A stretch of 64,000 nt of DNA from Deinococcota bacterium. Lineage in GTDB: Bacteria; Deinococcota; Deinococci; Deinococcales; Thermaceae. The translations under genes were made by a program, and so were the position numbers. How positions within the stretch are numbered: the first letter of the stretch is position 1; every line of letters begins with the position of its first letter. Shown here in pieces: positions 1 through 64,000 of this stretch. The notes beneath the pieces are model-generated. The model did no database searches. It saw only the letters and a program-made list of their open reading frames with translations, and was not told the DNA's origin. The stretch is from positions 68,653 to 132,652 of the forward strand of contig JBGFRI010000011.1 of assembly GCA_041695225.1 (NCBI GenBank), read 5' to 3'.

Positions 1-405
1 ACCTATCTGCTGCCGCGCCGGGTTGGGCAGCGCACTGCCCTGGAACTGACCAACGGCTTGCTGCCCCTGGGTGATGAGGAAGCGTTGCGGATCGGCCTGG
101 TTGATGCGCTATTACCGGGAGACAGGGGGGCTTTTGCGGAGAAGGTAGAGGAGCAGGTGTGGCAGGCGCTGCACCCCAGTATCCTCTCGGCTACTCTGGC
201 CTTGAAGCAGCAGGCGCGTAATGCAGACCGGAAGCAGAAGAGCCTCGAGCGCTACCGGGTCGAGGAGCTGGCCCAGATGGGCCGCAACTTCTGGGGCGAG
301 ACCGCCTACCACCAGGCCCGACGGGAGTTTGTCTACAAGATAGCTCCAACCAGTACACCAGCACATCTAGCCTTGCACCGCAGGGCCAGGGAGGTAAACG
401 TATGA
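1..405 (+). CDS. C-terminus of HoxX/HypX-like enoyl-CoA hydratase-domain protein (5' truncated by window)
   Basis: Open frame from base 1: YLLPRRVG...EALRIGLVD crotonase signature, then YR..EL..M..NF...YH.AR..FVYK...TP.HLA tail typical of HoxX. Confidence 0.7.
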   Translation, partial: TYLLPRRVGQRTALELTNGLLPLGDEEALRIGLVDALLPGDRGAFAEKVEEQVWQALHPSILSATLALKQQARNADRKQKSLERYRVEELAQMGRNFWGETAYHQARREFVYKIAPTSTPAHLALHRRAREVNV

Positions 406-923
406 CGCTACGTGAACAACTACTACAGCTGATAGCCGATGGCCCAAAAACTCTCGATCAGGTTTACAAGATTGCCCACGATGACTGGGGACTCAGAGGA
501 TCGCTGGCTGAGGCCACGATTCTCACTGCCCTGCTGGATCTGGTCAGGGATGGAGCCCTGCAAAAGAATGGTCAGTACCCCAGAGTCGAGTACCGCCTGT
601 CCGATCAGCTCCAGCTAGATCTGGTAGAAGGGTTGCCGTTGCGTGATCCACAGGTACTGTGGCAACGGGCCGAGGCCGTGGGAATCGCCAGGCGGTGCTG
701 GAAGGAGCCCCTCTCGCAGGACTGGATCAACCAGCTTGCAGCCAGCGAGAAGCTGGTACGTGAGCGGGCCTGGCTCGAGTTTGATCTGCTGGTGAGCAGT
801 CGATTGGAACAGCCCGGTCGGGGCCAGCGGCTGCTGGCGCACTACTCGCGCCTGCCCCGGTTGTTCCTCGAGGCGGTCTGCCGGGCAGTGGAGGCCCATA
901 GGGCGCAGGAGCAATTCGCATGA
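402..923 (+). CDS. hypothetical protein, possible N-terminal winged helix
   Basis: ATGA overlap with upstream gene, GGAGG RBS. Confidence 0.6.
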   Translation: MTLREQLLQLIADGPKTLDQVYKIAHDDWGLRGSLAEATILTALLDLVRDGALQKNGQYPRVEYRLSDQLQLDLVEGLPLRDPQVLWQRAEAVGIARRCWKEPLSQDWINQLAASEKLVRERAWLEFDLLVSSRLEQPGRGQRLLAHYSRLPRLFLEAVCRAVEAHRAQEQFA

Positions 924-1387
924 GGCAGACACTAAAGATAATTGCACTGGTAATACTACTGGCCTGGGCTGCTGCCCAGGCAGTCTCTTTTTCCGGGCGG
1001 GCTTCAGTGGTGGATGGCGATACCATTGAAATACAAGGAGTTGCGATCCGCCTCTGGGGCATTGATGCGGTAGAGAGCCGCCAGACCTGCCTGGATGCCC
1101 GGGGCCAGCCCTGGGCCTGCGGACGGCAGGCGGCAAATGCTTTGAGCACCTGGCTGGGACAGCGGACAGTCCACTGCCAGAAGCGCCGCAAAGACCGGTT
1201 TGGCCGGGTAGTAGCAGTGTGTAGCGTAGGTGGGGTTAATGTAAACCGCTGGCTGGTGGAGCAGGGCTGGGCCCTGGACTTTGCCCGGTTCAGCGGGGGC
1301 TATTTCGCCCAGGCGGAAGCAGTAGCTCGGCAGCAGCGCCGGGGCATCTGGCAGGGGCGGTTTGATCCACCCGGAGAGTGGCGATGA
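920..1387 (+). CDS. secreted thermonuclease (SNase family)
   Basis: Signal peptide; VVDGDT, IRLWGIDAVE, DRFGR, AR..RRGIW motifs. Confidence 0.9.
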   Translation: MRQTLKIIALVILLAWAAAQAVSFSGRASVVDGDTIEIQGVAIRLWGIDAVESRQTCLDARGQPWACGRQAANALSTWLGQRTVHCQKRRKDRFGRVVAVCSVGGVNVNRWLVEQGWALDFARFSGGYFAQAEAVARQQRRGIWQGRFDPPGEWR

Positions 1388-1515
1388 GACTGGAACAGGT
1401 TGCCGGGGTAGATCTTCAGATTCCCACTCTGATCTGGCAGCACTGGGCAGCACGAGGTTTCGTGCTGGGGATCCTGGTCAGCTGGGTATGGTGCTGATTG
1501 TTTCGGAGGTAAGTT

Positions 1516-1998
1516 ATGCAGGTAGTATTTGGGCGAGGAGTCATTCGGTTGGATCAGCCAACTCTGCACTTACCGCTAGAAGATCTGGCACTATCCCTTT
1601 CGCGTATTCACCGCTGGAACGGGCATAGCCCCGTTACCGTGGCCCAGCACTCGGTAATGGCCAGCTACCTGGTGCGGCATTTCTTTGCTGAGGCCCTGCT
1701 GCATGATGCAGCAGAGGCATTACTGGGAGATCTGATAACACCCCTCAAGCCATTAGCACCCGAACTGAGGGCGCTGGAAGAAAAGATACTGGAACGTATC
1801 TTCCAGTCCAGAGGGCTCATCTGGCCACTGCCAATCGAGGTTGATTGGGTAGACACCCGGCTGAAGGCGACTGAAGGGCGCGACTTTTTTGGCCTCGAGC
1901 CCAGGGTGCGGCCCTATCCCGCACCAGTCCAGCCCTGGGGGCCGAAGTATGCACGGGAGCGGTTCTTGCAGCGGGCAGCAGAGCTGGGTTTAAAGTAA
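1516..1998 (+). CDS. HD-domain phosphohydrolase (YfbR/YfdR-like 5'-deoxynucleotidase)
   Basis: LSRIHRWNGH, TVAQHS, LLHDAAEALLGD..TPLK motifs. Confidence 0.85.
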   Translation: MQVVFGRGVIRLDQPTLHLPLEDLALSLSRIHRWNGHSPVTVAQHSVMASYLVRHFFAEALLHDAAEALLGDLITPLKPLAPELRALEEKILERIFQSRGLIWPLPIEVDWVDTRLKATEGRDFFGLEPRVRPYPAPVQPWGPKYARERFLQRAAELGLK

Positions 1999-2218
1999 GA
2001 CGCTACCTTCTCTTCGTGGGTTGAACCTTTTTTTGAGACCAGCGGGCGGCCTGGCCGCCCGTGACTGGTTGTCGAGGTGATCAAAGAGGCATATCCAGTT
2101 CTGGCAGGAGAGGTTGATCGCCAGTTTGCTGAGCGTTTTGGAGCAAAGGCCCAACAAGAACCGAACTCACGGCTTTCCTGAAAGGCAAACTGGAGGGCCT
2201 ACGGCCCTGGGAGTGGTG

Positions 2219-2458
2219 ATGATGGAAAACCAGAATTCACTTGAATACTACCTGAGCCTACGCTATCCCGTTACGGTAATTCCCGAGATAGAAGGGGGCT
2301 ACACCGCTTTTGTTCCCGATCTGCCCGGCTGTGTCACAGTAGGCGAGACAGTAGAAGAAGCGCTGGAGATGATCAAGGATGCCCGCCGGCTGTGGCTTGA
2401 GACAGCCTACGAGCACGGTGACAGAATTCCCTTGCCCTACCTCATTCCCTGGGAATAA
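2219..2458 (+). CDS. hicB: HicB family antitoxin (no intact hicA next to it)
   Basis: YPVTVIPE.EGGY.A.VPDLPGC.T.GETVEEA...DA..LWLE. Confidence 0.85.
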   Translation: MMENQNSLEYYLSLRYPVTVIPEIEGGYTAFVPDLPGCVTVGETVEEALEMIKDARRLWLETAYEHGDRIPLPYLIPWE

Positions 2459-2491
2459 GGCTACTAAGCCAAACAGATTTAAGGAGGAGCG

Positions 2492-2914
2492 ATGAAGGTA
2501 CTTTCCCACCCCAGGTTTCCCTACCCAAACTTCTGGTCTGGGACTGCCTGGTGCGACGTAGACATCTTCTTCCGGGGTGATGATGTTCTGGTGATCCTGC
2601 GGGACCAGGACGACCATGAAGGAACCAGTGTTACAAATGCCCTGGAAGAGGTCTGCCGCAAGGTGCGGCGGGAACTGCTGGTTCCAAACGGTTTGGCCGG
2701 TGAACGGTTGTACTGGATTCACTGGGCACGGACTGATCAGATTGCCAGCAAGGTAACGTTTGGCGATCCAGTACGTTTGGAAAGACCGGACTGGAAGTAT
2801 TTGCGTCCTGAGGAATTCCAGCAGATTCTTTCCTACTTCCGGGCCCCACACCAGCTTACTGAGTGGGAACAGGAAGGCAGCCTGGTTCTCAGGGCGCTGG
2901 CAGACGAGACATAA
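2492..2914 (+). CDS. hypothetical protein
   Basis: AAGGAGGAG RBS, 140 aa, GTSVTN motif. Confidence 0.7.
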   Translation: MKVLSHPRFPYPNFWSGTAWCDVDIFFRGDDVLVILRDQDDHEGTSVTNALEEVCRKVRRELLVPNGLAGERLYWIHWARTDQIASKVTFGDPVRLERPDWKYLRPEEFQQILSYFRAPHQLTEWEQEGSLVLRALADET

Positions 2915-3029
2915 CAGGCAAGCGACAGATTAATGTGCAAACTCCCCAAGTATTACGAGGGGAGAGTTTACGTTTTTCTGGTTCAGGGCTGAACCAGGGG
3001 GCAGCAAGCTGCCCCTGGGAGGAAGGTGT

Positions 3030-3197
3030 ATGGAAACTGATACTCACACCACAACCAGCCAGATGTGTACGTGTAGCACACACTGCGTCGAGAGCCCCTA
3101 CCACGAGTCAGCGTGTTGTTCACTCACGCACTGCCCATGCTGGTGCCATGAAAACAAGCGGGCAAAAAAGAACACCGTATCCGGCAGGGAGGCGTAG
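3030..3197 (+). CDS. 55-aa Cys/His-rich microprotein (not in ORF track)
   Basis: GGAGGAAGG RBS, ATG 3030, TAG 3195-3197 overlapping the ardC start; 8 Cys. Confidence 0.55.
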   Translation: METDTHTTTSQMCTCSTHCVESPYHESACCSLTHCPCWCHENKRAKKNTVSGREA

Positions 3198-4006
3198 TGA
3201 TGAACAGCGAAGCGCTAAAGGAACGGCTACAAGCCCATCTGCAAACATTGAGTGAGGAGCTTAAGCAAGGCAAGAGCCAGAACCTGCTCAAGCTTCTGGA
3301 GAAAATGGGGCGCTTCCACCAGTACAGCGCCCGTAATACCGTGCTGATTCTCTTCCAGCGGCCCGACGCCAGCCTGGTGGCCGGGATGAAGCGATGGAAT
3401 GAGATGGGTCGGAAAGTGAAGAAAGGTGAGCGGGCCATCGCCATCCTGGCCCCGACCATAAAGAATGTAGAGACAGTAGACAGGGCCACCGGCGAGGTAA
3501 AGGAAGACAGGCGGATTGTAGGATTCCACACCGCATATGTCTTCGACGTGTCTCAGACCGAGGGTAAGCCCATCGAGCTGGGCCGAGACCAGCCTGAAGA
3601 AGCTGCCCTGTATGCCCGACTGACGCAGGCTTGTCCGGTAAAGGTGCGGGAGGCGCTGCTACCTGCTGGAACAATCGGCAGGACCAACGGACGGGAGATT
3701 CAGCTATCCAGCACAATAAATTTCAGAGCGAAGGCCGAGACCCTGTTGCATGAATGGGCGCACATCTCGCTGGCGCACGTTACCCGGGAACGCAATGTCA
3801 CGCTGGAAGAACTTGAAGCAGAGGCTGTGGCCTACGCAGTCGGTCGGGAGATCGGGCTTCCGATGCAGGGGAGCCGAAACTACATCCTGGCATTCCGGGG
3901 CACGGTGGAGAAGCTGGAGGAGTCGCTCGACCGGATCATGCGGGCGGCGCGGGAGATCCTCGAGGGCTTCTATGCCGGGAGGCCGGCGCTGGCAGCGGCA
4001 GCGTAA
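3197..4006 (+). CDS. ardC: ArdC-like ssDNA-binding antirestriction protein with HExxH metallopeptidase-like domain
   Basis: RFHQYS.RN..LI..QRPDA..VAG...W...GR.VKKGE, VFDVSQT, LLHEWAH, ELEAEAVAY. Confidence 0.85.
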   Translation: MMNSEALKERLQAHLQTLSEELKQGKSQNLLKLLEKMGRFHQYSARNTVLILFQRPDASLVAGMKRWNEMGRKVKKGERAIAILAPTIKNVETVDRATGEVKEDRRIVGFHTAYVFDVSQTEGKPIELGRDQPEEAALYARLTQACPVKVREALLPAGTIGRTNGREIQLSSTINFRAKAETLLHEWAHISLAHVTRERNVTLEELEAEAVAYAVGREIGLPMQGSRNYILAFRGTVEKLEESLDRIMRAAREILEGFYAGRPALAAAA

Positions 4007-4023
4007 TCAGAAAAGGGCATGAT

Positions 4024-4257
4024 ATGAACATTGAATTTGATGGATACCGCTTAACAACTGACCATCCTGCCAGTTCGTATGGCATCCCTGTCCTGCTCAT
4101 TGCGGGAAAGGCACATGGGGTTGGCAATCTATCGCCAGAAAAGCGCCTTTCGGTCAGCGGAGCTGCTCACAAAGCGCGGGCTCGAGGTCACCTGACAAAA
4201 GACAAGTACAGGGCAGTACTTGTGTTCCTCGGACTTCGGCACCCCGGATACTATTGA
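4024..4257 (+). CDS. hypothetical protein
   Basis: Co-oriented short ORF; LTTDHPASSYGIPVL. Confidence 0.6.
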   Translation: MNIEFDGYRLTTDHPASSYGIPVLLIAGKAHGVGNLSPEKRLSVSGAAHKARARGHLTKDKYRAVLVFLGLRHPGYY

Positions 4258-4334
4258 GCCCAAGCCTGAGCTGACGGCGTAAACCAGGGGGGCAGCTAGG
4301 CTGCCCCACTTTTGTGGGTATAAAAGGAGGATGT

Positions 4335-4661
4335 ATGGCTCAAGTAGACCTGAAAGCCACCATCGCAGCATTGATGGCGCTGCCTGGTAAGCTGATTTTT
4401 CACCCGGTGTCGGATGGAGTTGAGATAGGAGTCCAGAGCAACATTTCAGAGGATTCAGCAGATACTCTTACCATTTACGATGATGGGTATATCTCCGTAG
4501 ATGATGGGTATTTCACAATCTTGGTCACCTGGGGCTCCATGAGCCACTGGGACCGGTGGGATGGGCCAACACTCAGGTACAGCGGAACCGTAGATGATGG
4601 AAGCGGAAGGTCGCTCCCAGACTGGGTAAAGTTCCTTCCCGAACCAACCGAGATTTTTTGA
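4335..4661 (+). CDS. hypothetical protein, paralogue family A
   Basis: AGGAGG RBS; similar to ORFs at 5471 and 18974. Confidence 0.7.
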   Translation: MAQVDLKATIAALMALPGKLIFHPVSDGVEIGVQSNISEDSADTLTIYDDGYISVDDGYFTILVTWGSMSHWDRWDGPTLRYSGTVDDGSGRSLPDWVKFLPEPTEIF

Positions 4662-4760
4662 AGCAAAACGACGTTAACCAGAGGGCAGCTTTTGCTGCCC
4701 CTTTTCAGTTTGTGACAATGGCCCGGGCCAGGCGGGTAAACCCTGGCAAAGGTAGGAATT

Positions 4761-5465
4761 ATGCACAAAGCAGTTGTTCAGTTGTTCAAAGGTTCGACCA
4801 CAATCACCCTGGAAGCGCCCTCACCGAAGGAGCTGATCCAGCAGCTCTCCTTCTACTCCCAGCTTCCACAGGAGTGCCCGGTGTGCGGAGCCGGGTTGGC
4901 CTTCAGCTACCGCGAGGCCCAGGGCTACAAGTTCTGGAGCCTGGTCTGCTCGGGTAAGCCCCAGCACGAATCGGTGTTTGGGCAATACAAAGCCGATGGT
5001 GGGCTTTTCTACAAGGCGGCCTGGACGGTTGTCCAGCGGGGCCGCGAGGAGGAGGAAGGGCCACCCCCTGCACCTGCGCCACAAAAGGCTGCTCCTCTGA
5101 CGCAGGAGTCAGCGCAGGTTGCTGCAAAAGGGCCAGAACTGCCTGGTGGTCTGGCAACGGTAGTCCAGATGAAGCACCTGGGAGAGGCGCTAAAGGAGGC
5201 CGGGCTGACGGTTCCAAGCGGGGCCAACGCCAGGGAGTCCTCGCTTGTGGCTCAGCAGCAGCGGAATTTCCTGAGCACGGTGCTCGGGTCGAAAGTGACC
5301 CTGATCAAGAGCCTGACCGAAGAACAGGCCCACCGGATCTTGACTGCCCTGGGCAGCTACGATAAGGCGGGAAACTACCGGCCAGATCGCAGGAAGATTA
5401 CAATAGCTCTGGAACATCACGTACAAAGCACAGCAGTAGACTTCACGCAGCTGGGAAAGGAGTAG
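4761..5465 (+). CDS. hypothetical protein with N-terminal CxxC zinc-ribbon-like motif
   Basis: CPVCG...C...H; Pro/Ala linker. Confidence 0.7.
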   Translation: MHKAVVQLFKGSTTITLEAPSPKELIQQLSFYSQLPQECPVCGAGLAFSYREAQGYKFWSLVCSGKPQHESVFGQYKADGGLFYKAAWTVVQRGREEEEGPPPAPAPQKAAPLTQESAQVAAKGPELPGGLATVVQMKHLGEALKEAGLTVPSGANARESSLVAQQQRNFLSTVLGSKVTLIKSLTEEQAHRILTALGSYDKAGNYRPDRRKITIALEHHVQSTAVDFTQLGKE

Positions 5466-5470
5466 TTGCG

Positions 5471-5722
5471 ATGGAAGCCAGCCTCAAGGCTTCCCTGGCT
5501 GTCCTGCTCCAGCGGCCTGGGGAGCTAGTAATTCGCCGCAGCCCACAGGAGCAGAACGGCTGGGTCGAGATCACCGTCGTTCGGGAGGACGGTGAGGACA
5601 GTCTGATCATTTACGGTAACGGTTCAGTCCTAACAAATGTCGTATGGAACGGAACAGCTTACGACTGGCCCGACTGGGTAGTCTGGGAGACTGCTAACTC
5701 ACAGGTGCCGGGAACTGCGTAG
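5471..5722 (+). CDS. hypothetical protein, paralogue family A
   Basis: AAGGAG RBS; LKASLAVLLQRPG...WPDWV. Confidence 0.65.
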   Translation: MEASLKASLAVLLQRPGELVIRRSPQEQNGWVEITVVREDGEDSLIIYGNGSVLTNVVWNGTAYDWPDWVVWETANSQVPGTA

Positions 5723-5797
5723 CGGGCCCTGGCATAAAAGGTGGGGGGTTTCGGCCTCCCACCTTCCAGTTTTTAGTTTTTCAGGAGGAGGTATCCG

Positions 5798-6367
5798 ATG
5801 CAGATTCAACTCGATCTTGCAACAGTAACAGGCAGGGAGATTCTGAAAGCTCTGACCTGGGACATCCTGCAATGCGGTCAGAAGGCCAGCCAGGATCTGC
5901 CTGTAGAAGGAACAAGTAATCTGGCCCTCTGGACGATTTTTGACGAGTGCAGGAACATCCCCAGCCTTCAAGAGATAAACCTGTTACACGACTATGCGCT
6001 ACAGCAGGCCACTCAAGAATACTGGTATCGAGAAGTGACTGAGATTGCTCGGGCATTTGCGGCCCTAGCTGGGGTTCCGCCAATACGTGCGACTACACCT
6101 GTCTCGGAATTCAAGGCTGGTTGCTCCACACCTGAGTCCCTCGATGCTGCGCTGGAGAGTGAGTACAACTGGAATGCTGAGTATTGGAGAATCAAACAGG
6201 CAATTACCCGCGCATTGGGAAAAGAGGTCTACGAGTACGAACAGACTCCCATGTTTTGGGCTGTATACCGGCTTAACCACGAAGTACAGAATGCCCGGGC
6301 AATGGCCATCATGTGGGCCTCGCTTTACATTCACCAGAAGTCCCGGGCCGGTCAGGAGGCAGCGTGA
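5798..6367 (+). CDS. hypothetical protein
   Basis: AGGAGGAGG RBS, 189 aa. Confidence 0.7.
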   Translation: MQIQLDLATVTGREILKALTWDILQCGQKASQDLPVEGTSNLALWTIFDECRNIPSLQEINLLHDYALQQATQEYWYREVTEIARAFAALAGVPPIRATTPVSEFKAGCSTPESLDAALESEYNWNAEYWRIKQAITRALGKEVYEYEQTPMFWAVYRLNHEVQNARAMAIMWASLYIHQKSRAGQEAA

Positions 6368-7215
6368 GCGATTCAACAAGTCTTTTCCAGAAGCGCCAGC
6401 CCACCCTGGGCCTGGTGGCCACCAAGGAGATCGCCCCGTGGCAAAGCGGAGCCAGGAGTGCCAGCACAAGAGCGATCAAGACGCTGGGCTTTGCCTCGAC
6501 GGTACTGCTGCGGGCCTTTCCTGAACCAAAGCAGATTACTTACGAGGACGGGTCTGTCGGGACTTTCCTTTTCGAGGTAGTTGACGGGGCCAGACGGCTT
6601 GACGATGCAAAGCGCGAAGGGCTGGAACAAATCCCGGCCACAATTCTGCCGCCCGAGACTACCGAAGCAGAGGTAGCAGCGTACCGGATCACCGCCAACC
6701 TGAGCCGACGGCCCAACCCGGCGCATGAGGTAGAAGCGCTAGAAAGTCTGTACCAGACCTACCAGCAACAAGGGTTAAGCGCCGAGGAGGCTCCCAGGGC
6801 GATAGCCGCAGCCCTGGGAATTAGTCTGGGTACAGTGAAGCGGCGTCTGAAGCTCACTACCCTGCCAGCGGTGGTGCGCCAGGCAGTAGCAGAGGGCAAG
6901 GTAGCCGCCAGTGTGGCCGAGGGTGTGGCTGGTCTAAACCCAGAACAGCAACAAGCCCTGGTAGAACGCCTTAACACGACGGGCAAGTTACACGCGGCTG
7001 ATGTCGCTGATGCAAGACGGGTCAGGCGGGAGTCTCAGTTGGCTGGGCTGGGCGAGATACTTCTGGCCCTGGATGCACAGCCGGAGCCGGCAGAGCTGTT
7101 CAGACAGGCAGTAAGACAAGCTCTTGGTAATGGCCTTACTTCTGAGGAGATGATGGCTATGATCAAGGAGATCGCAGTGGGAAAGGAGGTAGATAGTGTT
7201 TATTGCCCGGGCTAA
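6364..7215 (+). CDS. ParB/Spo0J-like protein
   Basis: GTGA overlap; EVVDGARRL (GxRR motif), ANLSR..NP..E, HTH AIAAALGISLGTVKRRL. Confidence 0.8.
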   Translation: MSDSTSLFQKRQPTLGLVATKEIAPWQSGARSASTRAIKTLGFASTVLLRAFPEPKQITYEDGSVGTFLFEVVDGARRLDDAKREGLEQIPATILPPETTEAEVAAYRITANLSRRPNPAHEVEALESLYQTYQQQGLSAEEAPRAIAAALGISLGTVKRRLKLTTLPAVVRQAVAEGKVAASVAEGVAGLNPEQQQALVERLNTTGKLHAADVADARRVRRESQLAGLGEILLALDAQPEPAELFRQAVRQALGNGLTSEEMMAMIKEIAVGKEVDSVYCPG

Positions 7216-7939
7216 TCCTGAAGTTGAGCGAGGCTGCGGCAGTTCCCGCAAGCGGGGTGGGGTCTACCTGGAGACCGGTCTAGTTCCTGCTGGTGGGAAG
7301 CCTTTGGAACATTTTATGTTCGATCCACCCAAGCCATACCAGGCTGAGATCAAGCGGGGAGTGCAGATCGTTGAGATCAACGGAACAAACCACGTTATTG
7401 ATTACGTGGGACAGGACTCGTATCCCTACCCCTCCGATATTCTGGAGGAGATCCGGCTGCACGGGCTGTCCCGGCTGGTAAGCCCGGGCGTGATAAAAGG
7501 GCAGTTGTCCCGCTCGAGTACAGTGCTCTTAGTTCATGCCAGAGCCATCCTGGTCAATGCGGCTGAGATGTATCCTTACCTGGAGAATGAGCGTCTGCAA
7601 GGACGCTGTAGCTACTATGTAGTAACCGGTAGTCAGTTACATCTGCACAGCCCGGATACAGCCTGCACCCGGCACAGTTATGCGCTGGCTGAAGCTACCA
7701 GGGTAGAGCAGCGGGAAGAGCGGGTAGTCTTCATGCGCCAACTTACCCGGCATGTGGGCTACCGGGTTGAGCCGGTGCTACCGGAAGCGCCTACGCCACG
7801 GTGGGAGAGCGGGCTAATTGCGGCCCTGCCGATAACCAATATCAGCGTAGTTGCCTCCGAGGATGGCTCGCACCTGGAAACGCTGAATGAGCTACTAACT
7901 TCCCTACCGGAGATGCACATTACGGCAAGTCCGATGTAA
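7196..7939 (+). CDS. hypothetical plasmid protein
   Basis: GGAGG RBS, ERGCG..RK.GGVY N-terminus. Confidence 0.7.
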   Translation: MFIARANPEVERGCGSSRKRGGVYLETGLVPAGGKPLEHFMFDPPKPYQAEIKRGVQIVEINGTNHVIDYVGQDSYPYPSDILEEIRLHGLSRLVSPGVIKGQLSRSSTVLLVHARAILVNAAEMYPYLENERLQGRCSYYVVTGSQLHLHSPDTACTRHSYALAEATRVEQREERVVFMRQLTRHVGYRVEPVLPEAPTPRWESGLIAALPITNISVVASEDGSHLETLNELLTSLPEMHITASPM

Positions 7940-7950
7940 AAGGAAAAGAC

Positions 7951-8178
7951 ATGGCTCCGATACGTGTTTATGCTGCAACAGGGCCTAAAAAACAACCCCG
8001 GCCTGGATGGTTGGTGTGGGTGGAATGTCTTGGGAAGTACCTTTTCGCCCCAGACCGTACCTTGAAGACGTTTCACCTTCACGAAATCTCAAAGGTACGG
8101 CCCATGTATCCCCAGGACCAGGCCCGGCTGGAACAGGCCGGTTTGATTCAGCAGAGCGAGGAAACTAATGGTAGTTAA
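7951..8178 (+). CDS. hypothetical protein
   Basis: Operon-like spacing, AAGGA RBS. Confidence 0.6.
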   Translation: MAPIRVYAATGPKKQPRPGWLVWVECLGKYLFAPDRTLKTFHLHEISKVRPMYPQDQARLEQAGLIQQSEETNGS

Positions 8179-8635
8179 GGGCGATTTTCTCGAAGGAATT
8201 AATGATCCAATGGGTGTTGTGGCTGCCCCCACCAATGGAGTTATCACTCCTGGGGGACTGGTAATGGGGGCCGGGGCAGCCCTGGCTCTGGCCAGGCGCG
8301 TACCCGGTTTGCGGGAAGCTCTGGCCGAGCAGATAAAGCGGAAGGGGCTTATCAAAAGCGGTTTCCGCGAGTACGGCTTTATCACTGTGCTGTACAAGAA
8401 CCGTCTGTGGGGGGCTTTCCAGACCAAACGGAGCTTTCGGCAAAAATCGGATCTGGAGCTTATCCGTTTCAGCGCCAAACAGTTACGAGTGTGGTTGCTG
8501 GAGAATCCTGAACACACGGTCCACCTGGCATTCCCTGGTATTGGGTTAGGAGGACTGAAGCCGGAGGATGTACTTCAGGTTTTCCAGGAAATACTTGGGC
8601 CCTCTCCAAAGCGAGTAAAGCTCTACCAGCTCTAG
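8168..8635 (+). CDS. stand-alone macrodomain (ADP-ribose binding/hydrolase, DarG-like)
   Basis: VKGD, N...VMGAG.A, FQTK, FPGIGLGGL macrodomain motifs. Confidence 0.75.
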   Translation: MVVKGDFLEGINDPMGVVAAPTNGVITPGGLVMGAGAALALARRVPGLREALAEQIKRKGLIKSGFREYGFITVLYKNRLWGAFQTKRSFRQKSDLELIRFSAKQLRVWLLENPEHTVHLAFPGIGLGGLKPEDVLQVFQEILGPSPKRVKLYQL

Positions 8636-8645
8636 GAGGCAGAAG

Positions 8646-9173
8646 GTGCAGTACGTTTCTGAGTACATCAAGATGCTAAAGACCAGGGTCTGGGATAACC
8701 CAGGACTGGCTCAGGCTGCACGACAGCTAATCGAGGTCTACAATAACGATGGTCCCATGCTCACGGCAGCGTATGCGCGTATCGTACTACACGCTTCAGA
8801 AGGCCCGGCCCGCCAGATGCTGGTAGATGTCAGTGCTCTAGGGAATCTCGATGACTCGGGTAATACCAGTCCCTGGACTCTGGCCGATCTCTCGCCCGAG
8901 GCGCAGGATCTACTGGATAACAGTTTCAAGCTACTCGAACAGCAGCTTCGAGAAACCCTGGCCGCCTGGCGGCAGGACCGAATCCTACTGGCCAGGCTAC
9001 TGGTAGCAGCAGATACCTACACCGCTGATCAGACTGGTGCTGAGGATTCCCGGGTCGGGCTAGTGCAGCCGGTAACTGTTGCAGAGGCCGAGGCGCTCAA
9101 CGCTGCGGTGGCCGCAGCCTGGGCCAGGCTGGGAACGGCTGAGGTAGAGAGGCTGCTACAAGACAAAGAATAA
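8646..9173 (+). CDS. hypothetical protein
   Basis: AGGAGG RBS, GTG start. Confidence 0.65.
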   Translation: MQYVSEYIKMLKTRVWDNPGLAQAARQLIEVYNNDGPMLTAAYARIVLHASEGPARQMLVDVSALGNLDDSGNTSPWTLADLSPEAQDLLDNSFKLLEQQLRETLAAWRQDRILLARLLVAADTYTADQTGAEDSRVGLVQPVTVAEAEALNAAVAAAWARLGTAEVERLLQDKE

Positions 9174-9224
9174 CCCTCAGGGGGCAGCCAGGCTGCCCCC
9201 TGTGCTGCCTGTGCAGGAGGTTGT

Positions 9225-9479
9225 ATGACAGAGATAACTATCCAGCTTGGCAGCACAATCCTTCATGGCGGCATAGCAGCCCGGATGGCTTACTGCCCGG
9301 TGCTAAAAGACACCTTTGGCATTATTTATCTGGAAACACCAAAAGGGGGTGTACTGTTGCCCAAACATGCCCTGGTTCCCCAAGGCAGCTATTACAAGCT
9401 GGCCCGCTGGTTTCGGGGCAGTCCTGAAGTATGGGCCAGACTCGAGTCGGCCAGCAGACTCGCCGGAATTAGCGCCTGA
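9225..9479 (+). CDS. hypothetical protein
   Basis: AGGAGG RBS. Confidence 0.6.
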   Translation: MTEITIQLGSTILHGGIAARMAYCPVLKDTFGIIYLETPKGGVLLPKHALVPQGSYYKLARWFRGSPEVWARLESASRLAGISA

Positions 9480-9496
9480 GTACGAGGAGGTATTAA

Positions 9497-10435
9497 ATGC
9501 GACTTGCCGGTAAAGCCAAGGCAGGGTTCTATCCCACGCCGCCCCGTATTACCACACTGATCAAGCATTACTTTTACAAAGCGCTTGGCTGCAAGGTTCT
9601 CGATCCCTGCGCCGGGGAAGGAGTGGCGGTAAAGGCCCTGGCCGATCACGTCAAAGGCTGGCCTCTTGCGATTGAACTATCCCGCGAGCGGGCGACAGCC
9701 TGTAAGAAGAACGGGGTCAGGACTTTTCACGGCGACAGTCTTTCCTACACTGGGAAAGGCTTTGGTCTGCTTTACCTGAATCCACCTTATGATGACGGGA
9801 ACGGGGAAAGACTGGAACGCACCTTTCTCAAGCACTGGACACCTGCATTACTAAGCAAGGGAGTGCTGGTTTTTATCATCCCCGAACGGGTGCTGGAGAA
9901 GGTGGAGGACTACCTCACTTCCTGGTACAGCCACCTGTTTGCCCTGCGTTTTCCTGAGCCGGAGTACCAGGCTTTTCGGCAGATCGTAGTCTTCGGGGTA
10001 AAGCGGGAAGAGCCTGTACCGCCTTCCAGTCTGAAAGTTACCCGCATTCTGGGAGACATTCACCACCGTTATTCGGTTCCGACTGAAGGCGCAGGACTGC
10101 TTTACACCCAGGGCCCCAGTGCTGAGGAGGCGCTGAGCCTGGCAGATAACAGCCCTCTGTGGGCGCTTTTTGAAAAAAAGGCAGTCGGGCAGTTTCAGCC
10201 CCTGCTCCCACTCAAGGATGCACACCTGGCCCTGTTGCTGGCCGGAGGGCTGTTGAACAACCAGGTAGTGGAGATCGAGAGCGAGCCTTTTCTACTTAGA
10301 GGCCAGGTAAAGAAGACTGTCCTGACGCTCCACGAACAGGACGAACGACGGGAAAAAACCATCGAACGGGAGCGGTTTACCGTCCAGGTAGTGGCGCTCG
10401 GACTCAGGAGTGGTCAGATACTCGAGATCAAGTGA
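9497..10435 (+). CDS. DUF6094-type adenine methyltransferase (plasmid/ICE orphan MTase)
   Basis: KAGFYPTP, VLDPCAGEG (motif I), LYLNPPY (motif IV). Confidence 0.85.
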   Translation: MRLAGKAKAGFYPTPPRITTLIKHYFYKALGCKVLDPCAGEGVAVKALADHVKGWPLAIELSRERATACKKNGVRTFHGDSLSYTGKGFGLLYLNPPYDDGNGERLERTFLKHWTPALLSKGVLVFIIPERVLEKVEDYLTSWYSHLFALRFPEPEYQAFRQIVVFGVKREEPVPPSSLKVTRILGDIHHRYSVPTEGAGLLYTQGPSAEEALSLADNSPLWALFEKKAVGQFQPLLPLKDAHLALLLAGGLLNNQVVEIESEPFLLRGQVKKTVLTLHEQDERREKTIERERFTVQVVALGLRSGQILEIK

Positions 10436-10496
10436 TCACAAACCAAAGGCCAGGGGGCAGCAAAGGCTGCCCCTTTTCTTTGCCTGGAGGCCCCAA

Positions 10497-11048
10497 GTGC
10501 TAACCATACACACCACCAAGCAGGGCTTGCAGGCCCTGGTACATAAAGCAGTCATCCACCAGAGGATGACGGTATTTCTCTCCTTAGTGGGCAACAGGGA
10601 GGAAGTACACGCACTCTGGGGGGCTATAGCTGGTCATGACGAACTACGGATTGGTGACCAGTCTGTACGCCGGCCCTGGCGGGATATTAAAGCTCGCTTC
10701 TCCACTCTGGCGCGAGGGGTTAGCCATGTTGTCATCTGGAGTCAGGACGAGGACTACTTCTTTGGCCCCAGGGAGCAGCTTGCGGACTGGCTGGCCCAGT
10801 CTTTAGGGCTGCCGGTAATGCCAGAATGGGTGCCTTTCATCGAGGAGATTCCCGAGATCAAGGAGACCAGCACCAAAGTCTGGACACATAATACCCACGG
10901 GCTGTACCTGCCCAGCTCGGCCCGGCAAGAAGTCCGGGCTTTCATTCAAGAGGCTCTTAAGGAAGGAAAGCTGCCGTTGCCAGATGGTCTGAGGCATCAT
11001 CCGGTTCCAGTAGCTGAGAAGGCTTTAGTGATTGAGGCAAGGGGATAA
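10497..11048 (+). CDS. hypothetical protein between MTase and helicase
   Basis: GGAGG RBS, GTG start. Confidence 0.65.
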   Translation: MLTIHTTKQGLQALVHKAVIHQRMTVFLSLVGNREEVHALWGAIAGHDELRIGDQSVRRPWRDIKARFSTLARGVSHVVIWSQDEDYFFGPREQLADWLAQSLGLPVMPEWVPFIEEIPEIKETSTKVWTHNTHGLYLPSSARQEVRAFIQEALKEGKLPLPDGLRHHPVPVAEKALVIEARG

Positions 11049-11051
11049 CTG

Positions 11052-13106
11052 ATGGAGCTGACCCTGACCCAGTTCATGGAACAGCACGGGGCCGTGCTTT
11101 TTGCCCAGGCTGAGACCCAGTTTCCCCCGGTGCTGCGGAGCGCAGAGATCCAGAGCAGGGGCCGGACGCCTCTAGGGGTGCAGGCCCTGGCCGCCTCGGC
11201 TATGCTCAGGGCTTTGCAGGATGGCCGGGCTGGTTTTCTGGTAGCCGAGATGTCTACCGGGAAGACCAAGATGGCGCTGGACACGGTGATGAATTTTGAT
11301 CCCAAGGGCCGGTATCTGGTTCTCTGTCCCCCGCACCTGGTAGAAAAGTGGAAACGGGAAGCTGAGATGGAGGGATTTGGCGCGGTTATTCTGGATTCCC
11401 CGGCCTCGGTCCGCTCTCTGCCCCACCTGGCAACGCCTCTGGTTGCTATTCTTAGCCGGGAAAAAGCCAAGCTCGGGCCAGGCTGGGAGCCTGGTCTAAT
11501 CTGGCGTAGAAAGTTTGTGAAAACAAAATACGGAACGGAGTATTTCCAGGTTCCTACCTGCCCGCGCTGTGGCCAGGTGGTCAAGGACAAAGAAGGTATG
11601 CCGCTGGAGAAGGATGCGGCAGCGCGAAAGAAACATAAGTGCCAGTGCGGAGAGCCCATCTGGAACCAGAAGGCCCCGGCCCGGGTCGCTTTAGCAGACT
11701 ACCTCAAGCGCTACTTACCCAAGGGATTTTTCAAGGCCCTGATCCTGGACGAGGCCCATGAGTACAAGGCTGGCGAGAGCGCCCAGGGGATTGTGGCCGG
11801 GGTGCTCGCAGACTGGACTGGCCGGGTACTGGCCCTGACCGGGACGCTGTTTGGGGGCTATGCCAGCAACCTGTTTCACCTTTTCTGGCGGTTTCTGCCG
11901 GGTTTCCGGGAGGAGTATGACCGGAATGAGGTCTCACGGTTTGTAGCCGAGTACGGGCTGCTCGAGCGGGTTGAGACCACCCCGCTTGATGAGGATGGGC
12001 GGGTTTCTCGGCGCAAGAGCAGTAGCGTTACTACCAAGGAGAGGCCCGGGCTCTCGCCTCTACTTTTGCCCAAACTGCTGCCGCATACTGCCTTTGTGCG
12101 GTTGCGTGAGGTGGTCGAGGCCCTGCCCCCTTACAGCGAGAAAGTACGGATCACCCAGCTTGAAGGAGAGCACCGGGACAGGGTAGTGAGGTTCTACCAC
12201 GAACTGAGCGAGGCAATGCGTGAAGCCCTGCGGAATGGCTCCAAGAAGCTGCTGGGAGCCTATCTACAAGGGGCGCTGAATGGGCCCGACGCCAGCTTTG
12301 CGGACCTGGAGGTCTTCGATCCCGAGTCAAAGCGGCTGGTAGCCTCCCTTTCGGCCATGCCGGCAGAGTACCAGCATCCCAAGGAGCACGAGCTTATCCG
12401 GCTGGTGCAGCAGGAACGTGCTAAAGGCCGGCGGGTACTGGTTTACGTGCAGAACACGGACAAGATCAACCAGGTAGCCAGGCTGGAAGGGCTCTTGAAG
12501 GCCGAGGGCATCCAGGCCAAAGGGCTGTACAGTACCACGGTCAATCCCAGCGAGCGGGAACGCTGGCTAGATAAGCAGCTTCAGGGCGGGGTCGAGGTAG
12601 TAATCGCCCACCCCCGGCTGGTGCAGACCGGCCTGGATCTAATTGGTTTTCCCACCCTGGTCTTTTACCAGACCGAATACTCGGTCTATACGTTACGGCA
12701 GGCCGCCAGACGAAGCTGGCGGATCGGGCAGAAGCATCCTGTACAGGTAGTCTTTCTGGCCTACGAGGAGACCCTCCAGACCCCGGCGTTAAAACTCATC
12801 GCCACCAAGACCAAAAGCTCCCTGGCTCTGGAAGGGGAGCTGGTGGAGGGTGGCCTTACCGCGATGAGCGAGGAAGACCCTACCCTGCTGCTGGCCGGGG
12901 CCCTGGCCGGGACGATCCGGCTGGACTGGGATGGCCAGGAAAGTTTAGGTGTTGAGGAAGGAGCGCCGGCGCTGGTTTCTGTTCCTGAAGTTGGAGTACG
13001 GGAAATTACACTCCTAGAGCTGCCTACCCTCAAGGAAGAGCGCTGGGTAAAGGTTGGGAAGAAGAAGGTGCTGGTTCCTGCCGGGCAACCAGTGTTGTTC
13101 AGTTGA
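11052..13106 (+). CDS. SNF2-like/DEAH helicase of plasmid/ICE type
   Basis: AEMSTGKT, LDEAH, LTGT, QTGLDL, RQAARRSWRIGQ; CxxC insert. Confidence 0.9.
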   Translation: MELTLTQFMEQHGAVLFAQAETQFPPVLRSAEIQSRGRTPLGVQALAASAMLRALQDGRAGFLVAEMSTGKTKMALDTVMNFDPKGRYLVLCPPHLVEKWKREAEMEGFGAVILDSPASVRSLPHLATPLVAILSREKAKLGPGWEPGLIWRRKFVKTKYGTEYFQVPTCPRCGQVVKDKEGMPLEKDAAARKKHKCQCGEPIWNQKAPARVALADYLKRYLPKGFFKALILDEAHEYKAGESAQGIVAGVLADWTGRVLALTGTLFGGYASNLFHLFWRFLPGFREEYDRNEVSRFVAEYGLLERVETTPLDEDGRVSRRKSSSVTTKERPGLSPLLLPKLLPHTAFVRLREVVEALPPYSEKVRITQLEGEHRDRVVRFYHELSEAMREALRNGSKKLLGAYLQGALNGPDASFADLEVFDPESKRLVASLSAMPAEYQHPKEHELIRLVQQERAKGRRVLVYVQNTDKINQVARLEGLLKAEGIQAKGLYSTTVNPSERERWLDKQLQGGVEVVIAHPRLVQTGLDLIGFPTLVFYQTEYSVYTLRQAARRSWRIGQKHPVQVVFLAYEETLQTPALKLIATKTKSSLALEGELVEGGLTAMSEEDPTLLLAGALAGTIRLDWDGQESLGVEEGAPALVSVPEVGVREITLLELPTLKEERWVKVGKKKVLVPAGQPVLFS

Positions 13107-13202
13107 CCGCAGGGTGGCTTTTGGCACCGTGGTACTGAGAGAGCGAGTTAATGAGACTCAAGACGTATACTGAGAAACAGGAAGAGCATCCAAGGAGGAT
13201 AA

Positions 13203-13433
13203 GTGCCCAGGAATGTTACTCTCGAGAAAATGGCTGAGGCAGCCTACATAATTGCGTTGCATCTGCGCGACGCAAATAAGGACGGCGTTCAGACCGGGCA
13301 AACTCCTGATAGTAGAGAAATGGCTGAATTAAGCAGACTGCTGACCAGAGCTTTGAAGCTCTCCAACAAACTAGCGGAAAATGTGCGGTCCAGGGAATAT
13401 AGCACGGAGAATCCACCCAAACTGCTCAATTGA
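13203..13433 (+). CDS. hypothetical protein, paralogue family B
   Basis: AAGGAGG RBS; similar to ORF at 17428. Confidence 0.7.
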   Translation: MPRNVTLEKMAEAAYIIALHLRDANKDGVQTGQTPDSREMAELSRLLTRALKLSNKLAENVRSREYSTENPPKLLN

Positions 13434-13497
13434 AGCAAGCAGGAGGAGGCCAGGGGGCAGCTCATGCTGCCCCCTGCCTACCTTTGAGGAGGACTAT

Positions 13498-13716
13498 ATG
13501 CGGCTAGAGTTCATTACTAACCTGTGGCGCTGGCTACAGGAAAAGTTTGGTGTAGGCGCTCCACAGGACATCCCAGATTTTGAGTTACATTACTGGAGAG
13601 ATTCATCAAGCAACGCTCCCCAGAATCACTCGGCGTGGGAAAGCCCGTGGGAAGACCCCGGCGAGGACAAGGAATGGTTTGATCTGGAAGGACCGGACCT
13701 GCCTAGTGAGTGGTAG
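13498..13716 (+). CDS. small acidic Trp-rich protein
   Basis: GAGGAGG RBS; lies between two hairpin repeats. Confidence 0.6.
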   Translation: MRLEFITNLWRWLQEKFGVGAPQDIPDFELHYWRDSSSNAPQNHSAWESPWEDPGEDKEWFDLEGPDLPSEW

Positions 13717-13782
13717 TTAGCCAAAAAGCAAGAGACCAGGGGGCGGCAAAAGCTGCCCCTTTCGTTTTGTAAAGGAGCTCTT

Positions 13783-13932
13783 ATGGAAGCAGCATACACA
13801 GAGTTTGGCAGACGGGTCTGGCTATGGCTGGTAGACAACTACGGCCCACGCGCTCCCGAACCACTAATGGAACAGATGGCAGATATTGCTGTTGAGGCCG
13901 GTTTACTTGAGATGAAGGACACGGAGGAGTAG
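13783..13932 (+). CDS. 49-aa protein (not in ORF track)
   Basis: AAGGAG RBS; MEAAYTEFGRRVWLWLVDNYGPRAPEPLMEQMADIAVEAGLLEMKDTEE. Confidence 0.55.
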   Translation: MEAAYTEFGRRVWLWLVDNYGPRAPEPLMEQMADIAVEAGLLEMKDTEE

Positions 13933-13934
13933 GT

Positions 13935-14321
13935 ATGGGAATCGAATACTTTACCCACATGCAAGGGTTTCTCTACCCTGAAAGAAAGCAGGCATTTATC
14001 GACCTAGTTACCGGACAGTTTCCTATGGCCGAACATGCCCACGAAAGCATCGTTACCGCTATTCCTGGTACGGAGTGGGGCCACGATGAGTATTTTGACG
14101 GCCAGCGGGTGCTGATAAACCGCACTCCCCTGATCAATATTGAACCTCTGGAGTACGCCAACTACCTGGCCAACTTTTTCCAGCAGGGCCTGCTGGTAAC
14201 CAAACACGAGCTGAACAACCAGGTAGAAGGATTCCTCATCAAAGAAGGGCTCGTGTATCTCCTTCGGACCGGCTTCCAGGGCCCGTATGGAGAATTTATC
14301 CCCTATCCAGAGGGGTGGTAG
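13935..14321 (+). CDS. hypothetical protein, paralogue family C
   Basis: GGAGGAG RBS; similar to ORF at 16915. Confidence 0.65.
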   Translation: MGIEYFTHMQGFLYPERKQAFIDLVTGQFPMAEHAHESIVTAIPGTEWGHDEYFDGQRVLINRTPLINIEPLEYANYLANFFQQGLLVTKHELNNQVEGFLIKEGLVYLLRTGFQGPYGEFIPYPEGW

Positions 14322-14323
14322 CT

Positions 14324-15400
14324 ATGACCCAGGTAAAAATTAGCAAAGGGGCCTTTGCTAAGGCGGTGGACAACATTACCCGGAATATCCCGGACTCCTA
14401 TCCCGAGGCCGGCCTGGTTGAGCTAAACCTCAACAGCAGCCTGCATCTACGGGCCGCTCATGACCGGCAGATCGAGTGCTCGCTGCCACTGGCTGAGCCG
14501 GTAGAGCCAGGCCAAGCGTATGTGTATGGGCCCAAGCTGATCGAGGTGGTCAAGCATCTACCGGCTGGGGATCTCACCCTCAGTCTGGCCGAGACTGCCC
14601 TGAAAATACAGACCGGGACATATACCGCCCAGATCACCCTGGCCCAGCCGGAGAAGTTTCCCGAATCGGCGTTCTGCGCTAAAGGAGCTGTGCAAGTACC
14701 CGCCCAGGACTTATGTGAAGCCCTCGATGCGGTCAAGTATGCGGTAGCTCGAGAAGAGCACCGCAGAGTTTTTCTAGGCATCCAGCTTGAGCTTGGCCCA
14801 GGTCTGAAGGCAGTAGCTACTGACGGTTTTCGGATTGCGATCTGCGAGATGCCTGTGCAAGTGCAGGCCGACCCGGTAAAGGTAGTGCTGCCAAAAGTTG
14901 CGGTGCAGGATATTATCCGGCTTTTCGAGGACAGCACGGAGACCCTTCAATTTGCGGTTAACAAAAACCAGGTATCGGTTTCTAGCAGCCAAGCCAGGCT
15001 CAGCTTTGTGGTCATGCAGGATACGTTTCCTGACTACCAGAGAGTAGTGCCCAAAGAATACGTCAGCACAATCACCCTGGATGCGGCCAGTTTGGAGGCT
15101 GCCCTGCGCCGGATTGAACTCGTTGCCAACAGCATCAACCATCGGGTAGACCTGTCTTTCCAGGACAGTGCCCTGTTGCTAGGAACTGAGGGCGACCTGG
15201 GCGCAGCTCGAGACAAACTTGAAGCCAGGATAGAAGGGGAGCCCACAAAACTCTCCTTCAACGCCCGGCTTTTGCGCGAGGCCCTGCCAAAGACTGGACA
15301 GGCCCAGCTGGCTCTGAGCGGGGATAAAACTCCCGCCAGGGTTGGATCGCCAGAGGATAACAGGGTATACGGGGTACTGGCACCGCTGTGGATTCAGTAA
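14324..15400 (+). CDS. dnaN: DNA polymerase III beta sliding clamp (element-encoded, divergent)
   Basis: ~358 aa; AVATDGFRIA, FPDYQRVVP, SFNARLL, LAP C-terminus. Confidence 0.9.
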   Translation: MTQVKISKGAFAKAVDNITRNIPDSYPEAGLVELNLNSSLHLRAAHDRQIECSLPLAEPVEPGQAYVYGPKLIEVVKHLPAGDLTLSLAETALKIQTGTYTAQITLAQPEKFPESAFCAKGAVQVPAQDLCEALDAVKYAVAREEHRRVFLGIQLELGPGLKAVATDGFRIAICEMPVQVQADPVKVVLPKVAVQDIIRLFEDSTETLQFAVNKNQVSVSSSQARLSFVVMQDTFPDYQRVVPKEYVSTITLDAASLEAALRRIELVANSINHRVDLSFQDSALLLGTEGDLGAARDKLEARIEGEPTKLSFNARLLREALPKTGQAQLALSGDKTPARVGSPEDNRVYGVLAPLWIQ

Positions 15401-15410
15401 GAGAGGCAGT

Positions 15411-16112
15411 ATGCCAAAAAAACGCTGGTATCGCCTGGAGGCCAGCGTTCTGCAAAACCTGCTGGCCAGGGTCTCGCTGAAGGATGGGCTACTAATCTGG
15501 CAGGCCCTGGGGGAAGACCCAAAGAACTTCCCGGCAGGCAGGCCGGAGAGTCGGAAAAGAGTATTACGACGACTGAGCAAACTGGCAGATGGGGCGGACA
15601 AAATGTCCGCCCCTATTGAACGAAACACCCGGACAAATTGTCCCCCCAGTTTGCGTAAAGGACGGAGAAAACCCCGGCAGGATCAGCGAATAGACCCGGA
15701 CAAATTGTCCGCCCCTATTGAACGAAAGAAGCGGACAAAATGTCCGGCCTACCCTGACCCAGCCGGAGCCCTGGCCCAGGAGCTGGGAGGCTGGCGGGCC
15801 GGCTTACTGTTCCGGGCGAGGAAGGAACAGAACACCCGGATTCAGGAGCTGGTTCACCGGCACAAGGAAACCCTGCTTGAGCTTTTGAACCTGGCCGAGG
15901 GCCTCCCTCTTCCGAGGCGGGTTCCCACCACCCTGGCCTGGCTGGAGGAGTTTGCCGGTGAGGTTGAACGGCTGGGGACCGAGGAGGTGCAGAAGGTGTT
16001 TTTCGAGGTGAGAAAGCGCGGGGTAGAAAACCCGCTGGCCTACGCGGCGAAGGTGCTGAAGGCTCGAGGAAAAGAGGAGAAAGTATGGACACCGACCGGA
16101 GAAGAGTTCTGA
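15411..16112 (+). CDS. putative replication initiator (DnaD/lambda O-like position) with internal iterons
   Basis: C-terminal NPLAYAAKVL; directly upstream of DnaC-like ATPase; four internal palindromes. Confidence 0.6.
   Translation: MPKKRWYRLEASVLQNLLARVSLKDGLLIWQALGEDPKNFPAGRPESRKRVLRRLSKLADGADKMSAPIERNTRTNCPPSLRKGRRKPRQDQRIDPDKLSAPIERKKRTKCPAYPDPAGALAQELGGWRAGLLFRARKEQNTRIQELVHRHKETLLELLNLAEGLPLPRRVPTTLAWLEEFAGEVERLGTEEVQKVFFEVRKRGVENPLAYAAKVLKARGKEEKVWTPTGEEF
15591..15745. repeat. four palindromic iterons GGACA-AAW-TGTCC (candidate origin)
   Basis: Cores at 15596, 15631, 15698 and 15733; two pairs, each 35 bp apart. Confidence 0.8.
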
Positions 16113-16852
16113 ATCTTGCAGCTCTGGTCGAATCCTTGAGAGCACAGGGAGGGCAGGAAGTGCTTACCAACCCCGACCTGCCGCCCTGCCCTCTCTGCGG
16201 GGCCCTGGCTTTTCAGGGCTATGGCTTCCGCAGCCCGAGCGAGATCGAGCACGACTGCAACTGCCAGTTTCAGCAGCCCCAGGACTACCTTCAGGGCATT
16301 CACCGGGCCTGGCGTGGCTACAATGCTCCGAAGCTACTCCTGGCTGATCTGGAGAATTACCCTCACTACCAGGAGTACCTGGGCCGGTCTCTGATCGTCC
16401 ACCAGGGCAACCTGGCGGCAATCAGCGCAGGTAAGAAGTATCGACAAGGGCTGCTTTACCTGTGGGGCCCGCCTGGAGTGGGCAAGACCCACCTGGCCCT
16501 GCGGCTGGCGGCTGAGCTTGTACGCAAGGGACGGTTTGTACGGTTCCGCAGCGAGCTCGATCTGCTGGCGGAGGAGCGGGAGGCCGCTACATCTGAAGAG
16601 ACAGTCCTGCCCTCCTATGAGCGGCTGGTGCTGGACGACTGGGGCAAAAGCCGGCTCACCCCCTTCACTACCGAGCGGCTTTACGCCCTGATAGAAGGAG
16701 CCAGCGCCGGAAGGTTTGATCTGATCATCACTTCCAACTACACCCCCGAGGCCTCCACTACCCGGCTGGGCGAGGTTGGGGAGGCGGTGGTATCCCGTAT
16801 CCGGGGCGGGCTGGTGGTGCAGATAGAAGGGCCAGATAGGCGCAGCACTTAA
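16085..16852 (+). CDS. DnaC/IstB-like AAA+ helicase loader
   Basis: CPLC...CNC, GPPGVGKTHLA Walker A, LVLDDWG, IITSN, VVSRI. Confidence 0.85.
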   Translation: MDTDRRRVLNLAALVESLRAQGGQEVLTNPDLPPCPLCGALAFQGYGFRSPSEIEHDCNCQFQQPQDYLQGIHRAWRGYNAPKLLLADLENYPHYQEYLGRSLIVHQGNLAAISAGKKYRQGLLYLWGPPGVGKTHLALRLAAELVRKGRFVRFRSELDLLAEEREAATSEETVLPSYERLVLDDWGKSRLTPFTTERLYALIEGASAGRFDLIITSNYTPEASTTRLGEVGEAVVSRIRGGLVVQIEGPDRRST

Positions 16853-16914
16853 TGCCAGGGGGCAGCACAGCCGCCCCACCTATTTTTGTGAAAGACACTT
16901 TGCGGAGGTCCCCG

Positions 16915-17331
16915 ATGGGAATAGATTACTGGTACGGTCTAAAAGAAGTTCGAGTCATACCCGAGAAACGGGAGCTGCTGGAAGCGATCATTGCCCCCGC
17001 CAAGCTGGATGTTCTGAGCATAGAGTATCTGATACAGACAATACCCGGGCTGCCATATGCTAAGGATGTGCTTCAGGAGCCAGTACAAGACCTGGTAATT
17101 CTCGATAATGGTTGCCTGGATCTTAGCCTGGACACCTATCCCTGGCGCAATCTCAACCCCCAGGCTATGGCGTCACTCCTGTCATATTTGTGCCAGCCAG
17201 GTGGGGTGTTGATCGTACACGCCGACGATGAGCGCTGGGGTTACCGCCTCGATGGAGCTGGTCGGACCACGCATCTGGAACCGGCCCTGGTAGAACCGAG
17301 TACGAAGGAATTTGTGGCATGGCTCCCGTAG
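16915..17331 (+). CDS. hypothetical protein, paralogue family C
   Basis: GGAGG RBS; MGIDYW N-terminus. Confidence 0.65.
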   Translation: MGIDYWYGLKEVRVIPEKRELLEAIIAPAKLDVLSIEYLIQTIPGLPYAKDVLQEPVQDLVILDNGCLDLSLDTYPWRNLNPQAMASLLSYLCQPGGVLIVHADDERWGYRLDGAGRTTHLEPALVEPSTKEFVAWLP

Positions 17332-17427
17332 TTTGCACTGGTAAAGAAATCCGCCAGGGGCGGCTTTATACCCTGGCCCGGTTCAAGCGCCTGCCCCGGC
17401 CCCCCATTTCAATGAAGAAGGTTGGCA

Positions 17428-17658
17428 ATGACCAGAGACTTACTACGCGAGTCTGACCAGGCCGCCGGGATGATCCGCCAGTATCTCAAAGAGGTCAAGG
17501 ATCGGCGTGATCGTTATCAACTCAGGCTGGATACCAGGGAACTGGCCGAGCTTTACAACGCCCTGGCCCGGGCCCTGAGTATCGCCAACCGGCTTTCGGG
17601 CAGGTGTGTTCAGCCTGAAGAGTACACTGCTCAGGCTTTGCAAAAACTCGTGGACTGA
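17428..17658 (+). CDS. hypothetical protein, paralogue family B
   Basis: DTRELAEL...ARAL...NRL. Confidence 0.65.
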   Translation: MTRDLLRESDQAAGMIRQYLKEVKDRRDRYQLRLDTRELAELYNALARALSIANRLSGRCVQPEEYTAQALQKLVD

Positions 17659-17672
17659 AAAGGAGGAAGTTT

Positions 17673-17978
17673 ATGCGCCGGATCAATGACCCGGTAGTCG
17701 TACATCAGTACCTGGTGCGACTCACCGATAATCTGAAATACCTAACTGTGGCTCAGGCCAGATTACTGCTGGCTTCGAGGGGGATCCGTTGCCAGCACAA
17801 AGCAGTAAAGGCAGCCCTGAAGCTGCCTGTAGCTGTAGCTACTATCGTACCCCAGCCACTTCCGAAACCTAAAAAAGTGAGGTTGAAGCCATTGGACGAT
17901 CTACCGCTCACACCCAAAGAACGGGAGATCATGGAGCGCCTACGGCGCACACGGGAGGAATCCGACTATGCTCAATAG
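17673..17978 (+). CDS. hypothetical basic protein
   Basis: AGGAGG RBS. Confidence 0.6.
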   Translation: MRRINDPVVVHQYLVRLTDNLKYLTVAQARLLLASRGIRCQHKAVKAALKLPVAVATIVPQPLPKPKKVRLKPLDDLPLTPKEREIMERLRRTREESDYAQ

Positions 17979-18135
17979 CCCCAGCACCCCCCACAATCTG
18001 TGGGAAGAACCGGTTGAAAAGGTTGAGCTGGCCCGGCACTGGATTGACCGGGCGCTGGAGCACTACGAGAAAAACGACTGGCAACACTTCCTGATGGCTG
18101 TAAATCTAGTCAAGGAGTGTTTGCAGGATTTCTAG
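17968..18135 (+). CDS. 55-aa protein (not in ORF track)
   Basis: GGAGG RBS, fills the gap in the operon. Confidence 0.5.
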   Translation: MLNSPSTPHNLWEEPVEKVELARHWIDRALEHYEKNDWQHFLMAVNLVKECLQDF

Positions 18136-18150
18136 GGATGGAGGTTCTCA

Positions 18151-18450
18151 ATGGAATGGTGGAAACAGGGAAAATGGTCATCCAAATACTTTGGTGATTT
18201 CACCGTTTCCCTTAGCCTGTTACATCCCCGCTTGCTAGTTGTAACTATCTACCGCAGCTACACGCTGGAGATAACTGCAAACGTAGACCTCAACAACATG
18301 GAGTCGCTGATCACCGTTTTGCAGATTTTACGAGCATTAGGCTGCGACGATGCCACTCCCTGGATTACTGATGTTGCGCTAGAGAATGGGCTGGTAGTTA
18401 CCACTCAGGAGGAACCATGCAATTCATCACACGACAGGCTTTTGCAGTAG
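18151..18450 (+). CDS. hypothetical protein
   Basis: GGAGG RBS. Confidence 0.6.
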   Translation: MEWWKQGKWSSKYFGDFTVSLSLLHPRLLVVTIYRSYTLEITANVDLNNMESLITVLQILRALGCDDATPWITDVALENGLVVTTQEEPCNSSHDRLLQ

Positions 18451-18977
18451 CTTACCGACTAGCCCAATTCTACGACCACGAGTGGGCCAGGCGGCCCCTT
18501 GAGATTCCTGACTGGGCTACAGGCCCACAGGATCTTCGAGCCCATATCCGGGTCGAGACCGTGAAGGCACGAGGTAACAACCTACCGGGCATTGCAGAAC
18601 CCGACCTGAAATACGATGTCAGTGTTGCCTCATGGGAAATATGGCATATCGTTGGTACAGAGCGCACCGAGTATTCTATTCTCTGGCACGAACGTGGGTA
18701 CGAACCACTTTCACTAGCCATATTCGTGACCTGGCCAGATGGACGGGCACATATTCACTACACCCACAAGATTGGAACACTCGATGTAGAAGGCAGCTAC
18801 GGCGGTGCCCTCGAGGCTCGCCACTGGCGGGCGCTGGTTGAGCCAGTAACCTGGCTGGACGGAAATACCAACCAGCTCGAGATCGCTTTCCCAGACCGGC
18901 CCTGGGAGGCTTTTATCCAGCCTTCCAAAGACCCGGAGCGGTGGTGGGAGTATGTTGAAAAGGAGGGTGCGGGGTGA
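18417..18977 (+). CDS. hypothetical protein
   Basis: AGGAGG RBS. Confidence 0.65.
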   Translation: MQFITRQAFAVAYRLAQFYDHEWARRPLEIPDWATGPQDLRAHIRVETVKARGNNLPGIAEPDLKYDVSVASWEIWHIVGTERTEYSILWHERGYEPLSLAIFVTWPDGRAHIHYTHKIGTLDVEGSYGGALEARHWRALVEPVTWLDGNTNQLEIAFPDRPWEAFIQPSKDPERWWEYVEKEGAG

Positions 18978-19279
18978 AAGTCGAACTTGAGCGTACACTT
19001 GCAGCACTGCGGGCCTTGCCAGGGGCCCGTATTATCACACACGAAGACGCTGGCACTCACATTGTGGCTGTGTTGGATTACAGGCTCGAAGATCTGTTAT
19101 GTCGCTCCGATGGCACTTTCCGAGTTACAGTCCACTCGGGCCTACCAGGACGCTACGACGCCTGGGAAATCGACGACCAGGCCATTTATTACGATGGAAC
19201 CGAAGAAGGCACTCGCTATCCCCCATCATGGCTGTTTTTTGATCTACTGAGTCCGGTAATCGGGGAGAAGAAGCCATGA
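18974..19279 (+). CDS. hypothetical protein, paralogue family A
   Basis: GTGA overlap; LERTLAALRALPG...PPSWL. Confidence 0.65.
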   Translation: MKVELERTLAALRALPGARIITHEDAGTHIVAVLDYRLEDLLCRSDGTFRVTVHSGLPGRYDAWEIDDQAIYYDGTEEGTRYPPSWLFFDLLSPVIGEKKP

Positions 19280-19608
19280 ACCGCTACCCGACATTTGAAC
19301 GAGCCTATGACCACTGGTATTTGCGGGGCTATCGGGTAGGCGACCTGGTAGCAGCAGTCAATGTCTTCAAAAACAATCTCAACACGCGCAAGCGTGTGTG
19401 GCGCGTATCAGAGCCAGACTACGGCTACTGCATGACCATGTGGAAAGGTACAAAAAAAGAGGCTATTCGCCTTGCCGAACTAATGCAGGAAGAATGCTCG
19501 TGGAAAGAGGTCGGTAAGCTGAAAGGTAAACTACAACTGGTCCAGTACGAGGATATTGCATACCGGGCTATAGCAAAGCTAGAGCGAGAGCTACAAACCC
19601 GGACCTAA
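19276..19608 (+). CDS. hypothetical protein
   Basis: ATGA overlap. Confidence 0.6.
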   Translation: MNRYPTFERAYDHWYLRGYRVGDLVAAVNVFKNNLNTRKRVWRVSEPDYGYCMTMWKGTKKEAIRLAELMQEECSWKEVGKLKGKLQLVQYEDIAYRAIAKLERELQTRT

Positions 19609-19691
19609 TGTGTTGTTCCGAAAAACATTTATCATTCCAACCACAAGTAAGGCACGGACATCACGGTACAGCCACTAAGAAAGGAAACGGT

Positions 19692-20066
19692 ATGACAAAG
19701 ATTCTAGCAGTACAGGACACAGATCTCTGGCTTTTTGCTCAGACGCCGCAAGGCTGGAAATTCTTGACTTTCGTTTACGAGGACGAAAGACCAGACGTTG
19801 CCTTGCGGACTGTAGATAACGTACTTCAGGGCCTGGGAATCCAGGCCAGTATCCAGGCGGTTGAGCTACCGTGGCTAACCAGCTTTACCTTCGCAGACTT
19901 TGAACCAGAAAACGCCTCCAGGCCAGAGCTAGAAGGCCGTCGTCGTCGGGCAGAGGCCCAGCTCAAGGTGGGGTTCGATGGGGAGACCGAGGCACTAGAG
20001 TGGCTTCTGGCACACCGACCAGACTGGGTACTAAAGGGGGCGCAAAATACCGAGCTCTTGTCATAA
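19692..20066 (+). CDS. hypothetical protein
   Basis: AAGGA RBS, ATG 19692. Confidence 0.6.
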   Translation: MTKILAVQDTDLWLFAQTPQGWKFLTFVYEDERPDVALRTVDNVLQGLGIQASIQAVELPWLTSFTFADFEPENASRPELEGRRRRAEAQLKVGFDGETEALEWLLAHRPDWVLKGAQNTELLS

Positions 20067-20067
20067 C

Positions 20068-20114
20068 ACACTAGATATAGTAGTATCTCCGCTATGTCCT
20101 ACTAGATGGGGTAC
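20068..20114. promoter_or_regulatory. tandem NrdR boxes
   Basis: ACACTAGATATAGTAG (20068) matches acaCwAtATaTwGtg; weaker CTACTAGATGGGGTAC starts 31 bp later; upstream of nrdA. Confidence 0.75.
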
Positions 20115-20144
20115 TGTCTAGCCAGGACATGCAGTCGCTATGCC

Positions 20145-20250
20145 TGTTCCGCCAGGAAGGACCCGGAAGGGTTCGGGGGAAGCCGGTGAGAGTCCGGCGC
20201 TGTCCCGCAACGGTAACACGGCCAGTACGTGAAGTCCGAGTACCCGCTTA
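20145..20250 (+). ncRNA. cobalamin riboswitch
   Basis: GGGAAGCCGGTGAGAGTCCGGCGCTGTCCCGCAACGGTAA core and B12-box-like AAGTCCGA; upstream of a B12-independent RNR; boundaries approximate. Confidence 0.9.
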
Positions 20251-20294
20251 GCGACTCCATCCCACGCCCTCGACGGAAGGGCACCGGAGGTCAT

Positions 20295-22004
20295 ATGTCA
20301 CACCTGTTCACCGCCAAGCCGCTTCAGACCAGCTACAGCACACCACGCCGCAAGCGTCCTCCCTTCTCCTGGCTGACCGACGAAAGCCGGGCCTTTTTAC
20401 GACAGGGCTACCTGCTGCCCGGCGTCACGCCGGAAAAACGCCTGCGGGAGATTGCCGAACGCGCCGAGGCACTGCTACCTGGTATGCACGGCTTTGCCGA
20501 GCGGTTTTACGAGTATCTATCGCGCGGCTGGTACTCGCTGTCCACCCCCATCTGGGCCAACTTTGGGCTGTCCCGTGGCCTGCCCATCAGCTGTTTTGGC
20601 TCGTATGTGCCCGATAGCATGGCCGGTATCCTCGGCACGGCTGCCGAGGTCGGGATCATGAGCAAGTACGGCGGCGGGACCAGCGCCTATTTTGGCGATC
20701 TGCGCGGGCGCGGCTCGCCCATTCGTGACAACGGCCAGTCCGAAGGCGCGGTAAACTTCATGCGCCTTTTCGATACCCTGATCGACGTCACCAAGCAGGG
20801 TGCGACCCGTCGCGGCTCGTTCGCGGCCTATCTGCCCATCGAACATCCCGACATCGGCGAGTTTCTGGAAATCCGCTCAGACGGCAACCCTATCCAGAAC
20901 ATCTTCTTTGGGGTAACGGTCAGCGACGCCTGGCTTACCGCCATGCGCGAGGGCGACCAGGAGAAACGGCGGCTATGGGCGCGGGTGCTGCAAAAGCGCA
21001 GCGAGGTAGGGCTGCCTTACATACTTTTTAGCGACAATGCCAGTCGCGGGGCCGCCGATGTCTACCGCGACCGGGGCCTGGCAATTCGCTCCAGCAACCT
21101 CTGTAGCGAGATCATGCTGCCGGTCACGGCAGAGGAGTCGTTTGTCTGCGACCTCTCCAGCATGAACCTGCTTTACGTAGGCGAGTGGCAGGATACCGAT
21201 GCGGTGCAGCTCCTGACCTATTTTCTCGACGCGGTGATGACGGAGTTTATCCAGCGAACCGAGGGCATCCCCTACTTCGAGCGGGCGCGGCGCTTCGCCC
21301 TGCGCCACCGCGCTCTGGGTATCGGGGTGGTGGGCTGGCACAGCTACCTGCAGGCCCAGATGATCCCGCTAGCGAGCCTGACCGCCGCGCTGAAAAACGT
21401 GGTGATCTTCCGTACCCTGCGCGAAGCCGCTTATGCTGCCTCGGCCCAGTTAGCCCGGCGCTACGGCGAACCCCCAATGCTGGAGGGCTATGGCCGCCGT
21501 AACGCCACCCTGCTGGCGGTCGCGCCGACCACCTCCAGCTCCTTCATCCTGGGCCAGGTCTCCCAGAGCATCGAGCCGCTGCGCTCGAACTACTGCGTGC
21601 GCGACCTGGCCAAGGCCGTAACTAGCTACCAGAACCCCGCCTTCAAGGCCCTGCTGGCCGAACTGGGCCGGGACACCCCGGCGGTCTGGCGGAGCATCCT
21701 GGAGCACGATGGCAGCGTGCAGCACCTCGAGTTCTTGGGAGCCGAGGAAAAGCGCGTCTTTGCTACCTTTTCCGAGATCAGCCAGCTCGACCTGGTGATT
21801 CAGGCCGCCGCCCGTCAGCCGTTTATCGACCAGGGGCAGTCGCTCAACCTGCTGGTCCACCCCGAGACTCCGGCCCAGGAGCTCAATGCCCTCCACCTGG
21901 AAGCGTGGCAGCGGGGCCTCAAGAGCCTCTACTACCAGCACAGTATAAATGCCGCCCAGGCCTTGGGCCGCAGCCTGCTGGTCTGCTCGTCGTGTGAGGC
22001 ATAG
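20295..22004 (+). CDS. nrdA: class I ribonucleotide reductase alpha subunit (short, no ATP cone)
   Basis: LPISCF, GGGTS, SNLCSEI, APTTSSS, KSLYY, C-terminal CSSCEA; GGAGG RBS before ATG 20295. Confidence 0.95.
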   Translation: MSHLFTAKPLQTSYSTPRRKRPPFSWLTDESRAFLRQGYLLPGVTPEKRLREIAERAEALLPGMHGFAERFYEYLSRGWYSLSTPIWANFGLSRGLPISCFGSYVPDSMAGILGTAAEVGIMSKYGGGTSAYFGDLRGRGSPIRDNGQSEGAVNFMRLFDTLIDVTKQGATRRGSFAAYLPIEHPDIGEFLEIRSDGNPIQNIFFGVTVSDAWLTAMREGDQEKRRLWARVLQKRSEVGLPYILFSDNASRGAADVYRDRGLAIRSSNLCSEIMLPVTAEESFVCDLSSMNLLYVGEWQDTDAVQLLTYFLDAVMTEFIQRTEGIPYFERARRFALRHRALGIGVVGWHSYLQAQMIPLASLTAALKNVVIFRTLREAAYAASAQLARRYGEPPMLEGYGRRNATLLAVAPTTSSSFILGQVSQSIEPLRSNYCVRDLAKAVTSYQNPAFKALLAELGRDTPAVWRSILEHDGSVQHLEFLGAEEKRVFATFSEISQLDLVIQAAARQPFIDQGQSLNLLVHPETPAQELNALHLEAWQRGLKSLYYQHSINAAQALGRSLLVCSSCEA

Positions 22005-22006
22005 GT

Positions 22007-22993
22007 ATGCTGACCGACCGCAGAATCCACCTGAGGCCGGCGGAATACCCCCAGTTTCTGGCTTACCGCGACGCCATCCGGCACTCCTACTGGCTGCACA
22101 CCGAGTTCAACCTGACCGAGGATGTCCACGACTTTCGCGCCCGGGTCAGCGCCGCCGAACGTCAGGCTATCACCCGCACCATGCTGGCCATCGCCCAGGT
22201 CGAGGTAGCGGTGAAGACCTTCTGGGGAGACATTTATCAGCGCTTCCCTAAGCCCGAGGTCGCTGCGGTCGGCTACACCTTCGCCGAGTCCGAGGTGCGT
22301 CATCAGGATGCGTATGCGCACCTGCTCGAGCTATTGGGGCTCAGCCGGGAGTTCGAACGCCTGGACCAGGTGCCGGCAGTGCAAGGGCGGATTGCGGTGC
22401 TAAACGAGCACCTGGCGCAGCCACCAACTCTGAAAACCGACCGCGATGGTCGGGCCTATGCCTTTACCATCCTGCTGTTCAGCGTCTTCGTCGAACACGT
22501 TAGCCTTTTCGGTCAGTTTTTGATCATGAAGGCTTTTGACCGGGCCCGCCAGCTGTTCAAAGGCATCGCCAATATCGTCGAGGCCACCAGCAAAGAGGAG
22601 CAGATTCACGGCCTGTTTGGCTATCAACTGCTCGAGACCTTGAGGCTCGAGTTCCCGCACTGGTTCGACACGGCCTTCTTCGATGATTTGGCGCGGGCCT
22701 GCCGCCAGGCGTTTATGGCCGAGCGAGCAATCCTGGACTGGATCTTTGAAGATGGAGAGCTTGACTTCCTCCCTAAAGCCCAGATCGAAGCCTTTATCCA
22801 GCACCGCTTCAACGCCTCTTTACAGACAATCGGGCTGAGGCCGTTGTGGACGGTAGACCCCGCAGCCGTCGCCGCGACACATTGGTTCGAGGAGGAACTC
22901 TTGGCCGGTAAGCACCTCGACTTCTTCCACAAGCGCCCTACCGCCTATGCAAAGAAGGTCAGGGCCATCACCGAAAATGATCTGTTTGTCTGA
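22007..22993 (+). CDS. nrdB: class I ribonucleotide reductase beta subunit
   Basis: ESEVRHQDAY, VEHVSLF, KEEQIH di-metal ligands, DFFHKRPTAY. Confidence 0.95.
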   Translation: MLTDRRIHLRPAEYPQFLAYRDAIRHSYWLHTEFNLTEDVHDFRARVSAAERQAITRTMLAIAQVEVAVKTFWGDIYQRFPKPEVAAVGYTFAESEVRHQDAYAHLLELLGLSREFERLDQVPAVQGRIAVLNEHLAQPPTLKTDRDGRAYAFTILLFSVFVEHVSLFGQFLIMKAFDRARQLFKGIANIVEATSKEEQIHGLFGYQLLETLRLEFPHWFDTAFFDDLARACRQAFMAERAILDWIFEDGELDFLPKAQIEAFIQHRFNASLQTIGLRPLWTVDPAAVAATHWFEEELLAGKHLDFFHKRPTAYAKKVRAITENDLFV

Positions 22994-23322
22994 GCGGAAC
23001 CTGTATCCCCGCAGAGGTAGTTGATGAGCCAAAACCAAAGCCGAGATTGCCCGGGCTCTGCTCGAGCAAAGGTAGGCCACAGACTTGGACCAGGGGGCAG
23101 CCGCTGCTGCCCCTTTGCTTTTTCTGAGGTAGTTCAGTATGGTTGAGAAAAAACCGCAGTGGGACGAGAAGGAGTATTCCAGGCATCTACGTGAGGAAGG
23201 GCCCGGGCCAGTGAATGAGCACCCTAATGGTTGTTATCATTGCGGCTCAACCTGGCATATGAGCACCGATTGCCCCGAGGCCAGGAGTGACGGCTACTAC
23301 GAGTCATTTGAATGAGGTAAGT

Positions 23323-23727
23323 ATGCTAATTCATGGGCACGGCTTTACAACAGATGAACAGATGTCTGGGGAAATTGTACTGGCCCTGGACGAGAATAAC
23401 TGGGCAATTATCCAGCTAGAGCGTGAGCTGCTGGAAAGGGCTGCACAATTTTTGAAGGGACAGGGCCTCGAAGTGATCCTAAAGTCGCCCCGCGAGATCG
23501 AGGTGCCAGTTTACAACGCCTCAGAGATAGCAGAGCTAGGCGACTTGGACGACCTGGAGGATATTCCTTTGGAGGAGCTGCTTGAGAAGATGAAGCACAT
23601 TGAAGCCCAGGAAGCTCTGGTGACAGTTGTGCTCGAAGCCGGACAGGCTTCATTAGAAGGACATACGCTCGAGCCTTCTTATTCCGGTCATCGCGAGCTG
23701 AGGCCCCTCTGGGCAATTTTGCCGTAG
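23323..23727 (+). CDS. acidic hypothetical protein
   Basis: GAGG RBS; very Asp/Glu-rich. Confidence 0.6.
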   Translation: MLIHGHGFTTDEQMSGEIVLALDENNWAIIQLERELLERAAQFLKGQGLEVILKSPREIEVPVYNASEIAELGDLDDLEDIPLEELLEKMKHIEAQEALVTVVLEAGQASLEGHTLEPSYSGHRELRPLWAILP

Positions 23728-23800
23728 GTACGGAAGGACATCGTGCTTAGACCAGGGGGCGGCAGAAGCCGCCCCACTTGCTTTTTTGAGAGGAAAAACC

Positions 23801-24442
23801 ATGCAAACACACCCACAGATAGCTGCCCTGAGAGCGCCTTTGAGTGCAGATGAGATCGAGTGGAAGATCGTCTCAGCAAAAGATGGGGTTACCAGCGTTG
23901 CCCCTTATATTGACGCCCGAGCGGTGATGGACAGGCTTGACCGGGCCTTCACCCCGTTTGGCTGGAGTGTCCGTTATACGCCGGGCCAGGTTGGGCAGGA
24001 GTACGGGGTTATTGCGGCCATTGCAGTCAAAGACCCCACGACGGGAGAGTGGATCGAGAAGCAAGATGGTTCCGGGCCCTCCGATATTGAACCTTACAAA
24101 GGCGGTATCAGCGGAGCCCTGAAACGGGCCGCCACCGCCTGGGGGATCGGACGGGAACTTTATACCTATCCCCGGATAATCATCGAGGGAGAGCATAAGA
24201 AATGGATCCCCTTCAAGGTACTGGACCGGCTCAAAGGGTTGCCTGGGGCAGTAGCACAGGGTAAGTCTTTGCCTGCGGTCATCCAGCTCACTGCCGAGGG
24301 TGAACACTGGAACAGGCCGCCCAGGTCTACTAACACGCCAGAAGCTACGCCTGCCAGAGTGCCTGCAAATGGCCCGGCTACTGAGATCAAGAAACCAGGT
24401 GTGCAGGGAATAACGCCTCGAGCACCAACATCGCGGTACTAG
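23801..24442 (+). CDS. Rad52/Rad22 (Sak/DdrA-like) ssDNA annealing protein
   Basis: L.AP....IEW, YIDARAVMDRLD, KGG.S.ALKRAA..WGIGRELY. Confidence 0.9.
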   Translation: MQTHPQIAALRAPLSADEIEWKIVSAKDGVTSVAPYIDARAVMDRLDRAFTPFGWSVRYTPGQVGQEYGVIAAIAVKDPTTGEWIEKQDGSGPSDIEPYKGGISGALKRAATAWGIGRELYTYPRIIIEGEHKKWIPFKVLDRLKGLPGAVAQGKSLPAVIQLTAEGEHWNRPPRSTNTPEATPARVPANGPATEIKKPGVQGITPRAPTSRY

Positions 24443-24472
24443 CTACCGCAACGCATCGGCTAACATTTTGCT

Positions 24473-24664
24473 GTGGTAAAGCAACGAAAAGCAGCTAAGG
24501 CCCGCTCCCATATCACCAGCCGGGCCCCGCTGCCTGGCCATATCCGGCGGCAGCTCTGGGTCTACGCGCCGGAGAAGGCGGTGCTTTGGTTTCGCAGTCT
24601 AGGCTCGCGGGAGATGGGCCGGATTATCGCCCGGCTGTACGACGAGCGGGATGGTTCAAAATGA
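24473..24664 (+). CDS. small basic protein, possibly DNA-binding
   Basis: Stop overlaps the start of the AcrVA2-like gene (ATGA). Confidence 0.45.
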   Translation: MVKQRKAAKARSHITSRAPLPGHIRRQLWVYAPEKAVLWFRSLGSREMGRIIARLYDERDGSK

Positions 24665-25696
24665 GTTATCCCCACCCGGCCCTGCCAGCAGTAATAGAGA
24701 GCCTGCGTGAACTCGAGCGAGACCGCGCCCTGGTGGTAGACCTGAGCAAGGTGATCTACCAGGATCGGCCCCAGCACCCGGCAGTGCCAATAACGATAAG
24801 CCAGGTCTTTGAGTTGATGGCAAAGCACGGCTACCACCGGCTGCCCATGCCGTCGGCTCTGATGTTCGGATCGATGGCCGTTGCCCTGGCTACGTGGCGA
24901 CTGACCAAGGGGGCTTACCTGTTCGATGCCAGCATCTGGGAGCAGATCCGGGAGACGCCTTTGACGAAGCTACCCCAGGCCCTGCTCCAGCGCCTGCCCG
25001 AGCCAGCGCCGCTTTTGCTCTTCCCTACCCCACTGGACTGGTTAGGCCACCAGGTAGATGCCGCCCACGCCTACTTTGACTGGGACAGCCGGGGCGAGCC
25101 TCACCTGGAGCTGCGCTTTCTCTGCTGGGTACGCCAGGAAGTAGGGCATACAACTCTCTCGGTCGTCCTGGATCTGGACGCCGAGACCCTGGACGACTGC
25201 CTGGAGCGCACCATGCAGCGCACCTGGAAGGAGCTGGCTGGTGTTCCCAGGTCGGATAAGCTGGTGGGAACCCTTGAGGAGTCGAAGGCATCGGTACGTA
25301 ACTTGCTCCTGGCACTGCTCAACACTGTGCTATTTCTCTGTCAGGAGGAGCCGGATCTCTCCGATACACCCCGCCAGCGGCCTCCATCACGAGCCAAGCT
25401 CAAGCTGTTGCAGACTCCCAGGACGCCAAGGGTCATTCAGACCGGTTGGCGGTGGGGGGGCTGCAATACGCGAGTACCAGGCCAAGCAGGTAGCCCAGGT
25501 AGGTAAAGAGACACTGCCCACCGGGCGGTCGGTGCAGCCCCATGTACGCAGGGCGCACTGGCATCTTTATTGGACGGGCGAAGGCAGCAGAAAAGACCCC
25601 AGTAAGGCAATGCCACGGCTAAAGTGGGTGGGAGCTACGCTGGTGGGGGGCGAGATGGAGACTGTGACGGTGCGGAAATTGAAGGAGGGTAACTAA
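24661..25696 (+). pseudogene. AcrVA2/FinQ-family protein, frameshifted at G7 tract 25454-25460
   Basis: ATWRLTKGAYLFD, LLQRLPE, LFLC in frame 1; PHVRRAHWHLYW in the +1 frame; removing one G gives a 344-aa ORF. Confidence 0.75.
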
Positions 25697-25956
25697 TGGA
25701 CAAAGCAACATTTGTTTTATACCTGAAAAGGGCAAAAACATTCCGCAAGATTGACAGAGGCTCAGCAGCTCATTACTGGAAAGGTTACCGGTGGGGGTTG
25801 CACCGGCTTTACTACGGAGAACGGTACGGAACAACAGAGCAGCACCAGCAATTCCTGGACCTGCAATTTTCCTTTGATATGAAGGACCGGGAGATAAATC
25901 GCGGTTATCACGATGGTCTGGCGGGTAAAGCACCCGTATCCTGGGATCATCAATAA
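25696..25956 (+). CDS. hypothetical protein
   Basis: AAGGAGG RBS; YW.GY..GL.R.Y.GE..GT...GY.DGL. Confidence 0.65.
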   Translation: MDKATFVLYLKRAKTFRKIDRGSAAHYWKGYRWGLHRLYYGERYGTTEQHQQFLDLQFSFDMKDREINRGYHDGLAGKAPVSWDHQ

Positions 25957-26020
25957 AGCCTTGACGTTGTTTATGGAGGGGGGTGGCAATGAAAAACGCT
26001 ACTACACTTACAGGGGAGCT

Positions 26021-26254
26021 ATGACACGAGCGGAGATTGAGAAGGCGCTGGAGGCTCTGACCGGTTTGGGAGCTGAGCCGTCCCAGAATCTGTTCAACGA
26101 GCCACGTATTTGGTTTCAATACCGGGGTATCACAGGGTGCGCTTTGTACTCGAAGGAAGACGGGTACTGGGTGGGCCAGGCCAGATATGGGGGGAGATTA
26201 TCCGTTTTCACGGGGCTAAGGACGCGCTTTTTACAGCGTTTCAGGCCGCTGTAG
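26021..26254 (+). CDS. hypothetical protein
   Basis: GGGGAG RBS. Confidence 0.5.
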   Translation: MTRAEIEKALEALTGLGAEPSQNLFNEPRIWFQYRGITGCALYSKEDGYWVGQARYGGRLSVFTGLRTRFLQRFRPL

Positions 26255-26317
26255 ATGCACTTCTCTGACTTCCTTCTTACTTGTTAGAATTTTATCGAAT
26301 CGTGCAGGAGGAAAAAG

Positions 26318-27481
26318 ATGGCAAAACTTCTAAGTATTAGTTTCTGGCTAAATGCCACTACAGACGAAGTGGCTAAAGCAATCGCGGAAGAGGACGTAAA
26401 TGCCGTAGATGGCCTGGGTACTACACCATTGATTCTGGCAATCATGGCAAATGCCAGACCTGCTGAGATCGCTCTCCTACGAGAAGCAGGTGCAAAAGTT
26501 ACTGCGGATAAAACCTGGACAGAGGAATACGTCCGCGCCCGGTTCTACAACCCCAACGTGTTGCGGGCCTGGCAAGAAGACCAGGAACAAAACACAAAAG
26601 ATAAAATGCCAACACGCGACTACGAGCACTACCGACAAATTCTTTTAGAGAGCGGGCACTACCGGGTGCTCGAGCGCTTCATTCCCCGCCGAGAATACTC
26701 CATTTCCCCGGAGGGTAGTGTGCTGCGTAAGGCAGTTTTCGTTGACATAGAAACGACAGGGCTAGATTTACGCCGCGACACGATAATTGAATTCGGGGCA
26801 GTGCTCTTTACCTTCACTTCGGGCGGCCAGGTGGTGCGGATTGAGGACGAATACTGCGGCTTCGAGGATCCGGGTAGTCCTATTCCATCCCGGATCACAC
26901 AGCTTACGGGCATCACCAACGAGATGGTTCGCGGACAGCGGCTTGATGAGGCCCGGCTTGAAAAGCTGCTGGGTGAGGCCGATCTGATCATTGCCCACAA
27001 CGCTGCCTTTGATCGCCCTTTTATTGATCGTCGGCTGGGTCTGGCGGCCAGACCGTGGGCTTGTAGCCAGCGCGAGGTGCCCTGGCAGGAGTCGGGCCTG
27101 GGGAGTACCAAACTAGAGTTCCTGGCTTACCGCTACGGCTTCTTTTACGATAACCACCGGGCCCTCGATGATTGCCGGATGGCCGTGCATCTGCTGGCCC
27201 AGCCTTTGCCTGGGACTGGGCGTACAGCCCTAGCTGCTTTGTTAGACAGCGCTAGTAAGCCGGGTTACCGGCTCTGGGCGACTGGGGCTCCTTTTGAAGC
27301 CAAGGAGCTGCTTAAGAGCCGGCAGTATCGTTGGGATGCAGAAGCCCGCTGTTGGTGGAAGGAGGTCGGGGCGGAGGAACAAGAAGCAGAAGTGGCTTTC
27401 TTGCAGGCGGAGGTACTGGGAGGCCGGGCCCCGAGGATTGAGACACTTACAGCCCGGGAACGCTACAGGGCGGTAGAATAA
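26318..27481 (+). CDS. DEDDh 3'-5' exonuclease (DnaQ-like) with N-terminal ankyrin-like segment
   Basis: VDIETTG, AHNAAFD, HRALDD; N-terminal DVNAVDGLGTTPLILA...LLREAGAKV. Confidence 0.85.
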   Translation: MAKLLSISFWLNATTDEVAKAIAEEDVNAVDGLGTTPLILAIMANARPAEIALLREAGAKVTADKTWTEEYVRARFYNPNVLRAWQEDQEQNTKDKMPTRDYEHYRQILLESGHYRVLERFIPRREYSISPEGSVLRKAVFVDIETTGLDLRRDTIIEFGAVLFTFTSGGQVVRIEDEYCGFEDPGSPIPSRITQLTGITNEMVRGQRLDEARLEKLLGEADLIIAHNAAFDRPFIDRRLGLAARPWACSQREVPWQESGLGSTKLEFLAYRYGFFYDNHRALDDCRMAVHLLAQPLPGTGRTALAALLDSASKPGYRLWATGAPFEAKELLKSRQYRWDAEARCWWKEVGAEEQEAEVAFLQAEVLGGRAPRIETLTARERYRAVE

Positions 27482-27639
27482 TATCGAACAGGAGTTTTAG
27501 AAGAATGCCAACCATCACTGTAGGCCAGCCCTTCGGCCGGTTCGGCCCGCGCTCCGAAGGTTTTGAGCTTTCGCTTGGCGGCTCAACTCCTGAGCTGCAC
27601 CTGGTCTTTGCCAACATCACCGAGGCGGAGGTAACCAGC

Positions 27640-28956
27640 TTGACACTCCCCAGGGCTAAAGCCCGGGGATTCCTGGTTCAACCTTAACTGCCAGCTGAGG
27701 GGCTGGCCTTACGTCAAGTCCCCAGGCGTTTTCGCTGTTTTCAGCGAGGCTTCCGGCATGCCCTGCCGTAGCCAGACCTTTTTGCAGGATATTCCGGGCT
27801 GCATTGTGATCTCGGTCTTGCACATGCCCGCATCGGCAGACGTGAGTGCGGGTGCTAAGCGACTTTTGCACTTTTCGCTCACACGCGCTACAGGTCTGCG
27901 AGGTGTACTGTGGCGGTACAGCCACCGTCACCTTACCAAACACCCTCCCGTAGTATTCCAGCCAGCACCGGAACTGATACCAGCTGGCATCATTAATACT
28001 TTTGGCCAGGTTGCGATTTTTCACCATGTCCGACACCCGCAAATCCTCATACGCCACGAAGTCGTTAGACATCATTACGTCCCGTGCTTTTTCAGTAGCA
28101 TGGGCTTTACGCTGGCGGCTTACTTGCAGGTGCTTCCTGGCATAGCAGTTCCTGGCCTTCTTACGATTGCTGCTGCCTTTCTTCTTCCGGCTCACTCGAC
28201 GGTTGAGGAGTCTCAGGCGATTCTCGGCTTTGCGAAGAAAGCGGGGATTTTCTACTTTATGCCCTTCCGAATCGGTATAGAAAGACTCCAGACCAACATC
28301 GAGACCAACTGCTCTACCAGTTGGCTCCGCATTTTCTGAACGATTTATCTTAATCGCAAACTGTACATAGTATCCATCCGCCCTCCTTAGCAACCGTACT
28401 CGTTTAATGCGATCAACTCCGTAGAGCGCAAGATCGTAGCTTCCTTTAAGCTTGAGCGTACCAATTACAAAGCCGTCGGTGAAAACGATGCGCTTATTTG
28501 CTGCATCCAGCTCCCAGCCTGAGTGTTTGTACTCGACGCTGCGCACATTCTTTTTAAACCTTGGGTAGCCAGCTGGTTTGATGCCGTTCTTGAGATTGTC
28601 GTAGAAGCGGCTGATGGCTGCCCAGGCGCGATCACCCGCCGCCTGGATAGCGGTGCTGTTGAGCTTATTGCACCATTCAAACTTCCGCCGCAGCACGGTT
28701 GTATATCTACTGATCTCCTGCCTGCCAACCTTTCCCTCTCCTTTCTTCGCATCCTTCCAAAGCCGGAGGCATTTATTCCGCACAAACTGAGCTGTACGTA
28801 TTGCCTCGTCTATCTGGCGATACTGTTCGGGCCGGCCAACTGCTTTGTACTCCAGGACTAGCACCCTTCCAGTCTACCACATTATTACGCTCTGACCATA
28901 ACACACCCGGGCTTATATCCCCAGGGCTAAAGCCCGGGGCTTTACGCCCGGTCTTG
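27640..28956 (-). mobile_element. IS200/IS605 family, tnpB-only (IS1341-type) element, 1317 bp
   Basis: Identical subterminal hairpins CCCCGGGCTTTAGCCCTGGGG; left end has AAAG guide, right end has GAAT guide and ends in TCAA, as in IS608; no tnpA. Confidence 0.9.
27656..28864 (-). CDS. tnpB: TnpB RNA-guided endonuclease
   Basis: RuvC GLDVG, YEDL, DRDHNAARNI; zinc finger CSAC..CRC; leaderless TAGACT -10. Confidence 0.95.
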   Translation of the reverse strand: MLVLEYKAVGRPEQYRQIDEAIRTAQFVRNKCLRLWKDAKKGEGKVGRQEISRYTTVLRRKFEWCNKLNSTAIQAAGDRAWAAISRFYDNLKNGIKPAGYPRFKKNVRSVEYKHSGWELDAANKRIVFTDGFVIGTLKLKGSYDLALYGVDRIKRVRLLRRADGYYVQFAIKINRSENAEPTGRAVGLDVGLESFYTDSEGHKVENPRFLRKAENRLRLLNRRVSRKKKGSSNRKKARNCYARKHLQVSRQRKAHATEKARDVMMSNDFVAYEDLRVSDMVKNRNLAKSINDASWYQFRCWLEYYGRVFGKVTVAVPPQYTSQTCSACERKVQKSLSTRTHVCRCGHVQDRDHNAARNILQKGLATAGHAGSLAENSENAWGLDVRPAPQLAVKVEPGIPGL

Positions 28957-29386
28957 GTACCCACCGGCCCGGCCCGGTTTGGGGTGCTTGAGACTAACGG
29001 CGTACTGTTCTTTCTGTTTCGCTTTGATCCGGCCATCGGCTGGTCGGATAGCCCATACCACCGGGCGCTCGAGGAAAGAGTCCGCCCGGTCAACCTGCAA
29101 CTGCTCACCGAGCAGACCAGGGCCCTGCTCATGGTCTGCCTGGTTAATGCCGAGGACAGTATCGTGCGCGGGATCCGGGCGGTCACGCTTAATCCTGAGA
29201 CAACCCGGGCCCTCTGGCAGGCGGTACTGCTACAAGACAAACTGCCAGTGGATTACGATGCACGTATTCAGCAGGTTTACCGCCGTATGACCACAAGCCA
29301 GATGGCCAGGGAAGCAGTTATCAGTAAGGGGGGTGAATGAGACAACAACCGGACAGCCCGGTTGTTTCTTGTTATCCTGATAAGTA

Positions 29387-32300
29387 ATGCACGTCTTCAA
29401 TTTGCGCTCCCAGCTAATCCAGGATTACCGGCGGTTTGTTGAGAGCTTCATCCAGATCAGGGATGAGCGGATTTCCCGCTATGTGAAAGATAGGCTGGAC
29501 CAGGGCGTCTTCTGGCCCGAACCGCTCGTGCAGCTAAATCCGGGGTTTGCCCCGGGCGAGTCGCTGGAGGTCCTGGTGCAGGAAGGTGTGCTGCACCGGG
29601 AGATCCCCCGCATTTTCCGCCTCAAGGACAGGTCCGGCCAGCCCCTGATAAGGCTGCACTACCATCAAGAACAGGCTATCCGCACCGCAGTGCGGCGCGA
29701 AAACTACCTGGTAACCACCGGCACCGGCTCCGGCAAGAGCCTGGCCTACATCATTCCCATCGTGGACTGGGTACTGCGATATGGCAGCGGCAAAGGCATC
29801 CAGGCCATCGTGGTCTATCCGATGAATGCCCTGATCAACAGCCAGCTAGGAGAGCTGGACAAGTTCATTAACCACGGCTACCCCGATCACAGGGGCCCGG
29901 TGCGATTTGCAAGATACACCGGGCAGGAGACCCAGAAGGAGCGGGCGGAGCTCCAGGCCCGTCCCCCTGATATCCTCCTCACCAACTACGTGATGCTGGA
30001 CCTGATCCTGACCCGGCCCCGCGACAGCGGTCTGATTGAGGCTGCGAAAGGCTTGAAGTTTCTTGTACTCGACGAGCTTCACACCTACCGGGGACGGCAG
30101 GGCGCTGATGTGGCCTTGCTGGTGCGGCGGCTGCGGGAACGCCTGGAGGCTCATGAGGTGGTCTGTGTGGGGACATCGGCCACCCTGGCCGGCCAGGGAC
30201 GACAGGAGGAGCGGCAGCGCAGTGTAGCCCAGGTAGCCTCACGCATCTTCGGCCTGGAGGTGAAGCCCCAGAACGTTATCGGGGAACGGCTCCAGCGTAC
30301 CATCCGGCATTACGACTTCAGCGATCCGGGGACCAGAGAGCGTCTGCGTGAACGGGTGCAGAACGGCAGCACCCCGCAGGATTTCACCGGATTTATTGAA
30401 GACCTCCTGGCCAGCTGGATCGAGGAGACTCTGGGACTGTATGAAAGCGAAGGAGTCCTGGTTCGCCAGGCCCCCAGGCCGCTCACCGGAGCAGAAGGAG
30501 CGGCGGAACAGCTCGCCAGCCTGACCGGCCTGCCTCCAGAGGACTGCCAGCAGGCCCTGGAGGAGTGTCTGCTGACTGGCTATCAGCTGGTACGGCCCGG
30601 CAGCAGCCTGAAAGTCTTTCCCTTCCGGCTGCACCAGTTCATCAGCCAGGGTGACACCGTGTACGCCTCGCTGGACGAGGCTGAGACCCGGTTTCTGACC
30701 TTACGGGCCCAGCAGTTTGTGCCGGGCAGCCGTGAACAGTTGCTGCTACCCCTGGCCTTCTGCCGCGAGTGCGGGCAGGAGTTTTATACCGTCTGGCAGG
30801 AGAGCAGCCCCAAAGGCTCTCAGTACCTGGCCCGGCAGCTGAACGAACGCTACTCCAGTGATGGTGGAGAGGCCGGCTTCCTCTACCCCGGTGACTGGCC
30901 GGAGAGTCTAGAAGAGATCGAGGAGCGGGTGCCGGAGGACTGGCTGGATCCGGTAGAAGGCCGGCTCCGGCGGGATAAACATAAAAAGCTGCCTCAGCCG
31001 GTACAGGTTGACCTGCTGGGCAGGGTTGTATCCACAGGCGGGCGCAGGCTCCACTTCCTGGAGGCCCCTTTCGAGTTCTGCCCATGCTGTGGGGTAGCCT
31101 ATGGAGCCCAGCAGCGCTCAGATTTTGCCAAACTAAGCGGTCTTGGCTCCGAGGGCCGCAGTACCGCCACCACGGTACTCTCGCTCTCCAGCCTGCTCCA
31201 TCTGCGCGGGACAGAGCTGCCCCGGGAGGTTCAGAAACTGCTGTCTTTTACCGATAACCGCCAGGATGCCTCACTCCAGGCCGGCCACTTCAACGATTTT
31301 GTGCAGACCGGGCTGCTCAGATCGGCCCTCTACCGGGCGGTGGCGGATGCGGGCGAGGCTGGTCTGGGACACGACTGGCTGAGCCAGAGAGTCTTCGATG
31401 CCCTAAACCTCTCTCCGGGGGAGTATGCTAGCAATCCTGATGCCAGATACGGTGCTAAGGACAGCATCAGGCAGGCTCTTTACGATGTGTTGGGCTACCG
31501 GATCTACCGTGATCAGCTGCGGGGCTGGCGTATCACCGCGCCCAACCTGGAGCAGGTTGGTCTGCTACGGATCGGCTACCGGTCGCTGGATGAGCTGTGC
31601 CGCTGTGAGGAGGACTGGCAGAAGACCCACCCTTTACTGGCCGGCGCAAAGTCCGAGTTCCGGGAGAGGCTCTCCAGGGTGCTGCTGGATTATCTGCGGC
31701 GGGAACTGGCCATCAAGGTCCAGTACCTGAACAGAGACTTTCAGGACCGGATGCTCCAGGCCAGCAACTCGCACCTGATCGCTCCCTGGGCGCTGGATCA
31801 GTACGAAAAACTGGAGTATGCCCGGGTAGCCTACCCCCGGCCACGCCAGGCCGGAGATCCCTACGAGGCGGTCCATATCTCTCCCAGGGGAGGTTTCGGC
31901 CAGTACCTGCGGCGCAGCCAGGCCTCTTCAGGCCTGGATCGGGCGCTGGATACCCAGGAAATTGCGGTAATCATCCAGCAGCTGTTGCAGGTTCTCAGTT
32001 TGGCCGGACTGGTGGAGAAGGTTGATCCAGAAAGGCAGGGCTACCAGGTGGTGGCGGCTTTAATGAACTGGAAGGCCGGGGACGCCACCCAGCCGTCCAG
32101 CGATCCATTGCGGGTGCGCCTGCGGGAGGGGGCCGGGCGCAGGGTTAACTCCTTTTTTGCTGATTTTTACCGGTCTACCGCGCAGAACCTGGGCGGCATC
32201 GAGGCCCGGGAGCATACTGCCCAGGTGCCTTCGGACGAGCGGGAGGTTCGGGAGGAGCGGTTTCGCAGCGGCGAGCTGCCGGTACTGTACTGCTCTCCCA

Positions 32301-34510
32301 CCATGGAGCTGGGGGTGGATATTGCCAGCCTGAACCTGGTCAATATGCGCAATGTGCCGCCAACCCCGGCCAACTATGCCCAGCGCTCGGGCCGGGCCGG
32401 ACGCAGCGGCAGTCCAGCCCTGGTCTTCACCTATGCCGCCAGCAGAAGCTCCCATGATCAGTATTTCTTTCACCGGCCCCAGCTTATGGTAGCCGGGGCG
32501 GTAACACCTCCCAGACTGGATCTGGGCAATGAGGAGCTGGTACGCTCGCATCTGCAGGCTATCTGGCTGGCCTCTACCGGAACCGATCTCGGCCAGTCCC
32601 TGGCTGAGATTCTGGAGATCGAGGGGAATCAGCCCAGTTTGGCCATAAAGCCATCCGTGCGCGACAGCCTGACCTATCCGGCTGCAGCAAAGCAGGCCCT
32701 GGACCGGGCCCAGCGGGTGCTGGCCGATATGAAGCCTGAGCTGGAGCAGGCTAACTGGTATACGCCGGACTGGGCTAGCGGTGTCCTCGAGCAGGCTTTT
32801 GTCCGCTTCGAGGAAGCCTGCGAACGCTGGCGGGAGCTATACCGGACTGCTTTTGAACAGCAGCAGGTGCAGAACCGGGCTGTCCTGGACGGTAGTCGTA
32901 GCCTGGAGGAGCGACGCCAGGCCGAGCGGCTGCGCCATGAAGCAGAGAACCAGCTTAAGCTGCTGGTCGAGACCACTGACCGGGCCCAGTCGGACTTCTA
33001 CTCCTACCGCTACTTCGCCAGCGAAGGTTTTCTACCCGGCTACAGTTTTCCCCGGCTGCCGCTTTCCGCGTATATTCCGGCCCGGCGCCGGATAGGTGAT
33101 AAAGACGAGTTCCTCTCCCGTCCCCGCTTTTTAGCCATCACCGAGTTCGGTCCATTTGCCACCGTGTACTACGAGGGTGCGAAGTACATGATCAACCGGG
33201 TAAGCCTTCCGCCGGGCAGTGAGGAGGAGTTGCGCACCACCTCGGTAAAGCGCTGCCGGGTATGCGGCTTTCTTCACCGAACTGATGCAGCCGGCGGGCC
33301 TGATCTCTGCCAGCGCTGCCAGGCTGAGCTGCCAGCACCCCAGAGCAATCTGCTGCGGATGCACAATGTCTCCACCACCAGGCGCGAACGCATCAACTTC
33401 GATGAGGAAGAGCGCCAGCGGCTGGGTTACGAGGTGCTGACCAGCATCTCTTTTCCACCCCAGGCTGGCCAGACTGCCCGGGTCTTCTACCAGGAGCAGC
33501 CGCTGGCCGAGCTGAGCTTTGTCCAGGCTGCCGGGATCTGGCGGATGAACCTGGGCTGGCTTCAGCGCAAGAGCAGGAGTGAGGAGGGTTTTTTGCTGGA
33601 TGCCGAGCGCGGCTACTGGGTCAGACGCCAGAGCGACCCCGAGGAGGCCGATCCGCAGAATCCCCAGGCCCAGCGCACAGTCCGGGTCATCCCTTACGTG
33701 CAGGACCGCAAGAACGCCCTGCTGCTGCGACCTGAGCCGCTGCCGGAGCAGCTCCCGCTGAATGAGGTGCAGTTTGTCTCCTTGATGGCTGCTCTGAAAA
33801 GTGCGATCCAGATTAAGTACCAGCTGGAGGAGAACGAGCTGACGGCAGAAGTACTGCCGGATGGCGAGAGCCAGCGCGAGATTCTGCTCTACGAGGTCAG
33901 CGAAGGGGGTGCGGGAGTGCTCCACCAGCTCGTGAGCGATCCCCAGGCCCTGCCGGCGGTAGCCGGGGAGGCCCTCCGGCTCTGCCACTTCGACGCCCAA
34001 GGCCAGGATCAGGGCCGGGCCCCACACGCCAGCGAGGTGTGTGAGGCGGCCTGCTACGACTGCCTGATGAACTACCAGAACCAGCGTCTCCACCGCCTGT
34101 TAGACCGCAAGGCCATCCGGGACTACCTGCTGGCCCTGGCTGCAAGCACGGTAGCCTCCTCCCCGGTAGCAGCCAGCCGGGTCGAGCACCTCCAGGCCCT
34201 GCTCAGCGTGTGCGAGAGCGGGCTGGAGAGGAAGTTTCTGGAGTTTCTAGAAGCCCGCCGGCTAACCCTGCCCAGCCGGGCCCAGGTCTATATTCAGGAG
34301 GCCCAGGCCCGGGCGGACTTCCTTTACGACAGCGAACGGACCGTGGTCTATCTGGACGGTCCTTACCACGACTACCCGGACCGGCAGGCTAAAGACCAGC
34401 AGCAGGAGCGGCTGCTGCGCCTGAACGGCTACTCGGTGATACGGCTGGCCGGCCCGGAGGACTGGGAGGCCCGGGTGAAGGAGTATCCAGAGATTTTCGG
34501 GAGGCCTTGA
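29387..34510 (+). CDS. YprA/DrmAB-like DEAD/DEAH helicase with DUF1998 and C-terminal DUF559/Vsr-like nuclease
   Basis: TGTGSGKS, DELH, TSAT, QRSGRAGR, CEAACYDCL..Y.NQ, ESGLE...ADF...YLDG..H...D. Confidence 0.9.
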   Translation: MHVFNLRSQLIQDYRRFVESFIQIRDERISRYVKDRLDQGVFWPEPLVQLNPGFAPGESLEVLVQEGVLHREIPRIFRLKDRSGQPLIRLHYHQEQAIRTAVRRENYLVTTGTGSGKSLAYIIPIVDWVLRYGSGKGIQAIVVYPMNALINSQLGELDKFINHGYPDHRGPVRFARYTGQETQKERAELQARPPDILLTNYVMLDLILTRPRDSGLIEAAKGLKFLVLDELHTYRGRQGADVALLVRRLRERLEAHEVVCVGTSATLAGQGRQEERQRSVAQVASRIFGLEVKPQNVIGERLQRTIRHYDFSDPGTRERLRERVQNGSTPQDFTGFIEDLLASWIEETLGLYESEGVLVRQAPRPLTGAEGAAEQLASLTGLPPEDCQQALEECLLTGYQLVRPGSSLKVFPFRLHQFISQGDTVYASLDEAETRFLTLRAQQFVPGSREQLLLPLAFCRECGQEFYTVWQESSPKGSQYLARQLNERYSSDGGEAGFLYPGDWPESLEEIEERVPEDWLDPVEGRLRRDKHKKLPQPVQVDLLGRVVSTGGRRLHFLEAPFEFCPCCGVAYGAQQRSDFAKLSGLGSEGRSTATTVLSLSSLLHLRGTELPREVQKLLSFTDNRQDASLQAGHFNDFVQTGLLRSALYRAVADAGEAGLGHDWLSQRVFDALNLSPGEYASNPDARYGAKDSIRQALYDVLGYRIYRDQLRGWRITAPNLEQVGLLRIGYRSLDELCRCEEDWQKTHPLLAGAKSEFRERLSRVLLDYLRRELAIKVQYLNRDFQDRMLQASNSHLIAPWALDQYEKLEYARVAYPRPRQAGDPYEAVHISPRGGFGQYLRRSQASSGLDRALDTQEIAVIIQQLLQVLSLAGLVEKVDPERQGYQVVAALMNWKAGDATQPSSDPLRVRLREGAGRRVNSFFADFYRSTAQNLGGIEAREHTAQVPSDEREVREERFRSGELPVLYCSPTMELGVDIASLNLVNMRNVPPTPANYAQRSGRAGRSGSPALVFTYAASRSSHDQYFFHRPQLMVAGAVTPPRLDLGNEELVRSHLQAIWLASTGTDLGQSLAEILEIEGNQPSLAIKPSVRDSLTYPAAAKQALDRAQRVLADMKPELEQANWYTPDWASGVLEQAFVRFEEACERWRELYRTAFEQQQVQNRAVLDGSRSLEERRQAERLRHEAENQLKLLVETTDRAQSDFYSYRYFASEGFLPGYSFPRLPLSAYIPARRRIGDKDEFLSRPRFLAITEFGPFATVYYEGAKYMINRVSLPPGSEEELRTTSVKRCRVCGFLHRTDAAGGPDLCQRCQAELPAPQSNLLRMHNVSTTRRERINFDEEERQRLGYEVLTSISFPPQAGQTARVFYQEQPLAELSFVQAAGIWRMNLGWLQRKSRSEEGFLLDAERGYWVRRQSDPEEADPQNPQAQRTVRVIPYVQDRKNALLLRPEPLPEQLPLNEVQFVSLMAALKSAIQIKYQLEENELTAEVLPDGESQREILLYEVSEGGAGVLHQLVSDPQALPAVAGEALRLCHFDAQGQDQGRAPHASEVCEAACYDCLMNYQNQRLHRLLDRKAIRDYLLALAASTVASSPVAASRVEHLQALLSVCESGLERKFLEFLEARRLTLPSRAQVYIQEAQARADFLYDSERTVVYLDGPYHDYPDRQAKDQQQERLLRLNGYSVIRLAGPEDWEARVKEYPEIFGRP

Positions 34511-37305
34511 TGAACTACACCCCAGGCTCCCTGATCCGGGCGCGGGGCCGGGAATGGGTGGTGCTGCCCGGCTCAGAAGGCCCGCTGCTCCTGGCCCGGC
34601 CCATCGGGGGCACCGAGGAGGAGATCAGCGGGATCCATACCGGGTTAGAGGAGGTGGATCCTTCCAGCTTCGGCGCCCCCAGCTTAGAAGACCAGGGCGA
34701 TTACCGCTCGGGTCGTTTGCTGCGGGATGCGGTGCGCCTGACCTCGCGCAACGTGGCGGGCCCTTTCCGCTCCTTTGGGCGGATCGCGGTGGAGCCCCGG
34801 CCCTACCAGCTGGTCCCCCTTCTGCTGGCCCTGCAACAGGATCCGGTGCGGCTCCTGATCGCTGATGATGTGGGCATCGGCAAGACCGTGGAGGCCCTGC
34901 TGATCGCCCGGGAGCTGCTGGACCGGGGCGAGGTGCGTAGCCTGGCCGTGCTCTGCCCGCCGCACCTGGCCGAGCAGTGGCAGGAGGAGCTTTACCAGAA
35001 GTTCCACCTCGAGGCGGAACGCGTGGTCTCCTCTACCGCCGCCCGGCTGGAGCGCGGCCTGCGGATTGGCGAGACCATCTTCCAGCGCCATCCTCTCACG
35101 GTGGTCTCGCTGGACTTCATCAAGAGCGAACGCCGCCGGGAGGAGTTTTTACGCACTGCGCCCGACCTGGTTATCGTGGACGAGGCCCACACCTGCGCCT
35201 ATGGCGGGGTGGGCCGGGGCGGGCAGCACCAGCGCCATACCCTGGTGGCCCGGCTGGCGGAGGACCGCGAGCGGCACCTGGTCTTGGTGACCGCCACCCC
35301 CCACTCCGGCCACGAGGAGGCCTTCCGCTCCCTGCTGGCCCTGCTGAACCCGGCCTTCCGGGAGCTGCCCCCCGACCTCAGCCGGGAGGAGGCCGAGGGC
35401 TGGCGTCGCCGTCTGGCCCAGCACCTAGTCCAGCGCAAGCGGGCCGATATACGCCAGTTTCTGGACGAGCAGACCCCTTTTCCCGAGCGGCTGGAGGCCA
35501 CGCCGGAGCCCACCTATACCCTTTCGCCGGAGTACCAGCGGCTTTTAGACCGGGTGCTGACCTATGCCCGGGAGCTGGTGAGCGACCCCAGCGGCGACCA
35601 GCGGCACCAGCGGGTGCGCTGGTGGGCAGCCCTGGCCCTGCTGCGCTCGGTGGCCTCGAGTCCGGCTGCCGCTGCCATGGCGCTGCGCAACCGGGCAGCC
35701 GTAGCGGACGCCGCGACCGAGGCTTTAGTGGATGAGCTAGGCCAGCGGATGGTGCTGGATCAGGACGGGTATGACCAGGAGTTCGATCTGACCCCTGGAG
35801 GAGAAGTCAGCCAGGAGGAGTCCGAGCAGAGGCGGCTGCACGGGCTGGCCCGCGAGGCCCTGGCCCTGGCCGGCGAGAAAGACCGCAAGCTGCAAGGGGC
35901 GATCGAACTGGTGCGGGGCCTGCTGCAGGAGGGGCACCAGCCCATCGTTTTCTGCCGCTTCATCCAGACCGCTGAGTACCTGGCCGAACACCTGCGGCTG
36001 GCCCTGGGCGAGGGGGTGGCGGTGGAGGCCGTCACCGGCCACCTGAGTCCCCCGGAGCGCGAGCTGGCCGTGGAGCGGCTGGGCCGGGAGCCCGTCAGGG
36101 TGCTGGTGGCGACCGACTGCCTTTCGGAGGGGGTCAACCTGCAACACTATTTCAGCGCAGTGCTGCACTACGACCTCTCCTGGAATCCCACCCGCCACGA
36201 GCAGCGGGAGGGCCGGGTGGACCGGTACGGCCAGCCCTACCGGCAGGTCAAGACCGTGACCTATTTCGGGGCCAACAACCCGGTGGACGGAATTGTGCTG
36301 GAGGTGCTGCTGCGCAAACACCGGGCCATCCGCAACGACCTGGGCATCTCGGTGCCGGTGCCGGTGGACAATGATGCGGTGATCCAGGCGGTGATGCAGA
36401 GCATGCTGCTCAAGGGCACCCGCCGGACCGAGCAGCAGGGCCTGTTCGAGTCCTTTGATCAGAAGGGCCTGGAGGTGCAGTGGCGCAATGCCGCCGAGCG
36501 GGAAAAGCGTTCGCGCACCCTCTTCGCCCAGCAGACCATCCGTCCCGAGGAGGTGGCCCGTCAGCTCGCGCTGACCCGGGCAGCGGTGGGCTCGGGGGTG
36601 GAGGTGGAGCGGTTCTTGCTCGAGGCGGTCCAGGCGCATGGCGGCCAGGCCGAGCCGCTGGAGGAGGGCCTCTACCGCTTCAACCTTACCGGCCTGTCCC
36701 GTTCGCTGCGCGATCTGATCGGCCAGGACTCCTTCTCGGGCCGGTTCTCCCTGCCGGTGCAGCCGGGTGAGCTCTACCTGAGCCGCACCCACCCCTTAGT
36801 CGAGACGGTGGCCAGCTTCCTGCTGGAAAGCGCCCTGGATCCCCTGGCGGAGGGCCGGGCCCGGCGGGTCGGGGTGACCGCTACCAGCGCGGTAAGCCAG
36901 CTTACCACCCTGCTCCTGCTGCGGCTGCGCTACCATCTCACCACCACCTCCACCCGCCGCGACCGCCAGAGCTGGCAGCAGCTGGCCGAGGAGGTGCAGA
37001 CCGTAGCCTTTCGCGGCTTCCCCGACCAGCCGGACTGGCTGGACCCGGAAGAGCTGGAGGTTTTATGGCAGGCCCGTCCTACTGCCAACCTCTCCTTAGC
37101 CCAGGCCCGGGAGTTCGCCGGCCTGGTACTGCCAGAGCTGGGAAGGCTGGAAGGGTTCTTCCACCAACTGGCCCGCGAGCGAGCGGGGCGCTTTGAGGAG
37201 GCCCACCGAGAAGTCCGCCGGGCTGCCGATCTCAGGCTGCGCTACCAGGCCGAGCCGATCCTGCCGGTGGATCTGCTGGGCGTGTATCTCTATATTCCGA
37301 GGTAA
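34507..37305 (+). CDS. SNF2-family helicase (DrmD-like)
   Basis: LIADDVGIGKT, DEAH, TATPH, SEGVNLQ, EQREGRVDRYGQ. Confidence 0.9.
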   Translation: MMNYTPGSLIRARGREWVVLPGSEGPLLLARPIGGTEEEISGIHTGLEEVDPSSFGAPSLEDQGDYRSGRLLRDAVRLTSRNVAGPFRSFGRIAVEPRPYQLVPLLLALQQDPVRLLIADDVGIGKTVEALLIARELLDRGEVRSLAVLCPPHLAEQWQEELYQKFHLEAERVVSSTAARLERGLRIGETIFQRHPLTVVSLDFIKSERRREEFLRTAPDLVIVDEAHTCAYGGVGRGGQHQRHTLVARLAEDRERHLVLVTATPHSGHEEAFRSLLALLNPAFRELPPDLSREEAEGWRRRLAQHLVQRKRADIRQFLDEQTPFPERLEATPEPTYTLSPEYQRLLDRVLTYARELVSDPSGDQRHQRVRWWAALALLRSVASSPAAAAMALRNRAAVADAATEALVDELGQRMVLDQDGYDQEFDLTPGGEVSQEESEQRRLHGLAREALALAGEKDRKLQGAIELVRGLLQEGHQPIVFCRFIQTAEYLAEHLRLALGEGVAVEAVTGHLSPPERELAVERLGREPVRVLVATDCLSEGVNLQHYFSAVLHYDLSWNPTRHEQREGRVDRYGQPYRQVKTVTYFGANNPVDGIVLEVLLRKHRAIRNDLGISVPVPVDNDAVIQAVMQSMLLKGTRRTEQQGLFESFDQKGLEVQWRNAAEREKRSRTLFAQQTIRPEEVARQLALTRAAVGSGVEVERFLLEAVQAHGGQAEPLEEGLYRFNLTGLSRSLRDLIGQDSFSGRFSLPVQPGELYLSRTHPLVETVASFLLESALDPLAEGRARRVGVTATSAVSQLTTLLLLRLRYHLTTTSTRRDRQSWQQLAEEVQTVAFRGFPDQPDWLDPEELEVLWQARPTANLSLAQAREFAGLVLPELGRLEGFFHQLARERAGRFEEAHREVRRAADLRLRYQAEPILPVDLLGVYLYIPR

Positions 37306-37307
37306 CC

Positions 37308-40300
37308 TTGAAGCACAGCGGTTCGTTCCTCAAGACTGTAGGCGGCCTGCTGCCCCCTGAGCTGTTGCAGCGTATAGCGGCTCTGGACAGGCGGCTGGGG
37401 GGCCTCGAGGCCCCGGACTACCACCTGGTGGGCGAGCGGATCGATGAGGCCATCAGCCGCAGCTGGGGCCGGATGCTGGCGGTCTGGAGCGGGTTTCGGG
37501 AGGTTCGGGCCGGCCTGCCGCCGGGCGAGCCAGCCACCGGACCAACCCGGGAGCGGCTGCTTCTGCCGCTGTTCAAGGAGCTGGGTTACGGCCACCTGGC
37601 CCTGTCCCGGGGCCTGGAATTAGCCGGTAAAAGTTATCCCATCTCCCACCTGTGGAACGGGGTACCGATCCATCTGGTGGGGGTGGGCGTAGACCTGGAC
37701 CGGCGCACCCCCGGGGCGGTGGGGGCGGCCCGGCAGAGCCCCCACGGTCTGGTGCAGGAGTACCTGAACCGCTCGGAGGCCCTGTGGGGCCTGGTCTCCA
37801 ATGGCCTCAAGCTGCGGCTCCTGCGCGATAACGCCAGCCTCACCCGCCAGGCTTACCTGGAGTTCGATCTGGAGGGCCTGCTGGAGGCCGGGGCTTATCG
37901 CGACTTTGCCCTGCTCTGGCTGCTGGTCCATGAGTCGCGGCTTTATACCGATGGCCGGCCAGTCGCGGACTGCTGGCTTGAGGGCTGGAGCCAGCAGGGG
38001 GCGGAGCAGGGCAAGCGGGCCCTGGAGCGCTTGAAGGACGGGGTGCGGACGGCCATTGAGCAGCTGGGCCGGGGTTTTCTGGAGTATCCGGCCAACACTC
38101 AGTTGAAGGAGGCGCTGCGCACCGGAAGCCTCACCCCCCAGGGTTACTACCGGGAGTTATTGCGCCTGGTCTACCGGCTGCTCTTCCTCTTCACCGCCGA
38201 GGACCGGGAGGTGCTGCTGGAGCCGGTCCGGGAAGGGGCTCCCGCCGAGGAGCGGCAGCGCTTAGAACAGGCCCGTGCGGTCTACCTTAAGCACTACTCC
38301 ACCGCCCGGCTGCGCCATCTCGCCGAGCGGGTCCGGGGCAGCCGCCACTCTGATCTCTATCGGCAGCACCGGCTGGTCGCGGGCTGGCTGAACGAAGCGG
38401 GTGCCGGGGCGCTGGCCCTGGTGCCCATCAACTCCATGCTCTTCGATCCCCAGGCCACGCCCCATCTGAGCCGGGCCGAGCTGGGCAACCGCGACCTGCT
38501 GGAGGCGGTGCGCTCCCTGGCCTTCATCCGGGATAACTCGGTGCTGCGCCCGGTGGATTACAAGAACCTGGGGGCAGAGGAGCTGGGCAGCGTCTACGAA
38601 CAGCTGCTGGAGCTAGTTCCCCAGGTTCAGGCCGCAGCCGCCCAGTTCAGGCTGGAAAACTTTGCCGGCAATGAGCGCAAGTCCAGCGGCAGCTACTACA
38701 CCCCCAGTTCGTTGATCGAGACGGTGCTGGACCAGGCCCTCCAGCCCAAGCTGGCGGAAGCTGTGCAGCAGGCCCGCCGTCTGCCGGAGGCCGAGCGGGA
38801 GAGACCGATTCTCTCCCTGCGGGTAGTAGACCCAGCGGTAGGCTCGGGCCACTTCCTGATCGCCGCCGCCCACCGCATGGCCCGGGCCCTGGCCCAGCTG
38901 CGCTCAGGGGAGGAGGAGCCCGGGCCGGAGGTGCTGCGCGGGGCGCTACGCGATGTGATCCGGCACTGCCTCTACGGGGTGGATATTAATGAGATGTCGG
39001 CTGAGCTCTGCCGGGTGGCCCTGTGGATCGAGATGGCCGAGCCGGGCAAGCCCCTGGGCTTTTTAGACCACCATATCAAGGTGGGCAACTCGCTGATCGG
39101 GGCCCCGCCCAACTTCTACGAGCTGGGTATCCCGACCGAGGCCCATAAGCGGGAGGATGTGCCGGAGAGCGCCCGGGCCAGCGCTAAAACCCTGGGCAAG
39201 AAGAAACTGGAGGAGTGGCGTTCCCGCTCCCATGGCTTGATATTCAAAGAGCCTCTCGCGGTGCCGCCCCTGGATGCTCCTGAGGACTCTCTTGAGCAGG
39301 TGCGCTCCAAGGCCCAGGCTTACCAGGAGTGGCGCGAGAGCGAGGCGGTGCGGAAGTACCAGTTTGTGGCCGACTACTGGACTGCGGCCTGGTTCGCCCA
39401 GCCCGGTCCTGGCCAGAAGCTGCCGGATATGACCGGCCTGGTCACCCTGGTTGAGACCCAGTTGACCAGGCTGGAGGCCGGGGAGATGCGGCGCAGCAGC
39501 GGCCTGGCCGGGGAGGTGGAGGAGGCCCGGGAGCGTTACCGGTTCTTCCATTGGTGGCTGGAGTTCGCCGAGGTCTACTTTGACCGCCAGACCGGGGAGC
39601 TGAAGCCCGATGGAGGTTTTGATGTAGTGCTGGGGAATCCGCCGTGGGAGCGGGTCAAGCTCCAGGAGAAGGAGTTTTTTGGCTCCAGGCATCCGCTGAT
39701 TGCCGGGGCTGAGAATGCTGCCCGGCGCAGGAGGCTCATCGAGAGCTTGAAGGAGAGCGATCCTGCGCTCTACGCGGCCTTCCAGGAGGCTCTCAGCGTA
39801 GCCGAGAACCAGGCCAGCTTCCTGCGTACCTCGGGCCGCTTTCCCCTCACCGGCGGGGGTGATGTCAACACCTACCAGGTCTTCGCCGAGCACAAGCGCA
39901 GCCTGATGAACCGCCAGGGCCGGGCCGGGATGATCGTGCCCACCGGGATTGCCACCGATGATTCCAACAAGGAGTTCTTCGCCGACCTGGTAGGGCGGGA
40001 GCAGCTGGCGGCGCTGCTGGACTTTGAGAACCGCGAGGGTCTGTTTCCTGGGGTACACCGCTCGTATAAGTTCAGCGTCCTGGCCCTCAGGGGCCGGGAA
40101 GCCGGGAGCAGCGCCCCGGCCCGGCTGACTTTTTTCGCCACCAATGTGGGTCACCTCGAGGAGGTCGAGCGGGTCTTTAGCCTGAGCCCGGAGGAGTTTG
40201 CCCTGCTCAATCCCAATACCCGCACCTGCCCGGTCTTCCGCACCCGCACCGACGCCGAGCTGACCAGGAAGATCTACCGCCGGGTGCCGGTGCTGTGGCG

Positions 40301-41393
40301 GGAAGAGCCGGAGGAGAATCCCTGGGGTATCCGGTTCTTACGGCTTTTCGACATGTCCAACGACTCGCGCCTTTTTAAGACCCGGGGGGAACTCGAGGGC
40401 CTGGGCTACCGGCTGGTAGGAAACCGGATGATGAAGGAAGGCTCGGTCTACCTGCCGCTTTACGAGGCCAAGCTGATCTGGCAGTTTGACCACCGCTTTG
40501 CCACCTACGACGGGGGCGAGACCCATGACCTGACCCCGGCTGAACATGCCAGCCCGGAGGTCCTGCCCCTGCCGCGCTACTGGGTGCCAGAGGAAGAGGT
40601 GGAGGAGCGGCTGGTGCTGCGGGACAGGCAGGGGAATCTGGTCTGGCGGTGGGAGCGGGGGTGGTTGATGGGGTTTCGGGCTGTTGCTCGCTCAACCGAT
40701 GAACGCACTTTTATCGCTGGTCTCCACCCTAAATCTGCTGTTGGTAACAGCCTTGTCATGATTGGCTCGGATGTACCCCATGGACAACAGCAAGCTGTTC
40801 TAAATGCCAATCTTAATTGTATTATCTTAGACTACATCGTTCGCCAGAAAGTTGGGGGGACTAACATGAATATGTTCTACGTCAAGCAGTTCCCTGTCCT
40901 CCCCCCATCCGCCTACGCACCCGCAGACCTTCACTTCATCGTCCCGCGAGTCCTCGAGCTGACCTATACCGCCTGGGATCTGGCTCCCTTTGCTGAGGAT
41001 GTCTGGGACGAGGCCGATGACGGCCTGCGCGGGCTGTTGCGGCAGCAGTGGGAGGCCAACGGCGGCGGCCACCCTGACCAGCCGCCGGCCTGGGTGGATA
41101 GCCCTTATCCTTTCCCGCCTTTCCGCTGGGAGGCGGAGCGGCGGGCTCTGCTGCGGGCTGAGCTGGACGCTTATTATGCCCGGCTCTACGGTCTCGACCG
41201 GGAGGAGCTGCGGTACATCCTTGACCCGCAAAGCGTGAAGGGGCCGGACTTCCCCGGGGAGACCTTCCGGGTCTTGAAGGAGAAAGAGACCCGGGCCTTT
41301 GGCGAGTACCGGACTATGAGATTGGTGCTCGAGGCGTGGGATCGGCTGGATCAGTTAGGGTTTGGCAAAGAGTTAATTACTTCCCGGCAGTAA
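37308..41393 (+). CDS. large N6-adenine DNA methyltransferase (Eco57I/type IIG- or DrmMI-like)
   Basis: ELGSVYE, GSYYTP, DPAVGSGHFL, GNPPW; C-terminal TRD. Confidence 0.9.
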   Translation: MKHSGSFLKTVGGLLPPELLQRIAALDRRLGGLEAPDYHLVGERIDEAISRSWGRMLAVWSGFREVRAGLPPGEPATGPTRERLLLPLFKELGYGHLALSRGLELAGKSYPISHLWNGVPIHLVGVGVDLDRRTPGAVGAARQSPHGLVQEYLNRSEALWGLVSNGLKLRLLRDNASLTRQAYLEFDLEGLLEAGAYRDFALLWLLVHESRLYTDGRPVADCWLEGWSQQGAEQGKRALERLKDGVRTAIEQLGRGFLEYPANTQLKEALRTGSLTPQGYYRELLRLVYRLLFLFTAEDREVLLEPVREGAPAEERQRLEQARAVYLKHYSTARLRHLAERVRGSRHSDLYRQHRLVAGWLNEAGAGALALVPINSMLFDPQATPHLSRAELGNRDLLEAVRSLAFIRDNSVLRPVDYKNLGAEELGSVYEQLLELVPQVQAAAAQFRLENFAGNERKSSGSYYTPSSLIETVLDQALQPKLAEAVQQARRLPEAERERPILSLRVVDPAVGSGHFLIAAAHRMARALAQLRSGEEEPGPEVLRGALRDVIRHCLYGVDINEMSAELCRVALWIEMAEPGKPLGFLDHHIKVGNSLIGAPPNFYELGIPTEAHKREDVPESARASAKTLGKKKLEEWRSRSHGLIFKEPLAVPPLDAPEDSLEQVRSKAQAYQEWRESEAVRKYQFVADYWTAAWFAQPGPGQKLPDMTGLVTLVETQLTRLEAGEMRRSSGLAGEVEEARERYRFFHWWLEFAEVYFDRQTGELKPDGGFDVVLGNPPWERVKLQEKEFFGSRHPLIAGAENAARRRRLIESLKESDPALYAAFQEALSVAENQASFLRTSGRFPLTGGGDVNTYQVFAEHKRSLMNRQGRAGMIVPTGIATDDSNKEFFADLVGREQLAALLDFENREGLFPGVHRSYKFSVLALRGREAGSSAPARLTFFATNVGHLEEVERVFSLSPEEFALLNPNTRTCPVFRTRTDAELTRKIYRRVPVLWREEPEENPWGIRFLRLFDMSNDSRLFKTRGELEGLGYRLVGNRMMKEGSVYLPLYEAKLIWQFDHRFATYDGGETHDLTPAEHASPEVLPLPRYWVPEEEVEERLVLRDRQGNLVWRWERGWLMGFRAVARSTDERTFIAGLHPKSAVGNSLVMIGSDVPHGQQQAVLNANLNCIILDYIVRQKVGGTNMNMFYVKQFPVLPPSAYAPADLHFIVPRVLELTYTAWDLAPFAEDVWDEADDGLRGLLRQQWEANGGGHPDQPPAWVDSPYPFPPFRWEAERRALLRAELDAYYARLYGLDREELRYILDPQSVKGPDFPGETFRVLKEKETRAFGEYRTMRLVLEAWDRLDQLGFGKELITSRQ

Positions 41394-41732
41394 GGGCAGC
41401 ACGAGGCTTAACCTGATAGTTTCTTGCCTTGCTTCTGTTGTTCTTGCAGGTTTTAGCTTTATTGGTCCCAACAAGAACAACACCCATCCTCAGATGGAGT
41501 GCATCGCTCCGGTTATTGCAGGAATAGCAAAGCGGCACAATGCGTTCCTGGCCTCCACCTTCCTGGATCATGTCGCCACCGACCTCTGCTAAATTCGAGC
41601 ATTTCTCAACCGAACACTCTGATGGCCAGGACTTTCCTGGAAGATTCAACCAGCGCTGTTTCCAGCTGCCGCATTAACACGACCTCTCGCTCGTGCCCTT
41701 TTTGTTCTTCCAAAGCGTTCTTGTGGGAAACA
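41377..41732 (-). pseudogene. small Cys-rich HNH-like protein with in-frame stop at 41674-41676
   Basis: WKNKKGTSERSC*CGSWKQRW...CSVEKC...VPLCYSCN; start approximate. Confidence 0.5.
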
Positions 41733-41836
41733 AGGCTTTTCCCACCAAGAAGAGGGCAATACCACCTACGATAATAGTGAGTGGCTCTATTCTCATAACA
41801 TGATCTTAAAAGCTCCACTTCATTTTGCACAGCGCC

Positions 41837-43392
41837 TGTCAAGCCATCAATAAATGTTACCGAACCCTCTATCGTCGCTCCATCAAAGACATTACCGAGG
41901 CAGGGCCTCGTTTCGTGCGGTCCGGGGCTCCGAGGGTGACAATAGGGAGGCCCGGTTGCGGGTGAGCTCGTGCAGTGGTGAGTTCGTGCAGTTGTGACAC
42001 GCTCGGCAGCAGTGAGCTTTTGACGCTGCGGCAGAGCGGCCAGGCCATGGATCCGGGTAAGTTTGCGCTCAATCGCCTTGGCCAGCGCGAAGGGGTCGAG
42101 GCGAGCCCGCAGTTCCTGGAGGGTGCGGATCCTGGTGAGATCACCCTGGCCGGAGGCGATGAGGCGGTCCAGCGGGGTCTGCGGCTGGTCGTAGACGCGG
42201 TGGAGCCGGGAGCCGAGGCGGACTTTCTGAACCAGCTTCACCGAGGGCTGGAAGAGGTTCATCATCACGTTTCGCCAGCTGACTAACCTGCGCTATCAGG
42301 CTCCACTCGTGACGGTAGAGGTCGTTGATGGCCGCGAGCGCCTCGGGGGTGTCGTAGCGGTCCCAGCCCAGCAGTTTGCGGACATGGATTAATCATCCTC
42401 GTCCTCGGCCAGTCCGGTAATTAATCGATGGGTCCAGTTTTTCTGCTCGACTAGGTTACGGCTTTGCCGGAATCGCGTAAGCGACTCGCCTCGTGGGCGT
42501 TGTCGTCTGCGGGTGAACTGAATGGAGTAGGTAGTGGAGTGGCCGGTCATGTCTGATGCCTACTTCATCCCGCGGGCCTGGCAGTAGCGAAACAGGTGGC
42601 CATTGATGAACTCGACCCCATTATCGGAGTCCAGGCCCTTGAGCAAGAGGGGCAGGGCCGCGGCGATCTCCTCCAGGGCCTTGTGGACGCCGTACTGGCT
42701 CTTGCCCAGTGCCGCCCGAGTCTCGGTCCAGGCGCTGGCGATGTCGGTAAAGTTCAACGAGTGGAGGTACGAGCCGTCAGTAGCGCCCCCGCCGTGATCT
42801 ACCAGATCGATCTCGCCAAACCCTGGCGCCGTGACCTCCCAGCGATCGGCTTTGATGGGGATGTGGTGTTTGAGGAGGGTACCGGGTTTGGTACGACCGT
42901 ACTGGCGGCGGCTAAGCCGCTGCTTATGCGGCTTTAGCCGGCGGTCTATGGTGCGAGGGCTGATGGCGAGCAACTGCTGCTCGACTGATGGGGGGATAGC
43001 CCAGCGCTGCTTGGCCCAGGGTAGCCAGAGCGGCAGCAGGGCTTTCAGACGCACCGACCAGGGAAAGTCTGCGGCTTCCCAGATGGCCTTGAGCACGGCC
43101 AGCGCCTGGTCTCCATAGGTCCGGGCGGGGGATCGGCGTGAGCGCCCTGGCGGGAGGCGGCCAGCACCCGGATGGCTGCCTTGCGATGATAGCCCAGGGT
43201 GGCACAGAACTCGTCCAGGATCTGCCCCTTGGCCTGTTTAGAGGCTTGGGCATAGCGCTTGCTAACGGCTTGGATATACTCCCGCTTCGACATCGGACTC
43301 ATGGCGAATCTCCATGGAAACAAGGTCAGTCTCGGTAACAGTTTCCATGGCGAGACGATACTCCCTTCGGTAACAGTTTAGATGGCGCGATT
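41837..43392 (-). mobile_element. degenerate ISNCY-type DDE (rve) insertion sequence
   Basis: Transposase fragments RY..ASK..KG.ILDEFC, EIDLV.H.G, DSDNG.EF, DDNAH/VEQKN; long imperfect inverted ends with repeated RTTACCGA boxes, TGT at 41837; 43392 boundary uncertain. Confidence 0.85.
42452..42492 (+). repeat. 41-bp micro-insertion, copy 1
   Basis: Splits DDNAH|VEQKN; matches the reverse complement of 61172-61213 except for one T. Confidence 0.9.
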
Positions 43393-43439
43393 GGGGGGAT
43401 GTTGTCGTTTGAACTTTTTTAGTACACTACAAATCAAGT

Positions 43440-44921
43440 ATGCAACTACGGCTAGATGAGGTTTTCAAAATTTCTGGCGTACCGACTTTCACATTTGTCA
43501 AACCTACCGAATACACTAAGCTTCTGGTTTCCTTGCAAACACCAGGAAGAAGCCTCGTAGTCGAGGGGCCTTCTGGGATCGGTAAAACTACCAGCGTCAA
43601 ACAGGCCTTAAAAGAGTTGGGAATGCAACATTCGGCTACAGTACTCAGCGCCCGAAGACAGTCAGATAGAGAAGTTGTTACCCTAATTCCAGTAATGAAG
43701 GATAACGGCATAGTTATCATTGATGACTTTCATCGCCTTGATAATGATGTAAAAAGCTCTATTGCCGACTTCGCAAAAATCTTGGCAGATGAGGAAGACC
43801 CCAACACAAAACTCATTCTAATTGGCATAAATCGAGCTGGTGAAACACTTGTCAATTTTGCAGCCGACTTGGCAAACCGGATCGACAATATCCGATTTGA
43901 GGCAAATCCTTCAGAAAAAATTGAAGAGTTGATTTCTAAAGGCGAACAGGCACTGAATGTGAAACTATCATCGAAAAGCCAAATCGTAGATGATGCACGA
44001 GGCAGTTTCTACATCACACAGATGCTTTGTCATCATGCTTGTATTTTGCGTGACGTTGCAACTTGCCAACCCGTTCAAAAGACAATTGATGTGGGAATTG
44101 ATGCCATTAAGTTGGGCGTACTAGAGGATGTGTCAAGGCAATTCAAAAACTCCGTAATCAAGTTTGTTCGAGGGCCAAAGTTTAGACCTGGAGGACGGGG
44201 ATCCTATGTTCATCTCTTAAAGTGGATTGCAGAATCTACAGAGTGGTCTATGCACATACGTAGGCGGTTGGCACAAAACCCTGAGCTTCGGCCAAGTATT
44301 GTGCAAATCTTAGACAAGGGTTTCCTGGAAGGTTTTCTTCGAGCCAATGAAGAATTTGGGAATCTACTGCACTACGATCCACACACAGGAATTCTCGTTG
44401 TCGAAGATCCAAGGTTTATGTACTTTATTCGCAACATAAACTGGACTGTACTTGCCAAGGACGCAGGGTTTTTGGAGGTAGAGTTCCCACACAAATACGA
44501 TTTTGCACTTTCGTTTGCTGGTGCAGATCGAATTACTGCTGAAATGTTCGCTGCAAGATTAATTGAAGCCGAAGTTAGTGTTTTCTACGATAAGAATGAA
44601 CAATCATCTATTCTTGCCGAGAATGTTGAAGAGTACTTAGCTCCAATCTATCAGAGCCAAGCAAGATTTGTTGTCGTTTTCCTTACCAATAACTATCCGC
44701 AAAGAGTATGGACCAAGTTTGAGTCCGATCAATTTAAGACAAGAATGGGAGATGGTGATGTTATTCCAATTCGATTTGAAGACTCATCTGAAAGTTTCTT
44801 TAGTGAAACGTCAAAATTGGGAAGTATTTTTATTGACAAATCTAAAGACACTGAAGAGCAGATAGACCAAGCAATTGAGTTGCTTCTCAGAAAAATAGAG
44901 GAGTCTAGAATCAAAAATTAG
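43440..44921 (+). CDS. P-loop ATPase fused to C-terminal TIR domain (candidate defence effector)
   Basis: GPSGIGKTT, IIDDFH; YDFALSFAGADR...VFYD...WTKFE; visibly AT-richer than flanks. Confidence 0.85.
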   Translation: MQLRLDEVFKISGVPTFTFVKPTEYTKLLVSLQTPGRSLVVEGPSGIGKTTSVKQALKELGMQHSATVLSARRQSDREVVTLIPVMKDNGIVIIDDFHRLDNDVKSSIADFAKILADEEDPNTKLILIGINRAGETLVNFAADLANRIDNIRFEANPSEKIEELISKGEQALNVKLSSKSQIVDDARGSFYITQMLCHHACILRDVATCQPVQKTIDVGIDAIKLGVLEDVSRQFKNSVIKFVRGPKFRPGGRGSYVHLLKWIAESTEWSMHIRRRLAQNPELRPSIVQILDKGFLEGFLRANEEFGNLLHYDPHTGILVVEDPRFMYFIRNINWTVLAKDAGFLEVEFPHKYDFALSFAGADRITAEMFAARLIEAEVSVFYDKNEQSSILAENVEEYLAPIYQSQARFVVVFLTNNYPQRVWTKFESDQFKTRMGDGDVIPIRFEDSSESFFSETSKLGSIFIDKSKDTEEQIDQAIELLLRKIEESRIKN

Positions 44922-45186
44922 ATTTCGATAATTGAGCGTGAAACCTACTGGGCCTGCAAGCATCAACTGCCACGGAGATATTCGGGCCATAACTTTTGGT
45001 CAGTCTGAAGTGCGGTTGCAGATTGTTGGAGCTGGTGAGCGCATCGGTGTTTTCACGGATCACGGTACGCTGGCAGTCAGCACCAAGGAGGCGGGCAGTG
45101 CAGGTGAGTATCGCATCCGCACCCCGAGCCCGGCGACAGCTGTTCAGCTGGACGATTGTCCGGTGGTTGATCTAAGGTGAAGCGCT

Positions 45187-45400
45187 TCATACTGCGTGCG
45201 CAACCCCCAGCTCCACAGCCACCGTATGGAGGGGCTTGTCCCAGGTCCACAGCCGCGCATCGCCGGCCAGGACTACCGAAGCCAGTAGGTGGACATCGAG
45301 GTAGCCGAGGCCCCGGCCCATCAGGGCGTACTGGTTAATAAAGGTCAGGGCCTCGGGGTCGGTGGCCCTGGGCATGTGGCGGCCCAGCAGGCAGCAGTTA
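45187..45400 (-). pseudogene. 3' fragment of VapC/PIN toxin
   Basis: GRGLGYLDVHLLAS...LWTWDK; 5' part missing. Confidence 0.7.
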
Positions 45401-45823
45401 CTCGGTTTGGTTCCAATCGAAGGCAAGGGTTTTGACCCAGGGCATATGGGCAAAGTCTTGCGCGTTTTCAGTAACAAGCACCCTGTTGGTTGCCCATGCA
45501 CAGGCGGCAATCATCAGGTCGAAAGCTTTTTTGTGGGGGTTGCGTGTTTTGGGCAAGCCCAGTTTGACCGCTTCTCGGGCGGCTTTGTTGGCGGCCTTTT
45601 CATCAAAAGGTACAATCTCAAATCGCTCAAACAAAGCCTCGATGCTCTTTTCTTGTCGGGGGTCAACCACAAACTCGCCAACTGCATACTCGATCTTCAC
45701 CAGGGCGCTGGTCACAAGCTGCTGGTCCTTGAGCGCCTGCAACACACGCAAAGCCTCCGGCTGCTTGCGCCGGAGGGCAATAAAAAAGTTGGAGTCCAGG
45801 AGAATGCGCCCGGGTATTTTCAT
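45398..45823 (-). CDS. vapC: VapC PIN-domain toxin
   Basis: ILLDSN, FDLMIAA, LVTENAQDF. Confidence 0.9.
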   Translation of the reverse strand: MKIPGRILLDSNFFIALRRKQPEALRVLQALKDQQLVTSALVKIEYAVGEFVVDPRQEKSIEALFERFEIVPFDEKAANKAAREAVKLGLPKTRNPHKKAFDLMIAACAWATNRVLVTENAQDFAHMPWVKTLAFDWNQTE

Positions 45824-46035
45824 TACTGTGTGGCTTTAGCAATGACGCTCTTAGCCCGCTTTCTGCTTCGGACTTTGGAAGCTTTTGCCAACACAGCAAA
45901 CTCACGACCGCTAAAGCTCTTGATGGCTGCGGCCATTTTCTTGGCTCTTGCAGGGGTCAAGGGGGGCATGCCCTCCAAGATAGCCAGCACCTGCGCGGCT
46001 TTTGGGCTAACAGGCTGGATAACAGCGGCCTTCAT
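45823..46035 (-). CDS. probable cognate antitoxin
   Basis: Small basic ORF coupled (TAATG) upstream of vapC. Confidence 0.6.
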   Translation of the reverse strand: MKAAVIQPVSPKAAQVLAILEGMPPLTPARAKKMAAAIKSFSGREFAVLAKASKVRSRKRAKSVIAKATQ

Positions 46036-46306
46036 GTCTCTTATTGTACATCAATACGCACCACTGATCACGGTGATTCCCATTACCAGCCAGGGTCTGG
46101 ACAGTAGCTACCCCGTGCAGCTGCTCCTGCCCTATACCCAGACCGGCTTGCCCAGAGATTCCAAAGCCCAGGTAGCTGATTGGGCAGATCCGCAAAGACC
46201 GTATCGTGCGCCCGCTAGGACGGCTGAGCGCCGAGCTACTGGCCGAGCTTGACCGCAGAATTCGCGAGCATCTGGCATCGTAGTTAGGGATGGCGGGTGG
46301 CTGCGC

Positions 46307-46830
46307 TTAACCACCCAGCTCGGCCCGCGCCAGCAGCTTACGCTTCAGCTCGGGGGTAAGGCGGATGCCGCCGTGCTCCAGCCTGGCGAGATCGTCCTCA
46401 AGCGCGCGGTCGGCGCGCCCCAGACGATGAATGCGTAAGAGAATCCCGAGGGTTCCAACCAGCGGCAGCCCGATACCCTGCGCGTACCTGCGCGCTTTCA
46501 GGTCGTCCAGTACGACCAGGATCGGTGCACCCCCGCCTGCGTGAGATCGAGCGCCAAGGCGATGACCTCTTCCTCGCCGGGGTCAGCCAGGAGGTCGTTG
46601 CGGACTCTAAGCAGCGTCTCGTCACTTGGGTGACGCAGCTCGACCCAGTCGCGCCGGGGGATACTGCTTCCCGGAGCGCCGGGACGAGCGGTGAGTTCAG
46701 CCGCAACTTGCGGGGAAACAAGGACGCGATACAAGCCAGGGAGCAGTGATGTATAGCCCAGCAGGTCGAGAAAGATGAGCGGACTGGCGTCGAAGACCGC
46801 CTCAATCCTGGTGGGCGTGCCGGAGTTCAT
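46307..46830 (-). pseudogene. DUF3368-type PIN protein, frameshift at G5 run (46530-46534)
   Basis: VFDASPLI, DPGEEEVIALA, then DDLKARR..GTLGIL in the shifted frame; +1 G restores 174 aa. Confidence 0.75.
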
Positions 46831-47050
46831 CGTCCAGGTCGTCGGGGGTGAGGTTGGGGTACGGCAGCCCGTGGCGTGTGTACCACTGGACCGCCTCCCA
46901 GCGGCTCATGCCGAGCAGCGTTCCTGCCCTACCAAGGCTCATCCGCCCCTCGCTCACCAGCTTGAGCAGGACACCCTCAAGAACGTCCTGCTGCAACTGG
47001 GGGCCAGCAGCATCGAGAACGTCCTGCGGTAAGTCGAGTCGTACAGCCAT
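46802..47050 (-). CDS. UPF0175-family antitoxin
   Basis: L..EG.MSLGRA..LLGMSR.E...DDLDDEL; AGGGAGG RBS. Confidence 0.85.
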   Translation of the reverse strand: MAVRLDLPQDVLDAAGPQLQQDVLEGVLLKLVSEGRMSLGRAGTLLGMSRWEAVQWYTRHGLPYPNLTPDDLDDELRHAHQD

Positions 47051-47200
47051 TCACCTACCTCCCTTTCATTATAGTAGCGGTTGCAGGGCTAAGCGAAAGA
47101 GTACCCTGCGCCGCGAACTGGGGAAGGAGCTGGTCTTGCTGGCCTGGGCCATAGGGGAATACCGGGCCTGCCCCTTCACTTTGCTGCGGGCTTAAGCGCG

Positions 47201-47452
47201 ATTCCCGCCATCATTGAAACTCTAGTTCGGCGGGGGGCAGAGATAAATGCGCGGAATCAGAGAGGTATGACGCCTCTGCACTATGCGGCGGCCAAAAGCA
47301 CTACTTCAGCCATTGCCGTAACACTGCTAGAGCTGGGGGCCGACCCCAGAGTGCGTACCTCGGCAGGCAGCACTGCCTGGGATCTGATTCAACACAACCA
47401 GAAACTGCGAAACACCCCGGCCTTTCGGCGGCTCAGCGAGATACGGTTTTAG
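47201..47452 (+). pseudogene. ankyrin-repeat protein 3' remnant
   Basis: LVRRGAEINARNQRGMTPLHYAA...LLELGADP; no 5' part. Confidence 0.7.
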
Positions 47453-47649
47453 CAGAAGCACTGACCTGGCCGGGCCTTTCACACCGCCAATCAAACGTGA
47501 GTGTGTTGCCGGCTGTGTACGTGATTGTGCATAACTCTCGGCGATCACGGTGCATCGCTCGGTGGCGATTAATACCCAGGTAGTGAAAGTGGCGATTGCA
47601 GGTATGACAGTAACAGGTTTTCATTGCGGTCTCCTTCTCGTTGGTTGGA

Positions 47650-48402
47650 TCAACCATTCCGCCCCAGTGCCCTCGAGTAACTCTCCGCCACCTGGACCAG
47701 CGAACTCTCAGCATAGATCTGGGTGGTCTTGGGATTGAGGTGTCCCAGGAATTTCTGCAACTGCTCCTGCGGCATCCCCCGGTCTAACAGGATCTGGGCA
47801 ATGGAGTGGCGCAACAAGTGGGGGTAGACTCTTTTGTTAATGCCCGCTGCCAGCGCAGCCTGGTGGATCAGCTTCTGGATGGCCCGCTGGGAGTAGCGGT
47901 TATGCCGGTTGCTCTCAAAGAGGTAGCCCCGGGTCCTTCCTCCGAGGTGCATCCGCAACTCCTGGGCCAGGCCGGTCAGGATAGGCACGTAGCGCACCGA
48001 GTCTTTCTTGGCCTTGGAGATGTATGCCTGGGGAGCCTGGCCGTCGAGGGATACATCCTCCACCCGGAGGTTCACAAACTCGCTGACCCGGGCCCCGGTA
48101 TAAAACAGAGTCTTGAGCATCAGACCGTAGACCGGCTTCTTCTGGTTCAGGCGGTAGGCCGCCTCGAGCAGCTGCTCGATCTCCTGGGCGCTCAGGCGCT
48201 CCACCGTCCGCCGGCGGTTGGAGGGCTGGGTGAGTTCCAGGGCCCGGCGTACCCGCTCGACTACATACTTGGTCTGGTCGTAGTCCAGGTGAGCCTTGCG
48301 CCAGAGGCGGGTGGTCTCTCCGATCACCCACTCCAGCTCAGAGTTCGCTTTCGATTTCTGACCACGCACTTCAGTCAGTTTTAGAGAGGTTTGGAGGTTC
48401 AT
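47650..48402 (-). CDS. tyrosine recombinase (Xer/TnpI-like resolvase)
   Basis: TGARVSE, K, HLLRH, LGH....TQIY catalytic set. Confidence 0.95.
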   Translation of the reverse strand: MNLQTSLKLTEVRGQKSKANSELEWVIGETTRLWRKAHLDYDQTKYVVERVRRALELTQPSNRRRTVERLSAQEIEQLLEAAYRLNQKKPVYGLMLKTLFYTGARVSEFVNLRVEDVSLDGQAPQAYISKAKKDSVRYVPILTGLAQELRMHLGGRTRGYLFESNRHNRYSQRAIQKLIHQAALAAGINKRVYPHLLRHSIAQILLDRGMPQEQLQKFLGHLNPKTTQIYAESSLVQVAESYSRALGRNG

Positions 48403-48424
48403 ATGCCATCAGGATAGCAGAAAT

Positions 48425-48452
48425 AGTTCGCTGTTTGTATCTTGTGCGAACT
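48425..48452. other. dif-like 11-6-11 recombination site
   Basis: AGTTCGCTGTT-TGTATC-TTGTGCGAACT just upstream of the recombinase. Confidence 0.65.
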
Positions 48453-48577
48453 TGTGGGCTGGAGCTGTTCCTCTGTAGGTGGGCTTGATGGAAGAGCGAT
48501 TTGGGTGTTTTTCCGATGGAACCTGGTAGAATTGGCTACCTGAAAGCGTGGATGCGAGCAGTCTGGAGGTACTGAGA

Positions 48578-48787
48578 ATGTCTAAGGTAGAGGAGCTGCA
48601 AAGGGTGGTGGCCTCCTTAACAGCCGAGGAATATCGCGAGTTTCGCCAGTGGTTCCTGGAGCAAGACTGGGAATTGTGGGATCGGCAGATCAAGGAGGAC
48701 TCCCGAGCGGGAAGGTTGGACTTCCTGGTTCGGGAAATACGGGAAGCCCGGGAGGTCGGGGAGCAAGGCACAGTTGAGGAGCGCTGA
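48578..48787 (+). CDS. small antitoxin-like protein without adjacent toxin
   Basis: MSKVEEL...L...E...FR.WF...WD.QI..D..AG.LD.L family. Confidence 0.65.
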   Translation: MSKVEELQRVVASLTAEEYREFRQWFLEQDWELWDRQIKEDSRAGRLDFLVREIREAREVGEQGTVEER

Positions 48788-49101
48788 AGACCCTCGGATC
48801 ACAGACCTGACTGGCCAAGTACGCTCCATAGCCTGTGCGAGAATTTGCTCCCTTCAGGTATCAAGCGTTTAGTACCTCCTGGTAGTTGGCCCTCGAGGCG
48901 TTGTGTTCTGTATACCTGGCTTTCTATCGCCAGTAGCCGGGGCAGTTGCAGGTAGTTTAGGATCAGGCGTTGCATCTTGTGCGAACTTCCGGTATCTGGT
49001 AAAAAGAATCCCCACGAAGAAAAGGACGGTAGGCTTAGTTTAGTGATGGGCAGGTTGCCGTTTACCGGCAATCGTGGTTTTAGGCAGCAGGGCCGCCCCT
49101 A

Positions 49102-50481
49102 TCAACGCGCAGACGGCCTTGAGTTCGATAGTGGCGAGGTCGCGGACAATCCCGACAATGGCACTGGCGAGGTATAGCGTCGTAAGAATTCCTCCCGGTC
49201 TTTCCAGATGAGGTCTTCGAGCCACGCTGCCTCGAAGAGCCGCACCACATGCGGGTCGAACTGCTTGCCCGCATGCATGATTATCTCATTTAGCGCCTCT
49301 TCTGGCGACTTGGCCTTGGCATAGGCCCGCCCTGCGGTCATGGCCTCGTAGGCATCGGCCAGCGTGACCACCCTGGCCCACTGCGGTATGGCCTCAGCCT
49401 TCAGACCGTCTGGGTAGCCGGTTCCGTCCCAACGCTCGTGATGATTCCTTATAACCCCCTGCACATCTTTGGACAGGCGCTGGCGCATGGGATGAAGCAG
49501 CTCCAGCCCCTTGGCCGGGTGACTTTTGATCAGGTCAAACTGTTCAGAAGTCAGCTTGCCTGGGTTCAGCAAAACCGAGTCGGGTATTGCCACCTTGCCA
49601 ATATCGTGAATGCGGGCGGCATAGGTAATACGCTTCTGATCTTGCTCGTCCAGGCCCATCTTTTGTGCAACGCTGTTCGCTATGGACGCCACCCGCTCGG
49701 AGTGCAGCCGGGTAAAGGGGTCTTTGGCATCCAACGCCGATACCAGCACCTCGATGGTATTGTCGAAAGACTCTTCCAGCTTTACCTTTTCGTCCCAGTA
49801 ATAGCGCGAAAAATAGAGCAACAGCATCATAAGCAGCACCGTAAACCCACCCCACCCCCCCACCAGCGGAACCTGATATGCCTTGGCCAGCAACAACCCC
49901 ACCGGTGCCTGCACCAGGTAACTTGCCCAGAGCCAGCCATAGTTTTCAAACCAGACTTTGCGAATACTAACCCCATATAAGAGCTTGATACCATAACTCA
50001 CAGAAGATACATTTACCACAAAATAGACAACCGATGCCGCAAAAATCCCCCCAAAGTCCAGCAGATACGGGTTCAGCCCCGGCTGAGCCTGCACCAGCCA
50101 CCAGACCAGGGCGGCGGCTCCGGTGGCTAGACCATGCTGGGCTCTGTTGAAGAGGTCTTTGTACCAGGAGTAGCTGGCCTGTCCGAAGTCTTTGTTAAAG
50201 TATCCAGCAAAGACCATTACGGCGGCCAGCCAGGCTGGGAAAATGACCACCGCCGCCAGGGCTACCACAAACAAATGCGACATCGAGGCCTGAACCGGCA
50301 GTCTTATTTCAGATCGCTGGGCCATCAGGAGCAGCACCAGCCAGAAGGCTGCGTCGAGAGAATTAAAGCCTGGCTCTGGTGTTAAATTAAAAAGAAAGAC
50401 CAGCAGGGCAACAAAAGACCCCATCAAGCCCAGAATGAAGAGGAGTAGCCTGGTTGGGGGGAGCGAAAGCTGGCGTTGCAC
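49102..50481 (-). CDS. membrane-anchored HD-GYP c-di-GMP phosphodiesterase
   Basis: Multi-TM N-terminus; HSERV, HDIGK, HHERWDGTGYPDGL; leaderless TAGACT-6nt-GTG. Confidence 0.95.
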   Translation of the reverse strand: MQRQLSLPPTRLLLFILGLMGSFVALLVFLFNLTPEPGFNSLDAAFWLVLLLMAQRSEIRLPVQASMSHLFVVALAAVVIFPAWLAAVMVFAGYFNKDFGQASYSWYKDLFNRAQHGLATGAAALVWWLVQAQPGLNPYLLDFGGIFAASVVYFVVNVSSVSYGIKLLYGVSIRKVWFENYGWLWASYLVQAPVGLLLAKAYQVPLVGGWGGFTVLLMMLLLYFSRYYWDEKVKLEESFDNTIEVLVSALDAKDPFTRLHSERVASIANSVAQKMGLDEQDQKRITYAARIHDIGKVAIPDSVLLNPGKLTSEQFDLIKSHPAKGLELLHPMRQRLSKDVQGVIRNHHERWDGTGYPDGLKAEAIPQWARVVTLADAYEAMTAGRAYAKAKSPEEALNEIIMHAGKQFDPHVVRLFEAAWLEDLIWKDREEFLRRYTSPVPLSGLSATSPLSNSRPSAR

Positions 50482-50507
50482 TAGCCCAGTCTAGGGCATA
50501 GCAAACG

Positions 50508-50540
50508 AAAACCGGGTACGGATATCACACCCGTACCCGC
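50508..50540 (-). terminator. intrinsic terminator-like hairpin after peptide gene
   Basis: CGGGTACGG...CCGTACCCG followed by GTTTT on the - strand. Confidence 0.6.
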
Positions 50541-50553
50541 ACATGTTACGAGA

Positions 50554-50643
50554 TTATTTCAGGCTAGTACCAGCACCAGCAGCCATAGCCAGGGCAACCA
50601 GGGAGGCAATCAAAGCGATGATTCTGAAGGCAGTCTTTTTCAT
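50554..50643 (-). CDS. 29-aa hydrophobic peptide MKKTAFRIIALIASLVALAMAAGAGTSLK (not in ORF track)
   Basis: Strong GGAAGGAG RBS, ATG 50643, TAA, followed by terminator. Confidence 0.75.
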   Translation of the reverse strand: MKKTAFRIIALIASLVALAMAAGAGTSLK

Positions 50644-51018
50644 GGGTATCTCCTTCCAGATGGTTCGGAAGCGCTAGTGGTATCTGCGTTCCTTTCCTTG
50701 GAAGAGACAATAACCCACCCTGCCCTGTGGGTCAAGCCACACAAAGCTACTTGCACTCGGTTTATAATGTGCGACCGACTACAATGCGGCTGAATTTTCA
50801 CCGTCTACACCACGGTAGACGACCTTTAGTCTATGCGCCGGAGTGTGGGGTGTGTGTGACATTTGCACCAGAATTTGGGCCTATGCGTTACGTGAGCAAG
50901 ACCCAGAGCACCCGGTATTGCGGGGGCAAGGGGTGGCCAGATCACCCCGTAGGTCAAGTTGCGTTTATGTCCTCCTGGATTGCTTCGTAGACCCCTGGCC
51001 TTCTAGCAATGAGACACT

Positions 51019-51918
51019 ATGCCTGAAATCAGGGATCTTCCACCCGGCTTTGGTAATATAGTGATTATGTCTCCGGCTACAAGTGCTGTCCTTTCTATCA
51101 TACCCGCTCTTGCGCTTCCTGTAGTCGGACTTGTATCAGGCAGGGTTGTTGGTGATTTTTTCATCCGGGGCGATTTGATCGGTTGGACCGGTGCAGTGTT
51201 TGGGGTTCTGGTTTACGCCCTAGCCCTGGCTTCTTCATACTCGCATCTTCGGCACTATTACCGGGGCTTTGAACCACCGGGAGTCGGGGCATCGCGAGCC
51301 CTGGCTCTGGCTGTTGAGGTTGCAACCTTCTACATGAGTTTCGCCTATGTAATTATTCAGTCCCCCTGGGCTTTCTGGGGGAGTCTCATAGGGGCCTTTG
51401 TGGTGTTTTGGGGAAATTTCTCGAGCATGTACAGGGGTCACATAGAAGCTCGTCGCAGTGATTCCCTCGCGGTCACTGAAACAAGTCCGCTGGCAAGTGC
51501 CAGGACAAGCTCCGGTAAGCAAGCAGACCCAGACAGTAGAGTCATCGTGCAGGAGCATAGACACGTCGATGCTGAGGCTACAGCGCGCTCTCCTCATCAC
51601 ATAAGCAGGCTGGAGGAGATACAGGCTGTTGTGGAGCAGACGCAGATCAAGCAGGTACGTCAGTCTATGCGGGCCATCAGGACTGATGTGCCGGAACTAC
51701 AGCCGGAAACAACGGAATTAATCGCAGAAAACAGCCTATCCGATATGGACCGCAAGATTTTAGACCTGGCCGCCTCTATTCCCATAGGTCCGTCTGTGGT
51801 GGGACGGGAGCTTGGAATCGCCAAAAGCACGGCAGGAGAGCGATTGAAGCGGTTAGAACGCATGGGTCTCCTGGTCAAGGACAAAGGTGGTTACCTAAAG
51901 GGTAAGGTTTACAGTTGA
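51019..51918 (+). CDS. 4-TM membrane protein with C-terminal HTH
   Basis: Hydrophobic N-half; VGRELGIAKSTAGERLKRLE. Confidence 0.75.
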   Translation: MPEIRDLPPGFGNIVIMSPATSAVLSIIPALALPVVGLVSGRVVGDFFIRGDLIGWTGAVFGVLVYALALASSYSHLRHYYRGFEPPGVGASRALALAVEVATFYMSFAYVIIQSPWAFWGSLIGAFVVFWGNFSSMYRGHIEARRSDSLAVTETSPLASARTSSGKQADPDSRVIVQEHRHVDAEATARSPHHISRLEEIQAVVEQTQIKQVRQSMRAIRTDVPELQPETTELIAENSLSDMDRKILDLAASIPIGPSVVGRELGIAKSTAGERLKRLERMGLLVKDKGGYLKGKVYS

Positions 51919-52250
51919 ATGAGTTTTCTTGCTGCTCGAGAGGCTATAACGGCGTCCTTAACCTCAACATTTGCGTTAGGATGCTGTTCAATTGCATTTA
52001 GAATGTCCGCATCCAGAGTCTGAGCCAGTTGCATGAGTGTGGCAGTAGGAGTTTTTGGATTCTTTGCAAGTTGAAGGAGAACAGCAGGAGATTCTTCCCG
52101 GGCCAACGAGATAACACCTTCGGGTGGAAGATTCGGGTTCTGGGCCAGGAAGTACTGCACCTGCGGATCACCTTGCTGCGCCAGTTCTAGCAGAAGTTCG
52201 AAGGGGGACGAGGGGTTGCGGGCCAGCACGAGCTTCTCGTACCACTTCAT
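51909..52250 (-). CDS. leucine-rich-variant (LRV) repeat protein
   Basis: Repeated LA.NP..P...L..LA; start probably ATG 52250. Confidence 0.7.
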   Translation of the reverse strand: MKWYEKLVLARNPSSPFELLLELAQQGDPQVQYFLAQNPNLPPEGVISLAREESPAVLLQLAKNPKTPTATLMQLAQTLDADILNAIEQHPNANVEVKDAVIASRAARKLIQL

Positions 52251-52286
52251 CAGACCATATTGTGGCATAATGCGTAGGAGAGGATA

Positions 52287-52940
52287 ATGTTCAAAGTATC
52301 GCAGCTTTTGACATACCTGGTACTGCTTGCCTTTCTGAACCTGGCTGTAGCCCAGCAGAGTGTAGCAGGACGGGCAAGCGTAGTGGATGGCGATTCCCTG
52401 GAAATTCAAGGGATTAGCATACGTTTGTGGGGAGTGGATGCTGTAGAGAGCAGTCAGACCTGTCTGGACGCAGCTGGAAGGATCTGGCCTTGTGGAAGAC
52501 GGGCTGCGTTAGCGCTCTCCGATTTTCTGGGACAGCGCACCGTACACTGCCAGCGGCGGGACACCGATCGATTTGGTCGCATGGTGGCGGTCTGCCAGGT
52601 CGGGGGCGTCGAGATCAATCGGTGGCTGGTAGAGCAGGGCTGGGCATTGGCTTTTGTTAGGTACGGTGGGCAGGTTTACCTGGCGAGCCAGAACCAGGCC
52701 CGGGCAGCCAGGCGGGGCATTTGGCAGGGAACCTTCCAGGAACCGTGGAACTGGCGTAGAAACCCTGCTAATCCGCCGACAGCAGGCAGTCCGCGCCCGT
52801 CAAGTCCACCCTCCAACGTCTACTTCCGCAATTGCGCGGAGGCGCGTGCGGCAGGCGTGGCTCCGATCAGGAAGGGGCAGCCGGGGTATCGAATTGAACT
52901 GGATCGGGATAGAGATGGGGTGGCTTGTGAAACCAGGTGA
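52287..52940 (+). CDS. secreted thermonuclease with C-terminal excalibur Ca-binding domain
   Basis: VVDGDS, DRFGR; FRNCAEARAAG.AP...PGY...LDRDRDGVACE. Confidence 0.9.
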   Translation: MFKVSQLLTYLVLLAFLNLAVAQQSVAGRASVVDGDSLEIQGISIRLWGVDAVESSQTCLDAAGRIWPCGRRAALALSDFLGQRTVHCQRRDTDRFGRMVAVCQVGGVEINRWLVEQGWALAFVRYGGQVYLASQNQARAARRGIWQGTFQEPWNWRRNPANPPTAGSPRPSSPPSNVYFRNCAEARAAGVAPIRKGQPGYRIELDRDRDGVACETR

Positions 52941-53027
52941 AGCCCTTTGTGTCAATACACTACGGCATGGATCAGGGTCGTAAAGCCCTTTGCGTCAATA
53001 AAGCTAGGACACCTATCTCTTTAGAAT

Positions 53028-53996
53028 TTAGTGTACTTCAATTTGCAGAGATAAGTCTGTCTCAACCTGCGCTAACCTCCGGTTGTATATCTCCACAATT
53101 TCCTTCAGGACGCTAAAGAAATCCTTGTTTTCTTCGGTAGCGACTTCGATGATGTTCAGCGCGACGAAATCCTCGATTGAGACAATCGTCAGTTCTTTAT
53201 CAATTCCTTCATCCTGGGCAAGAATTCGGGCTTTGTTCTCCTGCTCGCGGGGGATGAGCAAAACGGGATGAAAGCCAACTTTTATGTTTTCCGCGCACTT
53301 CTGCAAAACATTTCTTGATGGAGAGGCTGTCACATGATAAACCAACTGCGAGATGGCGAAATCTCCGACGCGCTCTGTCTGCCTGTCGCCTGCATGGGCG
53401 GGGTGATTGGGAACCGTAAGACCTTTGAACCGCCTTACCAGTTTTGCACCCACGAGTTGTTGTTCAACGATCCCCCCTGAGCGCCCTTTGGCGTTTTCTA
53501 CGATCACGTTTACCCACGTCGTGGGCGCATGGCGTCGGTCAATAGCAAGTTTCAGATTTTGGCGCTTCAGCCAGGCGCCGGCAACATCCTGTAGACGCCC
53601 AATCAGTTCAAGCAACAGTTCGTCGCGAACATTGTCTGGAAGGTTCGCCAGTTTCTTGCCCCATTCAAACTGCTCAAAGAGTCTTTGCCCGTCCTGGTGC
53701 CCCTGCCGCGTTGTAATTTCCTTCAAGTAATTGCTTGGGATGTCGTAGGACTCGAGCCTTTTCCCAAGCCCCGAGCGTGCGCCGCTGACTTCGCCGCCTT
53801 GCGAAATAACTTCCTCACGCGACACAGGGCAAGCCTGCCTGAGATGGTCAAGCACAACGATGCCCATCGCAATAGTGTTTCGGGCAATCTTTCCTTGTCG
53901 CGTACAGGACTTAAGCCACTCGTCAAGAATCTGATGGCTTTGTTGCTTAGTTTCATCAACCGATACGTTTTTCAAATCCTTGCTCCTTGCGTCCAA
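53028..53996 (-). CDS. DUF4928-family putative restriction endonuclease
   Basis: LVGAKL, AGD.QT.R.GDF, HVT..P, KC..N; operon with vsr and C5-MTase; start uncertain. Confidence 0.65.
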   Translation of the reverse strand: MDARSKDLKNVSVDETKQQSHQILDEWLKSCTRQGKIARNTIAMGIVVLDHLRQACPVSREEVISQGGEVSGARSGLGKRLESYDIPSNYLKEITTRQGHQDGQRLFEQFEWGKKLANLPDNVRDELLLELIGRLQDVAGAWLKRQNLKLAIDRRHAPTTWVNVIVENAKGRSGGIVEQQLVGAKLVRRFKGLTVPNHPAHAGDRQTERVGDFAISQLVYHVTASPSRNVLQKCAENIKVGFHPVLLIPREQENKARILAQDEGIDKELTIVSIEDFVALNIIEVATEENKDFFSVLKEIVEIYNRRLAQVETDLSLQIEVH

Positions 53997-54396
53997 CAGC
54001 GCGAAGTATGCGAACCTTGATTCTCGCTGTGTTGGCTATTTCATGTTCCCACACCCTGATTACTGTCCATCCATCTCGGCGCAATCGCTGGTTATGCAAT
54101 TTAGCTAAAGCAACATTTCGCTTGATTTTGCTCTTCCAATACTCACGGTTTGTTTGGGGCAACTTTCTACGGCAATATGGGCAACCATGCCAAAAACAAC
54201 CATCAATAAACACGGCGACTCTCCGGCTGACAAATGCGACATCGGGCTTGCCAGCGAGGTTTCCGACATTTTTCTTCCATCCCTTCAAGCCCATTCCCGC
54301 AAGCATAGCAAAAAGGCGCTTTTCCAGTCTTGTGCCTTTTCCTTTGACGGACTGCATCGTCCTTCGTCGGTCTTCAGGTCTGAGGTTGTCGCCCAT
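53956..54396 (-). CDS. vsr: very short patch repair endonuclease
   Basis: GKPD, FIDGCFWHGC, YW..KI.RN, RVWEH. Confidence 0.95.
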   Translation of the reverse strand: MGDNLRPEDRRRTMQSVKGKGTRLEKRLFAMLAGMGLKGWKKNVGNLAGKPDVAFVSRRVAVFIDGCFWHGCPYCRRKLPQTNREYWKSKIKRNVALAKLHNQRLRRDGWTVIRVWEHEIANTARIKVRILRAVGRKEQGFEKRIG

Positions 54397-54544
54397 TTTT
54401 CAATAAAAAGGTTCCGGGAGTAGGTGGATCCCTCTGTCAGGACGGGACTCGGGCCTGGTCTAGGTTGCTGTACGGGCTAGTCACGTCCCGAAGGGGGTCG
54501 CCCCTCTGCGCTTTGAAACTGGCTGAGTGGTTCTTGCTCATCTT

Positions 54545-55753
54545 CTATAGTCGCTTAAAGCCTGCGGTTTTTGCGTTCAGTCTATGGGGTTTACTATAGG
54601 GTAACTTCGGTTTAAGTATCGGCGCGCCATGTTCAGCCAGCGGGTTTAGGATATGTTTGGCAATCCAGGAAATCGCGGGCACACATACTGCGTCGCCAAA
54701 ACCCGTAAGCGCTTGAACGCCGTTTACATTGATGGGATACTCGTCCGGAACTCCTTGCAGGCGCGCATACTCTCTCGGCGTCATGGCCCGCATTTTAACG
54801 CAACCTTTGCCCGCTCTTATCAAGAATTGCTTGCCACTTCCACCGACAGCAGTGCGGAGGCAGCCAGATAAATCGTCGTTCCTAACCTCAGCCCGTTGTT
54901 GGTCTTCTCGCCGTCTCCGAAAGAAGGTTCGGTAAGCGAATTGCTTACCCTGAGCTAATTGCATAACTCTTTCACGGTGCGACTGTTTCATCATGGCAAG
55001 ATGGCGGCTGATTTCTTCTTCTGACCACCACCGGCTATCTAAGTCGCTCATTTGCTCGACTATGTTCGACAAACCATCACTGTTGAGTGATGGGGGTTCT
55101 GGAATCTCGCTATAAAACCAACGCAGATCCTTGTTGGCGATGATGCTCTTCTTCAGCAGGTCCGAAAGCAGGGACTTAGGTCGCGTTAGCAGCAAGTCGG
55201 CGGTAGTATGGGTGTGGACAACCGGAAACTTCGTTCCAACAAGAAAGACGCGCAACCGGCTTTGAGGGGTGAACCTTAAAGCGTCCAAGGTGAAAACATC
55301 ACACGCATACCCAAGGTCATTGAGCGCTTGAACAGTGACTCTAAAATCATTTCCTTTGTTGGAATGTAGCCAGCCGGGAACATTCTCCACAAGTATCAAA
55401 GGCGGCGCAGATTTCCCCTGAGCCTTTAGAATTCTCACAAAACCCCAAAATGCGCTTGAATGGTTGCCGTCAATAATTCCGTTCATATTTCCTGCGAGCG
55501 AAAGGTCAATGCAGGGAAATGAGCAAGTAGCTAAAGTAGAAGGTGGAACCTGGGCGGCGTCAACTTTGAAAATGTCGTTGACTAAATAATGCCCTCTAGC
55601 GTCGGGGTAAAACGCTCTATACATTTCATATTTCTTATGGGAAATGTCGTTGGCAAACACCACTTGCCACCCGTAAGGCTGCAACCCCATTCTGACCAGG
55701 CCAATACCGGCAAAGTATTCTGCTACAGTCAAAAGTGATTCTTGTCGCTTCAT
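54545..55753 (-). CDS. C5-cytosine DNA methyltransferase
   Basis: EYFAGIG, SFPC, ENV, PQSR.R, TPREYARLQG, GDAV. Confidence 0.95.
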   Translation of the reverse strand: MKRQESLLTVAEYFAGIGLVRMGLQPYGWQVVFANDISHKKYEMYRAFYPDARGHYLVNDIFKVDAAQVPPSTLATCSFPCIDLSLAGNMNGIIDGNHSSAFWGFVRILKAQGKSAPPLILVENVPGWLHSNKGNDFRVTVQALNDLGYACDVFTLDALRFTPQSRLRVFLVGTKFPVVHTHTTADLLLTRPKSLLSDLLKKSIIANKDLRWFYSEIPEPPSLNSDGLSNIVEQMSDLDSRWWSEEEISRHLAMMKQSHRERVMQLAQGKQFAYRTFFRRRREDQQRAEVRNDDLSGCLRTAVGGSGKQFLIRAGKGCVKMRAMTPREYARLQGVPDEYPINVNGVQALTGFGDAVCVPAISWIAKHILNPLAEHGAPILKPKLPYSKPHRLNAKTAGFKRL

Positions 55754-55799
55754 TTTCCGTTACCTGACCTCAGCACCTGCGAACTACGCCTATTATACA

Positions 55800-55895
55800 T
55801 CTCTGGGACTTCAAACTCAGCCAAGGTGAGGTAGCCCAGCGAGGAGTGGATTCGCCTTTTGCAGTTAACCTCTCCGATGAAGGTCTTGATTTTCG
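55800..55895 (-). pseudogene. IS3-family transposase C-terminal remnant
   Basis: FIGEV..KRRIHSSLGYLT.AEFE. Confidence 0.6.
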
Positions 55896-55929
55896 GAGAC
55901 GTATTTTGCAATCTACGATAGGAGGCAAA

Positions 55930-56451
55930 ATGCGAGAAGCCTTTGATCGTATCAAAAAAGTTGATCCAAGAGCAACACCACAAATCGTGTCATTTAACAG
56001 TCCCGAGTTTGCGGTGCTGATGAATCACCGGAGCGTACCCGACCGGGTGCTCATAGGGCGTTTCACGGTTCCAAGCGAGGCAAACTGGATTCTTCCGAAC
56101 CCGCTACCGATGATAATAAAGCTGTTTAGCGCCGCTGATACCCAGATACCATTAGACTCCAGGCTGGTGCTGGCTAAAAGATCCTCGCTTGGTAACAAAC
56201 CGGAGGAGATCGCGCAAATTCAGTACAGTGCCTATTTCGACCTAACCGTGATTCAGCAATACAACGCTAACTTCTACCGCAGCATTCTTGCTAATCTGTT
56301 TTTACCCAACGATGGCTTTCAGATTCCAGCGATCCGATTCCAGGAAGGAGCGGTGTTGGAAATCTACGTAAAGCCTCCAGTTACCGTAGACCTTACCCAG
56401 CCCGATACTCGCTTCATGTTTCCCGTCGGCCAAAGCAACTACTATCGCTGA
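55930..56451 (+). CDS. orphan homologue of Thermus phage P23-77/IN93 small major capsid protein VP16 (single jelly roll)
   Basis: AGGAGG RBS, 173 aa; end-to-end similarity to VP16 as recalled: M.EAF.RIK, PEF, G.F.VPS.A.W..PNP.P.I.KL, LAKR, QY..Y.DLT, FY..IL, EG.VLE.YV, P.TR...P.G. Confidence 0.8.
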   Translation: MREAFDRIKKVDPRATPQIVSFNSPEFAVLMNHRSVPDRVLIGRFTVPSEANWILPNPLPMIIKLFSAADTQIPLDSRLVLAKRSSLGNKPEEIAQIQYSAYFDLTVIQQYNANFYRSILANLFLPNDGFQIPAIRFQEGAVLEIYVKPPVTVDLTQPDTRFMFPVGQSNYYR

Positions 56452-56585
56452 TGGGCTCAAGCGCTTCGATGTCTTCACCGGTAAGAACCATCACACAAGA
56501 AGCGTCGGTGGCAGGAAGGATGCAAAGGATTCCTGACAGTAACCGCTGTGCGCACCCAAAGCCAGTTTTGTACAATAAGCGCCAC

Positions 56586-57506
56586 GTGTACCGCACCGGC
56601 ACTGCAAGCTGGACCGACAAGAGCCTGCTGGAGGCTGGCTGGTATCCGCCAGGGGTCAGGGGCAGCGCCGAGCTTCAGCTCCGGTACTACGCCGAGCGCT
56701 TTGACCTGGTGGAGTTTGACGGCTCGTACTATGCCCTGCCCCGCACGGACTGGGCCAGGCGGTGGGTGGAAAGGACCCCAGCTGGCTTCCTTTTCAACGT
56801 GAAGGCCTTCAGCCTGCTGACCCGGCACCCTGTGGAAGTAGAGCGGCTGCCCAAAGACCTCAGAGCATTAGTACCCCAGCTTTCTGGCCGGGTACGGGCC
56901 TCGGCCATCCCCCAGGAGGTCGTCGAGGCGGCCTGGGAGCGGTTCCTGGGGTTCCTCGAGCCCCTGGAGCAACAGGGCCGGCTTGGTTATCTCCTCTTCC
57001 AGTTCGGCGACTGGTTTCGCCCTGTTCCAAAGAGCCTGGACTACCTGGAGGAGGTGAGCGTACGGGCCGCAGGCTACACCCTGGCCGTTGAGTTCCGGCA
57101 CGAAAGCTGGTACGCCGCGGGTATATGGCCACGGGTGAGGCGTTTCCTGGAGGAGGCTGGCCTGGTGCATGTGGTGGTGGACGCTCCTGCCCTGGAAGGG
57201 GTTCCTCCCAGGGTATGCGAGGCGACCAGCCAACGCTTCGCGGTTCTACGCTGTCACGGGCGGAACCAGAGCACCTGGAGCGGTCCGCACCAGGCCGCCT
57301 ATCAGCGCTTCAACTGGGCCTACAGCGAAGAGGAGCTGCTGGACCTGGCGGGAGCGGCCCGAGAGCTGGCACAGCAGGCCGAGCAGGTGCATATTGTCTG
57401 GAACAACAACTACGGCAAACAGGGAGTGGAGAGCGCCAGGGCCATGCAGAGGCTGCTGGGCATCGTCCCCTATGCCGGTTTGCAGGGCGCTGAGCCCCTG
57501 AGCTGA
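56586..57506 (+). CDS. DUF72 (YecE-like) protein
   Basis: GTASW, YAERFDLVE.DGSYY, FNVKA, AVEFRH.SW, RCHGRN, WNNN. Confidence 0.9.
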   Translation: MYRTGTASWTDKSLLEAGWYPPGVRGSAELQLRYYAERFDLVEFDGSYYALPRTDWARRWVERTPAGFLFNVKAFSLLTRHPVEVERLPKDLRALVPQLSGRVRASAIPQEVVEAAWERFLGFLEPLEQQGRLGYLLFQFGDWFRPVPKSLDYLEEVSVRAAGYTLAVEFRHESWYAAGIWPRVRRFLEEAGLVHVVVDAPALEGVPPRVCEATSQRFAVLRCHGRNQSTWSGPHQAAYQRFNWAYSEEELLDLAGAARELAQQAEQVHIVWNNNYGKQGVESARAMQRLLGIVPYAGLQGAEPLS

Positions 57507-57577
57507 GCTCTGGTCGGGATGGAGGGCTGAGCGACCGGCCGGCAGTCTCAGCACCACTTACAAAAAGGGAACTGTTA

Positions 57578-57606
57578 TTGACATAAAAAGGGAAAGACGT
57601 TACCCT
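57578..57606 (+). promoter_or_regulatory. sigmaA leaderless promoter of Xre-RES operon
   Basis: TTGACA-17-TACCCT, ATG 6 nt later; AAAAAGGGAA direct repeats at 57562 and 57585 (candidate operator). Confidence 0.75.
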
Positions 57607-57612
57607 CGAGCC

Positions 57613-57981
57613 ATGACCCCAGCCCTGCGCCACACCCTGATTGAAGGCCACAACCCCCAGAGCGGGCGCTTCGATGCCGTCCGGCTGGCCAAGGCGCTGG
57701 GTCTGAGCGTCCCGGAGATGGCGGTGGTCCTGGGCTACACCCCGCGTGGCCTCCGGGCAAATCCCGACTCCAAGAACCTCCAGGCCAGGCTGGGCGAGCT
57801 GGTCAGCCTCATTATTCGGTTGATGGAGGAGCTGGACGGCAGTATGGAGAACGTCAGGATCTGGCTCCACGCGCCCCACCCCGACCTGGGTGGCGTGCCC
57901 CCCTACCAGGCCATGCGGCAGGGCAATTTCGGGGCGGTGGCGACCTTGATCACCGCAATGGAAGAGGGCACCCCGCTTTGA
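57613..57981 (+). CDS. Xre/MbcA/ParS-type antitoxin
   Basis: HTH plus WLHAPHPDLGG..P C-terminal domain. Confidence 0.85.
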   Translation: MTPALRHTLIEGHNPQSGRFDAVRLAKALGLSVPEMAVVLGYTPRGLRANPDSKNLQARLGELVSLIIRLMEELDGSMENVRIWLHAPHPDLGGVPPYQAMRQGNFGAVATLITAMEEGTPL

Positions 57982-58562
57982 GGCCCAAAGAGAGGCTTCG
58001 CGAGGCCCTCGGGGGCCTGGTTCTTTCACCCGCCCAGGGTACCGCCTACCGCCTGACCAGCGTCAAATATATGACCAGTCCGCTCGCCACCGAGGGCGCG
58101 ATTAGAGCCGGTGGCCGGTACAACAAGCAGGGCCGGTTCGCGGCCCTGTACCTTGCCGACACACCTGCTACCGCACTGGCCGAGGTGCAGATGCTCAAGC
58201 TCACCGATAACCGCCTGATCGGGGTCAAGGGCCCGCCCAAGGTGCTGGTCTCCATAGACTATGCCCTGCAAACCGTGTTGAACCTGAACGACCCCGAGGT
58301 GCAGGCTGCACTGGAGACCAGTACCGAGGAGCTTCGGGCCGACTGGGTGCTCCGGCAGCAGAGGGGGCAGCGCATCCCCACCCAGGATCTGGGCGAGGCT
58401 GTGTATGAGCTGGGGAGCGCTGAGGCCCTGTGGGCTCCCTCGGCCCGCCTGAGGGGAGGCTCCAACCTGGTGGTATTTCCCAACCGCTTGCAGACTGGCA
58501 GCCGCCTGACATTGTACGACCCCGAAGGGCTGCTCTCGCTCTCGGTGTCAGGACCGCAGTAA
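57978..58562 (+). CDS. RES-domain toxin (MbcT/ParT-like)
   Basis: GGRYN, ALYLA...TALAE, TQ.LG, PSAR, NLVVFP. Confidence 0.9.
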   Translation: MRPKERLREALGGLVLSPAQGTAYRLTSVKYMTSPLATEGAIRAGGRYNKQGRFAALYLADTPATALAEVQMLKLTDNRLIGVKGPPKVLVSIDYALQTVLNLNDPEVQAALETSTEELRADWVLRQQRGQRIPTQDLGEAVYELGSAEALWAPSARLRGGSNLVVFPNRLQTGSRLTLYDPEGLLSLSVSGPQ

Positions 58563-58780
58563 ACTTGGGAGCCTGCTCAAAGCAAGAGCGTAGTTAGAGG
58601 TTACTCACACCCCGTCCCAGTCCCTGTCCAGTCCTTCACGGTATCCTGGCTGCCCTGCCAAAAGCGGAGCAGCTCCAGCCGCTAAAGCCTACCGTCTACG
58701 CCTGCAAGCCCGGCTACCGCCCGAAGCCCGATCAGGATGGAGATAGACGCTCCGAGTAGGGCATTGCACAACCGCTGCCC

Positions 58781-58838
58781 TTGACCCCAGGTAGTTCTTG
58801 CGCGTATCCTCGAGGCACTACCTGTAACCTTACAGGTA
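58781..58838 (+). promoter_or_regulatory. lexA promoter and perfect palindromic operator TACCTGTAA-CC-TTACAGGTA
   Basis: TTGACC(58781)-18-TATCCT(58805); palindrome at 58819-58838. Confidence 0.7.
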
Positions 58839-58850
58839 TGGGGGTGCGAG

Positions 58851-59474
58851 ATGCAGCTTACCAAAGGGCAGCAGAGGGTGATCCAGCAGATATCCAGGCT
58901 GAAGCAGCAACTGGGGCGGATGCCCAGTGTGTCCGAGCTGAGCGCAGCCCTGGGCTACTCCTACCAGGCATTGCGGCAGCACCTGGGCGAGCTGGAGCGC
59001 AAGGGGTTAGTGGAGGTGGTCTCGCGGGGCCAGGGCCGTACCTCCGAAATCATCCCAACCCTTCAGGGCAAGTCCCTGCTGGGTCTGGGCATCCCGCTGC
59101 TGGGACAGATTGCTGCTGGCCGACTGGAAGACGCCGCCCAGGATCTGCGGGGCCTGCTGGCCCTGCCGAGCAAACCCGGCTTCTATGCACTGGTGGTGGA
59201 GGGCGACTCGATGGCCGACTACCTGGTGGAAAACGACATCGTGATCGTCCGGGCTACCTCCGAGTTCCGGCAGGGCCAGATCGCCGCGGTCTATCACCAG
59301 GGCCGCACCACCCTCAAGTACGTCTACCGCAAGGGGGCGCGGGCCGAACTCCGCCCCCACAACCCCAGATATCCCCCCATTGTGCTACCGGCCAGTGAGC
59401 TACAGGTGCAGGGGGTCTACGACAGCCTGATCCGGGGTGGCCTGATTTCCCAGCTGCTGGAGGTGGTCATGTAA
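58851..59474 (+). CDS. lexA: LexA repressor (cassette-associated)
   Basis: PSV.EL, IAAG cleavage site, GDSM Ser, TLK Lys, PHNP.Y. Confidence 0.95.
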   Translation: MQLTKGQQRVIQQISRLKQQLGRMPSVSELSAALGYSYQALRQHLGELERKGLVEVVSRGQGRTSEIIPTLQGKSLLGLGIPLLGQIAAGRLEDAAQDLRGLLALPSKPGFYALVVEGDSMADYLVENDIVIVRATSEFRQGQIAAVYHQGRTTLKYVYRKGARAELRPHNPRYPPIVLPASELQVQGVYDSLIRGGLISQLLEVVM

Positions 59475-59609
59475 CCCTACCGCACCTGCGACTTTAGGGC
59501 ACGCTCCGCCGGGAAGCTGAACCGCGCCCTCGCCCATAGCACCCAGGGCCTGGCCCTGGAGCAGTCATCTACTGATCTGGTGGTCTGGCCAGTATAGCAG
59601 GTTTTACCC

Positions 59610-60896
59610 ATGCCGAGAAGTCATAATTCAGGTTCTGGACAGCTCCTAAAGCCGCTTCTGCCCGCCCCGGCAGCAGCCAGGCGGCCCGCGGCACGACCGG
59701 CGGCTGCCCCGAGCATCACCGCGTTCTGGCTGGCCGATCCACCAACCTGGGCGCTGGGCCGGCTAGATCGCCAGATATTCTCCCAGGTGCCCCCCGACAG
59801 ACCCGTCTTAGCTGTATCGGGGGAGCGGGTGGTGGGCAGCAACCTTGCGGCCAGAAAGGCCGGCGTGCGGCCCGACGAGACCCTGAGCCGGGCCTTGCAG
59901 CTCTGCCCCAGCGCGCTGGTACACCCGCACGACGATGCAGCCATGCTGGCGGCCTGGGACAGCGCGATAGCCACGGCCTATGGCCTCAGCCCCTGGGTGG
60001 AGTCTGAGCGGGTGGGGCTGGTCCTGGTGGGTGGTCTGGGCCCTGGCGAAGCCCACGACCTGGCCAAAGCTACCCAGACCCGAGCCGGCCAGGCCAAAAG
60101 TCGCAGCACCGCCCAGCTGGCCGCGCTGACCGCCCCCGAGGGAGGCGCCCGGCTGGTTCCCAGCGAAACCGCCTTTATCGCCCAGGTTCCGGTGGGGTAT
60201 CTGCTGGGCCTGGGCTTCAGCCAGGACCTGATCGAGCGGCTCCGCCTGTTCGGGGTGGATCACCTGGCCGATATCCACCGCCTGGGCCTGACCCAGAAGC
60301 AGCTCGAGGCCCAGTTCAACAGTGAAGGCCGGCGTCTCTACCAGGTGGCCCACGGGCAGTTCACCCAGCCTGTCCAGCGCTTCCAGGAACCCCAGGTGGC
60401 CAGGGCACGCTGGGAGTTCGAAGAGCCTGTTACGGAGCCTTACCAGTTCATGCCCGTCCTGCACCTGCTGGTAGGCCAGGCAGCTACTGAGCTGGGCAGC
60501 AAGGTCTGCTGGACGGTCACGGTGGGGGTGGAATACCGGGTGAGCCGGGGGCTCGGCCGCCGGGTGCTGGGCGCGGCCAGCGGCAGCCCCCAGAAGCTCC
60601 TGCACGTCGCGGAGGCGGTCTTCCGGGACGCCCATACCCCCGGGGCGGAGATAGAGGCGCTCGAGGTCACCCTTGGGCGCATCGTCCTGCCCACCGCCCG
60701 GCAGCAAGACCTGTTCGGGGTCTTCGAGCGCCCCCCGGTCTGGGATGCCCTAAAGCGGGTGGACGCCCGCTATAACGGGGGCATCGGCAGGATGGTCTTC
60801 AAAGCCTTCCACCGCTTCAGGGAAGAAGGGTGGTCCTTCAAACCGCTCGGCCCCAGCCAGCAGGCCCAGGTGGGGGATGGGAGGAGGCTGCGGTGA
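59610..60896 (+). CDS. imuY: ImuY/ImuB-like Y-family polymerase-related protein
   Basis: N.AARKAGVRP...L..A..LCP, SPWVE, ERLRLFGV, clamp motif QQDLF; cassette context. Confidence 0.8.
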   Translation: MPRSHNSGSGQLLKPLLPAPAAARRPAARPAAAPSITAFWLADPPTWALGRLDRQIFSQVPPDRPVLAVSGERVVGSNLAARKAGVRPDETLSRALQLCPSALVHPHDDAAMLAAWDSAIATAYGLSPWVESERVGLVLVGGLGPGEAHDLAKATQTRAGQAKSRSTAQLAALTAPEGGARLVPSETAFIAQVPVGYLLGLGFSQDLIERLRLFGVDHLADIHRLGLTQKQLEAQFNSEGRRLYQVAHGQFTQPVQRFQEPQVARARWEFEEPVTEPYQFMPVLHLLVGQAATELGSKVCWTVTVGVEYRVSRGLGRRVLGAASGSPQKLLHVAEAVFRDAHTPGAEIEALEVTLGRIVLPTARQQDLFGVFERPPVWDALKRVDARYNGGIGRMVFKAFHRFREEGWSFKPLGPSQQAQVGDGRRLR

Positions 60897-60901
60897 AGGC
60901 G

Positions 60902-61372
60902 TTAGCGTTTCACCAACTTCCGCAGCCGCGGCAAGGCTTGCTGGGGGGTTTGTACACTGGTTTTACCGATCTTTTTGAGGGCCGTGATGTGCCGGTCGTC
61001 GCTCACCAGCAGGCTAGCCCTGGCCTCCAGGGCGATGGCCGCGATGAAATCGTCATGGGGGTCGTCGGGAACTATAAAGGGTATAGACTGGGGGTTCAGC
61101 ACCACTGCCCGCAGCCTGAGCAGGTTGATCAGCGCCCCGAACCTGGCCCTGCCGATGCGCCGCTGGGCCACGAGGCGAGTCGCTTACGCGATTCCGGCAA
61201 AAGCCGTAACCTACCTGCGCCTGCTCACGCGTCGCAGCTCCTCGAGCTGGGCCTCGGAGGTGTACAGGGTGCAAGCCCCTTGGGACCAGAGCATCAACAG
61301 CTCCGACTCCACAGGAAAAAGCGCCCCTTGCAGGGCACGGATGTAAACCTGAGTATCAAAGACGACCCTCAG
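60902..61372 (-). pseudogene. PIN-family toxin disrupted by 42-bp insertion with two stops; CTG start
   Basis: RVVFDTQV...EELRRV [insert] ...DPHDD...LVSDDRH. Confidence 0.85.
61172..61213 (-). repeat. 42-bp micro-insertion, copy 2
   Basis: TAGGTTACGGCTTTTGCCGGAATCGCGTAAGCGACTCGCCTC. Confidence 0.9.
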
Positions 61373-61608
61373 CGCGACCTCGCGATCCTGCGCCGCACCT
61401 CATGCACCAGATGGTCAATCTCTTCGGCGCTCAGGCCCTCTTTGCCTTCAGGCAGTTCGGCAAACACCGTCTGGCGGGCCTGGGCTACTTTCAGATGCTC
61501 GCTGATGGCCACGCCCAGGGCCTTCTCGGGGGTGGTCTGCTCGAGGAGTGCGATCTCAGACAGCTCCTGGAGGGTTTTTTTGCTGAGCCTGGGGGCGGGC
61601 AGAGCCAT
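61369..61608 (-). CDS. antitoxin (RHH-like) of PIN module
   Basis: GLSAEEIDHLVHEVRR tail; stop overlaps the PIN start. Confidence 0.7.
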   Translation of the reverse strand: MALPAPRLSKKTLQELSEIALLEQTTPEKALGVAISEHLKVAQARQTVFAELPEGKEGLSAEEIDHLVHEVRRRIARSR

Positions 61609-61641
61609 ACGGCAATTTTATCACTTTTCAGGGGTTGCTCC

Positions 61642-61905
61642 ATGAAGAGCCTGCACACCCCCCAGCCGTGCAGGGTGCTGCTGGATCGGCAGCTGATTCG
61701 GGCGGTGCACTTCCGCGAGCGGGCCTGGGTGGTGCGGGAGACCCTCTGCATCTACACCCTCTGCGACCCCTGGCGCAGGCTGCCGGGCCTCGAGGGCGAG
61801 AAGCGGGTCTACTATCAGCTCCTCACCACCAACGGCCAGATTGAGGTCTTCCAACGGGTGCGTGGGGCGGAGCTGGGCTGGTTCGTGGCCAGGTGGTGGG
61901 ACTGA
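61642..61905 (+). CDS. ImuB C-terminal-like small protein (DUF6504-like)
   Basis: W.V......PW...GEKR.YY, W....WWD; between imuY and dnaE2. Confidence 0.75.
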   Translation: MKSLHTPQPCRVLLDRQLIRAVHFRERAWVVRETLCIYTLCDPWRRLPGLEGEKRVYYQLLTTNGQIEVFQRVRGAELGWFVARWWD

Positions 61906-61907
61906 TG

Positions 61908-62264
61908 CTAATCGGAGAAGCTAGAAGCCACAGCCTCCAGGCGGTCCGGGTAGATATTGACCAGCTTATGCCCGGCCAGCAGCCGCTCCACCTCAGGCCA
62001 TACCTGCTGCATCAGCTGCTGAAACTGGCTCAGCTTGAGGTTGCTCACCCGTACATGCACCACTCTGGGGGGCGGGCTGGCAATCAGAGTTCGGTTGGAA
62101 AAATCGGCATCCTTGCTGACGATGACCAGATCATGGGTCTGGGCATACTCCCAGATCTGTTCGTCGGTAGGGCTGGCCCCAACTACTCAGGCGTGCTGGG
62201 TGGGCAGCGACGGACTGATGCCCAGATGACGGGGCAGGTTTTCGTCCAGCAAAAAGCCCTTCAA
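61908..62264 (-). pseudogene. DUF5615 PIN-like toxin with in-frame TGA at 62187-62189
   Basis: FLLDENLP, D.QIWEYA, IVSKDADF, PP.VV. Confidence 0.85.
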
Positions 62265-62265
62265 A

Positions 62266-62490
62266 CTAGGCTACCCGTTCGATGTGAAACCGGTTCCCCA
62301 TCAGTTTGGAGGAATACTGCAAGGCCGCCAGCACATCCTCACGGCTCAGGCTGGGGTATTCCTGAAGAATCGCTTCAATGCTGTCGCCGTTACCTAAGAA
62401 CTCCAGGATGGTCTGCACGGTGATGCGGGTTCCGCGAATCACCGGCCGGCCATTGCAGATCAAGGGGTTGATCTCGACCCGTTCTTCCAC
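62266..62490 (-). CDS. DUF433 antitoxin
   Basis: ICNGRPVIRGTRITV, YPSL..EDV.AAL.Y; leaderless TATACT promoter before GTG 62490. Confidence 0.9.
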   Translation of the reverse strand: MEERVEINPLICNGRPVIRGTRITVQTILEFLGNGDSIEAILQEYPSLSREDVLAALQYSSKLMGNRFHIERVA

Positions 62491-62520
62491 AGGCCTAAGT
62501 ATAGCCCTCTGGAGCCAGGT

Positions 62521-64000
62521 ATGAGCGATTTTGTTCACCTTCATTCATGGTCGTGGTTTAGCTTCTTGCGGGGGGGCTCGAGCCCCCAGGCCCTGGTTGA
62601 ACAGGCCGTCAAGAACGGCCAGACCGCTCTTGCCCTCACGGACTGGATGACCGTGGCGGGCGCGGTGCAGTTCCAGGTCGCGGCGCGCAAGGCCGGCATC
62701 AAGGCGATCGTCGGGGCGGAGGTGCAGGTGGAGGGCCATCCGCTGGTGCTGCTCTGCGCCGACCAGACGGGCTACGCCACCCTCAACCGCCTCCTGACCG
62801 GGGCGCACCTGCGGGACAGGGAGAATCCTGAAGTTTCCCTCGAGCAACTCTCCGACGACAACGGAGGGCTATTTATCCTCACTGGGGGCCTGGAGGGCAG
62901 GCTGCGTCAGCTGGTGATGAGTGGAAGGTACGAAGAAGCCACAGTCTGGCTCGAGCACCTCGCCGGCATCGCCCCCAAACGGGTCTTCGTGGAGCAAGTT
63001 GCCCATAGGTTGGAGGACGAGCCTCGAGTATTGAACCAACTCACGGCACTGGCTCGAGGGTTGAACCTGCACACCATCGCCACCAACGCCGCCAGGTACG
63101 CCACACCCCAGGACTTTATCACCCACGACCTGCTGAACCGCATCCGGCTGAAGATCCGCTACGACGAGCCCCACCCCGAGCTGCCTTTGAACGACGAGGC
63201 CTGGCTCAAAGGCGTAGACGAGCTGTACCCGCTGATCCCCGACCCCAACGCTTTGGGCAACACGGTGGCCTTAGCCGCCGAGTGCGAGGTGAACCTGCTG
63301 CCCGGCGAGATCACCCCGCCGGGGGCGATGCTGCCTTTGGGCTTCGGCCACTACAACGACTACCTGCTGCACCTCTGCCGCGAGGCCCTGCCGCGCCGGT
63401 ACCCCGACCCGGTGCGGCGGGCCAGGGCCGAGGCCGTCCTGGCGCACGAGCTCTCCATCATCACCACGCTTGACGTCGCGGAGTTCTTCCTGGTGGTGCG
63501 GGAGGTGATGGAGTACGCCCGCTCGCGGGGCATCCGCTGCGCCGGCCGGGGCAGCGCAGCGAACAGCATCGTAGCCTACCTCCTCGACATCACCACGGTC
63601 TGCCCCATCGAGCACCGCCTGTTGTTCGAGCGCTTTTTGCACATGGGGCGGAAGGGTACGCCCGACATTGATGTGGACTTCGACACCGCGCGCCGCGACG
63701 AAGTGATCGCATGGATGACAGAGAGGTTTACCTCAAGCCACACCGCCATGACCGCCAACGTAAACCAGTACCGCCTCCGCACGGCGGTGCGCGACGTGGC
63801 CAAGGTGCTGGGCTGGTCGAAGGACATCGCCACCCACGTGTTGACTAAAACCCTAGACGGCCACGGCGATCCCGAGGACGTTCGAACCTACCGCGCGGCC
63901 CTGGCCGGGGTGCTGGGCCAGGTGCCGCTCTTAGAGCCCCTGCTGGCCCTGGTCGAGCGCCTCCAGGGCTGCCCCCGCAACCTCTCGCTGCACTCGGGCG
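62521..64000 (+). CDS. dnaE2: error-prone DNA polymerase DnaE2 (3' truncated by window)
   Basis: MSDFVHLHSWSWFSFLRGGSSP PHP start, ALTD, GRGSAANS, LFERFL, PDIDVDF, HSG. Confidence 0.9.
   Translation, partial: MSDFVHLHSWSWFSFLRGGSSPQALVEQAVKNGQTALALTDWMTVAGAVQFQVAARKAGIKAIVGAEVQVEGHPLVLLCADQTGYATLNRLLTGAHLRDRENPEVSLEQLSDDNGGLFILTGGLEGRLRQLVMSGRYEEATVWLEHLAGIAPKRVFVEQVAHRLEDEPRVLNQLTALARGLNLHTIATNAARYATPQDFITHDLLNRIRLKIRYDEPHPELPLNDEAWLKGVDELYPLIPDPNALGNTVALAAECEVNLLPGEITPPGAMLPLGFGHYNDYLLHLCREALPRRYPDPVRRARAEAVLAHELSIITTLDVAEFFLVVREVMEYARSRGIRCAGRGSAANSIVAYLLDITTVCPIEHRLLFERFLHMGRKGTPDIDVDFDTARRDEVIAWMTERFTSSHTAMTANVNQYRLRTAVRDVAKVLGWSKDIATHVLTKTLDGHGDPEDVRTYRAALAGVLGQVPLLEPLLALVERLQGCPRNLSLHSG

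Follow-up and report, generated by a model that had tools for sequence, protein, structure and literature searches.

A lone VP16-like capsid gene at the edge of a bacterial defence region, probably exapted and possibly antiviral

Introduction

What does the gene of a virus capsid protein do in a bacterial genome when none of the other genes of the virus accompany it? The question is raised by a stretch of 64,000 nucleotides (the window) at the end of contig C12 in a metagenome bin of 2.83 Mb, 50 contigs and 92% completeness. [quoted passage not shown] Phage satellites and mammalian genomes both provide examples of capsid homologues that act against viruses. To our knowledge no lone, host-kept capsid gene has been described for the vertical single jelly-roll virus lineage, and no report of a lone or domesticated host-kept capsid gene serving as a bacterial defence was found in the open-access literature. 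The initial annotation, made from the letters of the window, had taken the gene for a candidate decoy: a divergent subunit retained without its virus that may poison the assembly of related viruses.

The features of the window used in the argument are as follows.

29387..41390, helicase/methylase trio consisting of a 1707-aa helicase, an SNF2 helicase and an Eco57I-type methylase
47650..48402, minus strand, tyrosine recombinase (Pfam), 7.5 kb upstream of the capsid gene
53028..55753, minus strand, type II restriction-modification (R-M) operon (Pfam; PADLOC REase_II, Vsr and MTase_II), a neighbour in this strain only
53028..53996, minus strand, DUF4928 restriction enzyme (Pfam; PADLOC REase_II)
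53956..54396, minus strand, Vsr nicking endonuclease (Pfam; PADLOC)
54545..55753, minus strand, C5 cytosine methylase (Pfam; PADLOC MTase_II)
55807..55893, minus strand, 3'-end fragment of an IS3-type transposase, abutting the leader, with a nucleotide and protein match to contig C10
55885..55929, plus strand, cassette leader, beginning at the similarity limit common to the variant strain and P0003 and holding AGGAGG
55930..56451, plus strand, VP16-like small major capsid protein gene (P0001), assigned from homology, fold and selection
56452..56564, plus strand, cassette trailer, bounded by the points (56541 and 56564) from which organisms without the capsid gene match the window
56586..57506, plus strand, DUF72 gene, the downstream neighbour kept in both strains

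Identity and predicted fold of the capsid gene

The reading frame was found to be intact, running from an ATG through 173 codons to a TGA, and the strong ribosome-binding site that had been described for it was located as AGGAGG at 55920-55925, 4 nt ahead of the ATG. A GTG start at 55846, which would give a protein of 201 aa, was considered and rejected, as viral N-termini align to the ATG instead. The translated protein matched the Pfam family PF22024 (VP16-like) with an E-value of 3.9e-28 and 98.4 bits, against a cut-off of 27, and PHROG 32692 with an E-value of 3.2e-35. The match to the VP16 crystal structure (PDB id. 3zmo) had an E-value of 8.2e-35 and paired residues 1-170 of P0001 with residues 1-168, which upholds the end-to-end likeness described in the initial annotation. 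Identities measured by tblastn were 42.8% to VP16 of P23-77, 37.9% to that of Tsatsa and 37.1% to that of IN93, and the proviral VP16 proteins of the same genus reached 52% at most.

An AF2 model of P0001 calculated from a 53-row alignment had a pLDDT of 90.1 and a pTM of 0.85, and was a single vertical jelly roll as in 3zmo. The comparison with VP16 structures that had been called for at the outset was made with Foldseek, and the best matches of the model were VP16 chains, with 3zmo at the top (E 7.4e-18, TM 0.74). Next came small capsid proteins from the archaeal viruses SH1, HCIV-1 and HHIV-2 (TM 0.66). No family or fold besides VP16 was matched in Pfam or by Foldseek. P0001 is a true homologue of VP16, the P23-77 small major capsid protein.

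The gene among defence and mobile DNA

The coordinates listed above confirm that the capsid gene is flanked, as originally described, by an operon of C5 methylase, vsr and DUF4928 genes on one side and by DUF72 on the other. The IS3 scar between the operon and the leader is genuine though very small. Over 43 nt (93% identity) or 17 aa (82%) it matches C10:137543-137593, the end of a transposase gene that itself sits at the end of its contig. There was no Pfam match in the fragment. The long reading frame of DUF72 begins at 56451 and its Pfam match starts from residue 65. In the variant strain described below, the long N-terminal extension is disrupted by a 1-nt deletion at 56478 and is consequently non-coding, and translation probably starts from the GTG at 56586. 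DUF72 was not found at E <= 1e-20 in 25 other genomes of the genus, so that no empty site could be defined.

Further to the left, the helicase/methylase trio gave Druantia, Dpd and DISARM-like matches, and a TIR-STAND gene of 42% GC lies 11 kb upstream of the capsid gene. Other genes on this side encode an SNase-Excalibur nuclease, an HD-GYP protein and TnpB, set in a backbone of ArdC, ParB, DnaN, a DnaC-like loader, Erf and ribonucleotide reductase, while upstream of the window the contig encodes a large serine recombinase, a T4SS coupling protein and an SLT transglycosylase. Taken as a whole, this region of roughly 100 kb resembles an integrative conjugative element that carries defence cargo. 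The right side, at 63-69% GC, comprises DUF72, an Xre-RES pair 1.2 kb downstream and a lexA-imuB-dnaE2-type cassette. The GC content at third codon positions (GC3) was 0.56 for the capsid gene and 0.48-0.57 for the R-M genes, compared with a median of 0.73 and a 5th percentile of 0.61 for the long reading frames of the genome, and 0.69-0.79 for the proviral VP16 genes of the same genus. The capsid gene sits at the edge of a low-GC region of defence and mobile DNA.

Its placing within a defence island was thus sound, the recognised defence genes around it being the R-M operon, the TIR-STAND gene, the trio and the Xre-RES pair. The 173-aa protein itself matched 0 families of PADLOC-DB 2.0 at E <= 1e-3. 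The statement that no integrase lies nearby holds loosely: the tyrosine recombinase at 47650-48402 (minus strand) is 7.5 kb upstream, and no link ties it to the capsid gene.

Solitary in the genome, modular in relatives

A protein search and the PF22024 model both returned a single copy of VP16 in the 2.83-Mb assembly. The VP17 model PF22210 gave nothing above its cut-off in the whole assembly, the best E-value being 0.116. When the 36 annotated ORFs of P23-77 were compared with the assembly by tblastn, 8 matched at E <= 0.1, and VP16 (4e-36) was the only strong match, the others being a generic amidase, a small ORF4-like protein and matches at chance level. A weak match to P23-77 ORF12 on C10 was dropped as its frame is not open. 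Low-stringency blastx of the flanks of P0001 against proviral proteins gave chance-level matches only for remnants of VP15 and VP17, with a best E-value of 0.26. The packaging ATPase and the membrane-protein gene of the virus were likewise absent both near P0001 and throughout the assembly, so that the reported lack of VP17, packaging ATPase and membrane-protein genes in the vicinity extends to the assembly as a whole.

Relatives present a different picture. Of the 67 other genomes in the family, 19 matched VP16, as did 2 genomes of the order. The 19 include 6 of the 25 genomes of the same genus, in support of the earlier remark that related proviruses occur in Meiothermus. VP17 stands beside VP16 in all 25 loci from these relatives, accompanied by VP15 and the ATPase in every case where the flank extends far enough, and in 7 of 7 IMG/VR loci. 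The module was thus complete in 32 of 32 sampled homologous loci, against the lone gene here, and the P0001 locus lacks the VP15, VP17 and upstream ATPase genes of the P23-77 group (Matshushitaviridae). P0006, which had appeared to be a truncated lone relative, proved to be a frameshifted call of an ordinary viral VP16 in a full module (L028). The CRISPR spacers of the genome, from arrays on C8, C10 and C37, matched the sampled viral loci at nothing beyond 13-nt chance matches.

A variant strain and purifying selection

The public runs that contain the region are groundwater-metagenome records, four of which were aligned to window positions 53000-58600, and none of the 24 runs listed as containing the region was an RNA run. 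In run X10 the window's own strain was represented by contigs with 0 differences at a depth of about 510-560, together with a more abundant variant strain at a depth of about 3070-3590. Contigs of the variant span the capsid gene into DUF72 in X10 (record 4, 56321-56747) and in X12 (record 16, 56212-57187). As the junction between the capsid gene and DUF72 is common to both strains, the loss of VP17 predates the strain split.

The variant strain differs from the window by 29 nt across 55886-56350. Among 14 of the 29 differences that were listed within the gene, 5 codons are changed in amino acid and 7 are silent, and all five replacements (R14K, Q18K, S35I, A82T and E93G) match residues of P0002, a close relative of P0001 with 11 residues replaced in codons 1-140. 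Counting 324 sites as non-synonymous and 96 as synonymous gave an omega of about 0.16-0.28, a rough value which uses the contig-level difference count and the P0002 protein in place of a full codon alignment, with 14 of the 29 differences displayed. The silent excess had a binomial P of 7e-6 to 2e-3 against neutrality. Working VP16 genes gave an omega of 0.04-0.11 for proviruses of the same genus and 0.12-0.22 for the Thermus clade at a dS of 0.16-0.35, a comparison made at a dS comparable to or larger than that of the lone gene. Because the strains being compared have the junction in common, these values indicate purifying selection on the lone gene, and the dN/dS check for neutral decay (P <= 0.002) argues against such decay. 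Nucleotide divergence between the strains was 6.2% for the gene, 8.2% for 56212-57187 and 4.4% for 57559-58600, which fits vertical descent of the gene together with its neighbours.

Borders of the cassette

Contigs of other organisms in these runs define the unit in which the gene occurs. The variant-strain contig fits the window from 55886 on, its preceding 29 letters being unmatched. A contig carrying the N-terminus of a second relative, P0003, fits 55885-55919 and then 55999-56124 (12 differences in 126 nt), with its own ribosome-binding site and start between the two matching stretches. In X10 the depth of the P0003 contig (3069.6) equals that of the variant P0002 contig (3073.3), and both proteins are recorded on contigs of 164,221 bp. 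From this equal depth and equal length we infer that one genome carries P0002 and P0003 as paralogues. On the other side, X11 (record 14) matches the window from 56564 and X17 (record 26) from 56541, and both have DUF72 without the capsid gene. The unit is a one-gene cassette of roughly 0.66 kb, made up of a 45-nt leader, the reading frame and a trailer of about 100 nt.

The leader RNA is predicted to fold better than shuffled sequences (z -2.9), with a hairpin at 55914-55951 that encloses the Shine-Dalgarno sequence and the ATG. No notable structure was predicted in the trailer (56445-56590, z -0.12 against shuffles), and there was accordingly no integron attC-like hairpin after the reading frame. 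The gene upstream of P0001 is divergently oriented. A search of 55600-56800 for sigma-70-like promoters gave 0 matches, and this was counted against a defence role. No terminator pattern was found after P0001, no Rfam family in 55000-57000, no convincing att-like repeat in 41000-58000 and 0 tRNA genes within the window. Two end strings of the contigs of other strains, used to look for the island borders in the genome itself, gave 0 matches each.

A separate and divergent clade

P0001 was compared with 5.8 billion protein clusters by means of a word index, which returned only P0002 (90% identity, 173 aa) and P0003 (57%, 175 aa), and a search seeded with P0003 returned the same three proteins. 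HMMER found 31 relatives at E <= 1e-3 among 1.84 billion representatives, of which the P0003 cluster alone was close. A maximum-likelihood tree was calculated from 34 rows, after one truncated row and three duplicates had been dropped. P0001, P0002 and P0003 formed a clade with support of 100/100, which bears out the expectation that homologues of the lone gene would be separate from proviral VP16. This clade joined the proviral clade of the same genus with support of 94/91. Its stem measured 0.68 plus 0.34 changes per site, compared with 0.03-0.06 for the tips of the sister proviral clade. A placement of the lone clade outside both sampled viral clades was not rejected by the AU test (p 0.237), and part of the long branch may therefore represent an unsampled virus lineage and not change after capture.

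The invariance of viral VP16 was taken from 66 columns that are invariant in 18 viral and proviral sequences from both main clades. All three lone-clade proteins keep 32 of these residues, 23 are changed in some and 11 in all, so that 34 of the 66 are changed in at least one member. Several of the changed invariants are charged, and the columns changed in all three proteins include one charge reversal from D to R/K. The lone clade also has a 4-aa insertion after residue 34 relative to viral VP16, and a stretch of 27 residues is nearly identical across P0001, P0002 and P0003. With half of the viral invariants lost, the protein may no longer bind the viral partners or co-assemble with them. P0003 has a deletion, an odd composition and a long tip in the tree, and may be decaying.

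The three known members apparently all belong to one species complex, and this told against the further expectation that singletons would recur in defence islands: in unrelated genomes no recurrence beside defence genes was seen. The loci of P0002 and P0003 were not found in collections of genome, metagenome and viral contigs, from which the nearest genomes were possibly left out, and a degenerate DNA pattern for the conserved clade peptide found nothing in genome and metagenome contigs. None of 28 relatives of same-genus VP17 obtained in a word-dependent search lay on a 164,221-bp contig, a weak hint that P0003 also stands without VP17.

Interpretation of the lone gene

P0001 is seen as a real but unusual capsid gene that was probably exapted, and there is a good though not overwhelming chance that selection maintains it for some function. 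The leading guess as to that function, to which a probability of about 0.35 was assigned, is antiviral: lone VP16 would act as a dominant-negative blocker of the assembly of related viruses. A VP16 gene of the P23-77 group would have been stripped of all other viral genes and kept as a one-gene cassette, its protein being made in the cell and still folding as a VP16 jelly roll. On infection by a related virus, this protein would enter or cap the VP16/VP17 capsomer lattice via retained interfaces. Other contacts having been lost, assembly would stall or go wrong, few infectious particles would be produced, and protection would arise at the level of the population, as expected of a dominant-negative subunit.

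The exposure of the host genus to this virus family, with proviruses in 6 of 25 genomes, was counted in favour of an antiviral role, along with the solitary state of the gene, its separate clade, the purifying selection, the defence-rich setting that it matches in GC3, and the precedents of Tab and Ccm discussed below. Counted against it were the missing PADLOC match, the lack of recurrence across taxa and the change of half the invariants, as well as the oddities of P0003, the AU result (p 0.237) and the chance that an episomal virus is missed by the bin. Predictions of the complex between P0001 and a proviral VP17 of the same genus scored 0.01 and 0.04, where the mark is 0.32, and were counted neither way.

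An alternative is that the gene is a functionless, stranded remnant of a provirus from an unsampled lineage, which was eroded by deletions and insertion sequences and left one reading frame open by luck, hitch-hiking with its surroundings. Such a remnant would suit the IS3 fragment abutting the leader, the patchwork of mobile DNA around it, the absence of a promoter-like site in the stretch searched and the partly degenerate look of P0003. The AU test permits an origin outside the sampled viral clades, and with about 30 neutral substitutions the frame remained open in 37% of simulations. It is nevertheless unlikely that luck accounts for the gene, as omega is well below 1 between strains that have the gene-DUF72 junction in common, both deletion end-points spare the leader, the ribosome-binding site and the stop codon while leaving no trace of VP15 or VP17, and there is a paralogue that has this leader too. 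Purifying selection in the absence of a viral partner could also reflect a new job of the jelly-roll protein, as a host or element gene, that has nothing to do with virus assembly and is perhaps performed together with DUF72, whose linkage is kept in two strains. The loss of 34 of the 66 invariants alongside new, clade-specific conservation in the 27-residue stretch would agree with such a change of role. X11 and X17 show, however, that DUF72 does not need the capsid gene, the gene resembles mobile defence cargo in composition and surroundings, and VP16 is the sole family or fold that was matched; a non-antiviral job is regarded as improbable.

A third possibility, rated as quite improbable, is piracy, in which the capsid homologue remodels the capsid of a helper virus so that a satellite-like or conjugative element is packaged, the harm to the virus being a side effect. 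The cassette of about 0.66 kb recurs with different left flanks and is not associated with any packaging, replication-initiator or small-terminase-like gene. The ICE-like stretch of roughly 100 kb at whose end it lies, with a serine recombinase, a T4SS coupling protein, ArdC and ParB, and with the tyrosine recombinase 7.5 kb away, would provide an element to be carried, but far exceeds the 17-20 kb capacity that record lengths indicate for the capsid of this family. A precedent for a capsid homologue in this role is Ccm of SaPIbov5 (PMC8569155). It is also conceivable that P0001 is a capsid gene still at work, supplying VP16 in trans from the chromosome to a virus whose other genes are on an unbinned episome or contig. 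The assembly is, after all, a 92%-complete bin in 50 contigs, and the family can persist as small circular genomes (records of 17-20 kb). This was considered highly improbable, with VP16 situated between VP15 and VP17 in all 32 sampled viruses and proviruses, none of the 28 VP17 relatives recorded on a contig of 164,221 bp, the length given for P0002 and P0003, and many of the invariants of working VP16 lost.

Interference with the assembly of related viruses is retained as the leading guess. A bolder form of it, that this is the first bacterial immunity of the Fv1 type, is doubtful: it would require a VP16-derived chromosomal cassette whose lattice contacts were changed rapidly, which was selected as an assembly poison, and which duplicates and moves as defence cargo in a Meiothermus-like population. 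Should the gene be protective, prokaryotic immunity would gain a simple, one-gene route of protein mimicry, and there would be a handle on the two-protein capsomer assembly of these viruses. Even if it has no defence role, the gene is a clean instance of selection keeping a single structural gene of a virus, which annotation pipelines would otherwise class as prophage debris.

Comparison with known systems

The domesticated mammalian capsid gene (gag) of the Fv1 type, as in mice, comes from an extinct or absent virus, is kept by the host, has diverged and is proposed to restrict related viruses via capsid-capsid contact. Fv1 derives from a eukaryotic retroviral gag, has a different fold and acts at a different step of infection, so that the likeness to P0001 is one of analogy only.

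Within bacteria, Ccm of the staphylococcal satellite SaPIbov5 is a capsid-protein homologue that redirects the capsid assembly of the helper phage (PMC8569155, PMC5052747). P0001 resembles Ccm in being a stand-alone major-capsid homologue that is encoded outside a virus and could act by co-assembly. The two differ in that the fold of Ccm is that of HK97, as in tailed phages, and its gene belongs to a defined, packaged satellite, whereas P0001 has a predicted vertical single jelly roll and is related to a membrane-containing virus; no satellite-sized unit was recognised at the present locus. Of the marks of a Ccm-like protein, the homology to a capsid protein is present; no convincing att-like repeats were found, and the nearest recombinase is 7.5 kb off. 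The tail assembly blocker Tab of a Pseudomonas prophage provides a defence that stops virion assembly, and not replication, and protects at the level of the population (PMC10884400). Unlike Tab, the candidate described here is itself a capsid homologue, and a partner gene was not recognised.

The closest comparison is with viral VP16 itself. The capsid of P23-77 has been estimated to contain 1080 copies of VP16, 540 of VP17 and 147 of VP11, three proteins that associate into complexes once mixed (PMC12429598). [quoted passage not shown] A crystal structure of the VP16-VP17 complex exists (PDB id. 3zn6). P0001 differs from viral VP16 in having no VP15, VP17 or ATPase neighbours, in the changes at 34 of 66 invariants, in the 4-aa insertion and in its lower GC3. 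It is like the VP16 of P23-77 and of Meiothermus and Thermus proviruses (PF22024; PDB id. 3zmo and 3zn4-6) in its length and end-to-end alignment, in the predicted single jelly roll with an N-terminal helix, and in the same N-terminal motif.

The capsid gene and its junction with DUF72

Folding of the capsid-gene leader RNA (55860-55951 of the window) was compared with that of shuffled sequences, giving a z of -2.9 in favour of the native sequence. In the second hairpin of this leader (55914-55951) the Shine-Dalgarno is paired with codons 4-5 and the ATG lies in the loop. In the sister strain, a variant known from groundwater metagenomes, one silent change preserves its base pair (G-C becomes G-U) and a second one disrupts a pair.

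The stop codon of the capsid gene is overlapped by a 351-aa DUF72 ORF that is probably too long. The Pfam match to DUF72 begins at residue 65 of this ORF, the sister strain has a 1-nt deletion inside it at 56478, and similarity to the window in organisms without the capsid gene begins only at 56541-56564. The likely start of DUF72 is the GTG at 56586.

Relationship to the P23-77 group

The protein cluster P0006, which has 14 members on contigs of up to 48 kb, consists of a 144-aa "protein" with an 84-aa VP16 N-terminus followed by an out-of-frame tail. The IMG/VR contig matching this cluster encodes a normal 169-aa VP16 (L028:8001-8507) within a full virus module. There are two explanations for P0006: a frameshifted gene call that recurs, or a genuine frameshift variant.

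The links of the genome to the P23-77 virus family are confined to the capsid gene and a small ORF4-like ORF. The latter encodes 82 aa at 44932-45180 (tblastn against P23-77 ORF4, E 2e-6; phrog_33914, E 2.4e-6) and a second copy is present on contig C25. It follows a STAND NTPase gene with a C-terminal TIR domain and 42% GC, located in the interval 43440-45180, which matches the PADLOC candidate PDC-S59. Three CRISPR arrays were found in the genome, at C8:58700-59262, C10:30-1771 and C37:61583-63243, with repeats of 28, 30 and 35 nt, and their extracted spacers gave no matches to the sampled viruses and proviruses of the P23-77 group.

Genomic setting of the capsid gene

Contig C12, of which the window forms the last 64 kb, carries an ICE-like backbone over C12:25000-68652 and window positions 1-28000, and the far end of this element's cargo region may be where the capsid gene is located. 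The LexA-type, ImuB-like and DnaE2-type genes to the right are an SOS mutagenesis cassette adjoining the defence island, and the DnaE2-type ORF continues past the contig end.

Features of the ICE-like backbone and the right flank
C12:25000-26517, upstream of the window: large serine recombinase
C12:43812-46127, upstream of the window: T4SS coupling protein
Within C12:25000-68652, upstream of the window: SLT transglycosylase
Within C12:25000-68652, upstream of the window: SLH-domain protein
Window 1-28000, backbone: ArdC, ParB, DUF6094 methylase, helicase, DnaN
Window 1-28000, backbone: DnaC-like loader, class I ribonucleotide reductase, Erf/Rad52 annealing protein, exonuclease
Window 57613-58562: Xre-antitoxin/RES-toxin pair
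Within window 57613-64000, after the Xre/RES pair: LexA-type repressor, then ImuB-like Y-family polymerase relative and DnaE2-type polymerase

Two staphylococcal-nuclease-type genes, 51 kb apart, occur in the same region (920-1387 and 52287-52940), the second containing an Excalibur calcium-binding domain.

The helicase/methylase trio

Three large co-directional genes occupy 29387-41390, and a TnpB/OrfB_IS605 gene with a Cas12f-like TNB domain (27656-28864, minus strand) lies between them and the replication genes. The first encodes a DEAD helicase of 1707 aa that also contains MZB and DUF559 domains, and its best PADLOC matches are to DruE. The second encodes a 932-aa SNF2 helicase that matches DpdE (E 8.8e-241) and DrmD (E 1.6e-83), and the third a 1361-aa Eco57I-type methylase (DrmMI, type IIG). 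Scans of the three genes revealed no single named defence system that fits the trio, which is a mixture of Druantia-, Dpd- and DISARM-like parts.
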